Assembly (NCBI GenBank): GCA_963719515.1
Contig: CAVRCJ010000007.1
Location: 64,001-128,000, forward strand
DNA length: 64,000 nt
From: an uncultured cyanobacterium
GTDB taxonomy: Bacteria; Cyanobacteriota; Cyanobacteriia; CAKZMO01
Direction of reading: 5' to 3'
Shown here: positions 1 through 64,000 of the stretch, piece after piece
Layout: the number at the start of each line of letters is the position of its first letter
Position numbering within the stretch: position 1 is the first letter of the stretch
The notes under the pieces: model-generated
Databases searched by the model: none
The model's input: only the letters and a program-made list of their open reading frames with translations
What the model was told of the DNA's origin: nothing
Program-made: the position numbers and the translations under genes

Positions 1-277
1 CGCCCCGCTCGACCAAATCCACGAAGTTACCGCCGGTTACCGGCGCGTACTCACCGTTGACTTCAACGGTAACCGGCGCGCCGTTAATGACCAGCTCGAC
101 CACTGCGGTGCCGTTGAGTCTGGGCAAGGACGACATGCTGGGCATATCGCTCACGACGTCGCCGTCGCTAGACGGGGAGCAGCCGCTAAGAGTTAGGGCG
201 GCGATCGCCACTAGCACAAAGAGCCGGTGAAGCGTACGGCGGGACGCGGAATTCCCTAGCAGATTGAATCCATTCAT
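1..277 (-). CDS. Cyclophilin-type peptidyl-prolyl isomerase, lipoprotein (5' part; runs off the window start)
   Basis: Manual translation from ATG 277 gives MNGFNLL...[12 protein letters not shown] (lipobox)...[42 protein letters not shown], matching the cyclophilin APxTxxNFxxL motif. It lies next to ycf4, as is usual in cyanobacteria. Confidence 0.8.
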
Positions 278-453
278 GCTAAATCAATGTTCTAAACTAA
301 ATTTTGAATTAACCGTATCAAAAGCGAAGACCTGCAAAGGCTAAAACGTTGCCCAGCCAATGCTTCGATGACGGCAGCCTGATGCCCCCCTTGGCGGAAG
401 CTATCGCCGTGAGCCGGTCGCGCCTCGGCCTATCCCTCACCCTTAGCCCCAAG

Positions 454-1059
454 CTATAGGCCTTCCAGCGGCACCGAGAGGAAGCGGGCCAGCTCAGCGC
501 CCTGGTCTTCCAGCTCAGAGAGGCCCAGGGGCTGGCCGACTCGGGTCAAGGGAATGTCTCGCTTCCCCCTCACTTTTAGGTAGAGCGCTCGCTTAGGATT
601 GATGCCTTCTCTGAGGTCTACAAAGATAGACTGGATATCGTCGAGGGGATGAGTGACCTCAATTTGGCGATTTTTACCTGGAAATCCCCAGCGAAAGATG
701 CACACCTTGCCCGTGTCCTTATTGAACTCGTTGTATCCACCGCCGACGTTCCAAACGATAACGAGCCATAGATACGTTGCGAGCAGCAGCGCGGCAACCC
801 CGTAGAACCCCATAGCGATGCCCTGGGGGATGAAAACGAGCCGGGTTGGGTTTGAAATGGGGAGTAGATTGACGCCCAAGTAGCTGGAAAGGCCCGACAG
901 GAAAAAACCTACACCACCAATTGAAATGATTGTGGCCCACCAGTAATTGCTCAAGCGGCGAGAGCCCAGAATGGTTCGGCGCAGCACGGTCTGGCTTTGA
1001 GGGTTTTGATTTTGAGAATCTACAGATGCAGTCGATGTCGACATGGGCCTAGTATCCAC
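454..1059 (-). CDS. ycf4: Photosystem I assembly protein Ycf4
   Basis: [33 protein letters not shown] and [10 protein letters not shown] motifs; C-terminal FLSVPLEGL. The true start may be ATG 1044. Confidence 0.96.
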
Positions 1060-1513
1060 GAAATCAATGGACAGATAATGGATTCAGCAGGCAGTGCGGG
1101 AATGCCCTGTCAGAGTCTTCTGGCAAATCACCACGCCGTGCCGTACCCATCATAGCGAGTCGCTCCCCCCTCTGATGACCCAACCCTCTTCCTTTCACAG
1201 AGCAGACTCAAGGGCTCAGCCGGATCGAGCGCTACCGCACTGATTTCCCGCACCGAATACCTATGAGAGCCAACGTATCAGATTGTAAAATTTTGAGTAT
1301 ATCTCTATCATGTAAAGGACTTGTATGATTTCTGGCGACGCGGCTACACCGAAAGGTGGAGCTAAACCTGAGAAGGGACCGGCGGAGTGGCATCCCCTGA
1401 TTTCCGCGTCGAGGTATGCTTATATTCAACCTCTCATTTGCAGAGCACGTTCTATATAAGCAGCCTTGCCTTAGGGTCGCCTTGAACTAAATACTGATTA
1501 ATGAGGATTTGAT

Positions 1514-2572
1514 ATGACCGTAGCAATGGGACGGGCGCAAGCCAGTCGAGGATGGTTTGACGTCCTTGATGACTGGCTAAAGCGCGACCGATTCGTCTTT
1601 ATTGGCTGGTCTGGTCTATTGCTGTTCCCCTGCGCCTACATGGCGGTGGGGGGCTGGCTGACTGGGACCACCTTCGTCACCTCGTGGTACACCCACGGAC
1701 TGGCATCGTCTTACTTAGAGGGCTGCAACTTTCTGACGGTTGCGGTCTCGACTCCTGCAGACAGCATGGGACACTCCATCTTGTTTTTGTGGGGACCGGA
1801 AGCGAACTGGAACCTGGTTCGCTGGTTTCAGGTTGGCGGGCTGTGGAGCTTTGTTGCACTGCACGGCGCGTTTGGTCTGATTGGCTTTATGCTGCGGCAG
1901 TTTGAGATTGCGCGGCTGGTGGGGATTCGTCCTTACAACGCGATCGCCTTTTCTGGGCCGATTGCGGTGTTTGTGTCGGTATTCTTCATGTATCCGCTAG
2001 GTCAGTCGTCCTGGTTCTTTGCGCCGAGCTTCGGGGTAGCGGCAATCTTCCGCTTCCTGCTGTTTTTGCAGGGTTTCCACAACTGGACGCTGAACCCGTT
2101 CCACATGATGGGCGTGGCGGGCATTCTGGGCGGCGCTTTGCTGTGCGCGATTCACGGTGCGACGGTAGAGAACACGCTGTTCCAGGACGGCGAGCAGTCG
2201 AGCACGTTCCGTGCGTTCAACCCGACGCAGGCAGAAGAGACGTATTCGATGGTGACGGCGAACCGATTCTGGTCACAGATTTTCGGAATTGCGTTTTCGA
2301 ACAAGCGGTGGCTGCACTTCTTCATGCTGTTTGTGCCGGTAACGGGACTGTGGATGTCGAGCATCGGGATTGTGGGTCTAGCGCTGAACCTGCGGGCGTA
2401 TGACTTCACGTCACAGGAGATTCGGGCAGCCGAGGACCCTGAGTTTGAGACGTTCTACACGAAGAACATTTTGTTGAACGAAGGTATTCGCTCCTGGATG
2501 GCAGTTCAGGACCAGCCTCACGAGCAGTTTGTATTCCCTGAGGAGGTACTACCCCGTGGTAACGCTCTCTAA
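1514..2572 (+). CDS. psbD: Photosystem II D2 protein
   Basis: 352 aa; [17 protein letters not shown] ... [12 protein letters not shown]. Confidence 0.99.
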
Positions 2573-3938
2573 TAACGATTTCATTGGCGGTCGCGATCTA
2601 GAATCCACCGGCTTTGCCTGGTGGTCTGGAAACGCTCGATTGATTAATTTGTCCGGTAAGCTGCTGGGCGCTCACGTCGCTCACGCAGGTCTGATCGTCT
2701 TCTGGGCGGGTGCAATGACCTTGTTTGAGGTCGCTCACTTCGTTCCTGAAAAGCCCATGTATGAGCAGGGTCTGATCCTGCTGCCTCACCTGGCGACGCA
2801 AGGCTGGGGCGTTGGCGCCGGCGGTGAAGTCATCAACACCTTCCCCTACTTCGTAGTGGGTGTGCTTCACCTGATTTCCTCCGCCGTTCTCGGCCTTGGT
2901 GGTATCTACCACGCCGTTCGCGGCCCCGAGACGCTAGAGGAATACTCTTCGTTCTTCGGCTACGACTGGAAAGACAAGAACAAGATGACTACCATCATCG
3001 GCATTCACCTGCTGCTTCTGGGCGGTGGTGCCTTCCTGCTGGTGCTCAAGGCAATGTTCTTTGGCGGTGTCTATGACACCTGGGCTCCCGGCGGCGGTGA
3101 CGTCCGCGTGATTACCAACCCCACCCTTAATCCGGCCATTATCTTTGGCTACTTAACTAAGGCTCCCTTCGGTGGAGAGGGTTGGCTGATTGGTGTCGAC
3201 AACATGGAAGACATCATCGGTGGCCACATTTGGGTCGGTCTGCTCTGCATTACCGGCGGCATTTGGCACATTCTCACCAAGCCGTTTGCTTGGGCGCGTC
3301 GTGCCTTTGTCTGGTCTGGTGAGGCATACCTCTCTTACAGCCTAGGTGCGCTTTCTCTGATGGGCTTCCTCGCTGCGATGTACGTGTGGTTTAACAACAC
3401 GGCATACCCCAGTGAGTTCTATGGTCCTACGAGTTCCGAGGCGTCTCAGGCTCAGGCATTCACCTTCATGGTGCGTGACCAGCGTCTGGGTGCGAACGTC
3501 GGTTCTGCTCAAGGCCCGACCGGCCTAGGTAAGTACCTGATGCGCTCTCCCACGGGTGAGATCATCTTCGGTGGTGAGACCATGCGTTTTTGGGACTTCC
3601 GCGGTCCTTGGCTGGAGCCCCTACGGGGACCCAACGGCCTTGACCTCGATAAGATCCGTAACGACATTCAGCCCTGGCAGATTCGCCGCGCGGCTGAGTA
3701 TATGACCCACGCTCCGCTGGCGTCCATCAACTCTGTGGGTGGCGTCATCACCGAGCCGAACTCCTTCAACTATGTGAACCTGCGTCAGTGGTTGGCTGGA
3801 GCTCACTTTATTCTCGGCTTCTTCTTCTTGATTGGTCACCTCTGGCATGCGGGCCGCGCTCGCGCCGCTGTGGCTGGCTTTGAGAGGGGCATTGTGCGTG
3901 AGACTGAGCCGGTTCTCTCGATGCCGGATCTCGACTAG
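2556..3938 (+). CDS. psbC: Photosystem II CP43 protein (GTG start overlapping psbD by 17 nt)
   Basis: GTG-GTA-ACG-CTC at 2556 after [50 protein letters not shown]. Confidence 0.98.
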
Positions 3939-3952
3939 AGTTTGCTTGATCG

Positions 3953-3978
3953 GTAGGGTGGGCGCTGCCTACCCTTAC
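3953..3978 (+). repeat. REP-like palindromic unit (GTAG + hairpin)
   Basis: GTAGGGTGGGCGCTGCCTACCCTTAC; near-identical copy at 23084-23108. Confidence 0.6.
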
Positions 3979-3983
3979 TTCTA

Positions 3984-4016
3984 TCCCCTGCCCTGTTGTG
4001 GTGGGGGATTTTTTGC
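3984..4016 (+). terminator. Probable intrinsic terminator of psbDC
   Basis: ATCCCC...GGGGAT stem followed by TTTTT. Confidence 0.6.
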
Positions 4017-5320
4017 TTTAACACGCCTGGCGTAGCCTTTGACTTTGATATAAGCTGCTGTGAAAGCAGGGGGCCGCATGACTGAAGCGTTTATTTCGTA
4101 CTCGCGTAGAGACAAAGCCTTTGTTAATCGGCTCTACGAAGCGCTAAGCCAAGACAATCGCGACGTTTGGATCGATTGGGAAAGCATTCCCTTTACGGCG
4201 GACTGGCGTAAAGAAATATACGAAGGAATTGAGGCGGCCAACAACTTTGTTTTTATTATCAGCCCTAGCTCGGCAGCGTCTAAAGTTTGTAGTGAGGAAG
4301 TTGAGCATGCTATTCGATGTAACAAGCGGCTAGTGCCAGTTGTGCATCAGTTTTCCGGTGACGTTCACCCAGAGCTGACAAAAATCAACTACATTTTTTT
4401 CGATGCGGAGCACAGCTTTAAGGCGAGCTTTCGGGCCTTGCTTGATGCCATCGATACTGACCTTGCCCATGTCAAAGCGCATACTTATCTGCTGACCAAC
4501 GCCCTGAAGTGGGATAAGAAGCAGAGCGACAGCTGCTTGCTGCGGGGTAGCGAGCTGGAGGCTGCAGAGGAGTGGTTAACCTGTGGCGCAGACAAACAGC
4601 CTTACCCAACGCCGCTGCAGCGGCAGTATATCAACGCTAGCCGTAGAGCGGAAAAGGTCAGCCAGCGAAATCGGCTGGCGGCGGTGACTGCTGGCTTTGT
4701 CGTGGCCTCTGGACTGGCGGTATTTGCGGCGCTGCAGTGGCGAGAGGCTCAGCTAGGCCAAGTTCTTGCCCTGACCCAAACCTCAGAGGCCCGTTTTGCC
4801 CTCAACCGGGATTCGCTGGATGCATTGGTTCCTGCTTTGGAGGCGGGGATACGATTGCAGCGATCGCCCTTTCTTTTTCCAAGTGCTGCCATTGAGCAGG
4901 ATGTAGTGCGATCGCTGCGGCAGGCGCTGGACTGGGTTAGGGAGCGCGATCGCTTGGAAGGACACAGCAACTACGTGCAGCATGTGAGCTTTAGCCCCGA
5001 TGGACAAATGATTGCGACCGCAGGCCATGATAATACGGTCAAACTGTGGACCCGCGATGGGGAGCTACTGTGGACCCGTGATGAGCATACAGGGACGGTA
5101 ATGGGGGTAAGCTTTAGCTCTGATAGCAATACCCTTGCGACGGCTAGCCTTGACGGTGTCGTCAAGCTTTGGAGCCAAGATGGAGAGGAGCTCCAGACTC
5201 TTACTGGTCACGAGGGTGGCGTATACAGCGTTAGCTTCAGCCCTGATAGCCTGTAATGGACCCGGAAAACTGGACAGGGGGCTAAGCTCTGAACCACTCA
5301 ACAAATGATAGGAGTAGTTC

Positions 5321-5641
5321 ATGGGCAACAAACGAAAACAATACAGCGCGCAGTTCAAGGCCAAAGTGGCACTCGATGCCAATCGGGCTGAGAAGACGAT
5401 CGCCGAGCTAGCGAGTCAGCATCAGCTGCATCCGACGGTGATCAACGGCTGGAAGCGACGCCTATTGGAAGGAGCAAGCAGTCTGTTCGAGAAGGGCAGC
5501 GCGGCATCGAAAGCTGATGCCACGGCCCAGGCGCAGATTGACGAGCTGTACCGGCAGATAGGGCAGCTGAAGGTAGAGCGAGATTTTTTAGCGAGCAAGT
5601 CCAAAGAGCTGGGCCTGCGGAGCGAAAATCCATGGTCGTAG
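5321..5641 (+). CDS. IS3-family transposase OrfA (HTH)
   Basis: RKQYSAQFKAKVAL...IAELASQHQLHP...WKR...LYRQIGQLKVERDFL. Confidence 0.92.
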   Translation: MGNKRKQYSAQFKAKVALDANRAEKTIAELASQHQLHPTVINGWKRRLLEGASSLFEKGSAASKADATAQAQIDELYRQIGQLKVERDFLASKSKELGLRSENPWS

Positions 5642-6441
5642 CAGAGCACCCACAGCTAAGTATCGCCCGGCAGTGCGAACTGCTCAGGGTTGCTCGCTCT
5701 AGCTACTACTATCAGCCACAAGCGCCGCAAGAAGAGGAGTTGACGCTGCTGCTGCTCTTGGATAAGCAGTACATGGAGACGCCATTCTACGGGGCAAGGC
5801 GGATGGCGGTCGTGCTGCGGCAGAAGGGCTACCCAGTGGGCCGCAAGCGGGTGCAGCGGTTGATGCGGCAGCTAGGCATCGAGGCCATCTACCCCAAGCC
5901 CAGACTCAGCAGGGCGAACCCGGAGCACCGGGTGTATCCCTACCTGTTGCGGGGACTGGAAGTTGCCAAAGCAAATCAGGTTTGGTGCACTGACATCACC
6001 TACCTGCCGGTGCTCAAGGGGCATTTCTACCTGGTCGCTGTGATGGACTGGTATAGCCGCAAAGTGCTCAGCTGGCGCATCTCCAACACCCTTGAGGTGG
6101 GCTTTTGTCTAGAGGCGCTTGAGGAAGCCATTGCCCGCTACGCTACCCCTGACATCTTTAATTCGGACCAGGGGAGTCAGTTTACTTCAAACCAATTCAC
6201 TGAGCGCCTTACAGCAGCAGGGATTGCCATCAGCATGGATGGACGGGGTCGCTGCCACGACAACATCTTCATTGAGCGGCTGTGGCGTTCTATCAAGTAC
6301 GAGCTGATCTACTTGAAGGCGTTTGAGGATGGACATCACTTAAATCAGGAGGTCACAAGATGGTTTGACTGGTACAATCGGGAGCGACCGCATCAAGCGT
6401 TAGGCTACCTCACTCCAGAGGAGGTCTACTGGGAAGAGTGA
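5584..6441 (+). CDS. IS3-family transposase OrfB (rve/DDE), probably fused to OrfA by -1 frameshift
   Basis: WCTDITY, FNSDQGSQFTS, DNIFIERLWRSIKYE. The -1 frame is open from the slippery heptamer T-TTT-TTA at 5584-5590. Confidence 0.9.
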   Translation, partial: FFSEQVQRAGPAERKSMVVAEHPQLSIARQCELLRVARSSYYYQPQAPQEEELTLLLLLDKQYMETPFYGARRMAVVLRQKGYPVGRKRVQRLMRQLGIEAIYPKPRLSRANPEHRVYPYLLRGLEVAKANQVWCTDITYLPVLKGHFYLVAVMDWYSRKVLSWRISNTLEVGFCLEALEEAIARYATPDIFNSDQGSQFTSNQFTERLTAAGIAISMDGRGRCHDNIFIERLWRSIKYELIYLKAFEDGHHLNQEVTRWFDWYNRERPHQALGYLTPEEVYWEE

Positions 6442-8139
6442 AGCTTCTCTAGAATGCTTGAAGAGGATATAGCGATCTCATCTTTTCAGAGCTTAGAGAT
6501 CCCTCGAAGTTGTCCAAAGGACTGGGTCCACTTCAGCCAAACGCTTGCTACCGCTGGTGAAGATGGCACAGCTAGGCTGTGGACTCGTGACGGAGCGCTC
6601 CTACAAATTCTGAAAGGACACAGCCGACCCCTGCGTCGCATAGCCTTTAGCCCTGATGGTCAGACGCTTGCGACCGCTAGTGAAGATGGTACAGCTAGGC
6701 TATGGACTCGCAATGGAGACCTGCTACAAACCCTTGATGGGCATCAAAGCACCGTTAATAGCGTCAGCTTTGGCCCTGATGGTCAAACGCTTGCTACTGC
6801 CAGCAACGACAATACTATAATCCTTTGGAGCGTTGCGGGGAAAAAGCTCCAAACTTTGAAAGAACATCGCGAGGAGGTTGTTGATGTGGGCTTTTCACCA
6901 GATGGTGAAACTATCGCAAGCTCTAGCGAAGACAACACGATCAAACTCTGGAACCAAAATGGTGAATTACTAAAAACCCTGCAGGGGCATAGCGGACGCA
7001 TCAGCAGTGTTAGCTTTGACCCTAGCGGACAGACGTTAGCTAGTGCAAGTAGCGACAAGACCGTTAGGCTATGGAGCGTTGAACCTGAACGGTTTACGGT
7101 TTTATTAGGGCATGATGATGTAGTCTACAGCGTGAGTTTTGCTCCCGATGGTGAGGCAGTTGCCACTGCAAGTTTCGATAAGACGGTAAGGCTTTGGAGT
7201 CCGCAGGGAGAACCTTTTCGCTCGCTTCCTCATACAGGCTGGATTAGCCGAGTTAGTTTTAGCGTCGATGGCGCTACCTTTGCTACGGTTGGGCAAGACC
7301 TAATGGTGAGGCTTTGGGACAGAGATGGTATGTTACAAAATACTTTTAAGGGTCACGACGATTGGGTTCATAGCGTGAGCTTTGGCCCAGATGATAACGC
7401 TATTGCCACGGCTAGTGAGGATGGCACCGCAAAGCTTTGGAACCGAAACGGTGAACTCCTGAATACGCTCGCAGGGCATGATGGCCCAGTTTACGGCGTT
7501 GACGTGAGCTCTGATGGCCAAATCATAGCGACTGCCAGTAAGGATGGCACCGCAAAGCTTTGGAACCGAAACGGTGAACTCTTGAACACGCTCATAGGTC
7601 ATGGCGGCCCGGTTTATGGCGTTGCCCTCAGCCCTGACAGCCAAATGATAGTGACTGTCAGCGAGGACAATACGGCACAGCTTTGGAGCCAAGATGGTGA
7701 GAGGCTGAAGCTGTTAAAGGGGCACAGCGCTGCAGTCTTGGCCGCGGCATTTAGTCCCGACAGTCGAATGATCGCGACTGTAAGTCGGGACAGAACTGCA
7801 AAACTTTGGAGTCAAGATGGGGAGTTGGTTACTAGTTTTGTTGGGCATAGCGATACCGTTAATCAAGCTAGCTTCAGTCCTGACGGTCAGGTTTTAGCAA
7901 CTGCCAGCGATGATAGGACGGTAATTCTATGGGAGCTTGACGAGAATAGCTTAGATAGCCTTGCAAATAAAGGATGTAACTGGTTGCGGAATTATCTAGA
8001 AAGTACCACGGAGGAAGGGTTGGAACGGCTATGTAGATATTAGTCTGAACCACTATCAAATATTGTTTAACATGATTGCTGTATTTTCCGTAATGTATGT
8101 TCGAACCCCTGTAGATCAGGGTAGTGTTAAAGGTGCATT

Positions 8140-8334
8140 ATGACTGACAAACCAGAAGCTAACTCTGTGCCAGACTCAACTAGTGCAGAAAAAGTGCCCC
8201 TCCCAGAAAAATCGCAGAATTCTGATATACCATTGGGTCCTGGCTGGCCTATTACAGAGGGGCACGGAGAAAAGCAGGAAGAGCAAGAACAGCCTCAACA
8301 GCCTCAAATTGGTACGCCCTCAAGCGATGAGTAG
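8140..8334 (+). CDS. Small acidic Pro/Gln-rich hypothetical protein
   Basis: ATG preceded by AAGGTG; 64 aa of low complexity; no recognisable family. Confidence 0.35.
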   Translation: MTDKPEANSVPDSTSAEKVPLPEKSQNSDIPLGPGWPITEGHGEKQEEQEQPQQPQIGTPSSDE

Positions 8335-8477
8335 TCAACGTTCTAGACCTAATGATTTATCTACTTCGAGCCATTGGCCGCTAATTGGGATGTGAGGGAC
8401 TCGTTCTCCTGCTGCAATTCTCGGATTCGCTGCTCTAAGGCGGTGATGCGCGATGCAGGAGAACGCTCTGTAGCTGA

Positions 8478-8779
8478 ATTAAAGAGCGCTGCCGACTGTT
8501 CAAGCTAGGCTGTAAATCCCAAACCTTCACCCACCAAGCCCTAGATGCCGCAGAACAGCACCCGGAGCTGATCTCCGCTTCTTCGACATCGAAGCCGCCC
8601 GCCGCGATATGGATCTGTTTGTCGCCCTCAACCTCGTTCTGCAGGCCGTCAGTGAACTCCAAACCCTCGTCAAAGATACCCAAACTTTAGCCGGTATCGA
8701 AGCCTACGCCGCCGCCCGCATGGCCTACTCAGCGGCAAAGACCATGGCCGCCAGCGCCCTGGCCCTTATTGTGCGGTAG
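8478..8779 (+). pseudogene. 5'-truncated, frameshifted remnant of a conserved cyanobacterial hypothetical gene
   Basis: Reads LFKLGCKSQTFTHQALDAAEQHPELISA, then after a frameshift near 8580 DIEAARRDMDLFVALNLVLQAVSELQTLVKDTQTLAGIEAYAAARMAYSAAK. No start codon. Confidence 0.6.
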
Positions 8780-8974
8780 CGCAACTCTCACGGCGCGAAC
8801 CGGGTCATCTCCACCCGAGCAGCAGTAAAGATTAGCCGTCCAGAGGCCGACCTATAGACCAATGCCCAATCCATCAGACCGTTAGTCTGTAGGTTGCATA
8901 TTATAGAAATAGGGCCAACAGTCTCCCCAAACAGACCCAAAGGCCCGCCGTGTTGTTTCATTAGAGGGCAGGTC

Positions 8975-9157
8975 ATGGAATCTTTCGATTCAGATACTGT
9001 ACAGTGGTCCGCTGAAGCGCAGCAGCGGCTCAAGCAAATTCCTTTTTTCGCGCGGCCTCAAGCGCGGCAGCAGGTAGAGCGCCGGGCCGCAGAGTGCGGC
9101 ATCGATCTCATCACGCCTGATGTATTAGAGCGGGTGCGGCGAGAGCTAGGGCAGTAG
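8975..9157 (+). CDS. PCP-reductase C-terminal-domain family small protein
   Basis: WSAEAQQRLKQIPFFARPQARQQVE...IT motif (PCP_red-like). Confidence 0.85.
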   Translation: MESFDSDTVQWSAEAQQRLKQIPFFARPQARQQVERRAAECGIDLITPDVLERVRRELGQ

Positions 9158-9161
9158 CGCG

Positions 9162-10391
9162 TCATCGGGGTACCGTGAGGCCCTGCGGCAGCGGAGCAGT
9201 ATCAGGAAGCTCTTTCCCTTGAATCAGCACCCCAAAGTTTCCCAAGCCCATGGGGTTGATTAGGGCATGGAGGGCATCTCGCCGCTGAATAATGTCGTTA
9301 ATGGAGCGATCGCCATTTTGCGACAGCTCATTGAGGCGATCGCCTAGCCCCAGCGCCATGAGGAACAGTCCCTGCTGCGTGAAGCCAACGGTGCTGAGGC
9401 CGCAGCGCTCTCCCGCCTGCTGCAGCGTCGTGAAGTCGACGTGGGCGGTGATGTCTTGGTGGCCGACGTTGCGGTAGGGGTCGGCATGATGGGCGTGGCG
9501 ATAGTAGCACTGCAGCGTGCCAGGCCGAGTTGGCTGGTAGTAGCGGGCAGCGGTGTGGCCGTAGTCTATGGTGAGCAGGTAGCCCGTTTTGAGGCGAGTT
9601 GAGACAGCGTGAAGCCAGTCTAGGGCCGCCAGGTTGACCTCCGTGGTGTAGCCGTCGGGGTAGTCCTCGAAGCTAATGCTGAGTTGCTCAAAATACTGCT
9701 GGAGAGCGGGGGTGGAGAGGTCGCCCGTCGTTTCAGTAAACTGTTCGGCGCTATCTGCGAGGGTCACGTAAACCTCCTGCAGCTCACCCGCCACTACTCT
9801 GACGCGGTGCACTGGAAAAGCGTCCACAAGCTCGTTAGAAAAGACGCAGCCTACAATAGAATTCTCTGGGATGTCGGACCAGCGGCACCACTGAAGACCA
9901 CTCCAGGAAGATTCATCCACCGCTGCCAGCGCCGCCGCGAGCCGCCGCTGCTGGTCTGCCGCAAGCCGGGGCGATCGCTCGATGACCCGGTAGGCGATCG
10001 CCGCGAAAAAAGAGGGGTGGTTTCGCTTGAGAGCCAGCAGAATATCAGCAGCAAGCAGACCCTGCCCTGCACCCTGCTCTACCAGCGTGAACGGTCGTGG
10101 TTTACCCAACGCGCCCCAAAGCTGAACAAACTGCTCCGCCAGCAGTTCACCAAAATCTGATCCAAAGCTGGAAGAAGTGACGTAGTCGCCCCGCTCACCG
10201 ACGGGAATGCGGCTGGTGTAGTAGCCCTGCTGAGGGTGATAAAGTGCCCACTCCATGTACTCGGCAAAGGAGATGCGGCGCTGGGGCTGCTGAAGAATAT
10301 GGTCTACGATCTGCCTGAGCAATGCCGGGTTGGCATTGTTTGACTCGATGGGGTTGCCTGGGGGGCGGTGAGGAGACTGGGAATATGCCAT
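9162..10391 (-). CDS. SAM-dependent methyltransferase, MidA/NDUFAF7 family
   Basis: ISFAEYMEWALYHPQQGYY, EQGAGQG, SNELVDAFPV, TIDYG, DITAHVDF. Confidence 0.92.
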   Translation of the reverse strand: MAYSQSPHRPPGNPIESNNANPALLRQIVDHILQQPQRRISFAEYMEWALYHPQQGYYTSRIPVGERGDYVTSSSFGSDFGELLAEQFVQLWGALGKPRPFTLVEQGAGQGLLAADILLALKRNHPSFFAAIAYRVIERSPRLAADQQRRLAAALAAVDESSWSGLQWCRWSDIPENSIVGCVFSNELVDAFPVHRVRVVAGELQEVYVTLADSAEQFTETTGDLSTPALQQYFEQLSISFEDYPDGYTTEVNLAALDWLHAVSTRLKTGYLLTIDYGHTAARYYQPTRPGTLQCYYRHAHHADPYRNVGHQDITAHVDFTTLQQAGERCGLSTVGFTQQGLFLMALGLGDRLNELSQNGDRSINDIIQRRDALHALINPMGLGNFGVLIQGKELPDTAPLPQGLTVPR

Positions 10392-10441
10392 AAAAAATAG
10401 GGCCAACGCTGGCCCCATTGTAAAACTTACGCACAGGCTGC

Positions 10442-10645
10442 CTACAGCGCGCTGCTGCCAAACGAAACGGGACGATTGACGCCGTTGGCGGAAAAGGCTA
10501 CAGCGAATTCAATGTTGGGATGCTGAGCCTGCAGAACGCTACGATAAGATTCGGCGTCGACAGGTCGCCTGAAGCGAGCCCATACTTGCTGAGATTCGGA
10601 CTGCTGCTGGACAACCCAAGGGTTTAGGCGCTCTTGATAACTCAT
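10442..10645 (-). CDS. Small conserved cyanobacterial hypothetical protein
   Basis: MSYQERLNPW...ARFRRPVDAESY...L pattern; GAGGT RBS upstream. Confidence 0.7.
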   Translation of the reverse strand: MSYQERLNPWVVQQQSESQQVWARFRRPVDAESYRSVLQAQHPNIEFAVAFSANGVNRPVSFGSSAL

Positions 10646-11255
10646 AGATTTAATACCTCACCGTCAGTAATTTTGACACGTAGCTGTGATACAACCTGTA
10701 TCTCAAGGGCTAGCGCTAGAAGAGCTAACGGCCTTGAACAGCGTCAGATTGATTGCATGGAGAGACAGGCCCGCGCACTCCAGGCGGAGCCTTCCGATGA
10801 TAAGAACTGCTTGTAGCGTAAGAGCTTGAACACCCTAGGATCGAAGCCTAATGACCCTCTCAAGGCACGAATAAACCCAAGCAACGATTAAGTTTTTGGT
10901 TCTGATGGGGAACCTGATTAAAAACTTTATGCGGCACGGTAAATAGGATTTACCCAAACATTAGGCAAATGTCTTGTGCCAACACCTGCATCTAGAGCAA
11001 TTATATCTGCTTAGACTCTGCATCTAGAGTTTTTTTGCCAAAAAGCTCAACTTGTATTAAAAGTACACACATAGAAGACCTGGTATGTAGCGTTTTTCCC
11101 GCCCAGGCTTGTTCGATTTTAGCAGGGGTGGAGTTTCCGTGAGCAGACGCTTTTGAGCGGAAAATCAATGCCGTGACTCTAGCGGCGATCGCCCCAGTCC
11201 TAAAGAATGACTCAACTGGCGGGGGCGATCGCTAAACATTAGGGGCGATGTCAAA

Positions 11256-13823
11256 ATGAGACAGAATAATCACCCCGACTGCCTAGTGTCTCGCCCCACC
11301 GTCCGCTCCCCCTGGGTTTATGCCGCTGCCCTCTCCCTTCTCTGGCTATTGAGCCTGGGGATAGACGGCCTGTGGCTGTGGCTAGACCATGCCGTGCCCT
11401 CCTGGGACCCCGCCGACCACCACATCGGGGCGCTCAACTACTGGTGGACGCTGCGGCAGATGCAGGGCACCCCCGAGTGGTGGCAGGGCTTTTGGACGCT
11501 GTCCTCCAAATACCCGCCGCTGCTGTATGTCTCCACCGCGCCGCTGATTGAGCTACTGGGGCGATCGCCCGACGCGGCGGTGCTCGTCAACGCTCTGTAC
11601 ACCCTGGTGTTGCTGGTGGCGGTGTTTCAGCTGGGTCGGCAGTTCTCCCCTGCGGTAGGCCTGTGGGCCGCTAGCCTAGCGCTGCTGCTGCCCCAGCTCT
11701 ATGTCACCCGCACCGAATACTATATGGACTACCCGCTGACGGCGCTGGTGGCCCTGAGCCTACTGGCGCTGACCCGGTGGCGCGACGCTAAATTTGGCGG
11801 GGCGCAGTGGGGCTGGGCGATCGCCTTTGGGGGCTGTCTGGGACTGGCGTTTTTGGCCAAGCAGACGGCGCTGCTGTTTTTGGCCGTGCCGGTGCTGTGG
11901 CTGGGGGCCTCTCGGCTATGGCGACGCCAGTGGGGGCGTTTAGGTCAGCTTGTTTTGAGCGGGGGCATTGCGCTATTGCTGATATGGCCTTGGGCGCGCA
12001 CCAACTGGTTTTTTCAGGTGAGCGCCGCCTTTAGCGCCAACATCCGCTCCGCCGCTATCGAGGGCGATCCGTCGGCTGCTAGCCTGGCCGGGTGGCTCTA
12101 CTACTGGCAGCAGCTCCCCCGGCTAGCGTCGTTTCCGCTACTGCTGCTGGCCGTGGCGGGTCTGGTGCTCGGGGTGGCGAGGCGGCGGGTAGCGCTTCGG
12201 GATCGCCAGGCCCTGGGGTGGCTGGGCCTGTTTCTGGGGGGCAGCTACGTCATTTGGTCGGCGATCGCCAATAAGGATGCCCGCTACATCATGCCGCTGC
12301 TGCCGGTGCTGGGGATTGTTCTAGCCTACGGGCTGACCCAGCTTCCCCGCTGGCTGCGCTGGGGGACGGTAGCGGTGGCGGCGGGGCTGATGCTGGTAAA
12401 TTTGTTTGGCGGCAGTGCGGCGCAGGGGGGGGTATCGCCTTTGACCCCAGGAGCCGCCCACAGCCCCTATCGGGGCGAACCCTATCCCCACGCTGAAGTG
12501 ATTGACGAGATCGTTCAGGCCCAGCCTCACCAGCTGGTAAACCTGGGAGTGCTGCCCTCCACTCCTGAAGTCAATCAGCACAACGTCACCTACTACGGTA
12601 ACCGAGACGACTTTCACGTCTATTCCCGCCGCGCCGGCAAGAGTAGGGGGCACCTAGAGCAGGACGTGGGCGCGTTTGACTGGTTCCTCAGCGTCACCAA
12701 GCCGCAGATCCACTACCACGATGCCAAATCTCGCCGCCGTCAGGCCGAGATGGTGAGGCTCCTGCGGCCTGGGTTCCGGCGGCAGCGAAACTGGACCCTG
12801 CCCGACGGCAGTCAGCTCAACCTATTCCGGCGGCGTCAGCTTCCTGTTGAAGTGCGCCCTTTGCCTGATGGCGACGCTGAGGCTGTGCAGCTGGCGGGGG
12901 TTGAGGTTGCCGGTCAGGCGATCGCAGGCGAGCCGGTGCCCATAACCTATCGGTGGCGAGGACCTTGGCGCGAGCTGCACGACGGCATCGTCATATTGAG
13001 CTGGGAGCAGGACGGGACGCTGGGCTGGCTGCACGACCACAGCATTGGCTTGGGGCGGCTCCATCCCCAGCCTATTCAGGCAAACCAGACGGTGCTCGCC
13101 CCCTCCAATGTCGATCCTGATGAGGCGTTCGAGGTGGTAGAGCATACGGCCATGCTGCCGCCCGATGGGTCTGCAGGGCGCTACCGACTGACCGCGACGT
13201 ACCTCAACCGCTCCACTGGAAAAACTTACAGCCTAGCGACGCCGCCCCAAACCCTAGAGATTGCCGCGCCCGTCGCTGCGGTCGGGCCTGCGGCTGACGC
13301 GGAAACTGAGCCCGAAACCGTCCCGTCTTTAGTTACGCCCCCCGACGCGGGAACTCAGCTGCGGCAGCTCGCCCAAGCCCTCCCCCTCGGCCCCGATGCC
13401 CTAGAGCCCGTCTTCGATCAGCTGGGTCGCCTCAGCCTCTATGACCCCATCCAGCAATATCTCCGGGACGCCGAAGTCAGCTTGTCCTATCGCCTCGCCA
13501 AAGCACCGGACGACCTCACGTTGCTCTATCCCCTGGTGCTAGCCCAGGTGCTGCAGCGGGATGCACCGGGGGCGATCGCCACTCTAAACCGAGTCACCCA
13601 GCTCGATGCCCAAAACCCCTACGCCTACGGCTATCTCGGCTTCGTGCAGCTCTACGCCCTGCGCCCTGCCGCTGCCGAGCGATCGCTGCGGTCTGCCGTG
13701 GCTTTAGCGCCAGAGTCGACCGAGCTGCGATCGCTCCACGCCGTCGCCTCCCTACTGCGGGGTAACCTTTGGGGGGCATGGCGGGAAGGCCGCGGGGTGA
13801 TAAACTCTCAAAACGTTGAGTAG
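11256..13823 (+). CDS. Membrane glycosyltransferase (GT-C/PMT_2-like) with C-terminal TPR-like repeats
   Basis: PSWDPADH, KYPPL, DYPL, NKDARYIMPLLP; many TM segments; TPR-like LDAQNPYAYGYLG. Confidence 0.85.
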   Translation: MRQNNHPDCLVSRPTVRSPWVYAAALSLLWLLSLGIDGLWLWLDHAVPSWDPADHHIGALNYWWTLRQMQGTPEWWQGFWTLSSKYPPLLYVSTAPLIELLGRSPDAAVLVNALYTLVLLVAVFQLGRQFSPAVGLWAASLALLLPQLYVTRTEYYMDYPLTALVALSLLALTRWRDAKFGGAQWGWAIAFGGCLGLAFLAKQTALLFLAVPVLWLGASRLWRRQWGRLGQLVLSGGIALLLIWPWARTNWFFQVSAAFSANIRSAAIEGDPSAASLAGWLYYWQQLPRLASFPLLLLAVAGLVLGVARRRVALRDRQALGWLGLFLGGSYVIWSAIANKDARYIMPLLPVLGIVLAYGLTQLPRWLRWGTVAVAAGLMLVNLFGGSAAQGGVSPLTPGAAHSPYRGEPYPHAEVIDEIVQAQPHQLVNLGVLPSTPEVNQHNVTYYGNRDDFHVYSRRAGKSRGHLEQDVGAFDWFLSVTKPQIHYHDAKSRRRQAEMVRLLRPGFRRQRNWTLPDGSQLNLFRRRQLPVEVRPLPDGDAEAVQLAGVEVAGQAIAGEPVPITYRWRGPWRELHDGIVILSWEQDGTLGWLHDHSIGLGRLHPQPIQANQTVLAPSNVDPDEAFEVVEHTAMLPPDGSAGRYRLTATYLNRSTGKTYSLATPPQTLEIAAPVAAVGPAADAETEPETVPSLVTPPDAGTQLRQLAQALPLGPDALEPVFDQLGRLSLYDPIQQYLRDAEVSLSYRLAKAPDDLTLLYPLVLAQVLQRDAPGAIATLNRVTQLDAQNPYAYGYLGFVQLYALRPAAAERSLRSAVALAPESTELRSLHAVASLLRGNLWGAWREGRGVINSQNVE

Positions 13824-14342
13824 GTGAACGCTATGGTGAATCGCTGGGTAAGGGCTGCGGGAACGGCTGTTTTGGGCGTGGTGCTGGTGGTGGGCTTTTG
13901 GCTCTACGCGCCTCAATTTGCCAATGCCCAGGATAACCAGGTCAACTACACCCTCAGCGACCTAAAGGGGAAAGACTTTTCCTACAAGAATTTGGAAGGG
14001 ACGTCTTTGGCCGGGGCGGAGATTCGAGGGGCGAATTTTGAGGGAACGAACCTGACCGCCACAATTTTGACGAAGGCATCCTTTATCGGGGCGAATCTTG
14101 CAGGCGCTGACTTCACTCAGGCGTTCGCCGACCGCGTCAATTTTGATGAGGCTGATTTGACAAACGCGGTGTTCGCGGGCGCGATGCTGAGCAGCAGCAC
14201 CTTCAATGGCGTCAAGGCAGACGGCGCTGATTTTTCAGATGCAATTTTGGATCGCTATTGGACCAAAGTGCTGTGCGAGATGGCGACGGGGACGAATGCG
14301 ACGACGGGGGTGGCAACGCGGGATAGCCTGGGCTGTCGGTAG
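13824..14342 (+). CDS. Exported pentapeptide repeat protein
   Basis: Signal peptide, A(N/D)(L/F)xx repeats, C-terminal C...TRDSLGC. Confidence 0.9.
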   Translation: MNAMVNRWVRAAGTAVLGVVLVVGFWLYAPQFANAQDNQVNYTLSDLKGKDFSYKNLEGTSLAGAEIRGANFEGTNLTATILTKASFIGANLAGADFTQAFADRVNFDEADLTNAVFAGAMLSSSTFNGVKADGADFSDAILDRYWTKVLCEMATGTNATTGVATRDSLGCR

Positions 14343-14465
14343 TCGATTTACCTGGGATTGCCATAGAACGCCCTTAGACTGTAGCGAGGATAGCTACGGA
14401 CGCTCGCTCCGACCTGCTATTAAACGTAGGTCGATGCTATCCCCGGTAGAGGGATTGGAGTAGGT

Positions 14466-15770
14466 GTGAGGAACGGGAAGCTGCGCTGGTTGGGGTTGGC
14501 CCTGTCTGTGATGTTGGTCTTTGCGGGGGCGACTGCTGTCCGCAGTCAGACCCCAGAACCCTTAGTCTTAGAGCGAACGGGGGAGTTTTGCGCCGACGAT
14601 CCGGCCTGCTTTAACCGCTACCATCCCGAGATTCCGGCTGCGGCAACGGCAGAGCCGGGCCAGACGATCGTACTTGGCACCCGCGATGCGTTTGACGGCG
14701 CGTTTGGGCCAGAGGCGACCCCAGAAGACGTGGTTGCCGCTGATTTGGCCTTGGTCCACCCCCTGACCGGCCCGGTGTTTGTTGAGGGGGCCCAGCGGGG
14801 GGACGTGCTGGCGGTTACTGTCCAAGATATTGAACCCGACCCCTATGGCTACACCGTCATTGCTCCGGGGTTTGGCTTTCTGCGAGACCTGTTCCCCGAT
14901 CCCTACATTGCCAACTGGAGCCTCGATCGCACTGCGGCGGTGTCAGCAGAGATTCCCCAGGTGCAAATTCCCTTTGCCCCCTTTACTGGGTCGATGGGGG
15001 TGCTGCCCGGCGAGCCTGAGCTAGAGACCTTCTTGAGCCGAGAGGCAGAGCTGGCTGAAGTCGGCGGCATTGCCCTGACGCCTCTCCCCACGGGGGCGCT
15101 GCCCGCAGCGCTGTGTGGCCCAGACGGCACCGACAGCGATCGCTGTATCCGCACTATTCCGCCGCGAGAAAACGGCGGCAATATGGACGTGAAGCAGATG
15201 CAGGTGGGGACGACGGTTCTCTTTCCCTGCTTTGTGGACGGCTGTGGCCTATTTATTGGCGATGTGCACTACGCCCAAGGGGACGGCGAAGTGTCGGGCA
15301 CTGCCATTGAGATGGGGGCGACGGTCACGGTATCGACTGAGATTCGGGCTGGGTTGGGCGCACAGATCAAAGCGCCGCAGTTTGAGGGGGGCGATCAGCT
15401 CAAGGCGCTAGCGCCGGAGGCGTTCTATGCCACAACGGGGATTCCGATTAAGCAAGCGGGAGAAATTCCGCCCTACCACACCTATTTGAATAGCGAGGTG
15501 CTGGAGCCCCTGAGTAATCTGTCGGAAGATCTGACGCTGGCGGCCCGAAACGCGCTCATTGACATGGTGGACTACCTGGTGGAAAACCACGGGCTCACCC
15601 GTGAACAGGCCTACGTGGTGTCTAGCGTGGCGGTAGATTTGCGCATTGGCCAGCTCGTGGACGTGCCGAACTATATGGTGTCGGCAATCCTGCCGCTGAC
15701 TATCTTTACGGAGCCCGCATCAGCGGCCTCGCAACCCAACGCAGAGGGGGCGGCCCGTGAAGCGTCGTGA
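14466..15770 (+). CDS. Acetamidase/formamidase family protein with an N-terminal signal peptide
   Basis: HPLTGPVFVEGA, PPRENGGNMD, GDVHYAQGDGEVSGTAIE, QAYVVSSVAVDL, VDVPN. Confidence 0.9.
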   Translation: MRNGKLRWLGLALSVMLVFAGATAVRSQTPEPLVLERTGEFCADDPACFNRYHPEIPAAATAEPGQTIVLGTRDAFDGAFGPEATPEDVVAADLALVHPLTGPVFVEGAQRGDVLAVTVQDIEPDPYGYTVIAPGFGFLRDLFPDPYIANWSLDRTAAVSAEIPQVQIPFAPFTGSMGVLPGEPELETFLSREAELAEVGGIALTPLPTGALPAALCGPDGTDSDRCIRTIPPRENGGNMDVKQMQVGTTVLFPCFVDGCGLFIGDVHYAQGDGEVSGTAIEMGATVTVSTEIRAGLGAQIKAPQFEGGDQLKALAPEAFYATTGIPIKQAGEIPPYHTYLNSEVLEPLSNLSEDLTLAARNALIDMVDYLVENHGLTREQAYVVSSVAVDLRIGQLVDVPNYMVSAILPLTIFTEPASAASQPNAEGAAREAS

Positions 15771-16287
15771 TTGTCTGCGGGGGCTGGGCGCGATCGCGCT
15801 GTCACCGATCGCGCTCTCACCAATTATCGCGCCGCCGCTGGCCCACACCCCATTCCCCCAGTGGAAGGTATACCGCAGGCTACACCTGTTTATTGTGGTC
15901 AACCGGGAGGATGCTGCGGCCTATGACCTTGGGCAGGCGATCGCCCATACCCTGGCCGAAGACCTTCCCGAATCCCGCGCCAGGGTCACCCGCGCCCGCG
16001 ATGCGCTGCGATTGGCCAGCTTGATTAGCACCCATCAGCTTGATGTGGCGCTGATATCCCGCTCGGAGCTGGCGGCCTGGCAGCATAATCAAAGCCCCTA
16101 CGACCAGCTGCAGCCCACACCCCTAAAGGAGCTATTCACGACAGAGGACTATGTCTTGATCTGCCGCGACGACTTTCTGGCGGGCCACGCTGCTGTGGTG
16201 ACAAAGACGCTGCAGTCTCATCTGCGCTCTGGCCCACGATCTGGCCATCATGCTCTAACAAACAATCCGAATCGCCGCCTGGTCTAG
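15757..16287 (+). CDS. Hypothetical protein with a Tat-like signal (substrate-binding-protein-like)
   Basis: MKRRDCL twin-arginine start; ...PPLA/HTPFPQWKVYRR; RLASLISTHQLDVAL; overlaps the amidase stop. Confidence 0.7.
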   Translation: MKRRDCLRGLGAIALSPIALSPIIAPPLAHTPFPQWKVYRRLHLFIVVNREDAAAYDLGQAIAHTLAEDLPESRARVTRARDALRLASLISTHQLDVALISRSELAAWQHNQSPYDQLQPTPLKELFTTEDYVLICRDDFLAGHAAVVTKTLQSHLRSGPRSGHHALTNNPNRRLV

Positions 16288-17235
16288 ATAAGGGATATGC
16301 TGCTGAAGCTGAGCCTGCACTGCTTCAGCGATCGCCTGCCCGTCTTTCACGGAGCATTGCTCAGCCACCACCACATCCGCTTCCACATACAGCCGGTGCC
16401 CCAGCCACCGGGCCCGCACGCGGCCCAAAGACGCTACCCCGTCTACAGGGTCGGCGCTATGGCGGACGGTATCGATCACCTCAGGGTCTACGCCGTCGAG
16501 CAGGCGCGTGAAGATGGTCTGCCCCGATTCCCAAACAATTTTCAGCAACAGGACGGTAATCACCAGGCCAATGAGCGGGTCAAGCCAGGAGTAGCCCAGC
16601 CCAACTCCAACCGCGCTCACTAACACGGCTAAACTCACCAAGCCATCGGCTAAGGCATGCTGTCCATCGGCAATCAGGGCCGCGCTGTTGATTTCGCGTC
16701 CGACTTTCATGCGAAAGAGGGCGACAGTTTCGTTGCCGATGAAGCCAATGATGGCGGCGATGGCGAGCGCGCCTAGATGATAAATCGGCTGAGGGTGGTA
16801 AAAGCGATCGATGGATTCGTAGGCGGTGATGAGGGCGCTCAGCAAAATGATGGCCACCACGGCAACGCCCGCTAGGTCTTCAGCCCGGCCATAGCCATAG
16901 GCAAAGCGCTCTGTCGGCTTGCGTCGCCCCAAGAGGAATGCCACCCCGAGGGGGAGAGCGGTCATGGCGTCGCCGACGTTGTGAATTAAGTCGGCTAGGA
17001 GGGCTACGCTGCCCGACAGCCAGAAGACGATCGCCTGCGCCGTTGCCGTAATGATGAGGCCCACCAGTGACCATTTCACGGCCCAAAGCCCCCGTTCTGA
17101 GGTGGCGATCGCGGGGTCGATGGCTCCGTGGGTGTGGGCTTCATCGTGGTGGTGGTGGGTGTGAGCCTCATCACGATGAGGGTGGGTGTGATGGGCGGTA
17201 GATTGGGTGGGGGCGGGGGGCGTTGTGAGGGCCAT
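16255..17235 (-). CDS. Cation diffusion facilitator transporter
   Basis: His-rich N-terminus; SVALLADLIHNVGD, ALIADGQHALAD; C-terminal dimerisation domain. Confidence 0.92.
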   Translation of the reverse strand: MALTTPPAPTQSTAHHTHPHRDEAHTHHHHDEAHTHGAIDPAIATSERGLWAVKWSLVGLIITATAQAIVFWLSGSVALLADLIHNVGDAMTALPLGVAFLLGRRKPTERFAYGYGRAEDLAGVAVVAIILLSALITAYESIDRFYHPQPIYHLGALAIAAIIGFIGNETVALFRMKVGREINSAALIADGQHALADGLVSLAVLVSAVGVGLGYSWLDPLIGLVITVLLLKIVWESGQTIFTRLLDGVDPEVIDTVRHSADPVDGVASLGRVRARWLGHRLYVEADVVVAEQCSVKDGQAIAEAVQAQLQQHIPYLDQAAIRIVC

Positions 17236-17789
17236 GGGCGATAGGAAAGGGAATTTATGATTTGAGGGTAGAAGCAAATATAGCTTTACCCGGTGCGCCA
17301 TAAAAGCTCGTTACAGACTAAATGCTGCTGTGGTGATGGTTTTGGATGAAAGCGAGCCGTTGGATCTCTAGATTCGATTTGCTTGGGTGCTAGCGATTGC
17401 GCTGGGGATTTGAGGGGACGGCAAGAGCTGCACCTGAACTTGTCTGAGTGGTAGCGGATATCGTTGCCACTGGACACTCCGTCCGTCATCTCACTGCTGT
17501 GCTCTATGCTGTCGTTTCGACTCGCAGCTCTCAGAAAGGGTTCTGGGGCAGTAAGCCCCTTGTATCTCAAGTGGTAGATGCTCAAGTAGACAATCTAGAG
17601 TGGCTTTCAAGGTCTTATCATCAATCAAGGCTGGTGTAGGCGATACTGAAGAAGGGGATTGAAGCACGGCTAAAGTCCGATTTTAGGCAGCCTGACTCTA
17701 CCCCCTCTCCTCTCCTTTCTTAATCTCGCTCAGAGTGTTTTGTGGAGTACATGAGTATTATTCACGGCTCAAATTCTCGATAGCTCAGC

Positions 17790-18073
17790 GGCTAAGGCTT
17801 GATCCCAAGCAACATGATAACCAAAGGTTCCTCAAGCGCTTTCGTGCTATTGAGGTCAACTTGTTGTTCCTGGACGATGAGCCAGTGCCGACCACAAACA
17901 ATAGCAGCGAGCAGGCGCTGCGGTGGAGTGTGGTATTTCGCAAGGTAACCCACCGCTTTCGTTCAGATTGGGGCAGGGATTTATTTGCTCTAGTCTGTTC
18001 CATGATCAACACCGGAAAGCATAACGGTTTATCTGCCTTCGATGCCATATTCCACGCTCTTATCTCTCCTTAA
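17790..18073 (+). mobile_element. IS66-family transposase 3' remnant
   Basis: LFLDDEPVPTTNNSSEQALRWSVVFRKVT..FRSDWG...SMINTGKHNG; the N-terminal part is absent. Confidence 0.8.
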
Positions 18074-18180
18074 ATATTGATGTTATCTTTTTCCCTGCTC
18101 ACAGTGACGCTGATCATAGGAAATTAAGCTCTGGCAAGTATAATCTATCTACGCGGATTCACCTAAGCTCAGCGATTGCC

Positions 18181-19278
18181 ATGAAAAAGATTTTGTTTTT
18201 GGCTGCCAATCCTAGTGATACTGCGCATCTCCGGTTGGGTGAGGAGTTCAGAGATATTGAGAATGGTTTCCGTGGGGCGCGTCACCGAGATAATTTTGAA
18301 CTTGTTCACAAACCTGAAGTTCGTGTTAGGGATCTTCAGAAATCGCTGCTGAATGAGTCTCCACAGATTATTCATTTTTCCGGTCATGGGGAAGGAAAAG
18401 AGGGCTTAGTTTTTAAAGATGAGTCAGGTCAGACTAAACTCATTAGTACTGAAGCTTTAGCTGGGCTATTCAAGCTGTTTGCGAACAGCGTTGAATGTGT
18501 CTTGCTGAACGGGTGCTACTCTGAAGCTCAGGCAGAGAGTATCTTTGAGTATATCGATTGTGTGATTGGCATGAGACAAGCGATTAGAAATGGGGCTGCA
18601 ATTGAGTTTGCTGTTTCTTTCTACAATGCTTTGGGAGCGGGAAAGTCCTTTGAGTTTGCTTACCATTTAGCCTGTAATGCTATTCAACTAAGCGCCATAT
18701 CGCCAAGTCAAGAATCAAAGCGCAAATTGATATCGGATGACGCAGCAGATAAAGAATTTCCTGCTGCGTCATCCGGAGAGCATTTGATTCCTAAATTATT
18801 CATACGCACGGATCAAGCGCCAGCTAGCTCTGATGAAACGCCAATTCAAATATTTCTTTCCTCTGCAGAGGAAGACAAAAAATTACGAGAGAAGCTCAAA
18901 GGGCATCTAAAAGTGCTTCAACGTACGCGAAATATTGATGTTAAAGATAGAAGAGATGTTCGCTTTGGCGTCAATCTTAAAGACGAGATCAAACGACTAG
19001 TGGAAGCAGCAAATATTATTCTAATATTAGTCAGCGACAACTATATATTTTCAGACTTTTGCTTTGAATACGAGTTGCCGTTAGTGATGAGCCAGTCAAA
19101 GAATCAAGCCGCTGTTGTAATTCCCATTATTCTTGAGCCCGGAGATTGGGAAGAGTTGCCGTTTGAAGAATTAAGCCCCTTGCCTTCAAATCGCGTACCA
19201 GTCACACTATGGAACAATCAAAATGAAGCATTTAGAGAGATTGTTAAGGGAGTACGTGGAGCTACTATACTCTCTTAG
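18181..19278 (+). CDS. CHAT (caspase-like) protease - TIR fusion
   Basis: KILFLAANP, IIHFSGHG (catalytic His), VLLNGC (catalytic Cys). C-terminal TIR: IFLSS..ED...IILILVSDNY..SDFCFEYEL...VIPII. Confidence 0.88.
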   Translation: MKKILFLAANPSDTAHLRLGEEFRDIENGFRGARHRDNFELVHKPEVRVRDLQKSLLNESPQIIHFSGHGEGKEGLVFKDESGQTKLISTEALAGLFKLFANSVECVLLNGCYSEAQAESIFEYIDCVIGMRQAIRNGAAIEFAVSFYNALGAGKSFEFAYHLACNAIQLSAISPSQESKRKLISDDAADKEFPAASSGEHLIPKLFIRTDQAPASSDETPIQIFLSSAEEDKKLREKLKGHLKVLQRTRNIDVKDRRDVRFGVNLKDEIKRLVEAANIILILVSDNYIFSDFCFEYELPLVMSQSKNQAAVVIPIILEPGDWEELPFEELSPLPSNRVPVTLWNNQNEAFREIVKGVRGATILS

Positions 19279-19352
19279 AAAGCAAGTGTAATTCTCTTGT
19301 TAAGAACACCTAATATTAGCTTTAATGCATCTTACCAAAACCCTTAAGGAAA

Positions 19353-21590
19353 ATGAAAATCTTTATATCTTGCGATCAAACTATTCTCAGGGATAAGGAA
19401 ATTTGTGAGGAGTTAAGCACTAGACTTTCCTCAAAATGGTTTGTAGGCAAACTGAACCCTATAAAACTAACAGTTTGGCATGAGGGTATGGCGACGGGGT
19501 TCCTTGAAAAGGAAATTGAGCATAATATAGCAATATCAAATATTGCTATATTAATTATCAGTCCTAGATTTCTTGGAACTAAAAATAGCGAAATCATCAA
19601 ATTGGAAACACGTTCGACAAAAGATCGCTTGATATTAGTCCCCGTATTGTCCGAAAGCATAGAATCTTGGGGTGTTGCCGAAAATGATGCTGCTGCTGCC
19701 ATCTCAATTGATAAACTATCATATTTCCCTTCAGATAGAACTATTTCTATTGAGGATCAATGGTCTTCAGAAAATCGAAGCAAGACATTTAAACATATAA
19801 TGTCAGATCTCAAAAAATTCATAAAGGAAGAGCATGAGCTTTATTATAAAAGAAGTCAGTATAGAAGTCGACTAGACTTAGAGTCTGCAGATTATCCAAT
19901 TGACAACGAAGCTTTTGAGAAACATCGAAAAGCATTGGAATTAAAAATAGACGAAGTCGATGATATCGAAAATACTTTCCAGGAAGAGTATCTTTCCCTA
20001 AAAGAAAAGTATAACGAAGCTCTTAAATCGATAGATTTCAACGAGCTAAGCTATCGGGAATCAAAAGAAAAAATTGGCCTTGTGCGTGATGAATTTCAGC
20101 TGAAGAGAGATGGAAAGATAGCTTCTAGGGAAGAAGAAGCAATATTGTCTCAGAAAGCAGCTGAGCATGAGAAATCGTTTAAGGAGTATGCGCACTTATA
20201 CAAGCAGTCTCTTCAAGAAATAGACAGTTTGCTAGACGGCGTTGAGCCAGTTGGAAATAGGCTTGAGAGATTACGTAAAGAGAGAGAGAGATTAAGGCTT
20301 TGCGAAGAAGAGGTCAGGGAAAAAGAAAGGCATTTACAGAAGGAGCGAGAGCAGCAGCTTTATGTGCAGGGAAGGCGAGATTTTCTAAAAGAATATAGTG
20401 AGAAGATACCCCAAGAGTATCCTGATTTCAGACACACTTTTAGAAGATTGAGAAATAAACACGGTCTAAATAGACAAGAATGGAACGACGATCTCAAATC
20501 CGAGGTGGATAGAATTGTTAAACAGCATAAAAGCTACTTGAAAGAGTATGAAGAGGCCTTAAATGACGTTAAAGATCAAATCAACTCATCTAGGCTATCA
20601 ATTTTTGAAATTGACGAACGTCTCGATCAGGAACTAAGCAATCTCAGGCTAGTGCGGAATGATATAATCCAGGAATGCGAGAAAGGTGTAAGAGAGCTTC
20701 AGAGGCAAGGCAATGGAAGGAAATCAGAATACGAAGTAGAACTTCGTCGGCTTAACGAGAAGTCTTCCAGAACCAAATTGACTGCTGAAACCAGTAGCGA
20801 TTTGAAACAATTAGCTAAAAATCTCAAGCTTCATGATCGAGACGTGAAAGACTGCGAAACCAGGGTGAATCGCCCTTTACAAGCTTCTTTGCAGCCACTG
20901 TTGAGAAACAATCTAGATAGACTCAATAACAGTCGTACAAGAAAGCGCTTAAGTATTTTTGGCGTGATCTCTATTGGTCTGCTCGTTTTACTTTTTGCTG
21001 TAAGAGCTTTTAGAAAAGAAGAGGCGCCGACTGTCGCTCCGTCTGAAGAGATGCCTCCAATTTCAGATGAGTCTTTAATCATTGACAGAGAATCCGCAAT
21101 TACCATCGTTGAAAATTGGTACAAAGTCAAATCAGTTGTGTACAACATAAACAGAATCAACGAGCTTGATATAAATGATCCTATTAAATATTTAGAGGAA
21201 AGCAAAGTTGTAACTGGAAGATTCTTAGAAACAGCGGAGAAATATGTAAGAGGAGTTCGAGCAGAAGAACACAACTTCCCTTTGTATTCATTTAATATTG
21301 AACACTCCACAGATACTAACTTTCGCATCTGTCCGCCTCATCAAACTAACAGCAGCGTATATCGAGGACATTCTGGGAAGGCAGAAATTCACCTAGATGT
21401 GCGGCAAAACGATGACAACAGTTCAAGCTGGGCGTTTGGACTGCTCTACGATAACTTCAGTCAAGCATGGAAGATTGAGTATGCAGAGCGTGGTGCCAAT
21501 ACTAACAAAATCTTAACTGAATTCAGAAGAAATTTTTGGGGCATTGAAAATAAAGATGACCCTATTGATTGCCCTTCAAACCAAGCATGA
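19353..21590 (+). CDS. Divergent TIR - helical repeats - single TM - extracytoplasmic (ARC6/IMS-DUF4101-like) protein
   Basis: MKIFIS...VWH...AILIISPRFL...LVPVL (TIR strand pattern); charged helical middle region; TM IFGVISIGLLVLLFAV; AITIVENWYKVKS resembles the start of IMS domains (weak call). Confidence 0.7.
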   Translation: MKIFISCDQTILRDKEICEELSTRLSSKWFVGKLNPIKLTVWHEGMATGFLEKEIEHNIAISNIAILIISPRFLGTKNSEIIKLETRSTKDRLILVPVLSESIESWGVAENDAAAAISIDKLSYFPSDRTISIEDQWSSENRSKTFKHIMSDLKKFIKEEHELYYKRSQYRSRLDLESADYPIDNEAFEKHRKALELKIDEVDDIENTFQEEYLSLKEKYNEALKSIDFNELSYRESKEKIGLVRDEFQLKRDGKIASREEEAILSQKAAEHEKSFKEYAHLYKQSLQEIDSLLDGVEPVGNRLERLRKERERLRLCEEEVREKERHLQKEREQQLYVQGRRDFLKEYSEKIPQEYPDFRHTFRRLRNKHGLNRQEWNDDLKSEVDRIVKQHKSYLKEYEEALNDVKDQINSSRLSIFEIDERLDQELSNLRLVRNDIIQECEKGVRELQRQGNGRKSEYEVELRRLNEKSSRTKLTAETSSDLKQLAKNLKLHDRDVKDCETRVNRPLQASLQPLLRNNLDRLNNSRTRKRLSIFGVISIGLLVLLFAVRAFRKEEAPTVAPSEEMPPISDESLIIDRESAITIVENWYKVKSVVYNINRINELDINDPIKYLEESKVVTGRFLETAEKYVRGVRAEEHNFPLYSFNIEHSTDTNFRICPPHQTNSSVYRGHSGKAEIHLDVRQNDDNSSSWAFGLLYDNFSQAWKIEYAERGANTNKILTEFRRNFWGIENKDDPIDCPSNQA

Positions 21591-21896
21591 CAAGCATGAG
21601 GTATAGGTCATGAAACCTTAGCACCTGAGTGGTGCAGAGAACTCTTGAAAATTCCATTAATTAATTAATGGATTGTTGCAAAACTAGCGATTTCTGAGAT
21701 CGCGAGTAGATTGAGACCAAACTTTACATATTTACGTGGTTTGAAGGCACATATTTAGGACTTATCCGGCCTGAACTAAGAAGAAAATATCCTCTCCCCG
21801 GCTTTTTTATATCACTAATCTCTAGCACAGTCGGCTATTTAGAAATACATTGCTTAACCAACTCATTTCTTAACCTCCTAATCCTCAATATATGAT

Positions 21897-22271
21897 TTAC
21901 CAACGCACTAAAAACTTTCGCGTATTGCGGGTTGCCAAAGTTAAATTATTCGCCAAAGCGATCGCGGCAATTTTCAAATTGTATGAACCGATTGGAGTAC
22001 CTGAACTTGCTAACCCTGCTCGAATCTGACCCGCTAGCAGCGCCGCCTCATCCTCAAAGGGCAGCGAGATAAACCGTGTCAGAAACGCTTGCTGCCAATC
22101 CAGCGTACGGGCCGGGTTATTACTGCGAAATGACCCGTAAAACAACTCAGCCTTGACCACAGAACACACCGCCATGTCCTCAATCGGGGTAGACAGTAGG
22201 CGATCGCGCACCGATGGCGAACGACCATTCAAATACACCACACACACATTCGTATCCAGCAGATAGCGCAT
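21897..22271 (-). pseudogene. vapC: VapC/PIN toxin, degenerate
   Basis: MRYLLDTN, VKAELFYG, GTPIGSYNL (Asp to Asn). The C-terminal tail is frameshifted; VGKSYIED*EV continues in another frame. Confidence 0.75.
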
Positions 22272-22274
22272 TCC

Positions 22275-22484
22275 CTACTCAAACGCTCCCGCCAAGTCTT
22301 CGTCCAGCGCATCCGAAACTCCTGCTTCATCGACGTGAATCGGGTCGCCTGCGCAGATGCTATATAGATTTTCCAAAGGCTCCACAACTAGAGTAGCCGC
22401 TTGCACCGGCTGATAAATCACCATTACCTCTATCTCTCGGCCCGTCAGCCCTACCGGAATATCAAGATGCAGCAAGCAGCCCTG
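22275..22484 (-). pseudogene. Cognate antitoxin, apparently 5'-truncated
   Basis: LHLDIPVGLTGREIEVMVIYQP...; stops 3 nt before vapC; no convincing native start. Confidence 0.55.
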
Positions 22485-22759
22485 CCAAAAACTCACCCTT
22501 GCCTCTTCGCCGCAGATGCGATAGATTACCTTGCTAGAAGCTGTAATCCGATGCAGCTTGACGACAACCCCAAAAATTTGGTCAAGACGGGTACGATCGC
22601 CATCACCAGTGACGATCGCACCCTGACCCTTAGACAGGAAATCGAGCTGTCTTCGAGCTAGAGAGTATTGTATTTCAATACTTCTGGCCATCCTAGACGC
22701 CCAAGACAAGGGATGACCGATTTTTGGGTTTTCTTACCCACACAACTCAAAGAAAACCC

Positions 22760-23074
22760 ATGACATTTCTATATCCTGAGCTGCCCTCCCATGGCGAGGC
22801 AGCACTCAGCTTGCCGTCCACCGAGCAAGCACCAAACCTGCTGACCACCCCCGACCCCGGCCCCAGCGGTGAATATATCCGCCATATTCTCGTCGGCTCC
22901 CCCGAAGGCGTCCGCGAAACCATCTACCGGCTGCACCTGCGCCGCTACGTCGAGCAGGCCCAGTGGACCGGCCCCATCAAAATCGGCCCCAACGGCATCC
23001 ACATCACCCCCAGCCAAGGGCAGATCCTCTTCTACCTGATGCGGCTGCGATCTCTAGACATGCCTACCGGCTAG
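22760..23074 (+). CDS. Small conserved cyanobacterial hypothetical protein
   Basis: EYIRHILVGSPEGVRETIYRLHLRRYVE..QW pattern; GC3-rich codon use. Confidence 0.7.
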   Translation: MTFLYPELPSHGEAALSLPSTEQAPNLLTTPDPGPSGEYIRHILVGSPEGVRETIYRLHLRRYVEQAQWTGPIKIGPNGIHITPSQGQILFYLMRLRSLDMPTG

Positions 23075-23083
23075 CAGCACAGA

Positions 23084-23108
23084 GTAGGGTGGGCACTGCC
23101 CACCTTAC
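23084..23108 (+). repeat. REP-like palindromic unit
   Basis: GTAGGGTGGGCACTGCCCACCTTAC between convergent genes; same unit as 3953-3978. Confidence 0.65.
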
Positions 23109-23124
23109 CAACTGGTGTGTAGAT

Positions 23125-23961
23125 CTAACGCACCAGGCGAGGATAGAGCCGACCACACAGGGCCACCAGCCCCGCCGTCACCCCAACCAAAACGGCAAAA
23201 TCCACAGCTAGGCCATAGCTCCCCGCCTGGCCCACAAGCATCAAATCCCGCAGGGCATCCACAAGGTAGGTCAAAGGATTGATTCGCGATAAAACCTGCA
23301 GCCACGGCGGCATGATAGAAATCGGATAGATGGCATTGCTGGCAAAAAACAGCGGCATCATCATCAGCTGCCCCACCCCCATCACCCGCTCATTGGTCTT
23401 CACCCAGCAGGCCACCGTGAGCGAAAACGTCGAGAACAGGGCCGCCCCCAGCACCGCAGCGATCGCCACCCCCAGCAGCGCCAGTGGATTCCAGTCTAGG
23501 TTGACCCGCAGGCAGGCCGCCACAACGTAGATCACCAGCAGCTGAGACAAACAGCGCACCCCAGCGCCAATCGCCTTTCCCAGCACCAGGGCCGAACGCG
23601 GCGCTGGGCTGACCATCAGCTTATGCAAAATCCCCAGGTCCTTCTCCCAAATCACCAGCAGCCCGGTAAAAATCGACATGAACAGGATGCTCTGCGCCAA
23701 AATGCCCGGCGTCATAAAGTCGATGTAGCTCAGGTCCCCAGTGGGGATGCCGCGCACCTGGGTAAACACCTGGCCAAAAATCGTCAGCCACAGCACCGGC
23801 TGCACCGCGCGGGTAAATAGCTGAATCGGGTCGTGCCGCAGCTTGCGAATCTCCAGCTCTGCCGCCACCAGAGATTTTTGGGCAAACTCCCCCACCGTCA
23901 CCCCGCCGGGGTCCGGCTTACCCCAGGCGTTGGGCGGTGCGTCGGGTGCTTGATGTGTCAC
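23125..23961 (-). CDS. ABC-2 type exporter permease
   Basis: YIDFMTPGILAQ, PLFFASNAIYP, INPLTYLVDALR; GTG start after CAGGAG. Confidence 0.9.
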   Translation of the reverse strand: MTHQAPDAPPNAWGKPDPGGVTVGEFAQKSLVAAELEIRKLRHDPIQLFTRAVQPVLWLTIFGQVFTQVRGIPTGDLSYIDFMTPGILAQSILFMSIFTGLLVIWEKDLGILHKLMVSPAPRSALVLGKAIGAGVRCLSQLLVIYVVAACLRVNLDWNPLALLGVAIAAVLGAALFSTFSLTVACWVKTNERVMGVGQLMMMPLFFASNAIYPISIMPPWLQVLSRINPLTYLVDALRDLMLVGQAGSYGLAVDFAVLVGVTAGLVALCGRLYPRLVR

Positions 23962-24718
23962 GATAGGCTCCTGCTTCAGTGGTGAGGTAGTCTCCGGTGT
24001 AGTGGATGAAGACATCATCCATCGTGGCCGCAGGCGTCGGCAGGCCCGCTTTGAGGCTAGCGGGCGTCCCCGCTGCCACCTGCTGCCCGCCGTAGAGAAT
24101 AGAGAGGCGATCGCACAGGGCGTCGGCTTCATCCATAAAGTGGGTGGTCAAAAAGACGGTGGTGTTGTGGTCGCGCCGCAGCTGCAAAATCAGCTCCCAC
24201 ATGGCTTTGCGGGCCACGGGGTCTAGGCCCACTGTGGGCTCATCGAGGAAGAGCAGGGGCGGCTGGTGCAGGGTGGCCTGGGCAATTTCTAAGCGGCGAA
24301 TCATGCCGCCCGAGTAGGTCTTCACCAAACGGTGGCCTACCGGCTCTAGTCCCACGTAGTGAAGGGCGGCGCGAATCCGCTCTAGCCGCTGCCGCCGGGG
24401 CACGCCGTAGAGCTTGGCCAAAATCAGCATGTTCTCATAGCCCGTCAGCGTCCCGTCGACGGATAGCGCCTGGGGGACGTAGCCAATGCGGCGCTGCACC
24501 GCCATAGCCTGACGGGTGATGTCGTAGCCCGCCACCGTGGCCCGCCCAGCGCTGGCGGGCAGCAGGGTAATCAGCATTTTGATTAGCGTACTTTTGCCCG
24601 CCCCGTTGGGGCCCAGCAGCCCGAAAACCTCACCCGGCTCAACCGAGAGGCTGACGGCGTCGACGGCGGTTTTGTCGCCAAACTGTTTGGTGAGCTGGTG
24701 GAGAGCAATGATGGTCAT
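23918..24718 (-). CDS. ABC exporter ATP-binding protein (DrrA-like)
   Basis: GPNGAGKS, YSGGM, LFLDEPTVGLD, TTH. Confidence 0.93.
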   Translation of the reverse strand: MTIIALHQLTKQFGDKTAVDAVSLSVEPGEVFGLLGPNGAGKSTLIKMLITLLPASAGRATVAGYDITRQAMAVQRRIGYVPQALSVDGTLTGYENMLILAKLYGVPRRQRLERIRAALHYVGLEPVGHRLVKTYSGGMIRRLEIAQATLHQPPLLFLDEPTVGLDPVARKAMWELILQLRRDHNTTVFLTTHFMDEADALCDRLSILYGGQQVAAGTPASLKAGLPTPAATMDDVFIHYTGDYLTTEAGAYRDTSSTRRTAQRLG

Positions 24719-25035
24719 AGTCCTAATTTTACTGCTGCACGAGCGTAGGTCTCATTGTGATACTCCCCGCGTGAGCCGGATTCGCGCTTCCGCTAAAAGG
24801 AGCACTTCTTCTAGCGCAGGTGACTGTTCACGACCGACACAGTGCTCTTGCCTCCCCGCATCAAACAGGCCAAGTAATTACCATGGTTATTAAGTAGAAG
24901 GCCATAACTAAACGACGCTAACAGGGGGTTCGCCCCCCGCCGGGGGGCGAACCTCCAACACCGTTCATTTGTGGCTAGCCACTTAATACCCTCTGCCCTG
25001 TCCAGCAAATGCCCATTTAACAGACGCCCGAAAAT

Positions 25036-27678
25036 ATGCCGAACGTATCATCAGATGTTCTCTGGGACGTAGCCGTAGCCCAGTGCTGCCAGGAACCGGT
25101 TCACATCCTGGGCTACATTCAGCCGTTCGGAGGGCTGCTGGCAACGGATGAAAACTTAGAGCTAATCACCCACGGGTCCGCTAACCTAGCGGGTTTGTTG
25201 GGCCTTTCGGCCATCCAAGGGGATGGGGCCAGTCTCCTGGGGCAAGACCTACAGACGCTGCTGCCTGAGCAGCTCGTCCATGACCTACGCAATGCCTGCG
25301 GACTGCCTTGGATTCAAGCGCAGCGGGAGCGCGTCGGTACTTACGACATCCAGGGGCGAAGCTTTGACATCAGCGTTCATTTTAATGGGCATCGCATGCT
25401 GATTGAGTTAGAGCCGCTGCCCACCGTTCTAGAACATCCAGCGGCCCTAGCGGCCCGCATGAAGGCCCTGCTTCAAAACGTGAGCAATTCAGAGATGCTC
25501 ATAAGGGCCGTAACCGAGGAGCTGCGGAATGCGACGGGCTTCGATCGGGTCATGGCCTATCGGTTTTTACAGGATGGGTCTGGGGAGGTGGTGGCAGAAG
25601 CTCGCTCTACCGATATGGCGTCCTTACTGGGGTTACGGTTTCCCGCGACGGATATTCCGGAGCTGGCCCGGCTGCTTTTTCGTAAAACGTCGCTTCGGGT
25701 TATTCCCCATATTGATGCGGCCCCAGTCCCCCTTTTAGCCTGGAATCCTGAGGAAGATCCATTGGATCTTTCCTTGGCCCAGGTGCGCGGCGCTTCCACT
25801 GGCCATACCCAGCGGTACCTGAGCAATATGGGCGTTCAGGGCAGTATGACCCTGGCCATCATTGTCGAAGGGCAGCTATGGGGCCTGTTTGCGCTACACC
25901 ACAGCCAGCCGAAGCTGCTCTCCCCAGAGTTTCGGACGACGCTTGAGTTGTGCGGCACGTTGCTTTCCATGCATTTGCAGCAGACGATTACCGCAGAGCA
26001 CTTTTATGCCCGCAAGCAAGCGGCTACGGTCCTCGCTCAAACCTTTGCCCAGGCAGAACCTTCACCGACCACCAGCGATAAGCGAGAGCAAGTTCTGAAT
26101 CAAAGCTGGGAAATGCTCGTGGTTGAGGCTCAGCCGCAGCTGTGCAAGCTGCTCAACGCGGATGGTTTGGCCTTTGTGGTGGACCAAAAAGTTTTGGCAT
26201 CCCACGGCCAGGTCCCCCCAGAGCGCTCCATTTTAGCCCTTATTGACCATGGGCCGCTCAACGAGCAAGTCCAGTCTGAGACCGGCGTTGTGGCTGTGGG
26301 CAGCTTTGAAGCCCTCTCGGAATCGTCCCCAGAAGTGGCGATCGCTACGGACTGGGGCGACAGTGCGGGGGGCGGATTTTTCTCAGTGAAATACTACGAG
26401 AACCATTATTTTTCCTTTTTTAGAAACGAGCTGAGTTCTGAGGTGCGGTGGGCCGGCAACCCCCACCAGCAGGACGTCGTGCCAACGGACGATACTGAGT
26501 TTCCGTTTTCTCCCGAGCGATCGTTCGACATGTATAAAGAGATCGTTGGTGGGCAATGCCGCCCCTGGAGCCGTGATGATTTGGCCATTATTCTAGAGGT
26601 CAAGTCAGAGCTGCAAAATCAGGTCGGTTTGTTTCTGCAGCAGCAGCAAAACTTACTGATTGCGGAGTTGAAGCACCGGGTCAAAAATATTTTGGCTCTG
26701 ATCCGCTCAGTTGCTCGGCAGACCAGTCGATCTAAATTGTCTGTCGCCGAGTATACCGACGTTCTAGAGCAGCGCATTGCGGCGCTAGGGCTGGCCCACG
26801 ATTTGATTAGCCATACAGGGACAGAATGGCCCAGTCTTCGAGAAATTTTTGCGATTGAACTGCGCCCTTACTTGGCTAATGAGTCTGAACGCCATCAGCA
26901 GGCCCAGCTCCTCGGGCCGAATGTCAAACTGAGTAGCCTCTTTGTCCCGACCTTTGTTTTGGTTATCCATGAATTGGTCTCCAATGCGGTAAAGTATGGC
27001 GCTCTGTCAGTTCCGGAGGGTAGGGTTGAGGTAAGCTGGCACCCGGTGAACGGTGGAGCTAGCCTGCACTGGCGAGAGTCCAGCGGTCCTAGGGTACAGC
27101 CGCCTCAAGAGCGGGGCTTTGGCTGTGAACTCATCGAACGCGCAATTCCCTACGAGTTTGACGGGGAAGTGACGCTACGCTTCCCCGCTACGGGCGTTGA
27201 AGCAGATTTCTGGATACCCCAAGATTTACTGGAGTGGATCTCTCCGGCCCAAACGCCACGGCGGCAAGAGCCGGCGCGACAGCTTGCGCAGGCTGTTCCC
27301 CCCCCTGGAAGTAAGGGACGAGTGCTAATTGTTGAGGACAGCATGCTGATTGCGATCGAGCTGGAAAATACGCTAAAGGCGCTCGGCTTTGACCCAGTTG
27401 ACTCTGCCCCTAAAGTTTCCCGGGCGCTGAAGCTGCTAAACCGAGAGAGATACCGCGTCTGCTTGTTGGACATCGATCTCAAGCACGAAACCAGCTTTGC
27501 GCTTGCCTATAAACTTCAAAAAGAGCAAATTCCCTTTCTGTTTACAACAGGCTATGACTCCAAGTACTCTATTCCGGACGACCTAAGATCTGTAGTTCTC
27601 CTTAAGAAGCCCCTGAACCCCAAAAAACTGCAGTACAATCTCGATGAGTTGCTGCGAACCTCAGCTCAGATAATTTAA
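25036..27678 (+). CDS. Bacteriophytochrome PAS-GAF-PHY with HWE histidine kinase and receiver domain
   Basis: CCQEPVHILGYIQP, FDRVMAYRF, FPATDIP, WAGNP, ELKHRVKN, HELVSNAVKYGALS, WRESSGP, C-terminal REC (VEDS..LDI..KP). Confidence 0.92.
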   Translation: MPNVSSDVLWDVAVAQCCQEPVHILGYIQPFGGLLATDENLELITHGSANLAGLLGLSAIQGDGASLLGQDLQTLLPEQLVHDLRNACGLPWIQAQRERVGTYDIQGRSFDISVHFNGHRMLIELEPLPTVLEHPAALAARMKALLQNVSNSEMLIRAVTEELRNATGFDRVMAYRFLQDGSGEVVAEARSTDMASLLGLRFPATDIPELARLLFRKTSLRVIPHIDAAPVPLLAWNPEEDPLDLSLAQVRGASTGHTQRYLSNMGVQGSMTLAIIVEGQLWGLFALHHSQPKLLSPEFRTTLELCGTLLSMHLQQTITAEHFYARKQAATVLAQTFAQAEPSPTTSDKREQVLNQSWEMLVVEAQPQLCKLLNADGLAFVVDQKVLASHGQVPPERSILALIDHGPLNEQVQSETGVVAVGSFEALSESSPEVAIATDWGDSAGGGFFSVKYYENHYFSFFRNELSSEVRWAGNPHQQDVVPTDDTEFPFSPERSFDMYKEIVGGQCRPWSRDDLAIILEVKSELQNQVGLFLQQQQNLLIAELKHRVKNILALIRSVARQTSRSKLSVAEYTDVLEQRIAALGLAHDLISHTGTEWPSLREIFAIELRPYLANESERHQQAQLLGPNVKLSSLFVPTFVLVIHELVSNAVKYGALSVPEGRVEVSWHPVNGGASLHWRESSGPRVQPPQERGFGCELIERAIPYEFDGEVTLRFPATGVEADFWIPQDLLEWISPAQTPRRQEPARQLAQAVPPPGSKGRVLIVEDSMLIAIELENTLKALGFDPVDSAPKVSRALKLLNRERYRVCLLDIDLKHETSFALAYKLQKEQIPFLFTTGYDSKYSIPDDLRSVVLLKKPLNPKKLQYNLDELLRTSAQII

Positions 27679-27727
27679 CTAATCTTAATCAGTTTGCACA
27701 GAATAGATATACCTTAACGACCTTTCA

Positions 27728-28153
27728 ATGGCAACTATTCTAATTTGCGAAGACGACATTTCTTTAGCGGCCTACTGGCGACAGCTGCTTGAGGCTGAGC
27801 GTCATACCGTTTACTGTAGCGAAACGGCTGCGGAAGCCTTAGCATTAACCGAAAAGATCTCGCCTGACTTGATCATTACTGACATGATGTTCAAGAAAAA
27901 TGGAAACTTTTTTCCTAAAGGTGGGTTAACGCTACTATCGGGATTGCGCAATAGAATGCAGCTCTCCACTCCAGTGATTTGCGTTAGTGGCTACAGGCCC
28001 AGCCGCTATAATCCTATGCCTGCAATAGAGTTTGCCAAAGTAATGGGAAGTGACTTAGCGCTCTACAAGCCGATCTCCCCAAGAAAGCTCATCAATACAG
28101 TTCACGAGCTGCTGCACGGCTATGATTTTCGCAGCGAACGTTTGGCAATGTAA
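27728..28153 (+). CDS. Single-domain response regulator
   Basis: ILICEDD, DLIITD, VSG, YKP. Confidence 0.9.
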   Translation: MATILICEDDISLAAYWRQLLEAERHTVYCSETAAEALALTEKISPDLIITDMMFKKNGNFFPKGGLTLLSGLRNRMQLSTPVICVSGYRPSRYNPMPAIEFAKVMGSDLALYKPISPRKLINTVHELLHGYDFRSERLAM

Positions 28154-28182
28154 GTAATATCTTCCCTGGTTCGTTGGCTTAA

Positions 28183-28385
28183 GAGGGCGTTTGAAAAGTA
28201 GCAAGCGTTCTGCATTACCCCCTCTAGCTCCCCTACGCCCTGCGGGCAGGCTAACGCCAAAGCTCAAGGGGGAGAACCAGGATTTCCCCCCTTGGCTTTC
28301 GCGCAGCGCGTCCTACGGACGCAGGAGGATTAAGGGGGGTGAAGCAGTGGCGTAAAGCTTTAACCAACACTTTTCAAACATCCTC
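28183..28385. mobile_element. MITE (IS5/IS1031-like ends), 203 bp, TAA target duplication
   Basis: TIRs GAGGGCGTTTGAAAAGT / GAGGATGTTTGAAAAGT (15 of 17 match); TAA at 28180-28182 and 28386-28388; no transposase. Confidence 0.75.
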
Positions 28386-28421
28386 TAAGGCCCCAAAACT
28401 GCCTCAAGAGGCGATCGCACT

Positions 28422-30089
28422 CTACTCTTGGAGCGTGACCGGCAGCCTCACCTCAAAGCACGTCTGATTCGCTTGGCTCTCAACCTGAATCGAGCCTCCC
28501 AGACAGTGAGTCAATCGCTTTGTCAACGCCAGCCCTAGTCCTGTGCCGCCGTGCTTCCAGCGATCGGCCCCTAGCACCCGATAAAAGGCGTCAAAAACGC
28601 AGGGCAGTTCGTCGCTTGGGATCTCAATGCCTGTATTGCGCAGGCGAACGCACAGGATTCGGGAGGGTTGAGTAGAACCAGACAACTCGACAGGGTCTGC
28701 CTCTGTCGCCGGTGCCTCTGCTGGCATATCTGTCGTTGCGGCCGCCTGGTGGAGCGCTACGGTTATCTCAATCGTTTCTCCTTCTGGCGTGTACTTGCAG
28801 GCGTTGCTCAACAGTTCAGCGATGATTCGCCGCAAAGCGCTGTGATCCGAGATTAGCGTTGGCAATTGAGCTGGCACATTCACCTGAAATAGCCGCTCGC
28901 GTTGACGTACTCGGCCTTCAAAGGCCGCTAAAATTTGGGACAGCCAGCTCGGTAAATCAAGAGGCTGTAGGTCCAGCTGATAGCCCTCTGTATTAAGTCG
29001 CTGAAGATCTAATAAGTCATTGATTAAATCTATTTCTTGACTACACTGACTGCGCAGAATCTTGAGATAATGCGCTGCTGAATTTTGCGCTTGAGGTTCT
29101 TGTGCTAAAAAGCCTTGCTTGTCCATCGCAATTTCGAGCATCTCAACCGCCATTTTAATATTGGTTAGGGGAGAGCGGAGCTCGTGGGAAACGGTAGACA
29201 CAAAATCATCTTTGAGTCGGTTGAGGCGTTCGAGTTCAGCATTGCGGCGTTCGAGCTGCTGGGCTTGCTCAATTGCCCGCTGCCGCTTCTGGGCTTGCTT
29301 GAAGACGGTGATGTCGCGAAAGATAGCCACGGCCCCCGTAACGGTGCCTGACTCATTGACGAGAGGCGCTACGCTATCGGCGACTGGGCGCTCATTGCCT
29401 GCTTTGTCAATCAGTAAAACGCCATCGACCAGGTGTACAACAGCGCTTTTCCGTAGGGCAATGGTCACGGGGTTCTCAACGGGCTCCCGGGTGCTTTCAT
29501 AAATCAGCGGAAACACCTCTTCTACTGAGCGGTCGTAGGCGTCCTGCCGGGCCCAGCCGGTGAGAGCTTCGGCAGCAGGATTAAAAAACCGAACGCGATG
29601 CTGAGTGTCAAAGACGATAACGGCATCGCCCATACTTTGCAGAACGATGGTCAGCCATTGCTCGTGCTGGTGAAGCTGCTTCTCTAGCTCGTAGCGGTTG
29701 AGGGCGGTTTCAATCGCCACCATCAAATCTTGTTCTCGAAAGGGTTTTATCAGATAGCCAAAGGGTGCAGTCGCCTTGACCCGGTCTAATGTTTCGGCAT
29801 CGGAGTAGACGGTGCTGTACACCACCGGAATTCTCAGCTCTGACCAGATAGTTTGGGCGGCGGCTATGCCGTCTAGTTCTCCCTCTAGCCCAATATCCAT
29901 TAAAACCAAACTCGGGCGAAGTCGTCTCGCCTGAGCGATCGCCTCTTCGCCGGAGATGGAAATGCCTAAGACCTCATAGCCAAAGCTTTCAGCAATCTCT
30001 TTTATATCTCTGGCAATCAGCCTCTCATCCTCCACGATTAAAACGCGAACCACCGCCGTATTGCGCGAGCTAGAGGACAGGTCGATCAT
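28422..30089 (-). CDS. Hybrid kinase REC-PAS-HisKA-HATPase
   Basis: VLIVEDE..LMDI..KP; FNPAAEALTGW; SHELRSPL; NACKYT; GGTGLGL. Confidence 0.93.
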   Translation of the reverse strand: MIDLSSSSRNTAVVRVLIVEDERLIARDIKEIAESFGYEVLGISISGEEAIAQARRLRPSLVLMDIGLEGELDGIAAAQTIWSELRIPVVYSTVYSDAETLDRVKATAPFGYLIKPFREQDLMVAIETALNRYELEKQLHQHEQWLTIVLQSMGDAVIVFDTQHRVRFFNPAAEALTGWARQDAYDRSVEEVFPLIYESTREPVENPVTIALRKSAVVHLVDGVLLIDKAGNERPVADSVAPLVNESGTVTGAVAIFRDITVFKQAQKRQRAIEQAQQLERRNAELERLNRLKDDFVSTVSHELRSPLTNIKMAVEMLEIAMDKQGFLAQEPQAQNSAAHYLKILRSQCSQEIDLINDLLDLQRLNTEGYQLDLQPLDLPSWLSQILAAFEGRVRQRERLFQVNVPAQLPTLISDHSALRRIIAELLSNACKYTPEGETIEITVALHQAAATTDMPAEAPATEADPVELSGSTQPSRILCVRLRNTGIEIPSDELPCVFDAFYRVLGADRWKHGGTGLGLALTKRLTHCLGGSIQVESQANQTCFEVRLPVTLQE

Positions 30090-31624
30090 GATATGTGCCT
30101 CCGTGAGAAGGCAATCTGAAATTCGGTATTTGGATGATGACGAAGCAGGATTTCTCCTCTCAGCTGCTGGGTAAAATCTTGAACAAGCTCTAGGCCTAGG
30201 GTCTGGGCCTGGGCTAAATCAAACCCCTCTGGAAATCCGATACCGTTGTCTTTTACAAAGAGATAAACCATTTCATTTGAATCAACTCGTAGCTCAATTT
30301 CGACATCTCCCGATCGCTGATTGGGAAAAGCATAGCTAATCGCATTGGTTATCAATTCCGTAATGATCAGGCCACAGTAAATGGCCTGGCGGATATCGAT
30401 CTTTACCGGGTCAATCTGAAAGCGTAAGCGAATTAACTGCGGATTTACTTTATAGGCTTTGAATAGGTTCTCGACTAAGTTGGTAATGTACTGGTATAAA
30501 TCAACAGAAGCCAGCTGCTTTGTGCTGTAAAGATTCTCGTGAACTAGAGCGATCGCCAGGATGCGATTTTGGCTCTCCTGCAGAACTCTAATCAACTCTG
30601 GATGCTTGACCCGGCGGCTTTGCAGCCTCAATAAACTAAGAAACACTGCCAGATTGTTTTTGACGCGGTGATGGATCTCCCGCATCAGCGCTCGCTGTTC
30701 AACTAGCGCCTCATTGAGCTCCTGCTCAACTTGTTTTTGAGCGGTGATATGTTGATGAATCTCCTGCATCAACACTTGCTGTATGACTAGCGCCTCATTG
30801 AGGTCTTGCTCGACGTTTTGACTATCTTGATCAGCGTTTTGATCGGCAGCGTCTCGTCCGGCGGGCTGCTGGCTAATCTGATAGGCATTCAGGGTAAAAA
30901 GACTGAAGAGAACGAAACAGCTGCAGGTGACGCTAATAGCGACTGCATACTCTGAGCTATACCACTCGCGTAAATGTCCCTGCTGCGCCAAAAACGTAAT
31001 GGCCGGTACAGCCAAAACCAGCGGCAGCGTACGGCGCAGCAGCACACCGCCTAAGGTGTCGCTCAACAGGAGCGCTAGCCAGCCTTTGTGGACGTTAAAG
31101 CCAAGCACGCCAGCGCTTAGGCCAATGTAGCCCAGAGCCGTTTGGATTGCCATTTCCGGCCCTGACCCAAAGTTATAGAGTTCGGGTGCATTGAACAGGT
31201 AGCCCCAGAGCGCAACAAGTCCAAGCACGCCGGGCAACACCGCTAAGCTTTGCGTGATTGACCACGAGACGGGATAGTGCAGCGCGATCAATGCTCCCCC
31301 CAACGGCACAAACCCATACTCGGCTAGCGCTGTCCCTCCTAGCCCAGTCATCAGACTCGCCGCGAGAAGGCTGATCACCTGATACAGCCATCGACGTTTA
31401 AGCACGGCTATCGTGGTTGCCTGGGCAAAGGCTAAAGATATTCCTGCCATCAGGAAGCAAGATGCGGTATTGACCGTCACTGCTGGCAGACCCTGCACGA
31501 CGCTGTTGAGCACCTGATTGCCAGAAATCCACCCGACGATAATCAAGATTCCCATGCCAATCAGTCCCAGACTGACAAACCAGGGCAACGCCCTGAAGAC
31601 AAACCGATCATCCGCTTCGCCCAT
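30086..31624 (-). CDS. Membrane sensor histidine kinase (HisKA_2 type)
   Basis: Multiple TM segments; EIHHRVKNNL, ELITNAISYAF, DNGIG, TLGL; ATGA overlap with the downstream gene. Confidence 0.92.
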   Translation of the reverse strand: MGEADDRFVFRALPWFVSLGLIGMGILIIVGWISGNQVLNSVVQGLPAVTVNTASCFLMAGISLAFAQATTIAVLKRRWLYQVISLLAASLMTGLGGTALAEYGFVPLGGALIALHYPVSWSITQSLAVLPGVLGLVALWGYLFNAPELYNFGSGPEMAIQTALGYIGLSAGVLGFNVHKGWLALLLSDTLGGVLLRRTLPLVLAVPAITFLAQQGHLREWYSSEYAVAISVTCSCFVLFSLFTLNAYQISQQPAGRDAADQNADQDSQNVEQDLNEALVIQQVLMQEIHQHITAQKQVEQELNEALVEQRALMREIHHRVKNNLAVFLSLLRLQSRRVKHPELIRVLQESQNRILAIALVHENLYSTKQLASVDLYQYITNLVENLFKAYKVNPQLIRLRFQIDPVKIDIRQAIYCGLIITELITNAISYAFPNQRSGDVEIELRVDSNEMVYLFVKDNGIGFPEGFDLAQAQTLGLELVQDFTQQLRGEILLRHHPNTEFQIAFSRRHIS

Positions 31625-31809
31625 CTAACTCGTTCGTTCCCAGTAAAGGATCAAGATACCCCAACGCGACGCTGGACTAACCATGAGCCTCTTCAAAATG
31701 CCCAAGTCTTTCTCCTAAATCACCGGCAGCCCCGCAAAAATTGATATAAAGTAAGACGCTTTGAGTCAACGCTCCCAGCGTCATAGCGTTGATGGCGCTC
31801 AGGTTTCTG

Positions 31810-31965
31810 GTCAGCCGCCCGCCCGACAGCACGTCGACGCTGGCGGCGGCCTTGGCCACATGGGCCGGGTGTCGCAGCGGCAGAATGAGGCTGGCCCGCG
31901 ATCGCTTTCGATAGTTTATGTGCTGGGAGGCCATTGACCAGGGTATCCGCAATGGCCTCCATCAA
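31810..31965 (-). pseudogene. Luciferase-like monooxygenase (LLM) remnant
   Basis: SLILPLRHPAHVAKAAASVDVLSGGRL fragment only. Confidence 0.7.
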
Positions 31966-32002
31966 TGCGTAAGCCCTAATAGATATTCCGCTACGCCCAA
32001 CG

Positions 32003-33016
32003 TTACGCCGCAGCCAAACCTTCCAGCACCGTCTTCCCGATCGCCTTGCCGCTCTCCTGCAGTTCGTGGGCTGCCCGCAGATTCTCCACCGTCAAAGCGC
32101 TCCCATGGTTGTTAACGGTGGAGATCAGCGTGCCGTCATCCAGCAGCGCCGAAACCCGGTTTAGCAGCTTGTGCTGCATGTCCATATCCTCTGTCTGAAA
32201 CATCGGACGGGTAAACATAAACTCCCAGCTTAAAGATAGCGCCTTGCTCTTAATCGGCACCACATCCAGCGACCTCGGGTCGTCGATTAGGGCAATGTGG
32301 CCCCGAGGCTTAATCAGCGCTTGAATCGCCTCGTAGTGGCTGCCGGTATGGGTAAGCGCGGCCACATAGCGCGGCGAAATCCCCAGAGCCTTCATCTCCT
32401 CGTCCAGCGGGTTGTGGTGATTGACGATGTGGTCCGCCCCCATCTTTTCCGACCACTCTCGGGTATCGTCGCGGGACGCCGTGGCAATCACCGTCAGCTT
32501 CGTGAGCTGCTTCGCGAGCTGGGTCAAAATAGACCCCACGCCGCCAGCGCCGCCGATGATCAGCAGGGCCTCGCCCGCCCCTTCCCCCTCCTTCAGCCCA
32601 AAGCTATCGAACAGGATTTCCCAGGCCGTAATGCTGGTCAGCGGCAGGCCTGCCGCTTCGGTAAACCCCAGCGACGACGGCTTACGGCCCACAATACGCT
32701 CATCCACCAGGTGGAACTCGGCATTGGTGCCGGGCCGGGTGATGTCGCCCGCGTAGAACACCTCGTCGCCGGGCTGAAACCGCGTCACCTGAGCGCCAAC
32801 CGCTTTCACAACCCCGGCAGCGTCGAAGCCCAGGATGCGGGAGCCATCCTTCAGCTGAACGCTGGCCCGCACCTTGGTATCCACCGGATTCACCGAGACC
32901 CCGCGCACTTCCACCAGCAGGTCGTTCGGGCCGGGCTGGGGCTTGTCGACCTCAACCTCAATCAGAGCGTTTTCCGCTGAGATTGGCCCTGCGTCTGTGT
33001 AAGCGATCGCTTTCAT
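32003..33016 (-). CDS. Zinc-binding alcohol dehydrogenase family / quinone oxidoreductase (MDR)
   Basis: [39 protein letters not shown]. Confidence 0.92.
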
Positions 33017-33124
33017 CGTTATGCCTCCTTGCACTCTATGGGAAACGTTACGAGCATGATAGCCATTCGCGAAAAAATGATAATCAGGCTTTTCGCGAAA
33101 TGATAGTTCGGATATTTTTGATAA

Positions 33125-34006
33125 ATGGATATCTTATCGCTCCGCTTATTCCTAAGAATTGCAGAACTCGGCGGCGTCTCGGCGGCGGCGTACGACCTGT
33201 CTCTTTCCCCCGCCAGCGCCAGCGCTCGCCTGGTCAAACTCGAGGAAACCGTCGGATTTCGGCTATTCAATAGAACAACCCGGGCCGTGTCATTGACAAC
33301 CGACGGCGAGGCATTTTTGCCCTACGCTCAGCAGACCCTAGAAACGCTAGAAGCCGGTCTAAGCGCGGTCAGAGGTCAGGGAGCGGAGGTGCAGGGTTTA
33401 TTGAGAATGACCCTGCCCGGCTCCTTTGGCCGCATGTACATTATTCCAGCACTAGCCGAGTTCCAGGCCCACTATCCGCTTGTCCGCCTCGACCTGCGGC
33501 TCTCTGACGAAGTCCTTGACGTCGTCGAGGGCGCTTACGACCTGATTATCCGCAATGCCAGCCTGGCCGACAGCAGCCTCATCGCGCGAAGGCTAGCCTC
33601 CGACCGGCGGCTGCTCGTGGCTTCTCCCGCCTATCTCAAACAGCACGGCGCTCCCGCAACGCCTCACGACCTCACCCAGCACCGCTGCATCACCTTTACT
33701 GAGAGCAACAGGTGGAAGTTTGAGGACCAGACCGTTAGCGTTCCCCGCACAATCGCGGTCAACGATGGCGAGGCCATGCGCAAACTGATCGAGCAGGGCA
33801 TGGGCATCGGCATCAAGTCCCTCTGGAACGCCAGCGAAAGTTTGAAGTCCGGACTCCTCGCCCAGGTGCTGCCGGAATACCCGCTGGTCACGGAAGCCTC
33901 TATTTGGGCCCTCTATCCCAGTCGCCGCATCGTGGCCCCGAAGGTTCGAGCCATGCTCGACTTTCTAGTGGAACGGTTTCAGCCCGTCCCACCGTGGGAA
34001 CGCTGA
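33125..34006 (+). CDS. LysR-family regulator (CrgA-like), divergent from the MDR gene
   Basis: [29 protein letters not shown]...[11 protein letters not shown]. Confidence 0.95.
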
Positions 34007-34025
34007 GGCATCAGCAAAGCCTACT

Positions 34026-34616
34026 TCAGCGCCCCGCGTACCGCTCTTCCTTCCAAGGATCTCCCCGACGGTGGTACCCGTTTCGCTCCCAAAACCCCAG
34101 CGCTTCCTCGTCCAAAAACTCCAGCCCGCTAATCCACTTGGCGCTCTTCCAGGCGTAGAGATGGGGCACCACCACCCGCAGCGGCCCGCCGTGGTCCGGC
34201 GGCAGCGGCTCACCGTCGAGCTCATGGGCAAAAAAGTTCTCCTCCCGCACAAAGTCATCCAGGGGAAGATTCGTCGTATAGTCCCCGTAGCAGTGCAGCA
34301 TCACGTGGCTCGCGCTGGGCTGCACCTCCAGCTGCGCCATCACGTCCGTTACCTTGATGCCGCGCCAGGTCACATCTAGCTTCGACCAGCGGGTCACGCA
34401 GTGAAAATCCTGAGTAAATTCGGTTTGCGGCAGGGCCATTATTTCCTCCCAGCCAAAGGCGTGGGGCGTAGCGCTGCCCCACACCTTGAGCTGCCAGGTT
34501 TCTTTGCTCACCGGGGGCGTTGACCCATAGGTGAGCACCGGGAACCCCTTGGTCAAAAATTGCCCCGGCGGAGTGCGATCGCCCATTTCAGGGCCGGGTT
34601 TTTCAAAAAATTTCAT
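34026..34616 (-). CDS. Sulfite-oxidase-like molybdopterin oxidoreductase
   Basis: PPGQ, DFHCVTRWS, HGGPLRVVVPHLYAWKSAKW, GFWERNGYH. Confidence 0.9.
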   Translation of the reverse strand: MKFFEKPGPEMGDRTPPGQFLTKGFPVLTYGSTPPVSKETWQLKVWGSATPHAFGWEEIMALPQTEFTQDFHCVTRWSKLDVTWRGIKVTDVMAQLEVQPSASHVMLHCYGDYTTNLPLDDFVREENFFAHELDGEPLPPDHGGPLRVVVPHLYAWKSAKWISGLEFLDEEALGFWERNGYHRRGDPWKEERYAGR

Positions 34617-34795
34617 GCCGAAGTACGAAGTAGGGGTGGCAACGGACATCTTTTCGGACCGTCTAGCCGATTCTAAACCCGTCTGCGCGAAGATACCACC
34701 CCGTCCGGTCGAGCAGACTTTGCTGACACGTGCGGGGGCACAGCGATACTATTGATGCTAAACCTGCCCCTTCTGCCCCTTCCGCATCTGAACCT

Positions 34796-35866
34796 ATGTC
34801 CTCGACCGCCACGCCCGACCTCAGCGCCTACGACTGGCCCAGCCTTCTGCAGCAGCTATTGGACCAAGAGTCTCTGACCATCGAGCAGGCCTCTACCCTC
34901 ATGCAGGGCTGGCTAACCGAGGCCATTTCTCCCGTTTTATCAGGGGCTATTCTCGCCGCCATCCAGGCTAAAAACGTGTCGCCCACCGAGCTAGCGGGCA
35001 TGGCCCAGGTACTTCAAAGCCAGTCCCAACCGAAGACCAAAACCGACTTTCCCACGCCGCTGATAGACACCTGCGGCACCGGGGGAGACGGAGCCTCCAC
35101 GTTCAATATTTCCACCGCCGTTGCCTTCGTCGCCGCAGCGGCAGGCATTCCCGTCGCCAAGCACGGCAACCGCGCCGCCTCCAGCAAAGTGGGGTCCGCC
35201 GATGTGCTCGAAGGGCTAGGGATCAACCTCCGCGCTCCCCTAGAAAAAGTAGAAGCCGCCGTTGAGACGGTGGGGATAACGTTTTTGTTTGCCCCCGGCT
35301 GGCACCCGGCGATGAAGTCGGTAGTGCCCTTCCGCAAAGCGCTAAAAGTGCGCACGGTGTTCAATCTTTTGGGGCCATTGGTCAACCCGCTGCCGATTAC
35401 CGGCCAGGTAATAGGGGTCTACCATCCCGGCTTGGTGTCCACGGTTGCCCAGGCGCTCCAGCTTTTGGGGCGTCCCCAGGCCATCGTCCTCCATGCCCAA
35501 GAGGGACTAGACGAGGCGGGTCTCGCGGATGTCACCCACATGGCGACGGTGTGGCGCAACCAGGTCACACCCGTGACGCTCAAGCCAAGTGACTTAGGAA
35601 TTGCGCAGTCCCCGACCTCAGCGCTAAAAGGCGGCGACCTTCAGGAGAATATAGACATCTTAAAGGCCGTGCTTAAGGGCAAAGGCACTCAGGCTCAGCA
35701 GGACGTGGTGGCCCTTAACGCAGCGCTAGCCCTGACCACCGCCGGAGAGGTCGGTGAGCCAGGGCTAGCAACGTATCAGACTCAGCTCGAGCGGGCCCGC
35801 TCGATTCTCTCTAGCGGTGCGGCTTGGGAGAAGGTGGAGGCCTTAATCGAAGCGCTGAAAGATTGA
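34796..35866 (+). CDS. trpD: Anthranilate phosphoribosyltransferase
   Basis: [37 protein letters not shown]. Confidence 0.96.
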
Positions 35867-35897
35867 GGTGTTAAAAATTTGAGGCACTAAAAAGTTA

Positions 35898-35934
35898 AGG
35901 GAGCGATCGCCTTTTATTTCAGCGATCGCTCCCT
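35898..35934. terminator. Hairpin between convergent trpD and crhR (probable bidirectional terminator)
   Basis: AGGGAGCGATCGC-11 nt-GCGATCGCTCCCT, perfect 13-bp stem. Confidence 0.7.
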
Positions 35935-35953
35935 CAACCTAATCTAGTCGGAC

Positions 35954-37366
35954 CTAGTTGTGCTTAGAAGAGACAGAGTCCCGAGAGTCCCGGCTGCGGC
36001 GCGGGCTGGGGCGGCCACCCCGGCGCGATCGCGGCTTGGGCGTCGACATCGACTCGTGGTCAACCCGCGTTTGCACGGGGCGAATCTTGTCGTAGGCCAT
36101 CTGCAGCGCGGCGGCGGCTACAGTGTGGGGCTCGTAGTTTTCGCTCAGCTGGGCCACGATGGGCAAGAACGAGGCGACCCGCTCGCCGACGAGCACTTCC
36201 TCAATCTGAGACTTGAGCTTTTGCAGGTGACGAGCCTCGATGTCAGCGCGGGTGGGGATGTTGGCCCACTCCAGCTTTTGCCGGGTGTGGTTCTCAATGT
36301 CGCGAATCTTGCGCTTGTCGAGGGGGTGCACCAGGGTGATGGCAGCGCCCTCCTTCCCGGCTCGGCCCGTGCGGCCAATGCGGTGAACGTAGTTCTCGAC
36401 GCTGTCGGGCAGGTCGTAGTTGATGACGTGGGTGAGGTCTTCAACGTGCAGACCCCGCGCCGCGATGTCAGTGGCCACGACCCAGCGCACCTGGCGCTGC
36501 TTAAAGCGCAGCATCAGCCGCTCCCGCTGAGACTGACTCAGGTCGCCGTGGTATTCGTCGACGCTGTGGCCCGCGGCCTGCAGCTGCCGGGTGAGGTCTG
36601 CTGCGGTGCGGCGGGTGCGCACAAAGACAATGGCAGATTCAGGGTCTTCCATTTCGAGGATGGGCTGCAGCGCTCGGGCCTTGCTCCAGCCGCGAGGCAG
36701 CATGTAGGCCGTCTCCACAACCCGGCTGGGCGTGGCCTGGGGCTGCTCAACGGTGATGGTGACGGGCGATCGCAGGAACTTCGCGGCCAGCGCCCGAACT
36801 GCGGGGGCCATGGTGGCCGAGAAGAAGGCGGTTTGGCGCTCTGAAGGAGCCTGGGCCAAAATGCGTTCGACGTCTTGGATGAAGCCCATGTTGAGCATCT
36901 CGTCCGCCTCGTCAAGCACGAGCCACTCTAGGGTGTCGAGCTTTAGCTCACCTCGATTGAGCAGGTCTAGAATGCGCCCCGGCGTGCCGACAACAATCTG
37001 AGTGCCGCGTCGCAGCTGCTTAATTTGCCGGTCGATGGCCTGGCCGCCGTATACCGACAGCACGTGGACGCGGCGATCGTCGTTGAAGCCGCGAATGGCC
37101 TGATAGACCTGCTGTGCCAGCTCGCGGGTGGGCGTGAGAACCAGCGCCTGCACCCCTTTAGCGTTGGGGTCAACTTGCTCTAGCAGCGGCAGCGCAAAGG
37201 CCGCCGTTTTGCCGGTTCCCGTTTGGGCCTGGCCGACAACGTCTCTACCTGCTAAAAGCGGCGGGATCGCCTCTGCCTGAATTGCAGTGGGCTGCGTATA
37301 TCCCACTTTCTCAAGGGATTGTACGCGGGCTTCTGAGAGGCCCAAGGTGTTAAATGACAAGTCCAT
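35954..37366 (-). CDS. crhR: DEAD-box RNA helicase
   Basis: AQTGTGKT, PTRELA, DEAD, SAT, HRIGRTGRAG; directly downstream of rimO. Confidence 0.92.
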   Translation of the reverse strand: MDLSFNTLGLSEARVQSLEKVGYTQPTAIQAEAIPPLLAGRDVVGQAQTGTGKTAAFALPLLEQVDPNAKGVQALVLTPTRELAQQVYQAIRGFNDDRRVHVLSVYGGQAIDRQIKQLRRGTQIVVGTPGRILDLLNRGELKLDTLEWLVLDEADEMLNMGFIQDVERILAQAPSERQTAFFSATMAPAVRALAAKFLRSPVTITVEQPQATPSRVVETAYMLPRGWSKARALQPILEMEDPESAIVFVRTRRTAADLTRQLQAAGHSVDEYHGDLSQSQRERLMLRFKQRQVRWVVATDIAARGLHVEDLTHVINYDLPDSVENYVHRIGRTGRAGKEGAAITLVHPLDKRKIRDIENHTRQKLEWANIPTRADIEARHLQKLKSQIEEVLVGERVASFLPIVAQLSENYEPHTVAAAALQMAYDKIRPVQTRVDHESMSTPKPRSRRGGRPSPRRSRDSRDSVSSKHN

Positions 37367-37380
37367 CCGTGTCTCCTGTA

Positions 37381-38742
37381 TTAAATAGTCGAGACACGTC
37401 GGAGCGCGCCTCTAAGCTGAGTTTGAGGGTTTGCAACATGACCGTACAGGTCGTAGATATCTGCATGGGTAATTTCGGCAGGCACAATGCTGCCGAGCGG
37501 GGCGCTGCCTTCGAGATAGACTACCCCATCGACGTCAGGCGCAAATCGCGCCGAGCGGCCTACAAGCTGCCCAGTTCCGGGGTGCTCTTGCTCGACAAGA
37601 ACATCGACAACATGGCCTACCTCAGCAGCATTCCTCTCTTGAGAAATGGGCTGCTGAATTAGCATCAGCCGTTCTAAACGGTCGTCCATTACGGCTTGAG
37701 GCACAGGGTTCGGCAGACTGTACGCCGCCGTTCCCTCTTCTGGAGAGAAGGTGAATCCCCCGACATGGTCAAACCGATGGCGCTGAACAAACTGCAGCAG
37801 GTGCTCGAACTGCGCGTCGGTTTCACCGGGAAATCCGACAATGAACGTTGTGCGCAACACCGCATCGGGGAGCTCTGCCTTGAGAGCTTCGATAACCCTA
37901 TCGTTGACCTGTCCCTGCCAAGGCCGATTCATGGCCTTGAGAACATCGGGGTGAGAATGCTGTAGAGGCAAGTCTAAATAAGGTAGCACATTGGGCGTGT
38001 CTTTGATGGCGGCAATCACCTCAGGCGTGAGGCCGGTGGGATAGGCATAGTGCATGCGAATCCAGGGAACCTCCACCTCACCCAAAGCCCGCAGCAGCTC
38101 GGCTAGCTGCGGCTTGCCGTAGCGATCGAGCCCGTAGTTGGTGGTAATTTGAGAAATAAGCACCAGCTCTTGGACGCCCTGAGCCGCTAGGTCAGTGGCC
38201 TCCGCCACAATGGATTCAATAGAGCGCGATCGCTGCTTGCCGCGCAGGGTGGGAATAATGCAGAAGGCGCAGCGATAGTCGCACCCCTCCGCTACCCGCA
38301 GGTAGGCCGTTCCCTCGGCGGTGGTTCGGTAGCGAGGTACGGTCTCGTCGGCAATATAGGTGGGCTGCTGGGAAATTTCTTTAACCCGCTCCCCCTGCTC
38401 CACCCGCTCGATTACCTCGACAATTTTTTGGTAATCTCCAGTGCCCACCACCGCCACCGCTTCGGGGATCTCCTCCAGCAGCTCTTCTTGAAAATGCTGC
38501 GCCATACAGCCTGCAATGACGACCTTTTTGCCCGCCTCGGCTAGCTCAACTAAAGCCTTCACAGACTCCTCGCGAGCCGCTTGAATGAAGCTGCAGGTGT
38601 TGACGACGACATAATCAGCCTCGTCTTCAGGGTTGCCCACCTCGTAGCCCGACTGCGCGAGCAGACCTAACATATGCTCGGTGTCGATCCTGTTTTTCTC
38701 ACACCCCAAGTGGGAGATGGCAACCGTTGGCTTTGTGCCCAT
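37381..38742 (-). CDS. rimO: Ribosomal protein S12 methylthiotransferase
   Basis: [24 protein letters not shown] radical SAM motif, TRAM domain. Confidence 0.96.
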
Positions 38743-39314
38743 AGACTCCTAAACTTACTTCTTTACTAGACGCGAAACTAATAGTGATTACAGCGTCGAT
38801 AACACTCTGTTCAACCCGATTGGGCGATCGCCCGGTTCGCATCAGTTCTTTTAGGGCGCTTCAAGCGGTGCACCTGCAGGACCTGATTGGCCCATTGGGA
38901 GCGCCGAAGAGCGCGCCGATAATTGACCCGACTCGTCATCAGATTGCCTAGCCGACTCTCCAACAGCGTTTGAGCCTTTTGGCTGACGACATATGCAAGC
39001 CGTATGGGTCTGTTGTTGGATAAGTTATGTAAACAACGCTTCTGGACCATCCTATCGTAAAAATACATAACAATGTGATCGACTTTGAGGAAGTCGTGAT
39101 AGAAGGGTTTGACTTGCCGGTGCCGAACTGAGGCTGAGTCCCGGGGACGCGTGCCGTCGGCGCTGCCGGAAGAAACTGGATGGAGGTCGCTTTGCTGCCA
39201 ATTATTCGATAGGATCTGGAGTGGCCCTATTAGGCTTTCAAGATAAGCTTTCAAGACGCTCTTTGAAACCATTGGACCTTTGACCTCAGACCGTGTGGGC
39301 TAACGTGGAGATAC

Positions 39315-40178
39315 GTGGATTTACGTCAGGTATTTAAGACTTCAAACCCAATTGTCGGTGTTGTTCACCTGCAGCCTTTGCCGACGTCACCCCGCTGGGG
39401 CGGAGACCTCAAGGCGGTGATCGCCAGAGCCGAGCAGGAAGCCGCTGCCCTCGCCTCGGGCGGCGTCGACGGCATTATTGTCGAGAATTTCTTCGATGCC
39501 CCCTTTACCAAAGCGCCTGCCGATCCCGCCGTGGTCAGCGCCATGAGCCTCATCGTGCATCGGCTGATGAATTTGGTTACCCTGCCCTTCGGAATCAACG
39601 TGTTGCGCAACGACGCCCGCAGCGCTCTGGCGATCGCAAGCTGTACCGGGGCTCAGTTTATTCGGGTCAACGTGCTCACGAGCGTCATGGCCACTGACCA
39701 AGGCCTAATTGAGGGGGACGCCCACCGGCTGCTGCGCTATCGTCGCGAGCTGGGCAGCGATGTGAAAATTTTGGCCGACGTGCTGGTGAAGCACGCCCGT
39801 CCCTTGGGGGCACCCAACCTGACCACAGCGGTGCAAGAGACCATCGAGCGGGGGCTGGCCGACGGGGTGATTCTATCGGGCTGGTCCACGGGGTCGCCTC
39901 CGAATAAAGAAGATTTAGAGCTGGCGATGGCGGCCTCTAAGGGCGTCCCGGTGTTTATCGGCAGCGGTGCCACCTGGGAGAACATTCCCAACTTGATTCA
40001 GGCCGCTTCCGGCGTGATCGTTTCGTCGTCCCTGAAGCGCAAAGGCCAGATCGCCCAGCCCGTCGACCCCATTCGCGTCAGCCGGTTTGTCGATGCCATG
40101 CGTCTGGGGCTCGCCCAAGCAGCAGCCACACATGAGCCAGGTGCCGTCCCTACCTATTCCGAGCCCTGCCCCGAGTAG
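39315..40178 (+). CDS. btpA: Photosystem I biogenesis protein BtpA
   Basis: GVVHL.PLP, VENFFDAPF, GINVLRND, ADVLVKHA. Confidence 0.93.
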   Translation: MDLRQVFKTSNPIVGVVHLQPLPTSPRWGGDLKAVIARAEQEAAALASGGVDGIIVENFFDAPFTKAPADPAVVSAMSLIVHRLMNLVTLPFGINVLRNDARSALAIASCTGAQFIRVNVLTSVMATDQGLIEGDAHRLLRYRRELGSDVKILADVLVKHARPLGAPNLTTAVQETIERGLADGVILSGWSTGSPPNKEDLELAMAASKGVPVFIGSGATWENIPNLIQAASGVIVSSSLKRKGQIAQPVDPIRVSRFVDAMRLGLAQAAATHEPGAVPTYSEPCPE

Positions 40179-40295
40179 AAACAGAGCGCTGCCCTGTCCT
40201 GCTTTCCCCCGGCGGTCTAATCCTGCAGCCCCACAGCCCAGCGCAGTGATAAAAGCTGATACCCTGAAGGGCGTTGTGACTCTTACCCACAAGCC

Positions 40296-42050
40296 TTGCC
40301 CCAACGCTCCCGCTACCGGCAGCTTTTGCCCTACATTCAACGCCACTGGCGCACCATCGCCCAGGCGCTGCTCTGCACTGCAGTATTCACCATCTTCTGG
40401 CCCTTCTTGGCCTGGATCGCTGGGGAAATGCTGGGGGCGTTAGCGGCGGGTGAAGTGGGGACATTAGCGCGGCTAGCCGGGGTGACCACGCTGCTGTTTT
40501 TGGTGCAAAAGTTAGCCCAGTACGGACAAGACGCGCTCATGGCCCGGGCAGCTCTGCGCATCGCCTTCGACCTGCGGCTCGACACTTACGCTCACCTACA
40601 AACCCTCAGCCTCGGCTACTTCGAGACTGCGAAAACCGGGGATCTCTCCTACCGACTCACAGAAGATATTGACCGGGTGGGTGAAGTAATCAACAAGCTG
40701 TTTCACGACTTTGTGCCCTGTCTGCTGCAGCTGGTGGTGGTCTTTGGCTACATGGTCTACCTCAATTGGCAGCTGACCCTCGCCACCCTGGTGATGGTAC
40801 CGCTGCTGGCGGTGCTGATTGGCTGGTTCGGCGATCGCATGCTGGCCGCCTCCCGCCGCAGCCAAAACCGGGTTTCCGACTTGTCGTCTTTGGTCACTGA
40901 AACGGTGAGCGGCATGCGCATCATCCAGGCCTTTTCCGCCGAAGCCTTTGAGCTAGAGCGGTTTCGCCAAGAGGCTGAGCGCAACCGTCAGGCCCAGTAC
41001 CGCACCGCTTGGCTGCGGGCCGTTCAGTTCCCCGTAGTGGGGTTCCTCTACGCCATCAGCATTTTGCTGCTGCTGCTGCTGGGAGGCTGGCAGATTGCGG
41101 CGGGCAACCTCACCGGGGAAGCCTTTGGCAGCTATGTGGCGGCCGTGCTGCTGCTGATTGACCCCATCGCCCACATTACCGATAACTACAGCCAATTTAA
41201 ACAGGGGGAGGCGTCGGTAGACCGCATCTTTGAGCTGCTGGCTCTGCAGCCCGCCGTGGTGGATTTGCCCCAGGCTAGGCCGCTGCCGCCCGTGGCGGGG
41301 CGGGTGGAATACCGGGCCGTTAGCTTTGCCTACGGGGAGCAGCCGGTGCTGCGGGACTTGACCCTCAAGGTGGCCCCTGGAGAAGCGATCGCCTTGGTCG
41401 GCCCTAGTGGGTCAGGTAAGACGACCCTGGTGAACCTGCTGCCGCGCTTCTACGATCCCCAGGGGGGACAAATTCTGATCGACGGCATCGATATTCGCGA
41501 CGTGGGCCTGCGCAGCCTCAGGCGGCAAATCGGCATCGTTCCCCAAGATACGCTGCTGTTTTCCGGCACCATCGCCCAAAACATCGCCTTTGGGCAGCGC
41601 GATGTTGACCTGGCGCAAATCGAGGCGGCGGCCACCGTCGCCAATGCCCACCGCTTCATCCAGGGATTTTCCCAGGGCTACAGCACCTATGTGGGAGAGC
41701 GGGGCGTCAACCTATCCGGCGGGCAGCGGCAGCGGCTGGCGATCGCCCGAGCGGTGCTGCTCGATCCCCGCATTTTAATTTTGGATGAGGCCACCTCGGC
41801 TCTGGACTCTGAGTCGGAGGCCCTGGTACAGCAGGCCCTAGAGCGGCTGATGCTGGGGCGCACCGTGTTCATCATTGCCCACCGGTTGGGCACGGTGCGG
41901 CGGGCCGACCGAATTATGGTGGTGGAGCAGGGCCGCATCGTGGAAACGGGCACCCATGAGGAACTGTTGGCCAAAGGCGATCGCTACGCCGCGCTGCACG
42001 ACCAGCAGTTTGCGCTGTCCTTCCGCCCCGATATAACCAGGCCGAATTGA
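40296..42050 (+). CDS. ABC exporter, fused permease/ATPase (MsbA-like)
   Basis: TM domain; GPSGSGKT, LSGGQRQR, ILDEATSALD. Confidence 0.93.
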   Translation: MPQRSRYRQLLPYIQRHWRTIAQALLCTAVFTIFWPFLAWIAGEMLGALAAGEVGTLARLAGVTTLLFLVQKLAQYGQDALMARAALRIAFDLRLDTYAHLQTLSLGYFETAKTGDLSYRLTEDIDRVGEVINKLFHDFVPCLLQLVVVFGYMVYLNWQLTLATLVMVPLLAVLIGWFGDRMLAASRRSQNRVSDLSSLVTETVSGMRIIQAFSAEAFELERFRQEAERNRQAQYRTAWLRAVQFPVVGFLYAISILLLLLLGGWQIAAGNLTGEAFGSYVAAVLLLIDPIAHITDNYSQFKQGEASVDRIFELLALQPAVVDLPQARPLPPVAGRVEYRAVSFAYGEQPVLRDLTLKVAPGEAIALVGPSGSGKTTLVNLLPRFYDPQGGQILIDGIDIRDVGLRSLRRQIGIVPQDTLLFSGTIAQNIAFGQRDVDLAQIEAAATVANAHRFIQGFSQGYSTYVGERGVNLSGGQRQRLAIARAVLLDPRILILDEATSALDSESEALVQQALERLMLGRTVFIIAHRLGTVRRADRIMVVEQGRIVETGTHEELLAKGDRYAALHDQQFALSFRPDITRPN

Positions 42051-42084
42051 TTATCATGGAAACGACCTATCTCGGGCTGCTCCG

Positions 42085-42495
42085 ATGAAGTCTTCTTCGA
42101 CTACCTTAAGGCCTCGGCAGCGCGGCAAAGCGATCGTGCTGGCGCTCGCTGGCATCCTGCTCCCAGGGATCCACAAGTTTTACCTGGGCGAATGGCGCTG
42201 GGGCATTGTTTATCTGCTGACTTACTTCACGTCCATTCCCCAGATTGCCAGCGTCATTGAAGGGGTGTGGTATGGCTTGATGAGTGACGAAGTGTTTGAC
42301 CACAACTTCAATCAGCGCTATCTGCTAATGCGTCAGGCTCAGACCCTGCAGACAGTGCAGAACTTTCCGGACCCAAAGCAGGTGCAGTCTGTCGCTGAGG
42401 CGCTGCGTCAGCTTGATCAGCTCCGCCAAGACGGATTAATCTCAGAGTATGAGTTTGAGCAAAAGCGCCGCCAGTGGCTAGACCGTATAGACTGA
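42085..42495 (+). CDS. NINE/TM2-domain protein with C-terminal SHOCT
   Basis: GIHKFYLG; L..L.QDGLISEYEFEQKRR. Confidence 0.88.
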   Translation: MKSSSTTLRPRQRGKAIVLALAGILLPGIHKFYLGEWRWGIVYLLTYFTSIPQIASVIEGVWYGLMSDEVFDHNFNQRYLLMRQAQTLQTVQNFPDPKQVQSVAEALRQLDQLRQDGLISEYEFEQKRRQWLDRID

Positions 42496-42530
42496 TGGCT
42501 GGGTGGAGTTAGGGATTGTAGGGCAACGCT

Positions 42531-43076
42531 GTGGAGCTAAAGCGCTGGATTGGGGGATTAAGGCGATCGCTAGACAGCGAGGCGCGAACCCGCGTGCTGG
42601 AGATTCAGCAAAATCCCTACTGCCGGCTGTGCACCCTGGATGATGTGGCGATCGCCGTGGAGCTGGGTCTATTTATCGACGCTAACCGGGCGGGGGTGGA
42701 CGACTGGCTGCGCCTGCCTCACCTCTCGATTCACCAGGCGCGCCAGCTGGTGGCGCTACGACAGGCAGGCGTGGTGTTCTACTGCCTAGAGGATGTGTCG
42801 AGTGGTTTAGGGGTGTCGACCGCCGTATTGCAGCAGTTTTCTATGCTGATTCAGTTTCGATATTATTCGGTCGACGAAACCAGTATTGGAGGACTGAATC
42901 CAAACTACGCGCCGCTGACGGCTCTCGCGGAGCTTCCCGGCGTTAGTGAGGAGGTTGCCCGCTCCATCGTGATGACCCGCGAGGCGGCGCCGTTTCGCGA
43001 TTTGGTCGACCTGCAGCGTCGTCTTGGTCTGCCTCGGGACGTTGTGAACCAGCTGCTGCATTATCTACGGTTTTAA
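42531..43076 (+). CDS. ComEA-family helix-hairpin-helix protein
   Basis: IDANRA.VDDWLRLP.LS; NPNYA..L..LPGV; PFRDLVDL. Confidence 0.85.
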   Translation: MELKRWIGGLRRSLDSEARTRVLEIQQNPYCRLCTLDDVAIAVELGLFIDANRAGVDDWLRLPHLSIHQARQLVALRQAGVVFYCLEDVSSGLGVSTAVLQQFSMLIQFRYYSVDETSIGGLNPNYAPLTALAELPGVSEEVARSIVMTREAAPFRDLVDLQRRLGLPRDVVNQLLHYLRF

Positions 43077-43261
43077 GCCCTGTCTAAATTGGGAAACTCC
43101 GCTTCCCAAAAAGTTTTCAGTTGATCTGCGGCCTGAGTTTCCAAAAACAGAGTGATGCGTATCGAGTGATGCGTATTGAAGCGTTACATCCCTAGCAAAA
43201 CGCTATTCTATCCTGCTATCGTAGGGGTCTCGTACCTACGCTACAGGTTGAGGTTTTGTTT

Positions 43262-44020
43262 ATGTCCCTATCCACATATATGGTCAGCACAGCGATTGTT
43301 TCAACGTCTGAGTCTTTAGTTAAGGATCCCCTCAACGACGGCAAAAGCCGTATTCAGCTCTTATCTCACATGGGTTCAGACCTAGACGTGGTCAATGACG
43401 CTCGCGCCTCCTTTGAGAGAGTGTCCGACGAGCTGGCCGAAAAAGACATCAAGCTACTGAATTATCTTGCTGCTCATCAACACACGTCTCCCTTTCGTGG
43501 CGTCGTATTCAAATTCAAGGTTAAAGCACCCCTATTTCTGGCCCGCCAGTGGTGGAAGCACACAATTGCCAGCAGCCACAGCGACGAGCAGGTGGGCTGG
43601 AACGAGAAGAGCTTTCGCTACGTTGCGATTGAAGATGGTCAGGAGTTTTACTGCCCCCAGACCTTTCGTCTGCAGGCTAAATCCAACAAGCAGGCCACTG
43701 AGGGTGATCTCGACCCCGCAGCCAACCAGCAGGCGATCGCCACCTACGAGACGCTTTGTCGCCAGAGCTATGAGGCCTACCGACAGCTGCTCGATCTGGG
43801 GGTTGGCCGAGAGCAAGCGCGGGGCGTGCTTGTCCCTGCCGTTTATACCTCCTGGGTTTGGACAGTTTCCCTGCAGGCCCTGCTGCACTTCCTCCAGCTG
43901 CGACTGGGTAAAGGCGCACAGAATGAGATCACCGCCTACGCCCAGGCCATACATGACCTAGTGCTGCCCATCGTGCCCCATTCAATCGCCGCCTGGGAGA
44001 AAAGCCTAGGTTCGAAGTGA
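43262..44020 (+). CDS. thyX: FAD-dependent thymidylate synthase
   Basis: HTSPF, RQWWKH...WNEKSFRY, EQARGVL, LRL..AQ.EI; exact start uncertain. Confidence 0.92.
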   Translation: MSLSTYMVSTAIVSTSESLVKDPLNDGKSRIQLLSHMGSDLDVVNDARASFERVSDELAEKDIKLLNYLAAHQHTSPFRGVVFKFKVKAPLFLARQWWKHTIASSHSDEQVGWNEKSFRYVAIEDGQEFYCPQTFRLQAKSNKQATEGDLDPAANQQAIATYETLCRQSYEAYRQLLDLGVGREQARGVLVPAVYTSWVWTVSLQALLHFLQLRLGKGAQNEITAYAQAIHDLVLPIVPHSIAAWEKSLGSK

Positions 44021-44117
44021 CCTATGACAGCGGATTAAGAAGTAGCCCATTACCGAGGACTGCGCGTTTAGGATGGATTAGCGTAGAAACAGGAAGTCTA
44101 TGCGCTGAGGAAACCCT

Positions 44118-45533
44118 ATGTGGCGTTGCTGGTTGCTTATCCTGCTGTTTTTGGGAACGGGCTGTGTCAAAACAGGCACCGAGCAGTCTACCGAGGCGTC
44201 TTCTGCAACTGACTCGTCAGCTTTGGGAATCGCTTCCTCGGATGAGATCACCACAATTACCGCCGATCGCCTCGGTCCTGCTCGCTTAGGAGCAACCTTT
44301 GGCGAACTCAAGGCTGAGGTGAATCGGGTGTTTGGAAACGCGATCACCTTTGCCTCCGTGCCCAACTTCATGGTGGATTTGGACGCGATCGCCGTCACCC
44401 TGGGAGACGAGACGCTGTTCTACGTGCTGCAGTTTAGCTCAGAGCCCCTCAGCGATGACGATCCGGTCAGGCTGCTGCTGACAACCAACCCCCGCTTCAA
44501 GACCACTGCCGGAGTGGGACCGGGGACACGGCTGCCGCAGGCCGAAGCGGTCTATGGCGAAGCGACGCTAGCCTACAGCGCGGAAAATGAGACGCGAGAA
44601 TCCGTCCAATTCAGCCGTTTTGAGCCCGTCAGCGTTGTCTTTCGCACCAACGGCTTCGCTGACGGAGAGGCGGCTGCGCTGGCTGGGCTGTACGCCGAGC
44701 CGATGGAGGGCTCTTTCTACAAGACGACGCAGTACCGCAGCGATGCTGTCATCCAGGCCGTGATGCTGGACGGTCAGCGGTTAGAGGCCTCTAGGCGATC
44801 TGCCGGAGACGGGGCCACGGACGCGGCAAGTAGCGACGCCGCAGGTGAGGCCGCAAGCGAGCCGCCCTCTGCGAGTGCCTCCGAGGACGCACCAGCCGAT
44901 AACCCAACCCCCAGCGAAAAGGCCGACAGGATCTCTTATGCAGAGGCCGACCGCCAGCTCAACCGCACCTATCGAACGGTGACCAATGCGCTGTCGCCAG
45001 ACGCTCAAGCAGAGCTAGTAGCGGCACAGCGCAGCTGGATTTCGTTTCGAGACGCCGAATGCGCGTTTCAGCCGCTGCTTGGAGTCGATCAAGAGGACTG
45101 CCTCGCTGAGCTGACCGGCGATCGCACGGCTCAGCTCAACCTGCTACTGACGGATGAGGCGCTTATCGTTTCGGACTCGCTCCTCGCAGGACTGGGCACC
45201 GTCGATGTCGTCAGCAGCGGCGGAGAGATCGTCAACTGCGATGATCCCCAAGACACGTCATCCGTCAGCTATTGCACGTTCCTGGCCTACGAGCGGGAGG
45301 ACGCCCGCCTCAATAAGGTGTACCAGGCTATCCAAAGCGGCCCCAGCGATCCCGTAAAAGAGAGTCTGGTGGACGCACAGCTAGCCTGGATTGACTTCCG
45401 CGACGCCCATTGTCTGTCAGAGGTCCAAGAGGCCTACGGGGCAACGGGCTATAACGCCTACTACGCAGCCTGCCAGGCTCGGATCACCCAGCAGCGCACC
45501 AGCAGGCTATCCGGCTATAGCGACCTGCTTTAG
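44118..45533 (+). CDS. Lipoprotein with two LprI/DUF1311-like domains
   Basis: Lipobox-like LGTGC; two copies of D..LN..Y...L..AQ..WI.FRDA.C. Confidence 0.8.
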   Translation: MWRCWLLILLFLGTGCVKTGTEQSTEASSATDSSALGIASSDEITTITADRLGPARLGATFGELKAEVNRVFGNAITFASVPNFMVDLDAIAVTLGDETLFYVLQFSSEPLSDDDPVRLLLTTNPRFKTTAGVGPGTRLPQAEAVYGEATLAYSAENETRESVQFSRFEPVSVVFRTNGFADGEAAALAGLYAEPMEGSFYKTTQYRSDAVIQAVMLDGQRLEASRRSAGDGATDAASSDAAGEAASEPPSASASEDAPADNPTPSEKADRISYAEADRQLNRTYRTVTNALSPDAQAELVAAQRSWISFRDAECAFQPLLGVDQEDCLAELTGDRTAQLNLLLTDEALIVSDSLLAGLGTVDVVSSGGEIVNCDDPQDTSSVSYCTFLAYEREDARLNKVYQAIQSGPSDPVKESLVDAQLAWIDFRDAHCLSEVQEAYGATGYNAYYAACQARITQQRTSRLSGYSDLL

Positions 45534-46391
45534 CACCGCGATCGGTCCGTGGGTCTTGAGAAGGTCGAGCTGAGCGTCATCCTGGACAAACAGCGAGCCC
45601 GCAAAGCCAAGAGAATTGACGGAAATCGACTTGAACGACTCTTGCGATCGCGGCACTACCAGCATCCACCGCCGCGTAAACAGCAGATTATATGCCTCGG
45701 TCTGCTGGGCCCCGCTGACCGTGATGTCAACCGCCTGGAGGAGCCTGCGGTAGGCCGCGAGCAGCTGGGAGGCTGACTCGATAGGGGCCAGGGCCATGGC
45801 GCTATGGAAGAAAGGCAGGGCAGGCAGCCGGTGGGGTGCGCCGAGGCATTCAAACTGCAGCACGGCATCTATTGGAATCTCGTCCGTGGCGGTGGGAATG
45901 AGCTGCAGGTGCTTATGGCGCTGACTCGCCCCCGCTAAAGTGCCGCCGTTGTAGAACGCTAGACCCTCCATCTCAGACAGACAGCGCCAGACGGCGTCAA
46001 AATCTTGTTCATTGAGCCAGGCCTCTTGCGATTCGAACGCTCGCGTCACCATGAGTAGGTGATGATCCACGACATTGTACTTATTGAGCAAGCAGAGGTG
46101 GGTGGATGAGAGATTACCGACGAATAAATCGCTGTCGTAGGGCAAAAATGGGTTGAAGGGCTTTCCGTCTGCCGTGGATTTTGTCTGCTTTTTTTTGGCC
46201 TGCGCCTTGCGCGCTAGGTTGGCCAAGATACGCACGACAAACCGCACCCCTTGATCCTCCACAAACTGAGCCTGCGTTGGAATGGACTGCAGTGCCCCAC
46301 AGTCTAGGGCATGCTCAGTTTGCGCCTTGACGCGGGCCCAGAGCTGCGCTGGCGGGAGAACGGCGTCCGGGTTGAAGATTGAATCAGACAT
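45507..46391 (-). CDS. ATP adenylyltransferase / Ap4A phosphorylase
   Basis: NPFLPY, LLNKY, FYNGG..AGASQRHKHLQ, NSLGFAG. Confidence 0.9.
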   Translation of the reverse strand: MSDSIFNPDAVLPPAQLWARVKAQTEHALDCGALQSIPTQAQFVEDQGVRFVVRILANLARKAQAKKKQTKSTADGKPFNPFLPYDSDLFVGNLSSTHLCLLNKYNVVDHHLLMVTRAFESQEAWLNEQDFDAVWRCLSEMEGLAFYNGGTLAGASQRHKHLQLIPTATDEIPIDAVLQFECLGAPHRLPALPFFHSAMALAPIESASQLLAAYRRLLQAVDITVSGAQQTEAYNLLFTRRWMLVVPRSQESFKSISVNSLGFAGSLFVQDDAQLDLLKTHGPIAVLKQVAIAG

Positions 46392-46424
46392 AGGAGTTAG
46401 CGACTGGGCGGGATATCTTGCGGC

Positions 46425-46667
46425 TTAGAGAATCTCAACCTGCTGAACTTCTAGCACCGGGCCGATCATCGACAGCGTCATCACATCGTTTCGGACCCGG
46501 CCCGTCACCCGCGCCCTGAGTCCATCCTGCTGCAGCTCAGCGGGCTGTCCCTGGTAGATCTCGTAGGTGCGATCGCTCCCCTTAAACGCCCAGGCCCCTG
46601 TCCCCATGCTGGAGTAGACCACCGTCCCCTCAACTGTGATCATCTGCTCATCCGTAGAACTGCTCAT
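46425..46667 (-). CDS. Small conserved hypothetical protein (predicted beta-rich)
   Basis: ITVEGTV...GAW...YE...DVMTLSMIGPVLEV; ATGA-coupled to the S8 protease gene. Confidence 0.75.
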   Translation of the reverse strand: MSSSTDEQMITVEGTVVYSSMGTGAWAFKGSDRTYEIYQGQPAELQQDGLRARVTGRVRNDVMTLSMIGPVLEVQQVEIL

Positions 46668-48460
46668 CGGGCCGCCTCCACCCTTAACGCTAAGTAAGCC
46701 AATACTACACAGAACCCCGCATTCACGAGTAAAAAGAGGCTGGCGATCGCCCCGCCTCCCAGCCATATTAGAGTTGGCGTAAGAAAGGCGCTGACGGCCA
46801 AGCAGCTGGCGACCCCGAGGGTGCTGCCCACGGCAAACCACTTCAGCGTCGGGTGGGAGAGCAGCAGCGCCAGCAGCGCTAGCGGGATGAGGGCGCTGGC
46901 CGTAATCGGGTTCAACGCGCCGCTGCCCCCCACGGCGGTCCCGAGCTCTGGGAGGGAGCTGCCCATCACCCGCATCGGCCACTGGGGCAAGTCAAAGACG
47001 TACAGGCCCCGCAGAAAAAACGCGCCCGCGCTGCCGCCAATTAAGCCGCTGGTAAACCAGCCGCTGCCGAGGAAAGGAGCGGTGAAGGGCAAATAGGTGC
47101 GCAGCACCCAGGCCAGCAGGTAAGACCCCAGCACCATGCCGATTTTCGGCAGCAGGGCCACCACGCCGCCGTCAAACCAAAAGCGCAGGTTAAGGTAGCC
47201 GTTGCGGTTGAGCCAGCCGAAGAAGTCTTTGGGAGAGATTTTGCCGGTTTGGGCCAGCTTGACGGCGGCAGCGGCGTCTAGGTGTCCGGTCCCCAGGTAG
47301 TTCAGCTCGTCGCTGCGGGCGGCCCGAGAGGACTGGAAAAGGGTTTGGGCCACCTCGTCAGGATCGTCGACGCCAGAAGCCACCACCAGCGCCGCCACGC
47401 CGCTGACGTGGGCCGTCGCCATGGAGGTGCCCTGGAGCGGCCTGAGGGCTGAGGTTCCCTCGTTGGGAACAATCGTATCCTGCAAAATGCCGCCGGTTTC
47501 GGCTTCGCCGAGACTGCCGCCGGGTGCAGCGATATTGACTCCCGCGCCGTAGTTAGAGTAGGGGGCTCTAGCTCCCGTGGCGTCTGTGGCCGAGACGGCG
47601 ATCGCATGGGGGTAGCGGGCCGGGTAGGCGGCGGAATTCTCGTCGGAGTTTCCGGCTGCCGCGACGATGACCACCCCCTTGTCGTGGGCGTAGTCAATGG
47701 ACTGCCGCAGCACCGCACTGTCCCCTAAGCCGCCCAGGCTGAGGTTGACCACGTTGGCCCCGTTGTCGGCGGCGTAGCGAATTGCCTCCGCAATGTCGAC
47801 CACGCTGCCGCCCCCCGACGCGCTCAGCACTTTGAGAGGCATTAGGGTAGCGCCGTGGGCGATTCCCGCCACTCCGTAGCCGTTGTCGGTGGACTGGGCA
47901 ATGGTGCCGGCAATGTGGGTGCCGTGGCCGTTGTCGTCTGAGGTGTCGCTGCTGTTGTCGACAAAGTTATAGCCCGTCGCAAACTTGGTTTGTGCCAAGT
48001 CCTTGACGCGGCTGATGCCGGTGTCGATCACCGCCACGGTCACCCCCTCACCCTGAGTTTCATCCCAGGCGGGCTCTATATTGATGCTGCGGAAGTTCCA
48101 CTGCTCTGGGTAGCCGGGGTCGTTGGGGGCCTTGGTCGCTTTGTAAATATAGTTGGGCTCAATGGCTTCGGTGACCGCCTTCAGCTCTGAGCGCCGCAGC
48201 TGCTTGAGGCGCTGGCGCTGCTCGGAGGCTGACCCGAGGGCGTCACCTGAGAGGAGGTAGGTGCGCTCAGCTTCGGAGTAAGGGCTGTTGAGCCGCGCCG
48301 AGGGAACGCCCCAGTCTGCTAACTGCTGCTCAATTTGCGCAGGCGACAGGTCATCGCGAAAATCAAGAATAAGGCCGTCGTATTCAGCTCGTCCCCCGGC
48401 CAGCGTCGTCAGCGCCCAGCCCAACCCCACCAAAAACAGGATTCCCCACTGCCACTTCAT
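46664..48460 (-). CDS. Subtilisin-like S8 serine protease with C-terminal membrane domain
   Basis: VAVIDTG, HGTHIAG, AAAGN, GTSMA. Confidence 0.93.
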   Translation of the reverse strand: MKWQWGILFLVGLGWALTTLAGGRAEYDGLILDFRDDLSPAQIEQQLADWGVPSARLNSPYSEAERTYLLSGDALGSASEQRQRLKQLRRSELKAVTEAIEPNYIYKATKAPNDPGYPEQWNFRSINIEPAWDETQGEGVTVAVIDTGISRVKDLAQTKFATGYNFVDNSSDTSDDNGHGTHIAGTIAQSTDNGYGVAGIAHGATLMPLKVLSASGGGSVVDIAEAIRYAADNGANVVNLSLGGLGDSAVLRQSIDYAHDKGVVIVAAAGNSDENSAAYPARYPHAIAVSATDATGARAPYSNYGAGVNIAAPGGSLGEAETGGILQDTIVPNEGTSALRPLQGTSMATAHVSGVAALVVASGVDDPDEVAQTLFQSSRAARSDELNYLGTGHLDAAAAVKLAQTGKISPKDFFGWLNRNGYLNLRFWFDGGVVALLPKIGMVLGSYLLAWVLRTYLPFTAPFLGSGWFTSGLIGGSAGAFFLRGLYVFDLPQWPMRVMGSSLPELGTAVGGSGALNPITASALIPLALLALLLSHPTLKWFAVGSTLGVASCLAVSAFLTPTLIWLGGGAIASLFLLVNAGFCVVLAYLALRVEAAR

Positions 48461-48582
48461 AGACTTAACCAGGTGTAAAAGTACAAAGGGTAAAGATATG
48501 TCCTACCATAGCTCAGCCGTTTCTTAACTTAAGCCTAGAATAAAGAGGATGACGTAAAACTTTAGCTCCAACGCCTCAGATT

Positions 48583-49002
48583 ATGCTGCACGGATTGATG
48601 TGGTTTCCCCTGCTAGCTATTTTTATTGGCCTTACCTGGGCTGGCTGGAACGAATACCGGAAAGTAGAGGCCTATCGGGTCTGGGCTGAAACCTACGATC
48701 GCGCTAAGTACGACGTGCGGGCAATTTTGGGCCAGCGAGATCACGCGCTGATTTGGGGGCCGCCTACGCGTCAAGGTCTGGTGTCACAACAGTCGGTTTC
48801 TCTCAAAGAGGTTGAGTCCTTTCAAGTGCGGGTGGGCGGCCAGCTGGTCGACGCTGCGCCCTCGGGAAAGTCGGCGGTGCTGGAGGTTTGCCTAATTGAT
48901 GGAACGCTGCGGTCAATTCCGTTCACAAACGCTGAGATGGCTTTGCAGTGGTGTCAGGCGCTTCAGAAAGACCTGCCTCAGCCTCAGCTCAATGCGCCGT
49001 AG
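48583..49002 (+). CDS. Conserved cyanobacterial hypothetical protein
   Basis: GLMWFPLL..F..L.WAGWNEY.K.EAY..WA...AKYD. Confidence 0.8.
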   Translation: MLHGLMWFPLLAIFIGLTWAGWNEYRKVEAYRVWAETYDRAKYDVRAILGQRDHALIWGPPTRQGLVSQQSVSLKEVESFQVRVGGQLVDAAPSGKSAVLEVCLIDGTLRSIPFTNAEMALQWCQALQKDLPQPQLNAP

Positions 49003-49018
49003 CGGATATTGATGCGAG

Positions 49019-49927
49019 ATGGCTAGACTCCGGTCCTCCCCCCTACAGCTTATTAAGCGTCGCCGGCAGCTAAGACGTCGGCGGCGCTGGCGCATTGTGC
49101 GATCGCTGTGGCGGTTTCTGGTGGTCTCGGCCATGACCGTCGGCGTCATCTGGACGATTTCTTTGCCGGGGTGGGTGCTGCGATCGCCTAAGCAGATCGT
49201 CGTGAGCGGCAATGACTTTCTGTCGACGGAGACGGTGCAAACGCTGCTGCCGATTGAATATCCGCGCTCCATTCTGCGGGTCAAGCCTAAGCCGCTGGCC
49301 GTGGCTCTCAAGTCGAAAGGGCCGATTGCTGAGGTCACCGTCAATCGCCAAATCCTGCCCCCTAGCCTCAAGGTTCACATTCGGGAGCAGCGACCCGTTG
49401 CGCTGTTGTTGGGTAAAACAGATCTACAGACGGCGGCGACCGCTGCGTCGCCGTCCAATTCAGTCGGCCTTACCCTACAGCCAACAGGTCTACTGGACGA
49501 AGCGGGAAGGCTGATTCCGATAGAGCGCTACAATACCGTCCGCCGGGACATCAATTTGCCTCAGCTGAAGCTGATTGGCATGGGCCAGAGATACCGCGAT
49601 TTGTGGTCGTCGCTCTATGTTCAAATTAGGCAGAGTCCCGTGGAGATAACTGAAGTTGATCTCCGGAATCCGGCAAATATTACAATTGACAGTAGTCTTG
49701 GCCTAGTGCACATCGGCTCTTACACTCCTGAACGCTTTGCGGAACAGCTCAAAACCCTTGACCGGATGCGAGACCTCCCCGAAACCCTGCCGCTGTCTGA
49801 GGTCGACTATATTGACCTGACAACCTTGGAACCCTTTTTACAGATGACAAATGGGGGAGGACTGGAAGCAGACGAACTAGAGGCTGCAGAGCTCGAGTTG
49901 GAGGGATCTGACCTAGAGACAGAGTAG
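49019..49927 (+). CDS. ftsQ: Cell division protein FtsQ/DivIB
   Basis: Arg-rich N-terminus, TM, POTRA-like domain; upstream of ftsZ. Confidence 0.88.
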   Translation: MARLRSSPLQLIKRRRQLRRRRRWRIVRSLWRFLVVSAMTVGVIWTISLPGWVLRSPKQIVVSGNDFLSTETVQTLLPIEYPRSILRVKPKPLAVALKSKGPIAEVTVNRQILPPSLKVHIREQRPVALLLGKTDLQTAATAASPSNSVGLTLQPTGLLDEAGRLIPIERYNTVRRDINLPQLKLIGMGQRYRDLWSSLYVQIRQSPVEITEVDLRNPANITIDSSLGLVHIGSYTPERFAEQLKTLDRMRDLPETLPLSEVDYIDLTTLEPFLQMTNGGGLEADELEAAELELEGSDLETE

Positions 49928-50205
49928 CTCGCTCAGCTCCCTCGCTTGAGGGCTTAGAATGCTGTTTATGATCGTGGCTGAGGCGATCGCCCTTAGATGA
50001 CTTCAGGCAGGATATTTGGGAGCGACGCCTTTGCCAGCGCCGTTTCTAGAGACGGTTGGTGTTTTAGAGCAACTTACCCTATAGTGAACAAGAATAGCCC
50101 CGTGCTCAATGGATATCCTCTTCGCTGCGCACTACAATGGTTCTGCCTTGTGCGGGTCGGGTGAGCTTCTAGTTTAGCTAGCTATTATGCAGGTGCATTC
50201 CTTGG

Positions 50206-50258
50206 TAGATAGTATTGTACTGAAATAGATAGTATTGTACTGAAATAGATTGTACTGA
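50206..50258 (+). repeat. 20-bp tandem repeat upstream of ftsZ
   Basis: TAGATAGTATTGTACTGAAA twice plus an internally deleted third copy. Confidence 0.85.
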
Positions 50259-50294
50259 CTGGCCCTAACGTTCGCTGCTGTGTCTTAGCTGCCG

Positions 50295-51527
50295 ATGAAT
50301 ACCGCGAATACATCAAATCCTTTTACAGACCCTAGATCCCACATAAGTCAGATCAGTAGTGGGCAGGCAAATAGTGGGCAGACAAACAGTCACGATAACG
50401 GTGTGCCAGACGAGCAGTCGAGGGGTAATTCGGTCGTGCCAAGCAGCGTAGCGAGAATTAAAGTTATTGGTATAGGCGGGGGGGGCTGCAACGCCGTGAA
50501 CCGCATGATCGCCAGCGATGTGTCGGGGATCGAGTTTTGGGCTATCAATACGGATGCTCAAGCGCTGGAGAGTTCCTCGTCCAAAAACGGACTTCAGGTG
50601 GGTCAGAAGCTGACCCGAGGGCTAGGCGCTGGGGGAAATCCCGCCATTGGCCAGAAAGCCGCTGAGGAATCTAGGGACGAGATTGCGGCCGCTTTAGAAG
50701 GCTCAGACTTGGTCTTTATCACCGCCGGTATGGGCGGCGGTACCGGCACTGGCGGTGCGCCTGTGGTTGCCGAAGTCGCGAAGGAAGTTGGGGCGCTGAC
50801 GGTTGGTGTGGTGACGCGTCCGTTCATGTTTGAGGGGCGGCGGCGGACCTCTCAAGCTGAGGAGGGCATTGCGGCGCTGCAAAGTCGGGTAGACACGCTG
50901 ATTATGATTCCGAATGACAAGCTGCTGTCGGTGATTTCTGAGCAGACGCCGGTCCAAGAAGCCTTTCAGGTCGCGGACGACATTCTGCGCCAGGGCGTCC
51001 AAGGTATTTCAGATATTATTACGGTGCCTGGCTTGGTCAACGTTGACTTTGCGGACGTGCGCACCGTTATGGCGGATGCAGGCTCTGCGCTGATGGGCAT
51101 CGGCATCGGCTCCGGGAAATCTCGCTCTCGCGAAGCGGCGATCGCAGCCATCTCTTCTCCCCTGCTTGAATCTTCGATTGACGGGGCGAAGGGTGTGGTC
51201 TTCAATATCACGGGCGGAAGCGACCTGACCCTCCATGAGGTCAACGGGGCGGCAGAGATTATTTATGAAGCCGTCGACCCCAACGCCAACATCATTTTTG
51301 GGGCGGTGATCGACGATCGCCTCCAGGGTGAGGTTCGCATCACCGTCATTGCTACAGGGTTTGCGCCAGAGTCGGGAGAAATGCAGGTCGAGACTCCTCG
51401 CATTGCCCCCTTAAAGCGTCCGTCGTCAAAGCCTACGTTTTCGGCGGCGCCGTCGGAGCCTGCGCCCAAGTCTTCGGGTGGCCTCGATATTCCCGAATTT
51501 TTGCAGCGGCGGCGTCCATCCCGATAG
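50295..51527 (+). CDS. ftsZ: Cell division protein FtsZ
   Basis: GMGGGTGTG tubulin signature; C-terminal LDIPEFL. Confidence 0.99.
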
Positions 51528-51564
51528 GGCCGATTTTGATAGGGGGCGATTTGGAAATCGCTTC

Positions 51565-54500
51565 TTACCGAGGCGTCGGGTTTGTCCGGTCCTCGATAGC
51601 CCCCTCCGACTGGTGTACGATCGCCCGCAGCGCCTCCACGCGCTCTGGAGGGGCCTGCCACAGCTTACGCTGGTGCGCTTCTAGCAGTCGCTCTGCCATA
51701 TCCCGCAGTGCCCAGGGGTTTTTTTCCTGCACGAAAGCCTGTACTCCCTTGTCGAGTACGTAGGCCTCGGCTACGCCGTCGTACATATGGTCGGCGACGC
51801 AGCCTGTGGTGGCGTCATAGGCGAATAGGTAGTCCACCGTAGCCGCCATCTCAAAAGCCCCTTTGTAGCCATGGCGCATGACGCCTCGAATCCACTTGGG
51901 GTTGACGACCCGCGAGCGATAGACTCGGGCGATCTCCTCTCCGAGCGGGCGAACGCGGGGACGCTCAGGCACGGCGTTGTCGCCAAGATAGACGCTGGGA
52001 TCACCCCCCTGGGACCGCACCGCCGCCGTGAGTCCCCCCTGAAACTGGTAGTAGTCGTCAGAATCTAACAAATCATGCTCTCGGTTGTCTTGGTTGTGCA
52101 GCACCACCTGCATCTGCTGCAGCCGCTGCTGAAAGGCTTCCGGCGCGGCTTTGCCCTCGCGGCCCGTATAGGCGTAGCTGCTCCAGTTGATGTAGGCCCG
52201 CGCTAAGTCGCTGGCGTCCGTCCAGTTTTGCCCTTCGATCAGCCCTTGAAGCCCTGCCCCGTAGGCACCCGGCTTAGAGCCAAATACGCGGTAGTGCGAT
52301 CGCGTTTCGGCCTGCTGGGGCAAGAGTCCCGCAGATTGCCATTGGGCCATATCCGCGTTCACCTGCGCCGCTAAGGGGTTGTCCTCAGCGCGCTCCTCCA
52401 GCGCTGCTACCGCCTCAACCGCCCGATGAAATAGATCGATCAGACCGCTGAAGGCATCGCGGAAAAAGCCCGATACCCTTAAGGTCACGTCAACGCGCGG
52501 ACGCCCCAGGGTCGCCACAGGCAAAATCTCAAAATCTACCACGCGCCGAGAGGGACCATCCCATACGGGCTGTACCCCCAGCAGCGCCAGCGCCTCGGCA
52601 ATGTCGTCGCCGCCCGTGCGCATGGTTGAGGTGCCCCACACCGAGAGCCCCAGCGTTTTGGGATACTCGCCGTGCTCTTGGGTGTAGTGGTCGATTAAGG
52701 TCTCTGCGGCTCGACGCCCCACGTCCCAGGCGCTGGGGGTTGGAATAGCGCGGCTGTCGACGCTGTAGAAGTTGCGCCCTGTGGGAAGCACGTCGCTGCG
52801 CCCTCGGGTGGGGGCACCTGAGGGGCCGCTGGGCACGTAACCTCCCGCGAGACCCTGGAGGAGAGCGGTAATTTCCTGGCGGGTCTGCGCTAGGGCGGGC
52901 AAGAGCCGTTGGGCGACCCAGATTAGCTCTTGGGCCAAACCTATATCGGCTGTGAGCTTGTGGGGAGGCTCTCCCGAAATGAGCTTTTCCACAAGTCGGC
53001 CCGCCGCCGCTTCGATTGCTTCTACAGCGTCTCCTACAGTGCGGCAGCCGCCCAAAGCAGGATGATCGGCCTGGAGCGGTTCCCCTAGATTGGCGGTGAG
53101 CGGGTCTAAATCGAGCCGCCACGCGGCGGCGATCGCCCGGGTGAGGCCCATCCGCCCCGGGTCAGGGTAGCGGGCGATCGCCACCGCCAGATCTCGCTGC
53201 TGATCTCCCTGGGGGGGCTGACCGAAGATATGTAGCCCATCTCGAATCTGAGATTCTTTCAGCTCGCACAGGTAGCCATCAGCCTGGGTAATAAAAGCCT
53301 CAACGTCAGGTCCCCCTGAGGAGCGAGCTGTTTACTGCGGTCTGCGGTGACTGGGAGGCCCAGCCCAGGTCTTTATCTAGCTGCGCCTGCTGCAGCAAGG
53401 CCATGAGGCGATCGCGGATGGCCGGGAGACGTCCCGGATCCAAGCTTTGAGCCTCATAGTATTCATCCACCATAGCCTCAAGCTGCAGCAGCGGCCCGTA
53501 GAGCTCGGCCCGCGTGAGGGGAGGGGTTAGGTGGTCGATGATTACGGCTTGGGCACGCCGCTTAGCCTGAGAGCCTTCTCCAGGATCGTTGACGATGAAG
53601 GGGTAGAGGTGGGGCAGCGGGCCAAAGGCCGCTTCCGGGTAGCAGTTTTCTGAAAGGGCGATGCTTTTGCCGGGCAGCCATTCCAGATTGCCGTGCTTGC
53701 CCAGATGCACCACGGCGTGGGCGTCAAAGGCCTGTCGGATCCAGTGGTAGAACGCCAGATAGTCGTGGGTCGGGGCGAGGTCGGGGGCGTGGTAGCTCAA
53801 GCTGGGGTCGGCGTCGTAGCCCCGCGAGGGTTGGATACCCACGAAGATATTGCCGTATTGCCGACCGAAAACTGGGATGGTCCCGCCCGTCGCCGTGATC
53901 AGCTGCTGCCACCGCTCCGTAACCCCTTGCCTGACGGCCTCGGGCAGCCCTTGAAAATACGTCCAGTAGTCTTCCAAGGCCAGTCCCTGATTGGGCGACT
54001 TCAGCTCCCGCGCCTCGGGGTCGTTGGTGGGGCCAGCGGTGAGCTGCCGGATCAGCTCGTCTCCGGTTTGAGGACTGTCGCCGACCATGTAGCCCGCCTG
54101 CTGCAACGCTGCCAGCACCTGAATACAGCTGGCGGGGGTGTCGAGGCCCACCCCATTGGCGATGCGTCCGTCCCGGTTGGGGTAGTTGGCGAGGATGAGG
54201 GCGATGCGACGCGCTTGGGGAGGCGTTTGCCGCAGCCGTACCCACCGAGCCGCCAAATCGGCTACGAACTGGACGCGATCGCCCACGGGACGGTAGGTGA
54301 CGACGTCGGTTTCTAGCTGTTGGCTTGTGGTGGCGATCGCCTTGAAAGAGACGGCCCGGCTGATGATCCGGCCATCTACCTCCGGTAGCGCCACGTTCAT
54401 GGCCATGTCTCGGGGAGACAGCCCTTGCCACCGCTGCTGCCACTGATCTTGAGTGCCGCCGCTGAGGATGACCTGCAGCACCGGTACGTTTAGCCTGTGC

Positions 54501-55345
54501 CAAAGGGCCGGGCTGGGATCTGCGTGATCTAGCTGGGCGATGGCAAAGCTGGTGGTATTGAGGATGAGCTGGGCCTGAGGCAGCTGTTGGGCAACTTGGT
54601 CTTGAACCTCGGGCTCCCGCAAAGAGGAGACGAACAGCGGTTTAGGAGTGAGCTGCCGCTGCGCTAAAGCCGCGCAGAGCGCCTCAACGGGTGCTGTATT
54701 GCCCGAGAGGTAGTGGGCACGATAGAACAGCAGGCCGACTTCAGGAAACGGGACTCCGTCCGGCTGGGCCGCTTTACCCGTTACGTCCTGGCTAGCCCAG
54801 GGGTAGGGGCCGACGCGGGGCACAGACTGGGGCAGCGGCGGGTCGTATTGGGCGCAGAGTCCAACGGCAGCGGCATACTGCAGGGCGTGGGTGGTATTGG
54901 CCAAGCCCCCTTCGGTGAAGTAGCGCCAGAGCCGGTCAGCGATCGCCAGAGAGACTGTCGAATGACTCATCAGGTGAGGGTCCGGGCGATCGTCCCCTGG
55001 AACCACGACCAGCTTTGCGCCAGAGGCAATAGCGCTCTGCTTCACCACTTCGAGTCCGTAGGGCCAGTATGCGACGCCCCCCAAAAGCCGCAGCACAATT
55101 ACGCGGGCACGGGAGAGGATATCTTCGGCGTAGGCATCGACCGTGAGCTGCTGCTGAAGCTGCAGCAGGCTGGCGACCCTGACTGCTGGAAAAGACGGAG
55201 GGAGGGTCGCTGCGGCGCGAACCAAAGATTGAATATCGGTGTCGGCTGCAGTCAGAACGACGATGGGTGCAGGCTGCTGGTCAATAAAAATGACGCCGTC
55301 GGTGTCGGGCGTCCATCCTCCGGGCATTGTAGCTAAGCGATGCAT
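51565..55345 (-). pseudogene. cobN: Cobaltochelatase CobN with one +1 frameshift (about 53306-53333); real mutation or sequencing error
   Basis: MHRLAT.PGGW, HLGKHGNLEWLPGK, DGYLCELKE.QIRDGLH, LPTGRNFYS, NPKWI.GVMRHGYKG distributed over two frames. Confidence 0.9.
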
Positions 55346-55559
55346 CGTATTATCTTCATGCAAGTATCACGAAATTCTTTAGATTCGCGGGGGGGGATTA
55401 AGGGGCGAGATAACATTACAAGTGCTCAGACCTACTGCAGGTGGGCTCTTTAGAAGGACCACTCTTAAGGCCCCCTTTGCCCCATGAGTCCCTGCCCCCT
55501 CGATATCTTTGATATCACCGCCGTGGCGCTCTTGGCGCGATGTTCTACAGCGATCATCT

Positions 55560-57402
55560 ATGGCCAGTTTCGACCCAACGTTTCGCTATCAGCTGTCGAC
55601 GAGTCTATTTCAGCACTTGCGCAATAGCTTTCATCAGGTCTACCAGCTTGGCGATGCGAATTTTCCGCAGTCCATACTCTACGTCTTGACAGAGACGTCT
55701 TTGGACCTCGATCCGTCTAGGTTGGAGAACATTGACCATTTTAGTCTAGTGGTCTCAGATACGGTTGGGGCGCTGCTAATTGCTCAGCGATCGCAGCTCG
55801 CCCCCTCCAATTCTGCTACCCAGCCTCGAGCATGGAGCTCAACCCAAGAGCAGTACGCAGTTGACCTGCTGGATGGAGAAGCCGTCGCTCAGTTTGTGGA
55901 CTGGCTAGCCGAGCAGCTGCCATCAGACTCGGACCATCTTCCCGTCATCCGGCAGGTGCGGCAGCTTTGCGGCCCCTCGACCAGTCACCGTTTGGTCGTC
56001 GAACTGATGCTAGAGAGCCTATCTCAGATTGAACGGCGGCTCGCACCCAACCCACTTCTGACAGCGCAGACGGCGGCACCGTGCTACAGCCCTCTGTCCT
56101 CTGCGCTGTCGCACCACCTACCGCTCGAACAGGAGTCACAGACAATGACAGAGACTCGCGTCACCCCCACCCCCTCAGCCCCTGCGGCAGCCTCTGATTT
56201 GTCTTCTAGCCCCTCAGGTCAGCCTCTCACTGCGGCCGGTACCCTCGATCTCTTTGAGCCGGAATACGCGCTGGCGGAACGGGCAAAGAACGTCTTTTTG
56301 GCTTCGGTGAACCACGAGCTGCGTACGCCGCTGACCTATATCCTGGGGATGTCTACCACTCTGCTGCGCTGGCTTGATGATGGCGCTGACGCGGCGCTCA
56401 AGCGCGCAGCAGCGCCACTACTTGGAGAGTATCTATAACCAGGGTAAGCATCTGTTAGAGATAATCAACAGTATGCTTGATCTCTCCCAAAGCGAGCTGG
56501 GGCAGATGACGTTAAACATTCAGCAGGTTTCCCTCTCCGCGCTTATTCAAGACTGTTTACAGGACTATCGCCTTAACGCCGAGAACCGCAGCATCACCCT
56601 GACCCTAGAGACTTCTGCAGAGCCTCCCCATGACGGCGTCGCCGCCGACCCCCATCGTCTTAAGCAGGTGATTGCTATCTTACTAAGCAACGCGGTTAAG
56701 TTTACTCCGGCGGGGGGCTGTATCGCCGTGCGGCTGTCGCTGAACGAGGCCGAGGCAATTATCCAAGTGCAGGATACTGGAATTGGCATTGCCGAGCACC
56801 ACCAGACCATCATCTTTCGGAAATTCAAGCAGCTTGACGACTCGTACCACCGGCAGTACGAGGGCACTGGCATAGGACTTGCCCTGGCAAAACAGCTCGT
56901 CGAGCTTCACAACGGCTGCATCACCTGCGACTCTTCCCTAGAGGCTGGGGCTTTGTTTACGGTGCGGCTACCCCGTGCGCCAGCGCTGGGAATGCCGCTG
57001 AGCTGCACCGTCCCGACGGGCCACCTCGGACGCCGCATACTGCTCGTCGATGGTCAGAGTGAGTCGGCTCGTGCGATCGCCGATCGGGTGACGGCAGTGG
57101 GGTGTCAGTTGATCTGGATGCTGGAGGGGCGTCGGCTTGTGAAGGAAGTCGGGGCGCTGCAGCCCGACTGCGTTATTGTCGGGTCGCACATCACTGATGT
57201 AGATAGCCGGGAGCTGATCTACTCGCTGCGTCAAGCTTTGCCGAGGGTGCTAATTGCGGCTGTAGACGATGGGCGCAGCGCAGAAGCGCTGGACCTACGG
57301 CATCACTATCAAAGCTTGGGGGTTGACAGCGTCCTGAGCACGCAGGTAGACATCGACAATCTGCTCGAAGGCCTCCGCCAGGACGGCCCGCGATCGCATT
57401 AG
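55560..57402 (+). pseudogene. CikA-like histidine kinase (no GAF) with one +1 frameshift near 56400
   Basis: FLASVNHELRTPLTYILGMSTTLLRW (CikA-type H-box), HATPase (NAVKFT, GTGIGL), pseudo-receiver. Confidence 0.75.
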
Positions 57403-57424
57403 GGCAATTGCGCTTACCAGTGGC

Positions 57425-59323
57425 TTACCAACGAGGCTGGAGCCCTTGATCGCGCAGGTAGTCCTGGAGGTCAGAAATACGCCCTTCAGGAACGATGTCT
57501 GCCGGAGCGAGCTGGGGAGCCTGTGTGATTAGCCAACCTGCCGTAGCGCCCGAAGCTGCCCCAATGTTCCACTCGCTGTGGTGTATTCGGGTGACGGAGT
57601 TGGCGATGTGGGTAACGGCGATCGCCTTTCCGCCGACCATCATATTGTCCAGCTCTTGGGGGATGAGGCTTTCGAGAGGAATGTGGGTTGGTCGGACGTT
57701 TTGCTCGTTGGTGGGGGCGCTAGAAGCTTCATGGGAGGGCATCCAATTGCGGTAGCGACAGCCGTGGATATCCATATCGTAATGGGCGATAGCCACCGAA
57801 GTGGGCGTAAAGTCTCGGCCACCGCCCTGGTCCCAGCGCATATCCGCTTGCCGCACCATAAAATCAAGCTGGCCGTAAGCGTCACGCCCCAAAATGCGCC
57901 GCCCTTCGCGGATGTAGGGCACCATACTCAGCCCGGTTTGGGTGCCCATGGGTGCGCCCCCAAATAGATGGGCCAAGGGCTTGTCGGGCTGCTCTTGGGT
58001 TTCAATCAGCCAGCGGGAGAACAGCAGGGCGTGAATAGCGCCGTGCTTTAGGGCACTGGCGGAGAGCCCTCCCATCCAATTGTCAAACTGATCTGTCTCT
58101 AAGAGGCGATCGCGGTTGAGAATCAGCGGTGGATCCATCACGTTCCAGTCGTTCCCCGGGTGCCAATTCACCAAGGTCACGTCCCCCAGAACGGGCGTTC
58201 CGGCGGTAGGGCTATTCTGGGCCAGGCTGATCATGCGGCGGTAGTTAAAGAAGCTGCGCCCCGAGAACATGGAAAATCTGCCGAGAGAGTAGCTGTCCCA
58301 ATGTTCTTCAATATTAAATTCAGGCTCGAACTGAAGCAGGTGCTGATAGCTTGCACCGTCGTCCTCTGCGATCGCCAGGGCAAAGGGAAAGGTGAAAGCC
58401 TGAGTACAGTCTGGGTTGTCTTGCTCAGCGGCGTGCTGTTCGCCCGTAGTTTGCCAGGAGTCTGACCCCAGGCGATAGGGCACATCGGCCCAGGCTACAA
58501 GCTCCCCGGTGTCGGTGGCGTCAATGACAATCCAGGGCTTGTCGTTCGGCGGCACTAGGCGCAGCGGCACTTTCGCGAAGGTATCATCGCTTGACCAGGA
58601 ATACCACGCGGGAAGCTCTTGCCACAGCTTTCCTTCGGGCAAGTAGGTGCTCTGGCGAGGCACCCGGCGTACGGCCTGAACCGCTGTAATGTGGCGGCCG
58701 CTGTCGTCAAATTCTGCCCCTTTAAAGGCTGTGGAGGTGGCCCAGCGACTCCCAGGCGATCGCTCAGAAGACTGGGCAAGCAGGGCTTGAGCCGCTAGCG
58801 AACCTGCCGTGGGGGGAAAGCACAGCGCCCCTACCCAACAGCTGTTGAGTTCTGCAACGGATTTAGAGGGGCCGGCCCAGGTGGGAAGATTGACAATCTG
58901 CTGGCGGATGAGCTGTTTGATTTCATTCCAGCTTGCCGATGTGTTTTGAGAGCGGCGCACCAAGCGTGACTCGTCGATGGCGGAGACGCCCTGAGAGCTG
59001 ATCTGACCGCCTAGCCAGGGCGTCAGCTCAATTAGGCAGGTTTGTGCTCCCGAGCGCATCGCCTGCGACGCCGCCGCGACGCCCCCCAGCGAGCCCCCGA
59101 CCACCAGCACCTCGCAGGTCCACTCATCTTCAAACGAGTGGCGGGCAACGTCTGCTAGGGGTAAGAGCTGCTGGAGGCCTGCGTTCGCCTCGGTCGGTGA
59201 GGAGGCGGCGGGTTCTGCCGAGAACCAGCGCCAGACGGAGACCCCTATGAAGCTGCCGTAGAAGGCAGCGGCAATACCAACAAATGATGTGAGCTGACGG
59301 CGAGGATGTGAGAAATACTTCAC
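57425..59323 (-). CDS. FAD-dependent oxidoreductase with N-terminal anchor
   Basis: VLVVGGSLGGVAAA, WLGGQ, IDATDTGEL, PYIREGRR. Confidence 0.85.
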   Translation of the reverse strand: MKYFSHPRRQLTSFVGIAAAFYGSFIGVSVWRWFSAEPAASSPTEANAGLQQLLPLADVARHSFEDEWTCEVLVVGGSLGGVAAASQAMRSGAQTCLIELTPWLGGQISSQGVSAIDESRLVRRSQNTSASWNEIKQLIRQQIVNLPTWAGPSKSVAELNSCWVGALCFPPTAGSLAAQALLAQSSERSPGSRWATSTAFKGAEFDDSGRHITAVQAVRRVPRQSTYLPEGKLWQELPAWYSWSSDDTFAKVPLRLVPPNDKPWIVIDATDTGELVAWADVPYRLGSDSWQTTGEQHAAEQDNPDCTQAFTFPFALAIAEDDGASYQHLLQFEPEFNIEEHWDSYSLGRFSMFSGRSFFNYRRMISLAQNSPTAGTPVLGDVTLVNWHPGNDWNVMDPPLILNRDRLLETDQFDNWMGGLSASALKHGAIHALLFSRWLIETQEQPDKPLAHLFGGAPMGTQTGLSMVPYIREGRRILGRDAYGQLDFMVRQADMRWDQGGGRDFTPTSVAIAHYDMDIHGCRYRNWMPSHEASSAPTNEQNVRPTHIPLESLIPQELDNMMVGGKAIAVTHIANSVTRIHHSEWNIGAASGATAGWLITQAPQLAPADIVPEGRISDLQDYLRDQGLQPRW

Positions 59324-59543
59324 GTTGCAGACGTACTAAAAAAATGAATACGAAACGGCTGTCAGAATTAAGCTAGACCAGGTATCAGCTCCCTTGCTCA
59401 ATACTACAGGGTCTGCCCTCCGTCTACGCGGGTTCCCAGCTAGTTCCCAGCTAGCTTTCTGTGGGGTTTGGGTTAGCCTTACAGCTATCTGGTTGGCCTA
59501 CAGGCATGTTAAAGGCCACGCCTGAATGCCGCTGAAGCCGCAT

Positions 59544-60419
59544 TCAGGGTTTAGAGCTCCCCGGTGCCAAAAAAGATTTTAGATGCTGATGATAGGTACT
59601 GGGATCTTCGAGCATCGGGAAATGGGCTGTATTGGGGATGGTCACCTGCTCAACTTGGGAACTGAGCGCGGCGGCGTTGATGCCCAGCTGGGCGGGGATG
59701 ATTTGGTCGTGCTCGCCCGAAATCAGAAGCGTGGGCACCTGGAGGGCCGCAAATTCTTTTGGCATCTCTTCTGAGGCGCGCTGGCTAACGGCGGTGTAGA
59801 CCGTCCCCATAGCGGCTTCGCCATCGGCCAGTAGGTAGTCTTCTAGAAACGCAATGCGCTCGGGTTTAGGAATCGGGCGATAGAGGAATCGGGTCATAAA
59901 GACCTGGTCAACGCCTGGGATGCGGCTGAGCCAAGAGGGCCGCAGGGCAACGACGCCCCGGCTAGCCTGGTGAAAGAGCTTAAATGCCCAGGGCACGTAT
60001 TCAAAAATGCCGCTACAGGTGAGAACTGCCTGCTGGACGCGATCGCCATACCGGTTGAGGAACAGAACGGCGATGGAGGCTCCCGTTGAGTGGGCGTTGA
60101 GGTAGACCTGCTCTAGACCTAGATGGTCGAGAAGCAGCGCCAGATCGTCGGCGTAGCCCTCTAGCTCGTAGCCCAGCGCCGCTACATCAGGGGAAAGGGG
60201 GCGGGGAATGCGCGATCGCCCAAACCCCCGCAGGTCATAGAGCAGACAGTCGAAGTGATCGGTGAGCGCCTGGGCCGTGCTCATCCAGTAGCGCAGAGAG
60301 CCGCCCCAGCCGTGAATGAACACCATTACGGGTTTGCTGGGCTGGTGCTGATCGCGCTCGCCCGTGGCGGTAACCCAGCGGTAGAAGTGCGGCACACCCC
60401 GAATGTCTACGTACGCCAT
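59544..60419 (-). CDS. Alpha/beta hydrolase
   Basis: FIHGWGG, YDLRGFGRS, AHSTG, GEHD, HFPMLE. Confidence 0.92.
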   Translation of the reverse strand: MAYVDIRGVPHFYRWVTATGERDQHQPSKPVMVFIHGWGGSLRYWMSTAQALTDHFDCLLYDLRGFGRSRIPRPLSPDVAALGYELEGYADDLALLLDHLGLEQVYLNAHSTGASIAVLFLNRYGDRVQQAVLTCSGIFEYVPWAFKLFHQASRGVVALRPSWLSRIPGVDQVFMTRFLYRPIPKPERIAFLEDYLLADGEAAMGTVYTAVSQRASEEMPKEFAALQVPTLLISGEHDQIIPAQLGINAAALSSQVEQVTIPNTAHFPMLEDPSTYHQHLKSFLAPGSSKP

Positions 60420-60459
60420 AGCTATTGAGTCAAAAATGCTTGTTAATAGGGGCCTAGCG

Positions 60460-61797
60460 CTATGCCGATTCTGGCTTAGGCAGCGAAGAGGGGTGCAGCA
60501 GCAGCTCTGCGGTAGATCGCTTTTCCACCATCTCTCGGGTGATAGAGCAGCGGGTGACGTCGCTGCGGGACGGCAGCTCGTACATCACGTCCAGCATCAG
60601 CTCCTCGACGATACCTCGCAGGGCGCGGGCGCCAGTTTTGCGGCGATAGCCTTCTCGGGCGATCGCTCGAATGGCGTCTTGATGAAACTCTAGCTGCACG
60701 TTGTCCATGCGCATCAGCTTTTGGTACTGCTTCACCAGCGAGTTTTGAGGCTCCATTAAAATGGCCACCAGCATCTCTTCATCCAGCGGCTCTACCACGG
60801 CAACCACAGGAACGCGGCCAATAAATTCAGGAATCATGCCAAACTTCACCAGATCGTCTGATTCCATGTGCTGGAGCACGTCCACCATGCGCCGGTCTTT
60901 GCCAAACTGGCTTTCTCCCGGCTGGACAAAGCCGATGGATTTCTTGCCGATGCGCTGCTCCACCGTCTTCTCTAGACCCACAAACGCGCCGCCGCAGATA
61001 AAGAGAATGTTGGTGGTGTCGATCTGAATGCAGTCCTGGTAGGGGTGCTTTCGCCCGCCTTGGGGCGGCACGTTGGCCACCGTGCCCTCCAGCATTTTGA
61101 GCAGCGCCTGCTGAACGCCTTCGCCCGAAACGTCTCGCGTGATGGAAGGGTTCTCGCTCTTGCGGGCGACCTTGTCAATTTCGTCGATATAGATGATGCC
61201 GCGCTGAGCCTCTTCCACATCTAGATCCGCTACCTGCAGCAGCCGCAGCAAAATATTCTCAACGTCTTCACCGACGTAGCCCGCCTCCGTTAAGGTGGTC
61301 GCGTCGGCGACGGCAAAGGGCACATCCAGCATCTCGGCCAGCGTCTGAGCCAGCAGGGTCTTGCCGCAGCCCGTAGGGCCAATCAGCAAAATGTTTGACT
61401 TTTGCAGCTGCACGGGGTCGTCGGTTTTGCCGCTGCGCTTGCTCTGCTCGTAGCTCAGGCGCTTGTAGTGGTTGTAGACGGCAACCGAAAGCACCTTTTT
61501 AGCCTCATCCTGGCCAATGACGTGCTTATCGAGGTGTCGCTTGATTTCAACCGGCTTAGGGACTTGGCTCAGAGAGATGTAGGAGCCGCGACCCTGGCGC
61601 TTTTCGGCTTGCTCGCGGCGGGGGGGCGGCTGGGGAACTGCTGCACTAGAATCAAACAATTCCTCATCTAGAATCTCATTGCATAGGTCGACACATTCAT
61701 CACAAATGTAGACGCCCGGTCCCGCAATGAGCTTGCGAACCTGCTCCTGGGACTTGCCGCAGAAGGAGCATTTGAGATGGGAATCGTATTTAGACAT
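60460..61797 (-). CDS. clpX: ATP-dependent Clp protease ATP-binding subunit
   Basis: CSFC zinc finger, [11 protein letters not shown] loop. Confidence 0.99.
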
Positions 61798-61806
61798 GGT
61801 TGTGCC

Positions 61807-61854
61807 TCTTAATCACCTGCCGTCTTAATCATCTGCCGTCTTAATCGTCTGCCG
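61807..61854. repeat. 16-bp tandem repeat (3 copies) between clpP and clpX
   Basis: TCTTAATCACCTGCCG / TCTTAATCATCTGCCG / TCTTAATCGTCTGCCG. Confidence 0.85.
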
Positions 61855-61891
61855 CCCAGGGCCAAATCGTTCTAAGCCGGATGGTCACCCC

Positions 61892-62554
61892 TCAAACTTT
61901 GGAAATCACCTGATCAATCAGACCGTACTCTTGAGCTTCCGCCGCCGACATAAAGAAATCTCGCTCAGTGTCTGCCTCAATCTTGTCGATGGGCTGCTTG
62001 GTGTGATGGGCCAACATCTGGTTGAGCCGCTGCTTGAGATATAGAATCTCTTTAGCCTGAATTTCGATGTCAACCGCCTGCCCTTGGGCTCCCCCTAGCG
62101 GCTGGTGGATCATGATGCGGGAACTCGGTAGCGACATGCGCTTACCAGCAGCGCCACCCGCCAGTAAAAACGCACCCATGCTAGCGGCAAGCCCAAAGCA
62201 GATAGTTGCAACATCTGGGCGTACCTGCTGCATGGTGTCATAGATGGCCATGCCAGCGGTCACCGATCCACCCGGTGAGTTGATGTACAGCTGAATGTCT
62301 TTTTCAGGCTCTTCAGCGTCGAGAAACAAAAGCTGAGCCACGATAGAGTCGGCAACCTCGTCTGTGACTTGAGAGCCTAGAAAAACAATGCGCTCTCTCA
62401 GCAGCCTAGAGTAGATGTCAAATGCCCGCTCTCCTCGCCCAGACTGCTCTACAACAGTCGGGACAACGCCAGAAGGATGGGAGGTAGATGCCATCGTCAG
62501 CAGTGAGGAGGGCTGTTGTGAGTGGAAAGAGGTCGTGCGGTAGCTCGTAATCAT
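61892..62554 (-). CDS. clpP: ATP-dependent Clp protease proteolytic subunit
   Basis: [25 protein letters not shown]. Confidence 0.98.
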
Positions 62555-62895
62555 GTCAACGTTTAAATGCGGGGAGAATCAGGGAAGTTTGCATTAATAA
62601 AGGAGGAGTTGATGGCGTAAAGTCACGCTATGAGCTGCCCAAGGTGGGTACGCTTCTATCAACCAATTCCTACAGCCCGGCTTTTGCCAATTGCCAGCTA
62701 TGAAGCCTGTATTTTGGTTAGATCCAGTTGGGGTGACCAACTGAACTGAGTCCGGTGCTCCTATCCGCCATTATGCCTTAACTCTTTAGAAAGTTGCGGT
62801 GCCTGTAAAAGACCGTCGAAATCGCTGAGGCACTCAGTAGGTCCGGTCACCTACGGCTCAAATTACCTATGACCCAAATCACTGATGGCCTAGAG

Positions 62896-64000
62896 CTATG
62901 AGGGACTGTCGCCGTCGTCTTCCGAATCCGCCTCCTGGGTCGCATCTGTAGAAGATACTGCCTGACCAGAGACTTCTGCTGCGGAGACGTCTACTACTGT
63001 ATCTGCAGCAGCTCCGGCCTCTGTCGCGGGGGGCTCACTAGAGGCTTCACCCACTTCACCCGCCTCGCCCTCAGCCTCAGACAGCGTTCCCTCGGCAACC
63101 AGCTCAACGGTGTTGTGCTCTGCCAGCCAATCCAAGACCTTTTCCTGCGTCAGGTCGTCTTCAAGCACCTGACGGACGCGATCGCGGTCGACGCTGGAGT
63201 CGTCGTAGCGAGCGATAAACTCATCGATCTTCTTTTCCAGTTCCTCTGGCTCAACGCTGAGCGACTCCTGCTTGGCAACTTCGCCGATGGCTAGGGTTTG
63301 CTTTAGCCGGATGATGGCATCTGGGCGCGATCGCTCTCGCATTCCCTCCACCAGCTCTTGGGTCAGTAGCTGCTTGATGTCTAGCCCCTGCTGCTCTAGC
63401 CGCATCGCGGTTTGGGTCACCATATAGTCCACCTCTCGTTGGACTAGCGTTTCGGGCAGGTCAACTTCAATCTGGTTAAGCAGCTCCTGGGAGATAGCCT
63501 CATGGGTATTGGTCTTAGTCTTCTGCTCTGCCTCTTCCCGGTAGCGCGTCTCTAACGACTCTGTGAGTTCTGCCAAGGTCTCGAACTCGCTGACGTCTTG
63601 GGCAAAATCGTCGTCTAATTCGGGCAGCTCCCGCTCTTTAATTTCCTTGAGGATGATGTCGAAGATGGCTGCCTTACCGGCTACATCCTCTTGGGGGTAG
63701 GACTCTGGGAAGGCCGCATCGACGGACTTAGACTCTTCCGGCGTCATGCCGACAACGCCTTCAATGAACCCTTCGATAAAGCGGCCCTCTTCCAGGTCAA
63801 TTTGGAAATCCGTAGCGCTACCGCCGGGAATAGCGACGGTTTCCCCGTTCTCATCGGGTTCAGCCAGCCGACCTTCAAAATCCACCAGAACCACGTCCCC
63901 CATCTGCGCAGGGCGATCGTCAACAGGAACGAGGGTCGCTGTCTTTTGCTGATACTCTTTCAGCACATCCTCGACCTTTTGGGGATCGTAGGCGATCTCC
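62896..64000 (-). CDS. tig: Trigger factor (3' part; start lies beyond the window)
   Basis: FKBP-like FIEGF..G, ELPELDDDFA; tig-clpP-clpX order. Confidence 0.95.
   Translation of the reverse strand, partial: EIAYDPQKVEDVLKEYQQKTATLVPVDDRPAQMGDVVLVDFEGRLAEPDENGETVAIPGGSATDFQIDLEEGRFIEGFIEGVVGMTPEESKSVDAAFPESYPQEDVAGKAAIFDIILKEIKERELPELDDDFAQDVSEFETLAELTESLETRYREEAEQKTKTNTHEAISQELLNQIEVDLPETLVQREVDYMVTQTAMRLEQQGLDIKQLLTQELVEGMRERSRPDAIIRLKQTLAIGEVAKQESLSVEPEELEKKIDEFIARYDDSSVDRDRVRQVLEDDLTQEKVLDWLAEHNTVELVAEGTLSEAEGEAGEVGEASSEPPATEAGAAADTVVDVSAAEVSGQAVSSTDATQEADSEDDGDSPS

Follow-up and report, generated by a model that had tools for sequence, protein, structure and literature searches.

A low-GC, HIP1-free tract with two intact genes

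The window analysed here is a 64,000-nt stretch of DNA from an uncultured cyanobacterium, and within it a tract from 17106 to 21957 (no strand assigned) has a GC content of 0.34-0.49 against about 0.6 in its flanks. The HIP1 octamer GCGATCGC occurs 77 times in the whole window and 0 times between 17105 and 21958, which is the longest HIP1 gap in the window, where about 5.8 sites would be expected (Poisson P ~0.003). Two intact, co-oriented open reading frames lie inside, both on the + strand with all their features: gene 1 (18181 to 19278, 365 aa) and gene 2 (19353 to 21590, 745 aa). GC across the pair is 0.34-0.43 in 500-nt windows, against about 0.6 in the flanks, and GC3 is 0.366 in gene 1 and 0.354 in gene 2 compared with 0.68-0.77 in neighbouring genes. 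The 74-bp intergenic spacer (19279 to 19352, + strand) carries a purine-rich AAGGA at 19346-19350, and no terminator-like hairpin is predicted between the genes on the + strand. With intact frames, a 74-bp gap and no such site, the pair looks expressible as a unit and would probably be co-transcribed.

To the left of gene 1, a 112-aa ORF (17735 to 18073, + strand) is the C-terminal remnant of an IS66-family transposase (Pfam DDE_Tnp_IS66, E 4.6e-6; NCBIfam transpos_IS66, E 6.4e-17, model positions 288-384 of 387). On the right flank lies a VapC (PIN) toxin gene (21897 to 22271, - strand; Pfam PIN, E 2.7e-11) of intermediate GC, 0.507. The initial annotation had described two co-oriented, AT-rich and HIP1-free genes 74 bp apart between an IS66 remnant and a decayed vapBC, and all of this agrees with our analysis except the last element: VapC is a full-length ORF (NCBIfam VapC covers model positions 1-118 of 130, with a score below the cut-off), and no VapB was recognised upstream of it in Pfam and NCBIfam scans. 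A defence-island context, which the initial annotation had also raised, is not recognisable at this locus, since the neighbours are not defence genes (PADLOC, 11 flanking ORFs). No direct repeats were found flanking the tract, and the gene pair was not found in the 20 relatives searched, where there are only weak paralogous matches to the CHAT part of gene 1. We conclude that the low-GC, HIP1-free tract with both genes is foreign, acquired DNA.

Gene 1: a mini-CHAT head with a C-terminal TIR domain

Gene 1 matches many cyanobacterial "TIR domain-containing proteins" of about 360 aa at 41-50% identity over 98-99% of its length and is, by these matches, a member of a large cyanobacterial family. 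Its putative protease module (aa 1-171, 18181 to 18693) is called mini-CHAT because the Pfam CHAT match (residues 40-160, 31.7 bits, curated cut-off 24) is confined to the model's C-terminal half; the PADLOC "chat" model matches the module at E 1.6e-19. Two of its motifs are HFSGHG, with His69 (codon 18385-18387), and LNGCYS, with Cys112 (codon 18514-18516). Residues 5-170 align with residues 289-460 of the SAVED-CHAT protein 8tl0_A (E 3.1e-11), so that His and Cys align with its HFIGHG and LNACC, and residues 1-239 share 46% identity with the head of a CHAT-CHASE2 protein (locus L014). Judged by Pfam score and His-Cys dyad, the head is a CHAT, caspase-like (clan CD) peptidase.

The TIR domain (aa 224-361, 18850 to 19263) scores 44.8 bits against Pfam TIR_2 over residues 224-354 (E 2.2e-11, cut-off 28) and matches PADLOC ThsB1 over residues 223-361 (E 2.8e-28). 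Its motif SDFCFEYEL includes Glu298 (codon 19072-19074), in a column that is Glu in 9/9 aligned CHAT-TIR proteins. Among 28 family members, the His69 and Cys112 columns are invariant (alignment A1), and the columns of all three residues are each invariant or at least 90% conserved. These scores and columns bear out the initial annotation, which had read gene 1 as a CHAT domain with His and Cys followed by a TIR that keeps its Glu. Gene 1 is also an outlier: at 34 columns with a conservation of 92% or more it does not carry the family residue, compared with 0-12 such departures in its 27 relatives; this deviation could mean relaxed selection.

Gene 2: TIR, helical stalk, membrane helix and outside domain

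Gene 2 is a sequence orphan whose sole full-length match is gene 2 itself. Its divergent N-terminal region (aa 1-159, 19353 to 19829) reaches 15.4 bits against Pfam TIR_2 (E 0.026), below the cut-off of 28, and aligns with the TIR of the CHAT-TIR family by hhalign with a probability of 71% (E 3.7e-5). Among 1.84 billion representatives the region has a single remote match, to a TIR-TIR protein (E 9.3e-6). An AF2 model of the region has a pLDDT of 82.4 and a pTM of 0.81, with a possible bias from an input alignment that consists of TIR domains, and all 8 Foldseek PDB matches of the model at E <= 0.001 are TIR domains. By model and alignment alike the N-terminus has a TIR fold, as first proposed, and the remote match and hhalign support this independently of the model. 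Its catalytic-Glu column is occupied by Glu80 according to MAFFT but by Leu84 according to hhalign.

A charged, helical, coiled-coil-like stalk with many E, L, R and K residues follows (aa 160-532, 19830 to 20948). At 0.42, its heptad contrast exceeds that of all 100 shuffles (mean 0.24, maximum 0.30), and it has weak SMC-type matches only. Next comes a single TM helix (aa 533-553, 20949 to 21011; Kyte-Doolittle peak 2.48) with a basic stretch, RTRKR, on its N-terminal side; by the positive-inside rule, the last ~190 residues are therefore predicted to lie outside the cell. Of the "TIR-repeat-TM-sensor" order initially assigned to gene 2, the TIR, the helical stalk and the one TM stand, but the repeat does not, with no significant internal repeat in gene 2 (best off-diagonal self-alignment, E 0.25).

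The extracytoplasmic domain (aa 574-730, 21072 to 21542) is tentatively ARC6-IMS-like (NTF2-like), a distant likeness identified through one intermediate, P0123, the gene 2 counterpart in locus L229 described below. Residues 571-745 match no Pfam family at E <= 10, and a PF13355 search of the same genome finds only an Ftn2-like gene, not gene 2. Residues 537-730 match P0123 by BLASTP (E 6e-5); without the TM the comparison scores 28.9 bits, which 0/500 shuffles reach, and the region of P0123 that matches the outside domain is assigned to Pfam ARC6-like_IMS (E 5.3e-9). When compared directly with 28 IMS domains, the gene 2 domain obtains an hhalign score of 24.8, higher than any of 60 shuffles (P 0.0017, probability 15%). 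The ESM Atlas gives a lead to DUF3828 (score 0.89). Like the IMS domain of ARC6/Ftn2 (PF13355), with which it aligns collinearly and to which P0123 links it, the domain is predicted outside the membrane after a single TM; unlike ARC6/Ftn2, gene 2 alone misses the Pfam model, and the rest of it is unrelated to the division protein.

The tentative likeness to a domain of a division protein would speak for an alternative in which the same architecture has a housekeeping or developmental role rather than one in defence, the IMS-like domain reporting envelope or division state and the protease processing specific cellular targets. It would fit the non-defence neighbours, and also a proposal in the part of Kaur et al. 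2021 (PMC8195603) drawn on here, in which variable C-terminal domains act as sensors, the autopeptidase of related caspase modules is activated and a coupled ECF sigma factor finally regulates transcription. The genes next to our pair include no sigma factor or DUF1822, however, and the pair itself, foreign DNA that adjoins an IS remnant, was not found in the 20 relatives searched. Moreover, sequence searches leave each of the two sensor proteins an orphan, a sign of fast evolution, and rapid diversification of this kind is usual for conflict systems. We regard a housekeeping role as quite improbable.

Recurrence of the pairing in other CHAT-TIR loci

We surveyed 31 unique two-domain CHAT-TIR loci (330-470 aa), 29 of which had enough downstream DNA to assess. 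The next co-oriented gene is TIR-first in 4/29: the window, L004, L010 and L216/L229. In all four downstream partners a membrane helix follows the TIR, with a K/R excess on the TIR side, and their distal domains are CHASE2 (L004), TPR (L010), ARC6-like IMS (L229) and the IMS-like domain of gene 2. The L229 CHAT-TIR protein shares 39% identity with gene 1 (E 9e-86), and the layout of P0123 parallels that of gene 2, with a TIR, a helical region, one TM and a C-terminal domain; by these comparisons and the match of P0123 to the C-terminal region of gene 2, L229 is remotely homologous to our pair in both genes. Elsewhere, then, the pairing is conserved in one remotely homologous pair and in two loci of analogous architecture, consistent with the initial annotation, which had treated the two genes as a unit.

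It is very unlikely that the two genes are chance neighbours in a decaying mosaic island, with one or both nonfunctional in the host. The 34 deviant columns of gene 1, the lack of close relatives of gene 2 and an island of strongly different composition adjoining an IS66 remnant would all suit such an origin. However, two long reading frames remain uninterrupted in AT-rich DNA despite the abundance of stop codons there, gene 1 keeps its His, Cys and Glu, and the pairing is seen in 3 other loci, in one of which both genes are homologous.

Other arrangements around the same head bear on how the two proteins might be coupled. L014 is a direct fusion of mini-CHAT to CHASE2 followed by DUF928, whereas L004 has CHAT-TIR, then TIR-CHASE2, then DUF928; the two TIRs of the split form therefore occupy the place of what is elsewhere a covalent link. 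No CHAT-IMS fusion was found among the 80 CHAT proteins scanned. In further loci, CHAT-TIR-EAD9 adjoins EAD9-VMAP (L009), EAD1-TIR adjoins EAD1-CHASE2 (L008) and CHAT-TIR-AAA_35 adjoins AAA_35 proteins (L033 and L051). These pairing modules follow the same logic and thereby support a paired-TIR reading. In the EAD9- and AAA_35-bearing forms, however, the TIR presumably acts as effector and not as adaptor, which counts against TIR-TIR contact.

The partner TIRs of L004, L010 and L216 match a profile derived from CHAT-TIR TIRs (E 2.3e-55, 4.8e-39 and 1.8e-49, respectively), and by this profile they belong to the effector's own TIR subfamily, a point in favour of TIR-TIR contact. Partner-specific similarity was not found, a point against it, paired copies being no closer than non-partners: the identities between partners are 22, 41, 52 and 38%, within or below the non-partner range, and the gene 2 TIR has 22% identity with that of gene 1 and 20-27% with other TIRs. 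Since 25/29 assessable loci are without a TIR partner, the family TIR needs none, and STAND NTPases lie downstream of many CHAT-TIR genes, including the native-GC paralogue in the window's own genome. The catalytic Glu is kept in 2/4 sensor TIRs, those of P0123 and gene 2 (the latter by MAFFT only); the position is Asp in L004, and L010 has none. Together with the Glu in 9/9 CHAT-TIR TIRs, this argues for enzymatic TIRs and against an adaptor reading.

A candidate sensor-effector unit

We propose that the two genes are a single sensor-effector unit of horizontal origin, in which the sensor, by TIR-TIR contact, draws in the protease and switches it on; we put the probability of this reading at roughly 0.45, a little short of even. 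Gene 2 would be a single-pass sensor, with its C-terminal IMS-like domain in the periplasm and its stalk and N-terminal TIR in the cytoplasm, and gene 1 a soluble effector, a small CHAT protease joined to a TIR that probably has NADase activity. An envelope cue might alter the oligomeric state of the sensor, whose clustered TIRs would recruit gene 1 by TIR-TIR contact, and proximity would then turn on the protease and possibly also the NAD-cleaving site of the TIR. The outcome could be cell suicide, dormancy or regulated proteolysis. As predicted from computation alone, the layout is like that of a Toll-like receptor feeding a caspase.

Some further features count against this reading: gene 1 as a family outlier, gene 2 as an orphan, the outside domain reached through one intermediate and the non-defence neighbours.

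The main rival, which we consider unlikely, is Thoeris-like signalling, in which one or both TIRs, once activated, turn NAD+ into a signal or deplete it, the CHAT protease is switched on by that signal or acts in parallel, and transmission does not go through a stable TIR-TIR contact of the two proteins. The ThsB1 match of the gene 1 TIR, which gives it the ThsB-type TIR protein of Thoeris types I, II and IV, points in this direction, as does the catalytic Glu in all CHAT-TIR TIRs, P0123 and (by MAFFT) gene 2. A precedent is type IV Thoeris, in which TIR and caspase-family protease likewise cooperate as one immune module; as described in the portion of Rousset et al. (bioRxiv 10.1101/2024.10.24.620036) used here, the TIR and the protease are separate and linked by a diffusible TIR product, N7-cADPR, that can activate the protease. 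Unlike that system, our pair has TIR and protease fused, a second TIR on a membrane protein and no recognisable signal-binding domain. Gene 1 consists of a 171-aa CHAT module and a TIR with no recognisable ligand-binding domain (SAVED, SLOG or Macro) beside them, and no ThsA-type effector lies nearby: neither SIR2-SLOG, Macro-TM nor a separate caspase-like protease was found in the 11 flanking ORFs scanned with PADLOC 2.0.0, a release that predates type IV, nor in the Pfam and NCBIfam scans. In addition, the Glu is missing from the sensor TIRs of L004 and L010, the split and fused forms in L004 and L014 point to physical coupling, and the main text of a systematic TIR survey mentions neither "CHAT" nor "fused".

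Relation to known systems

The exact configuration was found neither in the literature searched nor as any PADLOC system; gene 2 has no PADLOC match, and gene 1 matches only the ThsB-type TIR model and the generic "chat" model. The initial statement that the pair is not recognised as a named system holds in this sense, but the pair is less unprecedented than that statement implied: its principle is present in Kaur et al. (2020, 2021), and TIR-to-caspase signalling is already known as type IV Thoeris.

By the parts of that work drawn on here (PMC7159879, PMC8195603), our pair fits into the framework that Kaur et al. set out for conflict systems of multicellular bacteria; they catalogued mini-CHAT heads whose partners vary and the principle that sensor and effector have an adaptor domain in common. 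Their "EAD principle" is that the same small domain occurs on effector and sensor genes, for which homotypic coupling is proposed. The caspase/EAD systems likewise combine a small caspase-like head with variable sensors (CHASE2-TM, STAND NTPases, GUN4, FGS) and are enriched in filamentous cyanobacteria. They differ in that the TIR itself is paired here, whereas in the passages of Kaur et al. drawn on here TIR figures as an enzyme or an effector, not as the coupling adaptor, and is missing from the C-terminal caspase-module fusions enumerated there (PMC8195603). As in EAD-type coupling, the same domain is found on effector and sensor genes (the TIR, in the four loci above) and the effector and sensor domains are fused elsewhere (CHAT-CHASE2 of L014 versus L004), but the paired copies are not closer to each other than to others.

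The L014 architecture, with a head 46% identical to residues 1-239 of gene 1, is one described in the relevant part of PMC8195603 for EACC2-caspase systems, which have a constant N-terminal EACC2 plus caspase module; unlike those systems, our pair is without an adjacent TRADD-N, ECF sigma or DUF1822 gene in the flanking ORFs scanned. Pairs of CHAT-TIR-AAA_35 with an AAA_35 membrane sensor (L025, L026, L033, L054 and L077) have the same CHAT-TIR head and a membrane sensor in the next gene. Their coupling would go through related AAA_35 NTPases, whereas that of our pair would go through TIR alone, with no NTPase.

The animal Toll-like receptor axis has an outside sensor, one membrane helix, a cytoplasmic TIR and a TIR adaptor that leads to a caspase-family protease. 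Our pair has a similar predicted order, with a sensor outside, one TM, a TIR inside and a second TIR protein that reaches a caspase-family protease. Unlike a Toll-like receptor, gene 2 has no LRR, its topology is inverted, with an N-terminal TIR and the N-terminus predicted inside, and a stalk of ~370 residues separates TIR and membrane; in our pair, protease and adaptor TIR are also joined in a single protein. The likeness is one of function only and does not imply common descent of the pathway. The closest solved relative of the mini-CHAT module is the SAVED-CHAT protein of type III-B CRISPR (PDB 8tl0), in which SAVED binds cyclic oligoadenylate to activate; gene 1 has a TIR in the place of SAVED.

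A foreign two-gene tract

Gene 1, which encodes a CHAT-TIR protein (18181-19278, + strand, 365 aa), and gene 2, which encodes a TIR-stalk-membrane protein (19353-21590, + strand, 745 aa), are intact ORFs separated by 74 bp, in a tract whose GC content in 500-nt windows is 0.34-0.43, against about 0.6 around it. GC3 is 0.366 in gene 1 and 0.354 in gene 2, compared with 0.68-0.77 in the neighbouring genes, and none of the 77 HIP1 octamers of the window lies between 17105 and 21958, its longest HIP1 gap (about 5.8 sites expected, P about 0.003). The composition of the tract is foreign, and the AT-rich, HIP1-free, co-oriented pair described in the initial annotation is confirmed by coordinates, composition and HIP1 counts. 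The second-longest HIP1-free stretch, at 4946-9306 (4360 bp), has mildly lowered GC (0.48-0.59).

Family scans of the flanking ORFs place the C-terminal remnant of an IS66 transposase on the left, as had been proposed. On the right, where a decayed vapBC had been read, the scans find a VapC (PIN) gene that is full-length, has intermediate GC and lacks a recognisable VapB beside it. A 144-aa ORF (22275-22709, - strand) ends 4 bp upstream of VapC, in the position expected of an antitoxin, and has no family match in Pfam or NCBIfam, which means that VapB is either unrecognisable or replaced. Neither direct nor inverted repeats at the flanks mark where the island ends, and an Rfam scan of 16500-25500 returned no family at E ≤ 0.1. 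Among 20 related genomes, there is no DNA match to gene 2, gene 1 has weak paralogous matches to its CHAT part only, and the flank matches are fragmentary only, so that the empty site is not reconstructable. A promoter scan is not informative: it gave 4 promoter-like sites, where shuffled sequences average 8.8.

Gene 1 and the CHAT-TIR family

The reading of gene 1 as a CHAT domain with His and Cys followed by a C-terminal TIR with its Glu is borne out. Pfam places CHAT at residues 40-160 and TIR_2 at residues 224-354, each above cut-off, and in a 28-member alignment the catalytic dyad His69 and Cys112 is invariant and the TIR residue Glu298 is conserved in at least 90% of members. Of the CHAT model, the protease part covers the C-terminal half alone (a mini-CHAT head). 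Among solved structures, the protease portion of CRISPR-associated SAVED-CHAT is closest to it (8tl0_A, E 3.1e-11), and the His and Cys residues of the two align. The CHAT-TIR family is large, with at least 3577 proteins at E ≤ 0.001 among 8000 candidates scored, and the best 120 matches listed are mostly cyanobacterial proteins of ~360 aa with both domains. In a sample of 401 genomes of the same class as the window's, 163 match the gene 1 family profile at E ≤ 1e-60, mostly by the CHAT half only; among the matches listed, 20 in 18 genomes cover both domains. Gene 1 is an outlier in this family: of the columns conserved at 92% or more, it carries a different residue in 34 (0-12 in the other 27 members), and many of these deviations are conservative or AT-biased. 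A single-protein pattern scan of genome contigs produced 88 pattern matches and no relatives, and gene 1 loci were instead collected by an alignment-based scan.

PADLOC assigns gene 1 to its generic "chat" model and a ThsB-type TIR model, and in 11 neighbouring ORFs its defence models give nothing beyond generic ABC-ATPase matches.

The same genome carries a second CHAT-TIR gene (372 aa), of native GC and 45% identical to gene 1, with a STAND-type NTPase gene 8 bp after it. The order at this locus (contig 10, 847009-849020 and onward) is CHAT-TIR, a 294-aa nSTAND1/AAA_16 fragment, a lower-GC stretch with a PIN (VapC-like) gene and a 601-aa nSTAND1 protein, which resembles a STAND partner gene interrupted by an inserted toxin-antitoxin unit.

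Gene 2 as a predicted membrane sensor

Gene 2 is a sequence orphan: a word-index search returns gene 2 alone, and exhaustive phmmer against 1.84 billion representatives adds one remote match, the tandem TIR-TIR protein P0122, over residues 38-155 (E 9.3e-6). A PDB sequence search with the N terminus gives nothing at E ≤ 10, and Pfam TIR_2 is reached at E 0.026. Profile comparison by hhalign aligns residues 2-159 with the TIR of the gene 1 family (probability 71%, E 3.7e-5). An AF2 model of the N terminus, whose 15-row TIR alignment input may bias it toward the TIR fold, has pLDDT 82.4 and pTM 0.81; in a Foldseek search of the PDB, 8/8 matches at E ≤ 0.001 are TIR domains, as are nearly all further matches listed. 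The N terminus is thus predicted to be a divergent TIR, in line with its initial assignment. The column of its catalytic Glu is alignment-dependent (Glu80 by MAFFT, Leu84 by hhalign).

The stalk (residues 160-532) is rich in E, L, R and K and has a heptad periodicity above that of all 100 shuffles. Self-comparison finds no significant internal repeat in it, so the "repeat" originally attributed to gene 2 is not upheld; by contrast, P0123, the downstream partner at another CHAT-TIR locus, has clear ~61-residue repeats (E 2e-8). The single membrane helix (residues 533-553) is preceded by RTRKR, so the predicted topology places the ~190 C-terminal residues on the outer side and the TIR and stalk in the cytoplasm, consistent with the stalk, single membrane segment and extracytoplasmic part first described. 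The outside domain has no Pfam match, and its single-sequence AF2 model has no usable fold (pLDDT 34.7). An NTF2-like domain of the ARC6-IMS type is suggested by three lines of evidence: its ESM Atlas neighbours carry DUF3828 (score 0.89, under the 0.9 mark); hhalign against 28 cyanobacterial IMS domains gives a weak but collinear match (score 24.8, above all 60 shuffles; P 0.0017, probability 15%); and the homologue P0123 has a Pfam ARC6-like IMS domain in its C-terminal region.

Recurrence of the pairing

Two-domain CHAT-TIR genes of 330-470 aa were pooled from genome contigs, metagenome contigs and the 401-genome sample, giving 31 unique loci after removal of near-identical copies, 29 of them with at least 600 bp downstream. 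The next co-oriented gene starts with a TIR at 4 of these 29 loci, encoding the TIR-stalk-TM-IMS-like protein in the window, a TIR-CHASE2 protein (588 aa) followed by a DUF928 gene at L004, a TIR-TM-TPR protein (423 aa) at L010, and P0123 (585 aa) at L216/L229 in genome G383, where the TIR is followed by the repeat-bearing helical region, one TM and the IMS domain (E 5.3e-9). In all four proteins a membrane helix follows the TIR, and basic residues are commoner on the TIR side. Sequence comparison shows both genes at L229 to be homologues of the window pair: the CHAT-TIR there shares 39% identity with gene 1, and P0123 matches gene 2 residues 537-730 (E 6e-5), with a common C-terminal FR..FWG motif. 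Without the membrane helix this match scores 28.9 bits, which 0/500 shuffles reach. The pair is therefore conserved elsewhere, by architecture at the three other loci and by homology of both genes at one of them; among the first 80 CHAT loci, a phmmer search with gene 2 had no hit in any of the 2080 ORFs. A word-index search with the C-terminal part of P0123 returns only P0123, which is thus an orphan too, and sensors of this type evidently diverge very fast, as judged from their sequences.

The other 25 loci have other downstream genes, mostly either STAND NTPases that carry WD40 or TPR repeats or EAD9-iSTAND/VMAP genes of vWA-MoxR systems. At two CHAT loci a second CHAT protein follows the CHAT-TIR: at L088 (1530-2657, 2760-4385) it has 541 aa and starts with the same mini-CHAT head, and at L087 (2918-5161) it has 747 aa and a full-length CHAT domain, which suggests possible protease cascades.

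Proposed TIR-TIR coupling and its rivals

The mini-CHAT head is also fused to AAA_35 NTPases, GUN4, FGE-sulfatase (FGS), SIR2, STAND-WD40, TPR, Roc-COR and CHASE2. A direct CHAT-CHASE2 fusion followed by DUF928 (L014) is paralleled by the order CHAT-TIR, TIR-CHASE2, DUF928 at L004, so that in the split form the two TIRs occupy the place of the peptide bond. Another paired module may serve the same purpose at other loci: CHAT-TIR-EAD9 adjoins EAD9-VMAP at L009, CHAT-TIR-AAA_35 adjoins AAA_35 proteins with predicted TM segments, for example at L033, and at L008, ~3 kb downstream of a CHAT-TIR gene, EAD1-TIR (10203-11051) adjoins EAD1-CHASE2 (11180-12877), which clearly illustrates how a paired adaptor would link a TIR effector with a CHASE2 membrane sensor. 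The presence of a TIR on both genes here matches the "EAD principle" set out in parts of Kaur et al. (PMC7159879, PMC8195603), by which homotypic contact of paired adaptor domains brings effectors to sensors. Against a TIR profile derived from CHAT-TIR proteins, the partner TIRs at L004, L010 and L216 score E 2.3e-55, 4.8e-39 and 1.8e-49 and belong to the same TIR subfamily; the gene 2 TIR is far more divergent (E 0.0028). These similarities and parallels suggest that the two TIRs probably couple the proteins of genes 1 and 2, and for sensor-to-protease coupling through TIR-TIR contact we put the odds a little below even.

In bacteria and plants TIR domains are known as NAD-cleaving enzymes, and in animals mainly as protein-protein adaptors. 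In the receptor pathway that we propose, with a probability of about 0.28, the extracytoplasmic ligand-binding domain of the sensor would signal across the membrane, the cytoplasmic TIR of this receptor would nucleate a hetero-oligomer with the TIR of the TIR-caspase protein, and the protease would be activated by induced proximity, the TIRs acting as adaptors as in animals and not only as enzymes.

Three observations weigh against the TIRs being adaptors alone: the catalytic Glu is kept in 9/9 aligned CHAT-TIR TIRs, the partner TIRs are not specially alike, and most CHAT-TIR genes have no TIR partner; from this the gene 1 TIR is likely, by prediction, an enzyme as well. Among the sensor TIRs, Glu is present in gene 2 (by MAFFT only) and in P0123, replaced by Asp at L004 and missing at L010, and with Glu kept in 2/4 the idea that all sensor TIRs are catalytically dead is rejected. 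Partner TIRs are no closer to each other than to non-partners, and the idea that they are recent duplicates is rejected too. Thoeris-like nucleotide signalling, with protease activation by a TIR product or with NAD+ depletion, is a serious rival that we hold to be less likely: as a portion of Rousset et al. (10.1101/2024.10.24.620036) describes, a TIR signal in type IV Thoeris is able to activate a caspase-like protease, but TIR and protease there are separate proteins and the protease senses the diffusible signal, whereas gene 1 has no ligand-binding domain recognisable in Pfam and PADLOC scans. A role other than defence for the same architecture is unlikely in our estimate, and it is very unlikely that genes 1 and 2 form no functional unit. 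The initial interpretation as a Toll-like/caspase conflict system is partly supported: the evidence backs the unit and its architecture, and the mechanism and role are putative.

Relation to described systems

PADLOC has no named system for the pair, and the initial annotation recognised none either. The literature searched contains no description of this configuration or of CHAT-TIR; the supplementary tables of Kaur et al. may list such architectures. Neither "CHAT" nor "fused" occurs in the main text of a systematic TIR survey (bioRxiv 10.64898/2025.12.03.692087). Within the same literature only Kaur et al. 2021 (PMC8195603) has a TIR domain and CHASE2 in one paper, and the part of it covered here describes caspase-CHASE2 fusions, not TIR-CHASE2. 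The class of such systems is known and has been catalogued by computation; the predicted arrangement, with a TIR on both the membrane sensor and the TIR-caspase effector, appears to be an undescribed variant.

A possible adaptor role of TIR in bacteria bears on the origin of Toll-like signalling. If true, the proposed pathway would be the first in prokaryotes in which adaptor-type TIR-TIR contact carries a signal from the cell surface to a protease of the caspase family. Most characterised defence sensors work inside the cytoplasm, and the pair suggests an extracytoplasmic trigger for some bacterial effectors of the caspase type, with a possible sensory role for the poorly understood IMS-like domain. 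The window pair and its three counterparts make a small, cloneable test case with a natural fused version for comparison, in which, if the coupling is true, CHAT-TIR plus TIR-CHASE2 (split) and CHAT-CHASE2 (fused) would form a built-in control.

Repeated sequences to the right of the pair

Around a dozen further copies of a ~530-bp stretch with native GC (22533-23060), 70-83% identical to it, occur elsewhere in this genome and in relatives from its genus; it is a multi-copy gene family or element. Its ORF (22724-23074, + strand) encodes a 116-aa protein that has no Pfam, NCBIfam or PADLOC match and resembles clusters of cyanobacterial hypothetical proteins (ESM Atlas, score 0.91). Relatives in the genus and family carry dozens of copies, at 75-91% identity, of a ~95-bp repeat at 24892-24986 that has no Rfam family at E ≤ 0.1. 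Its matches on the two strands frequently coincide, so the repeat is probably palindromic or MITE-like.
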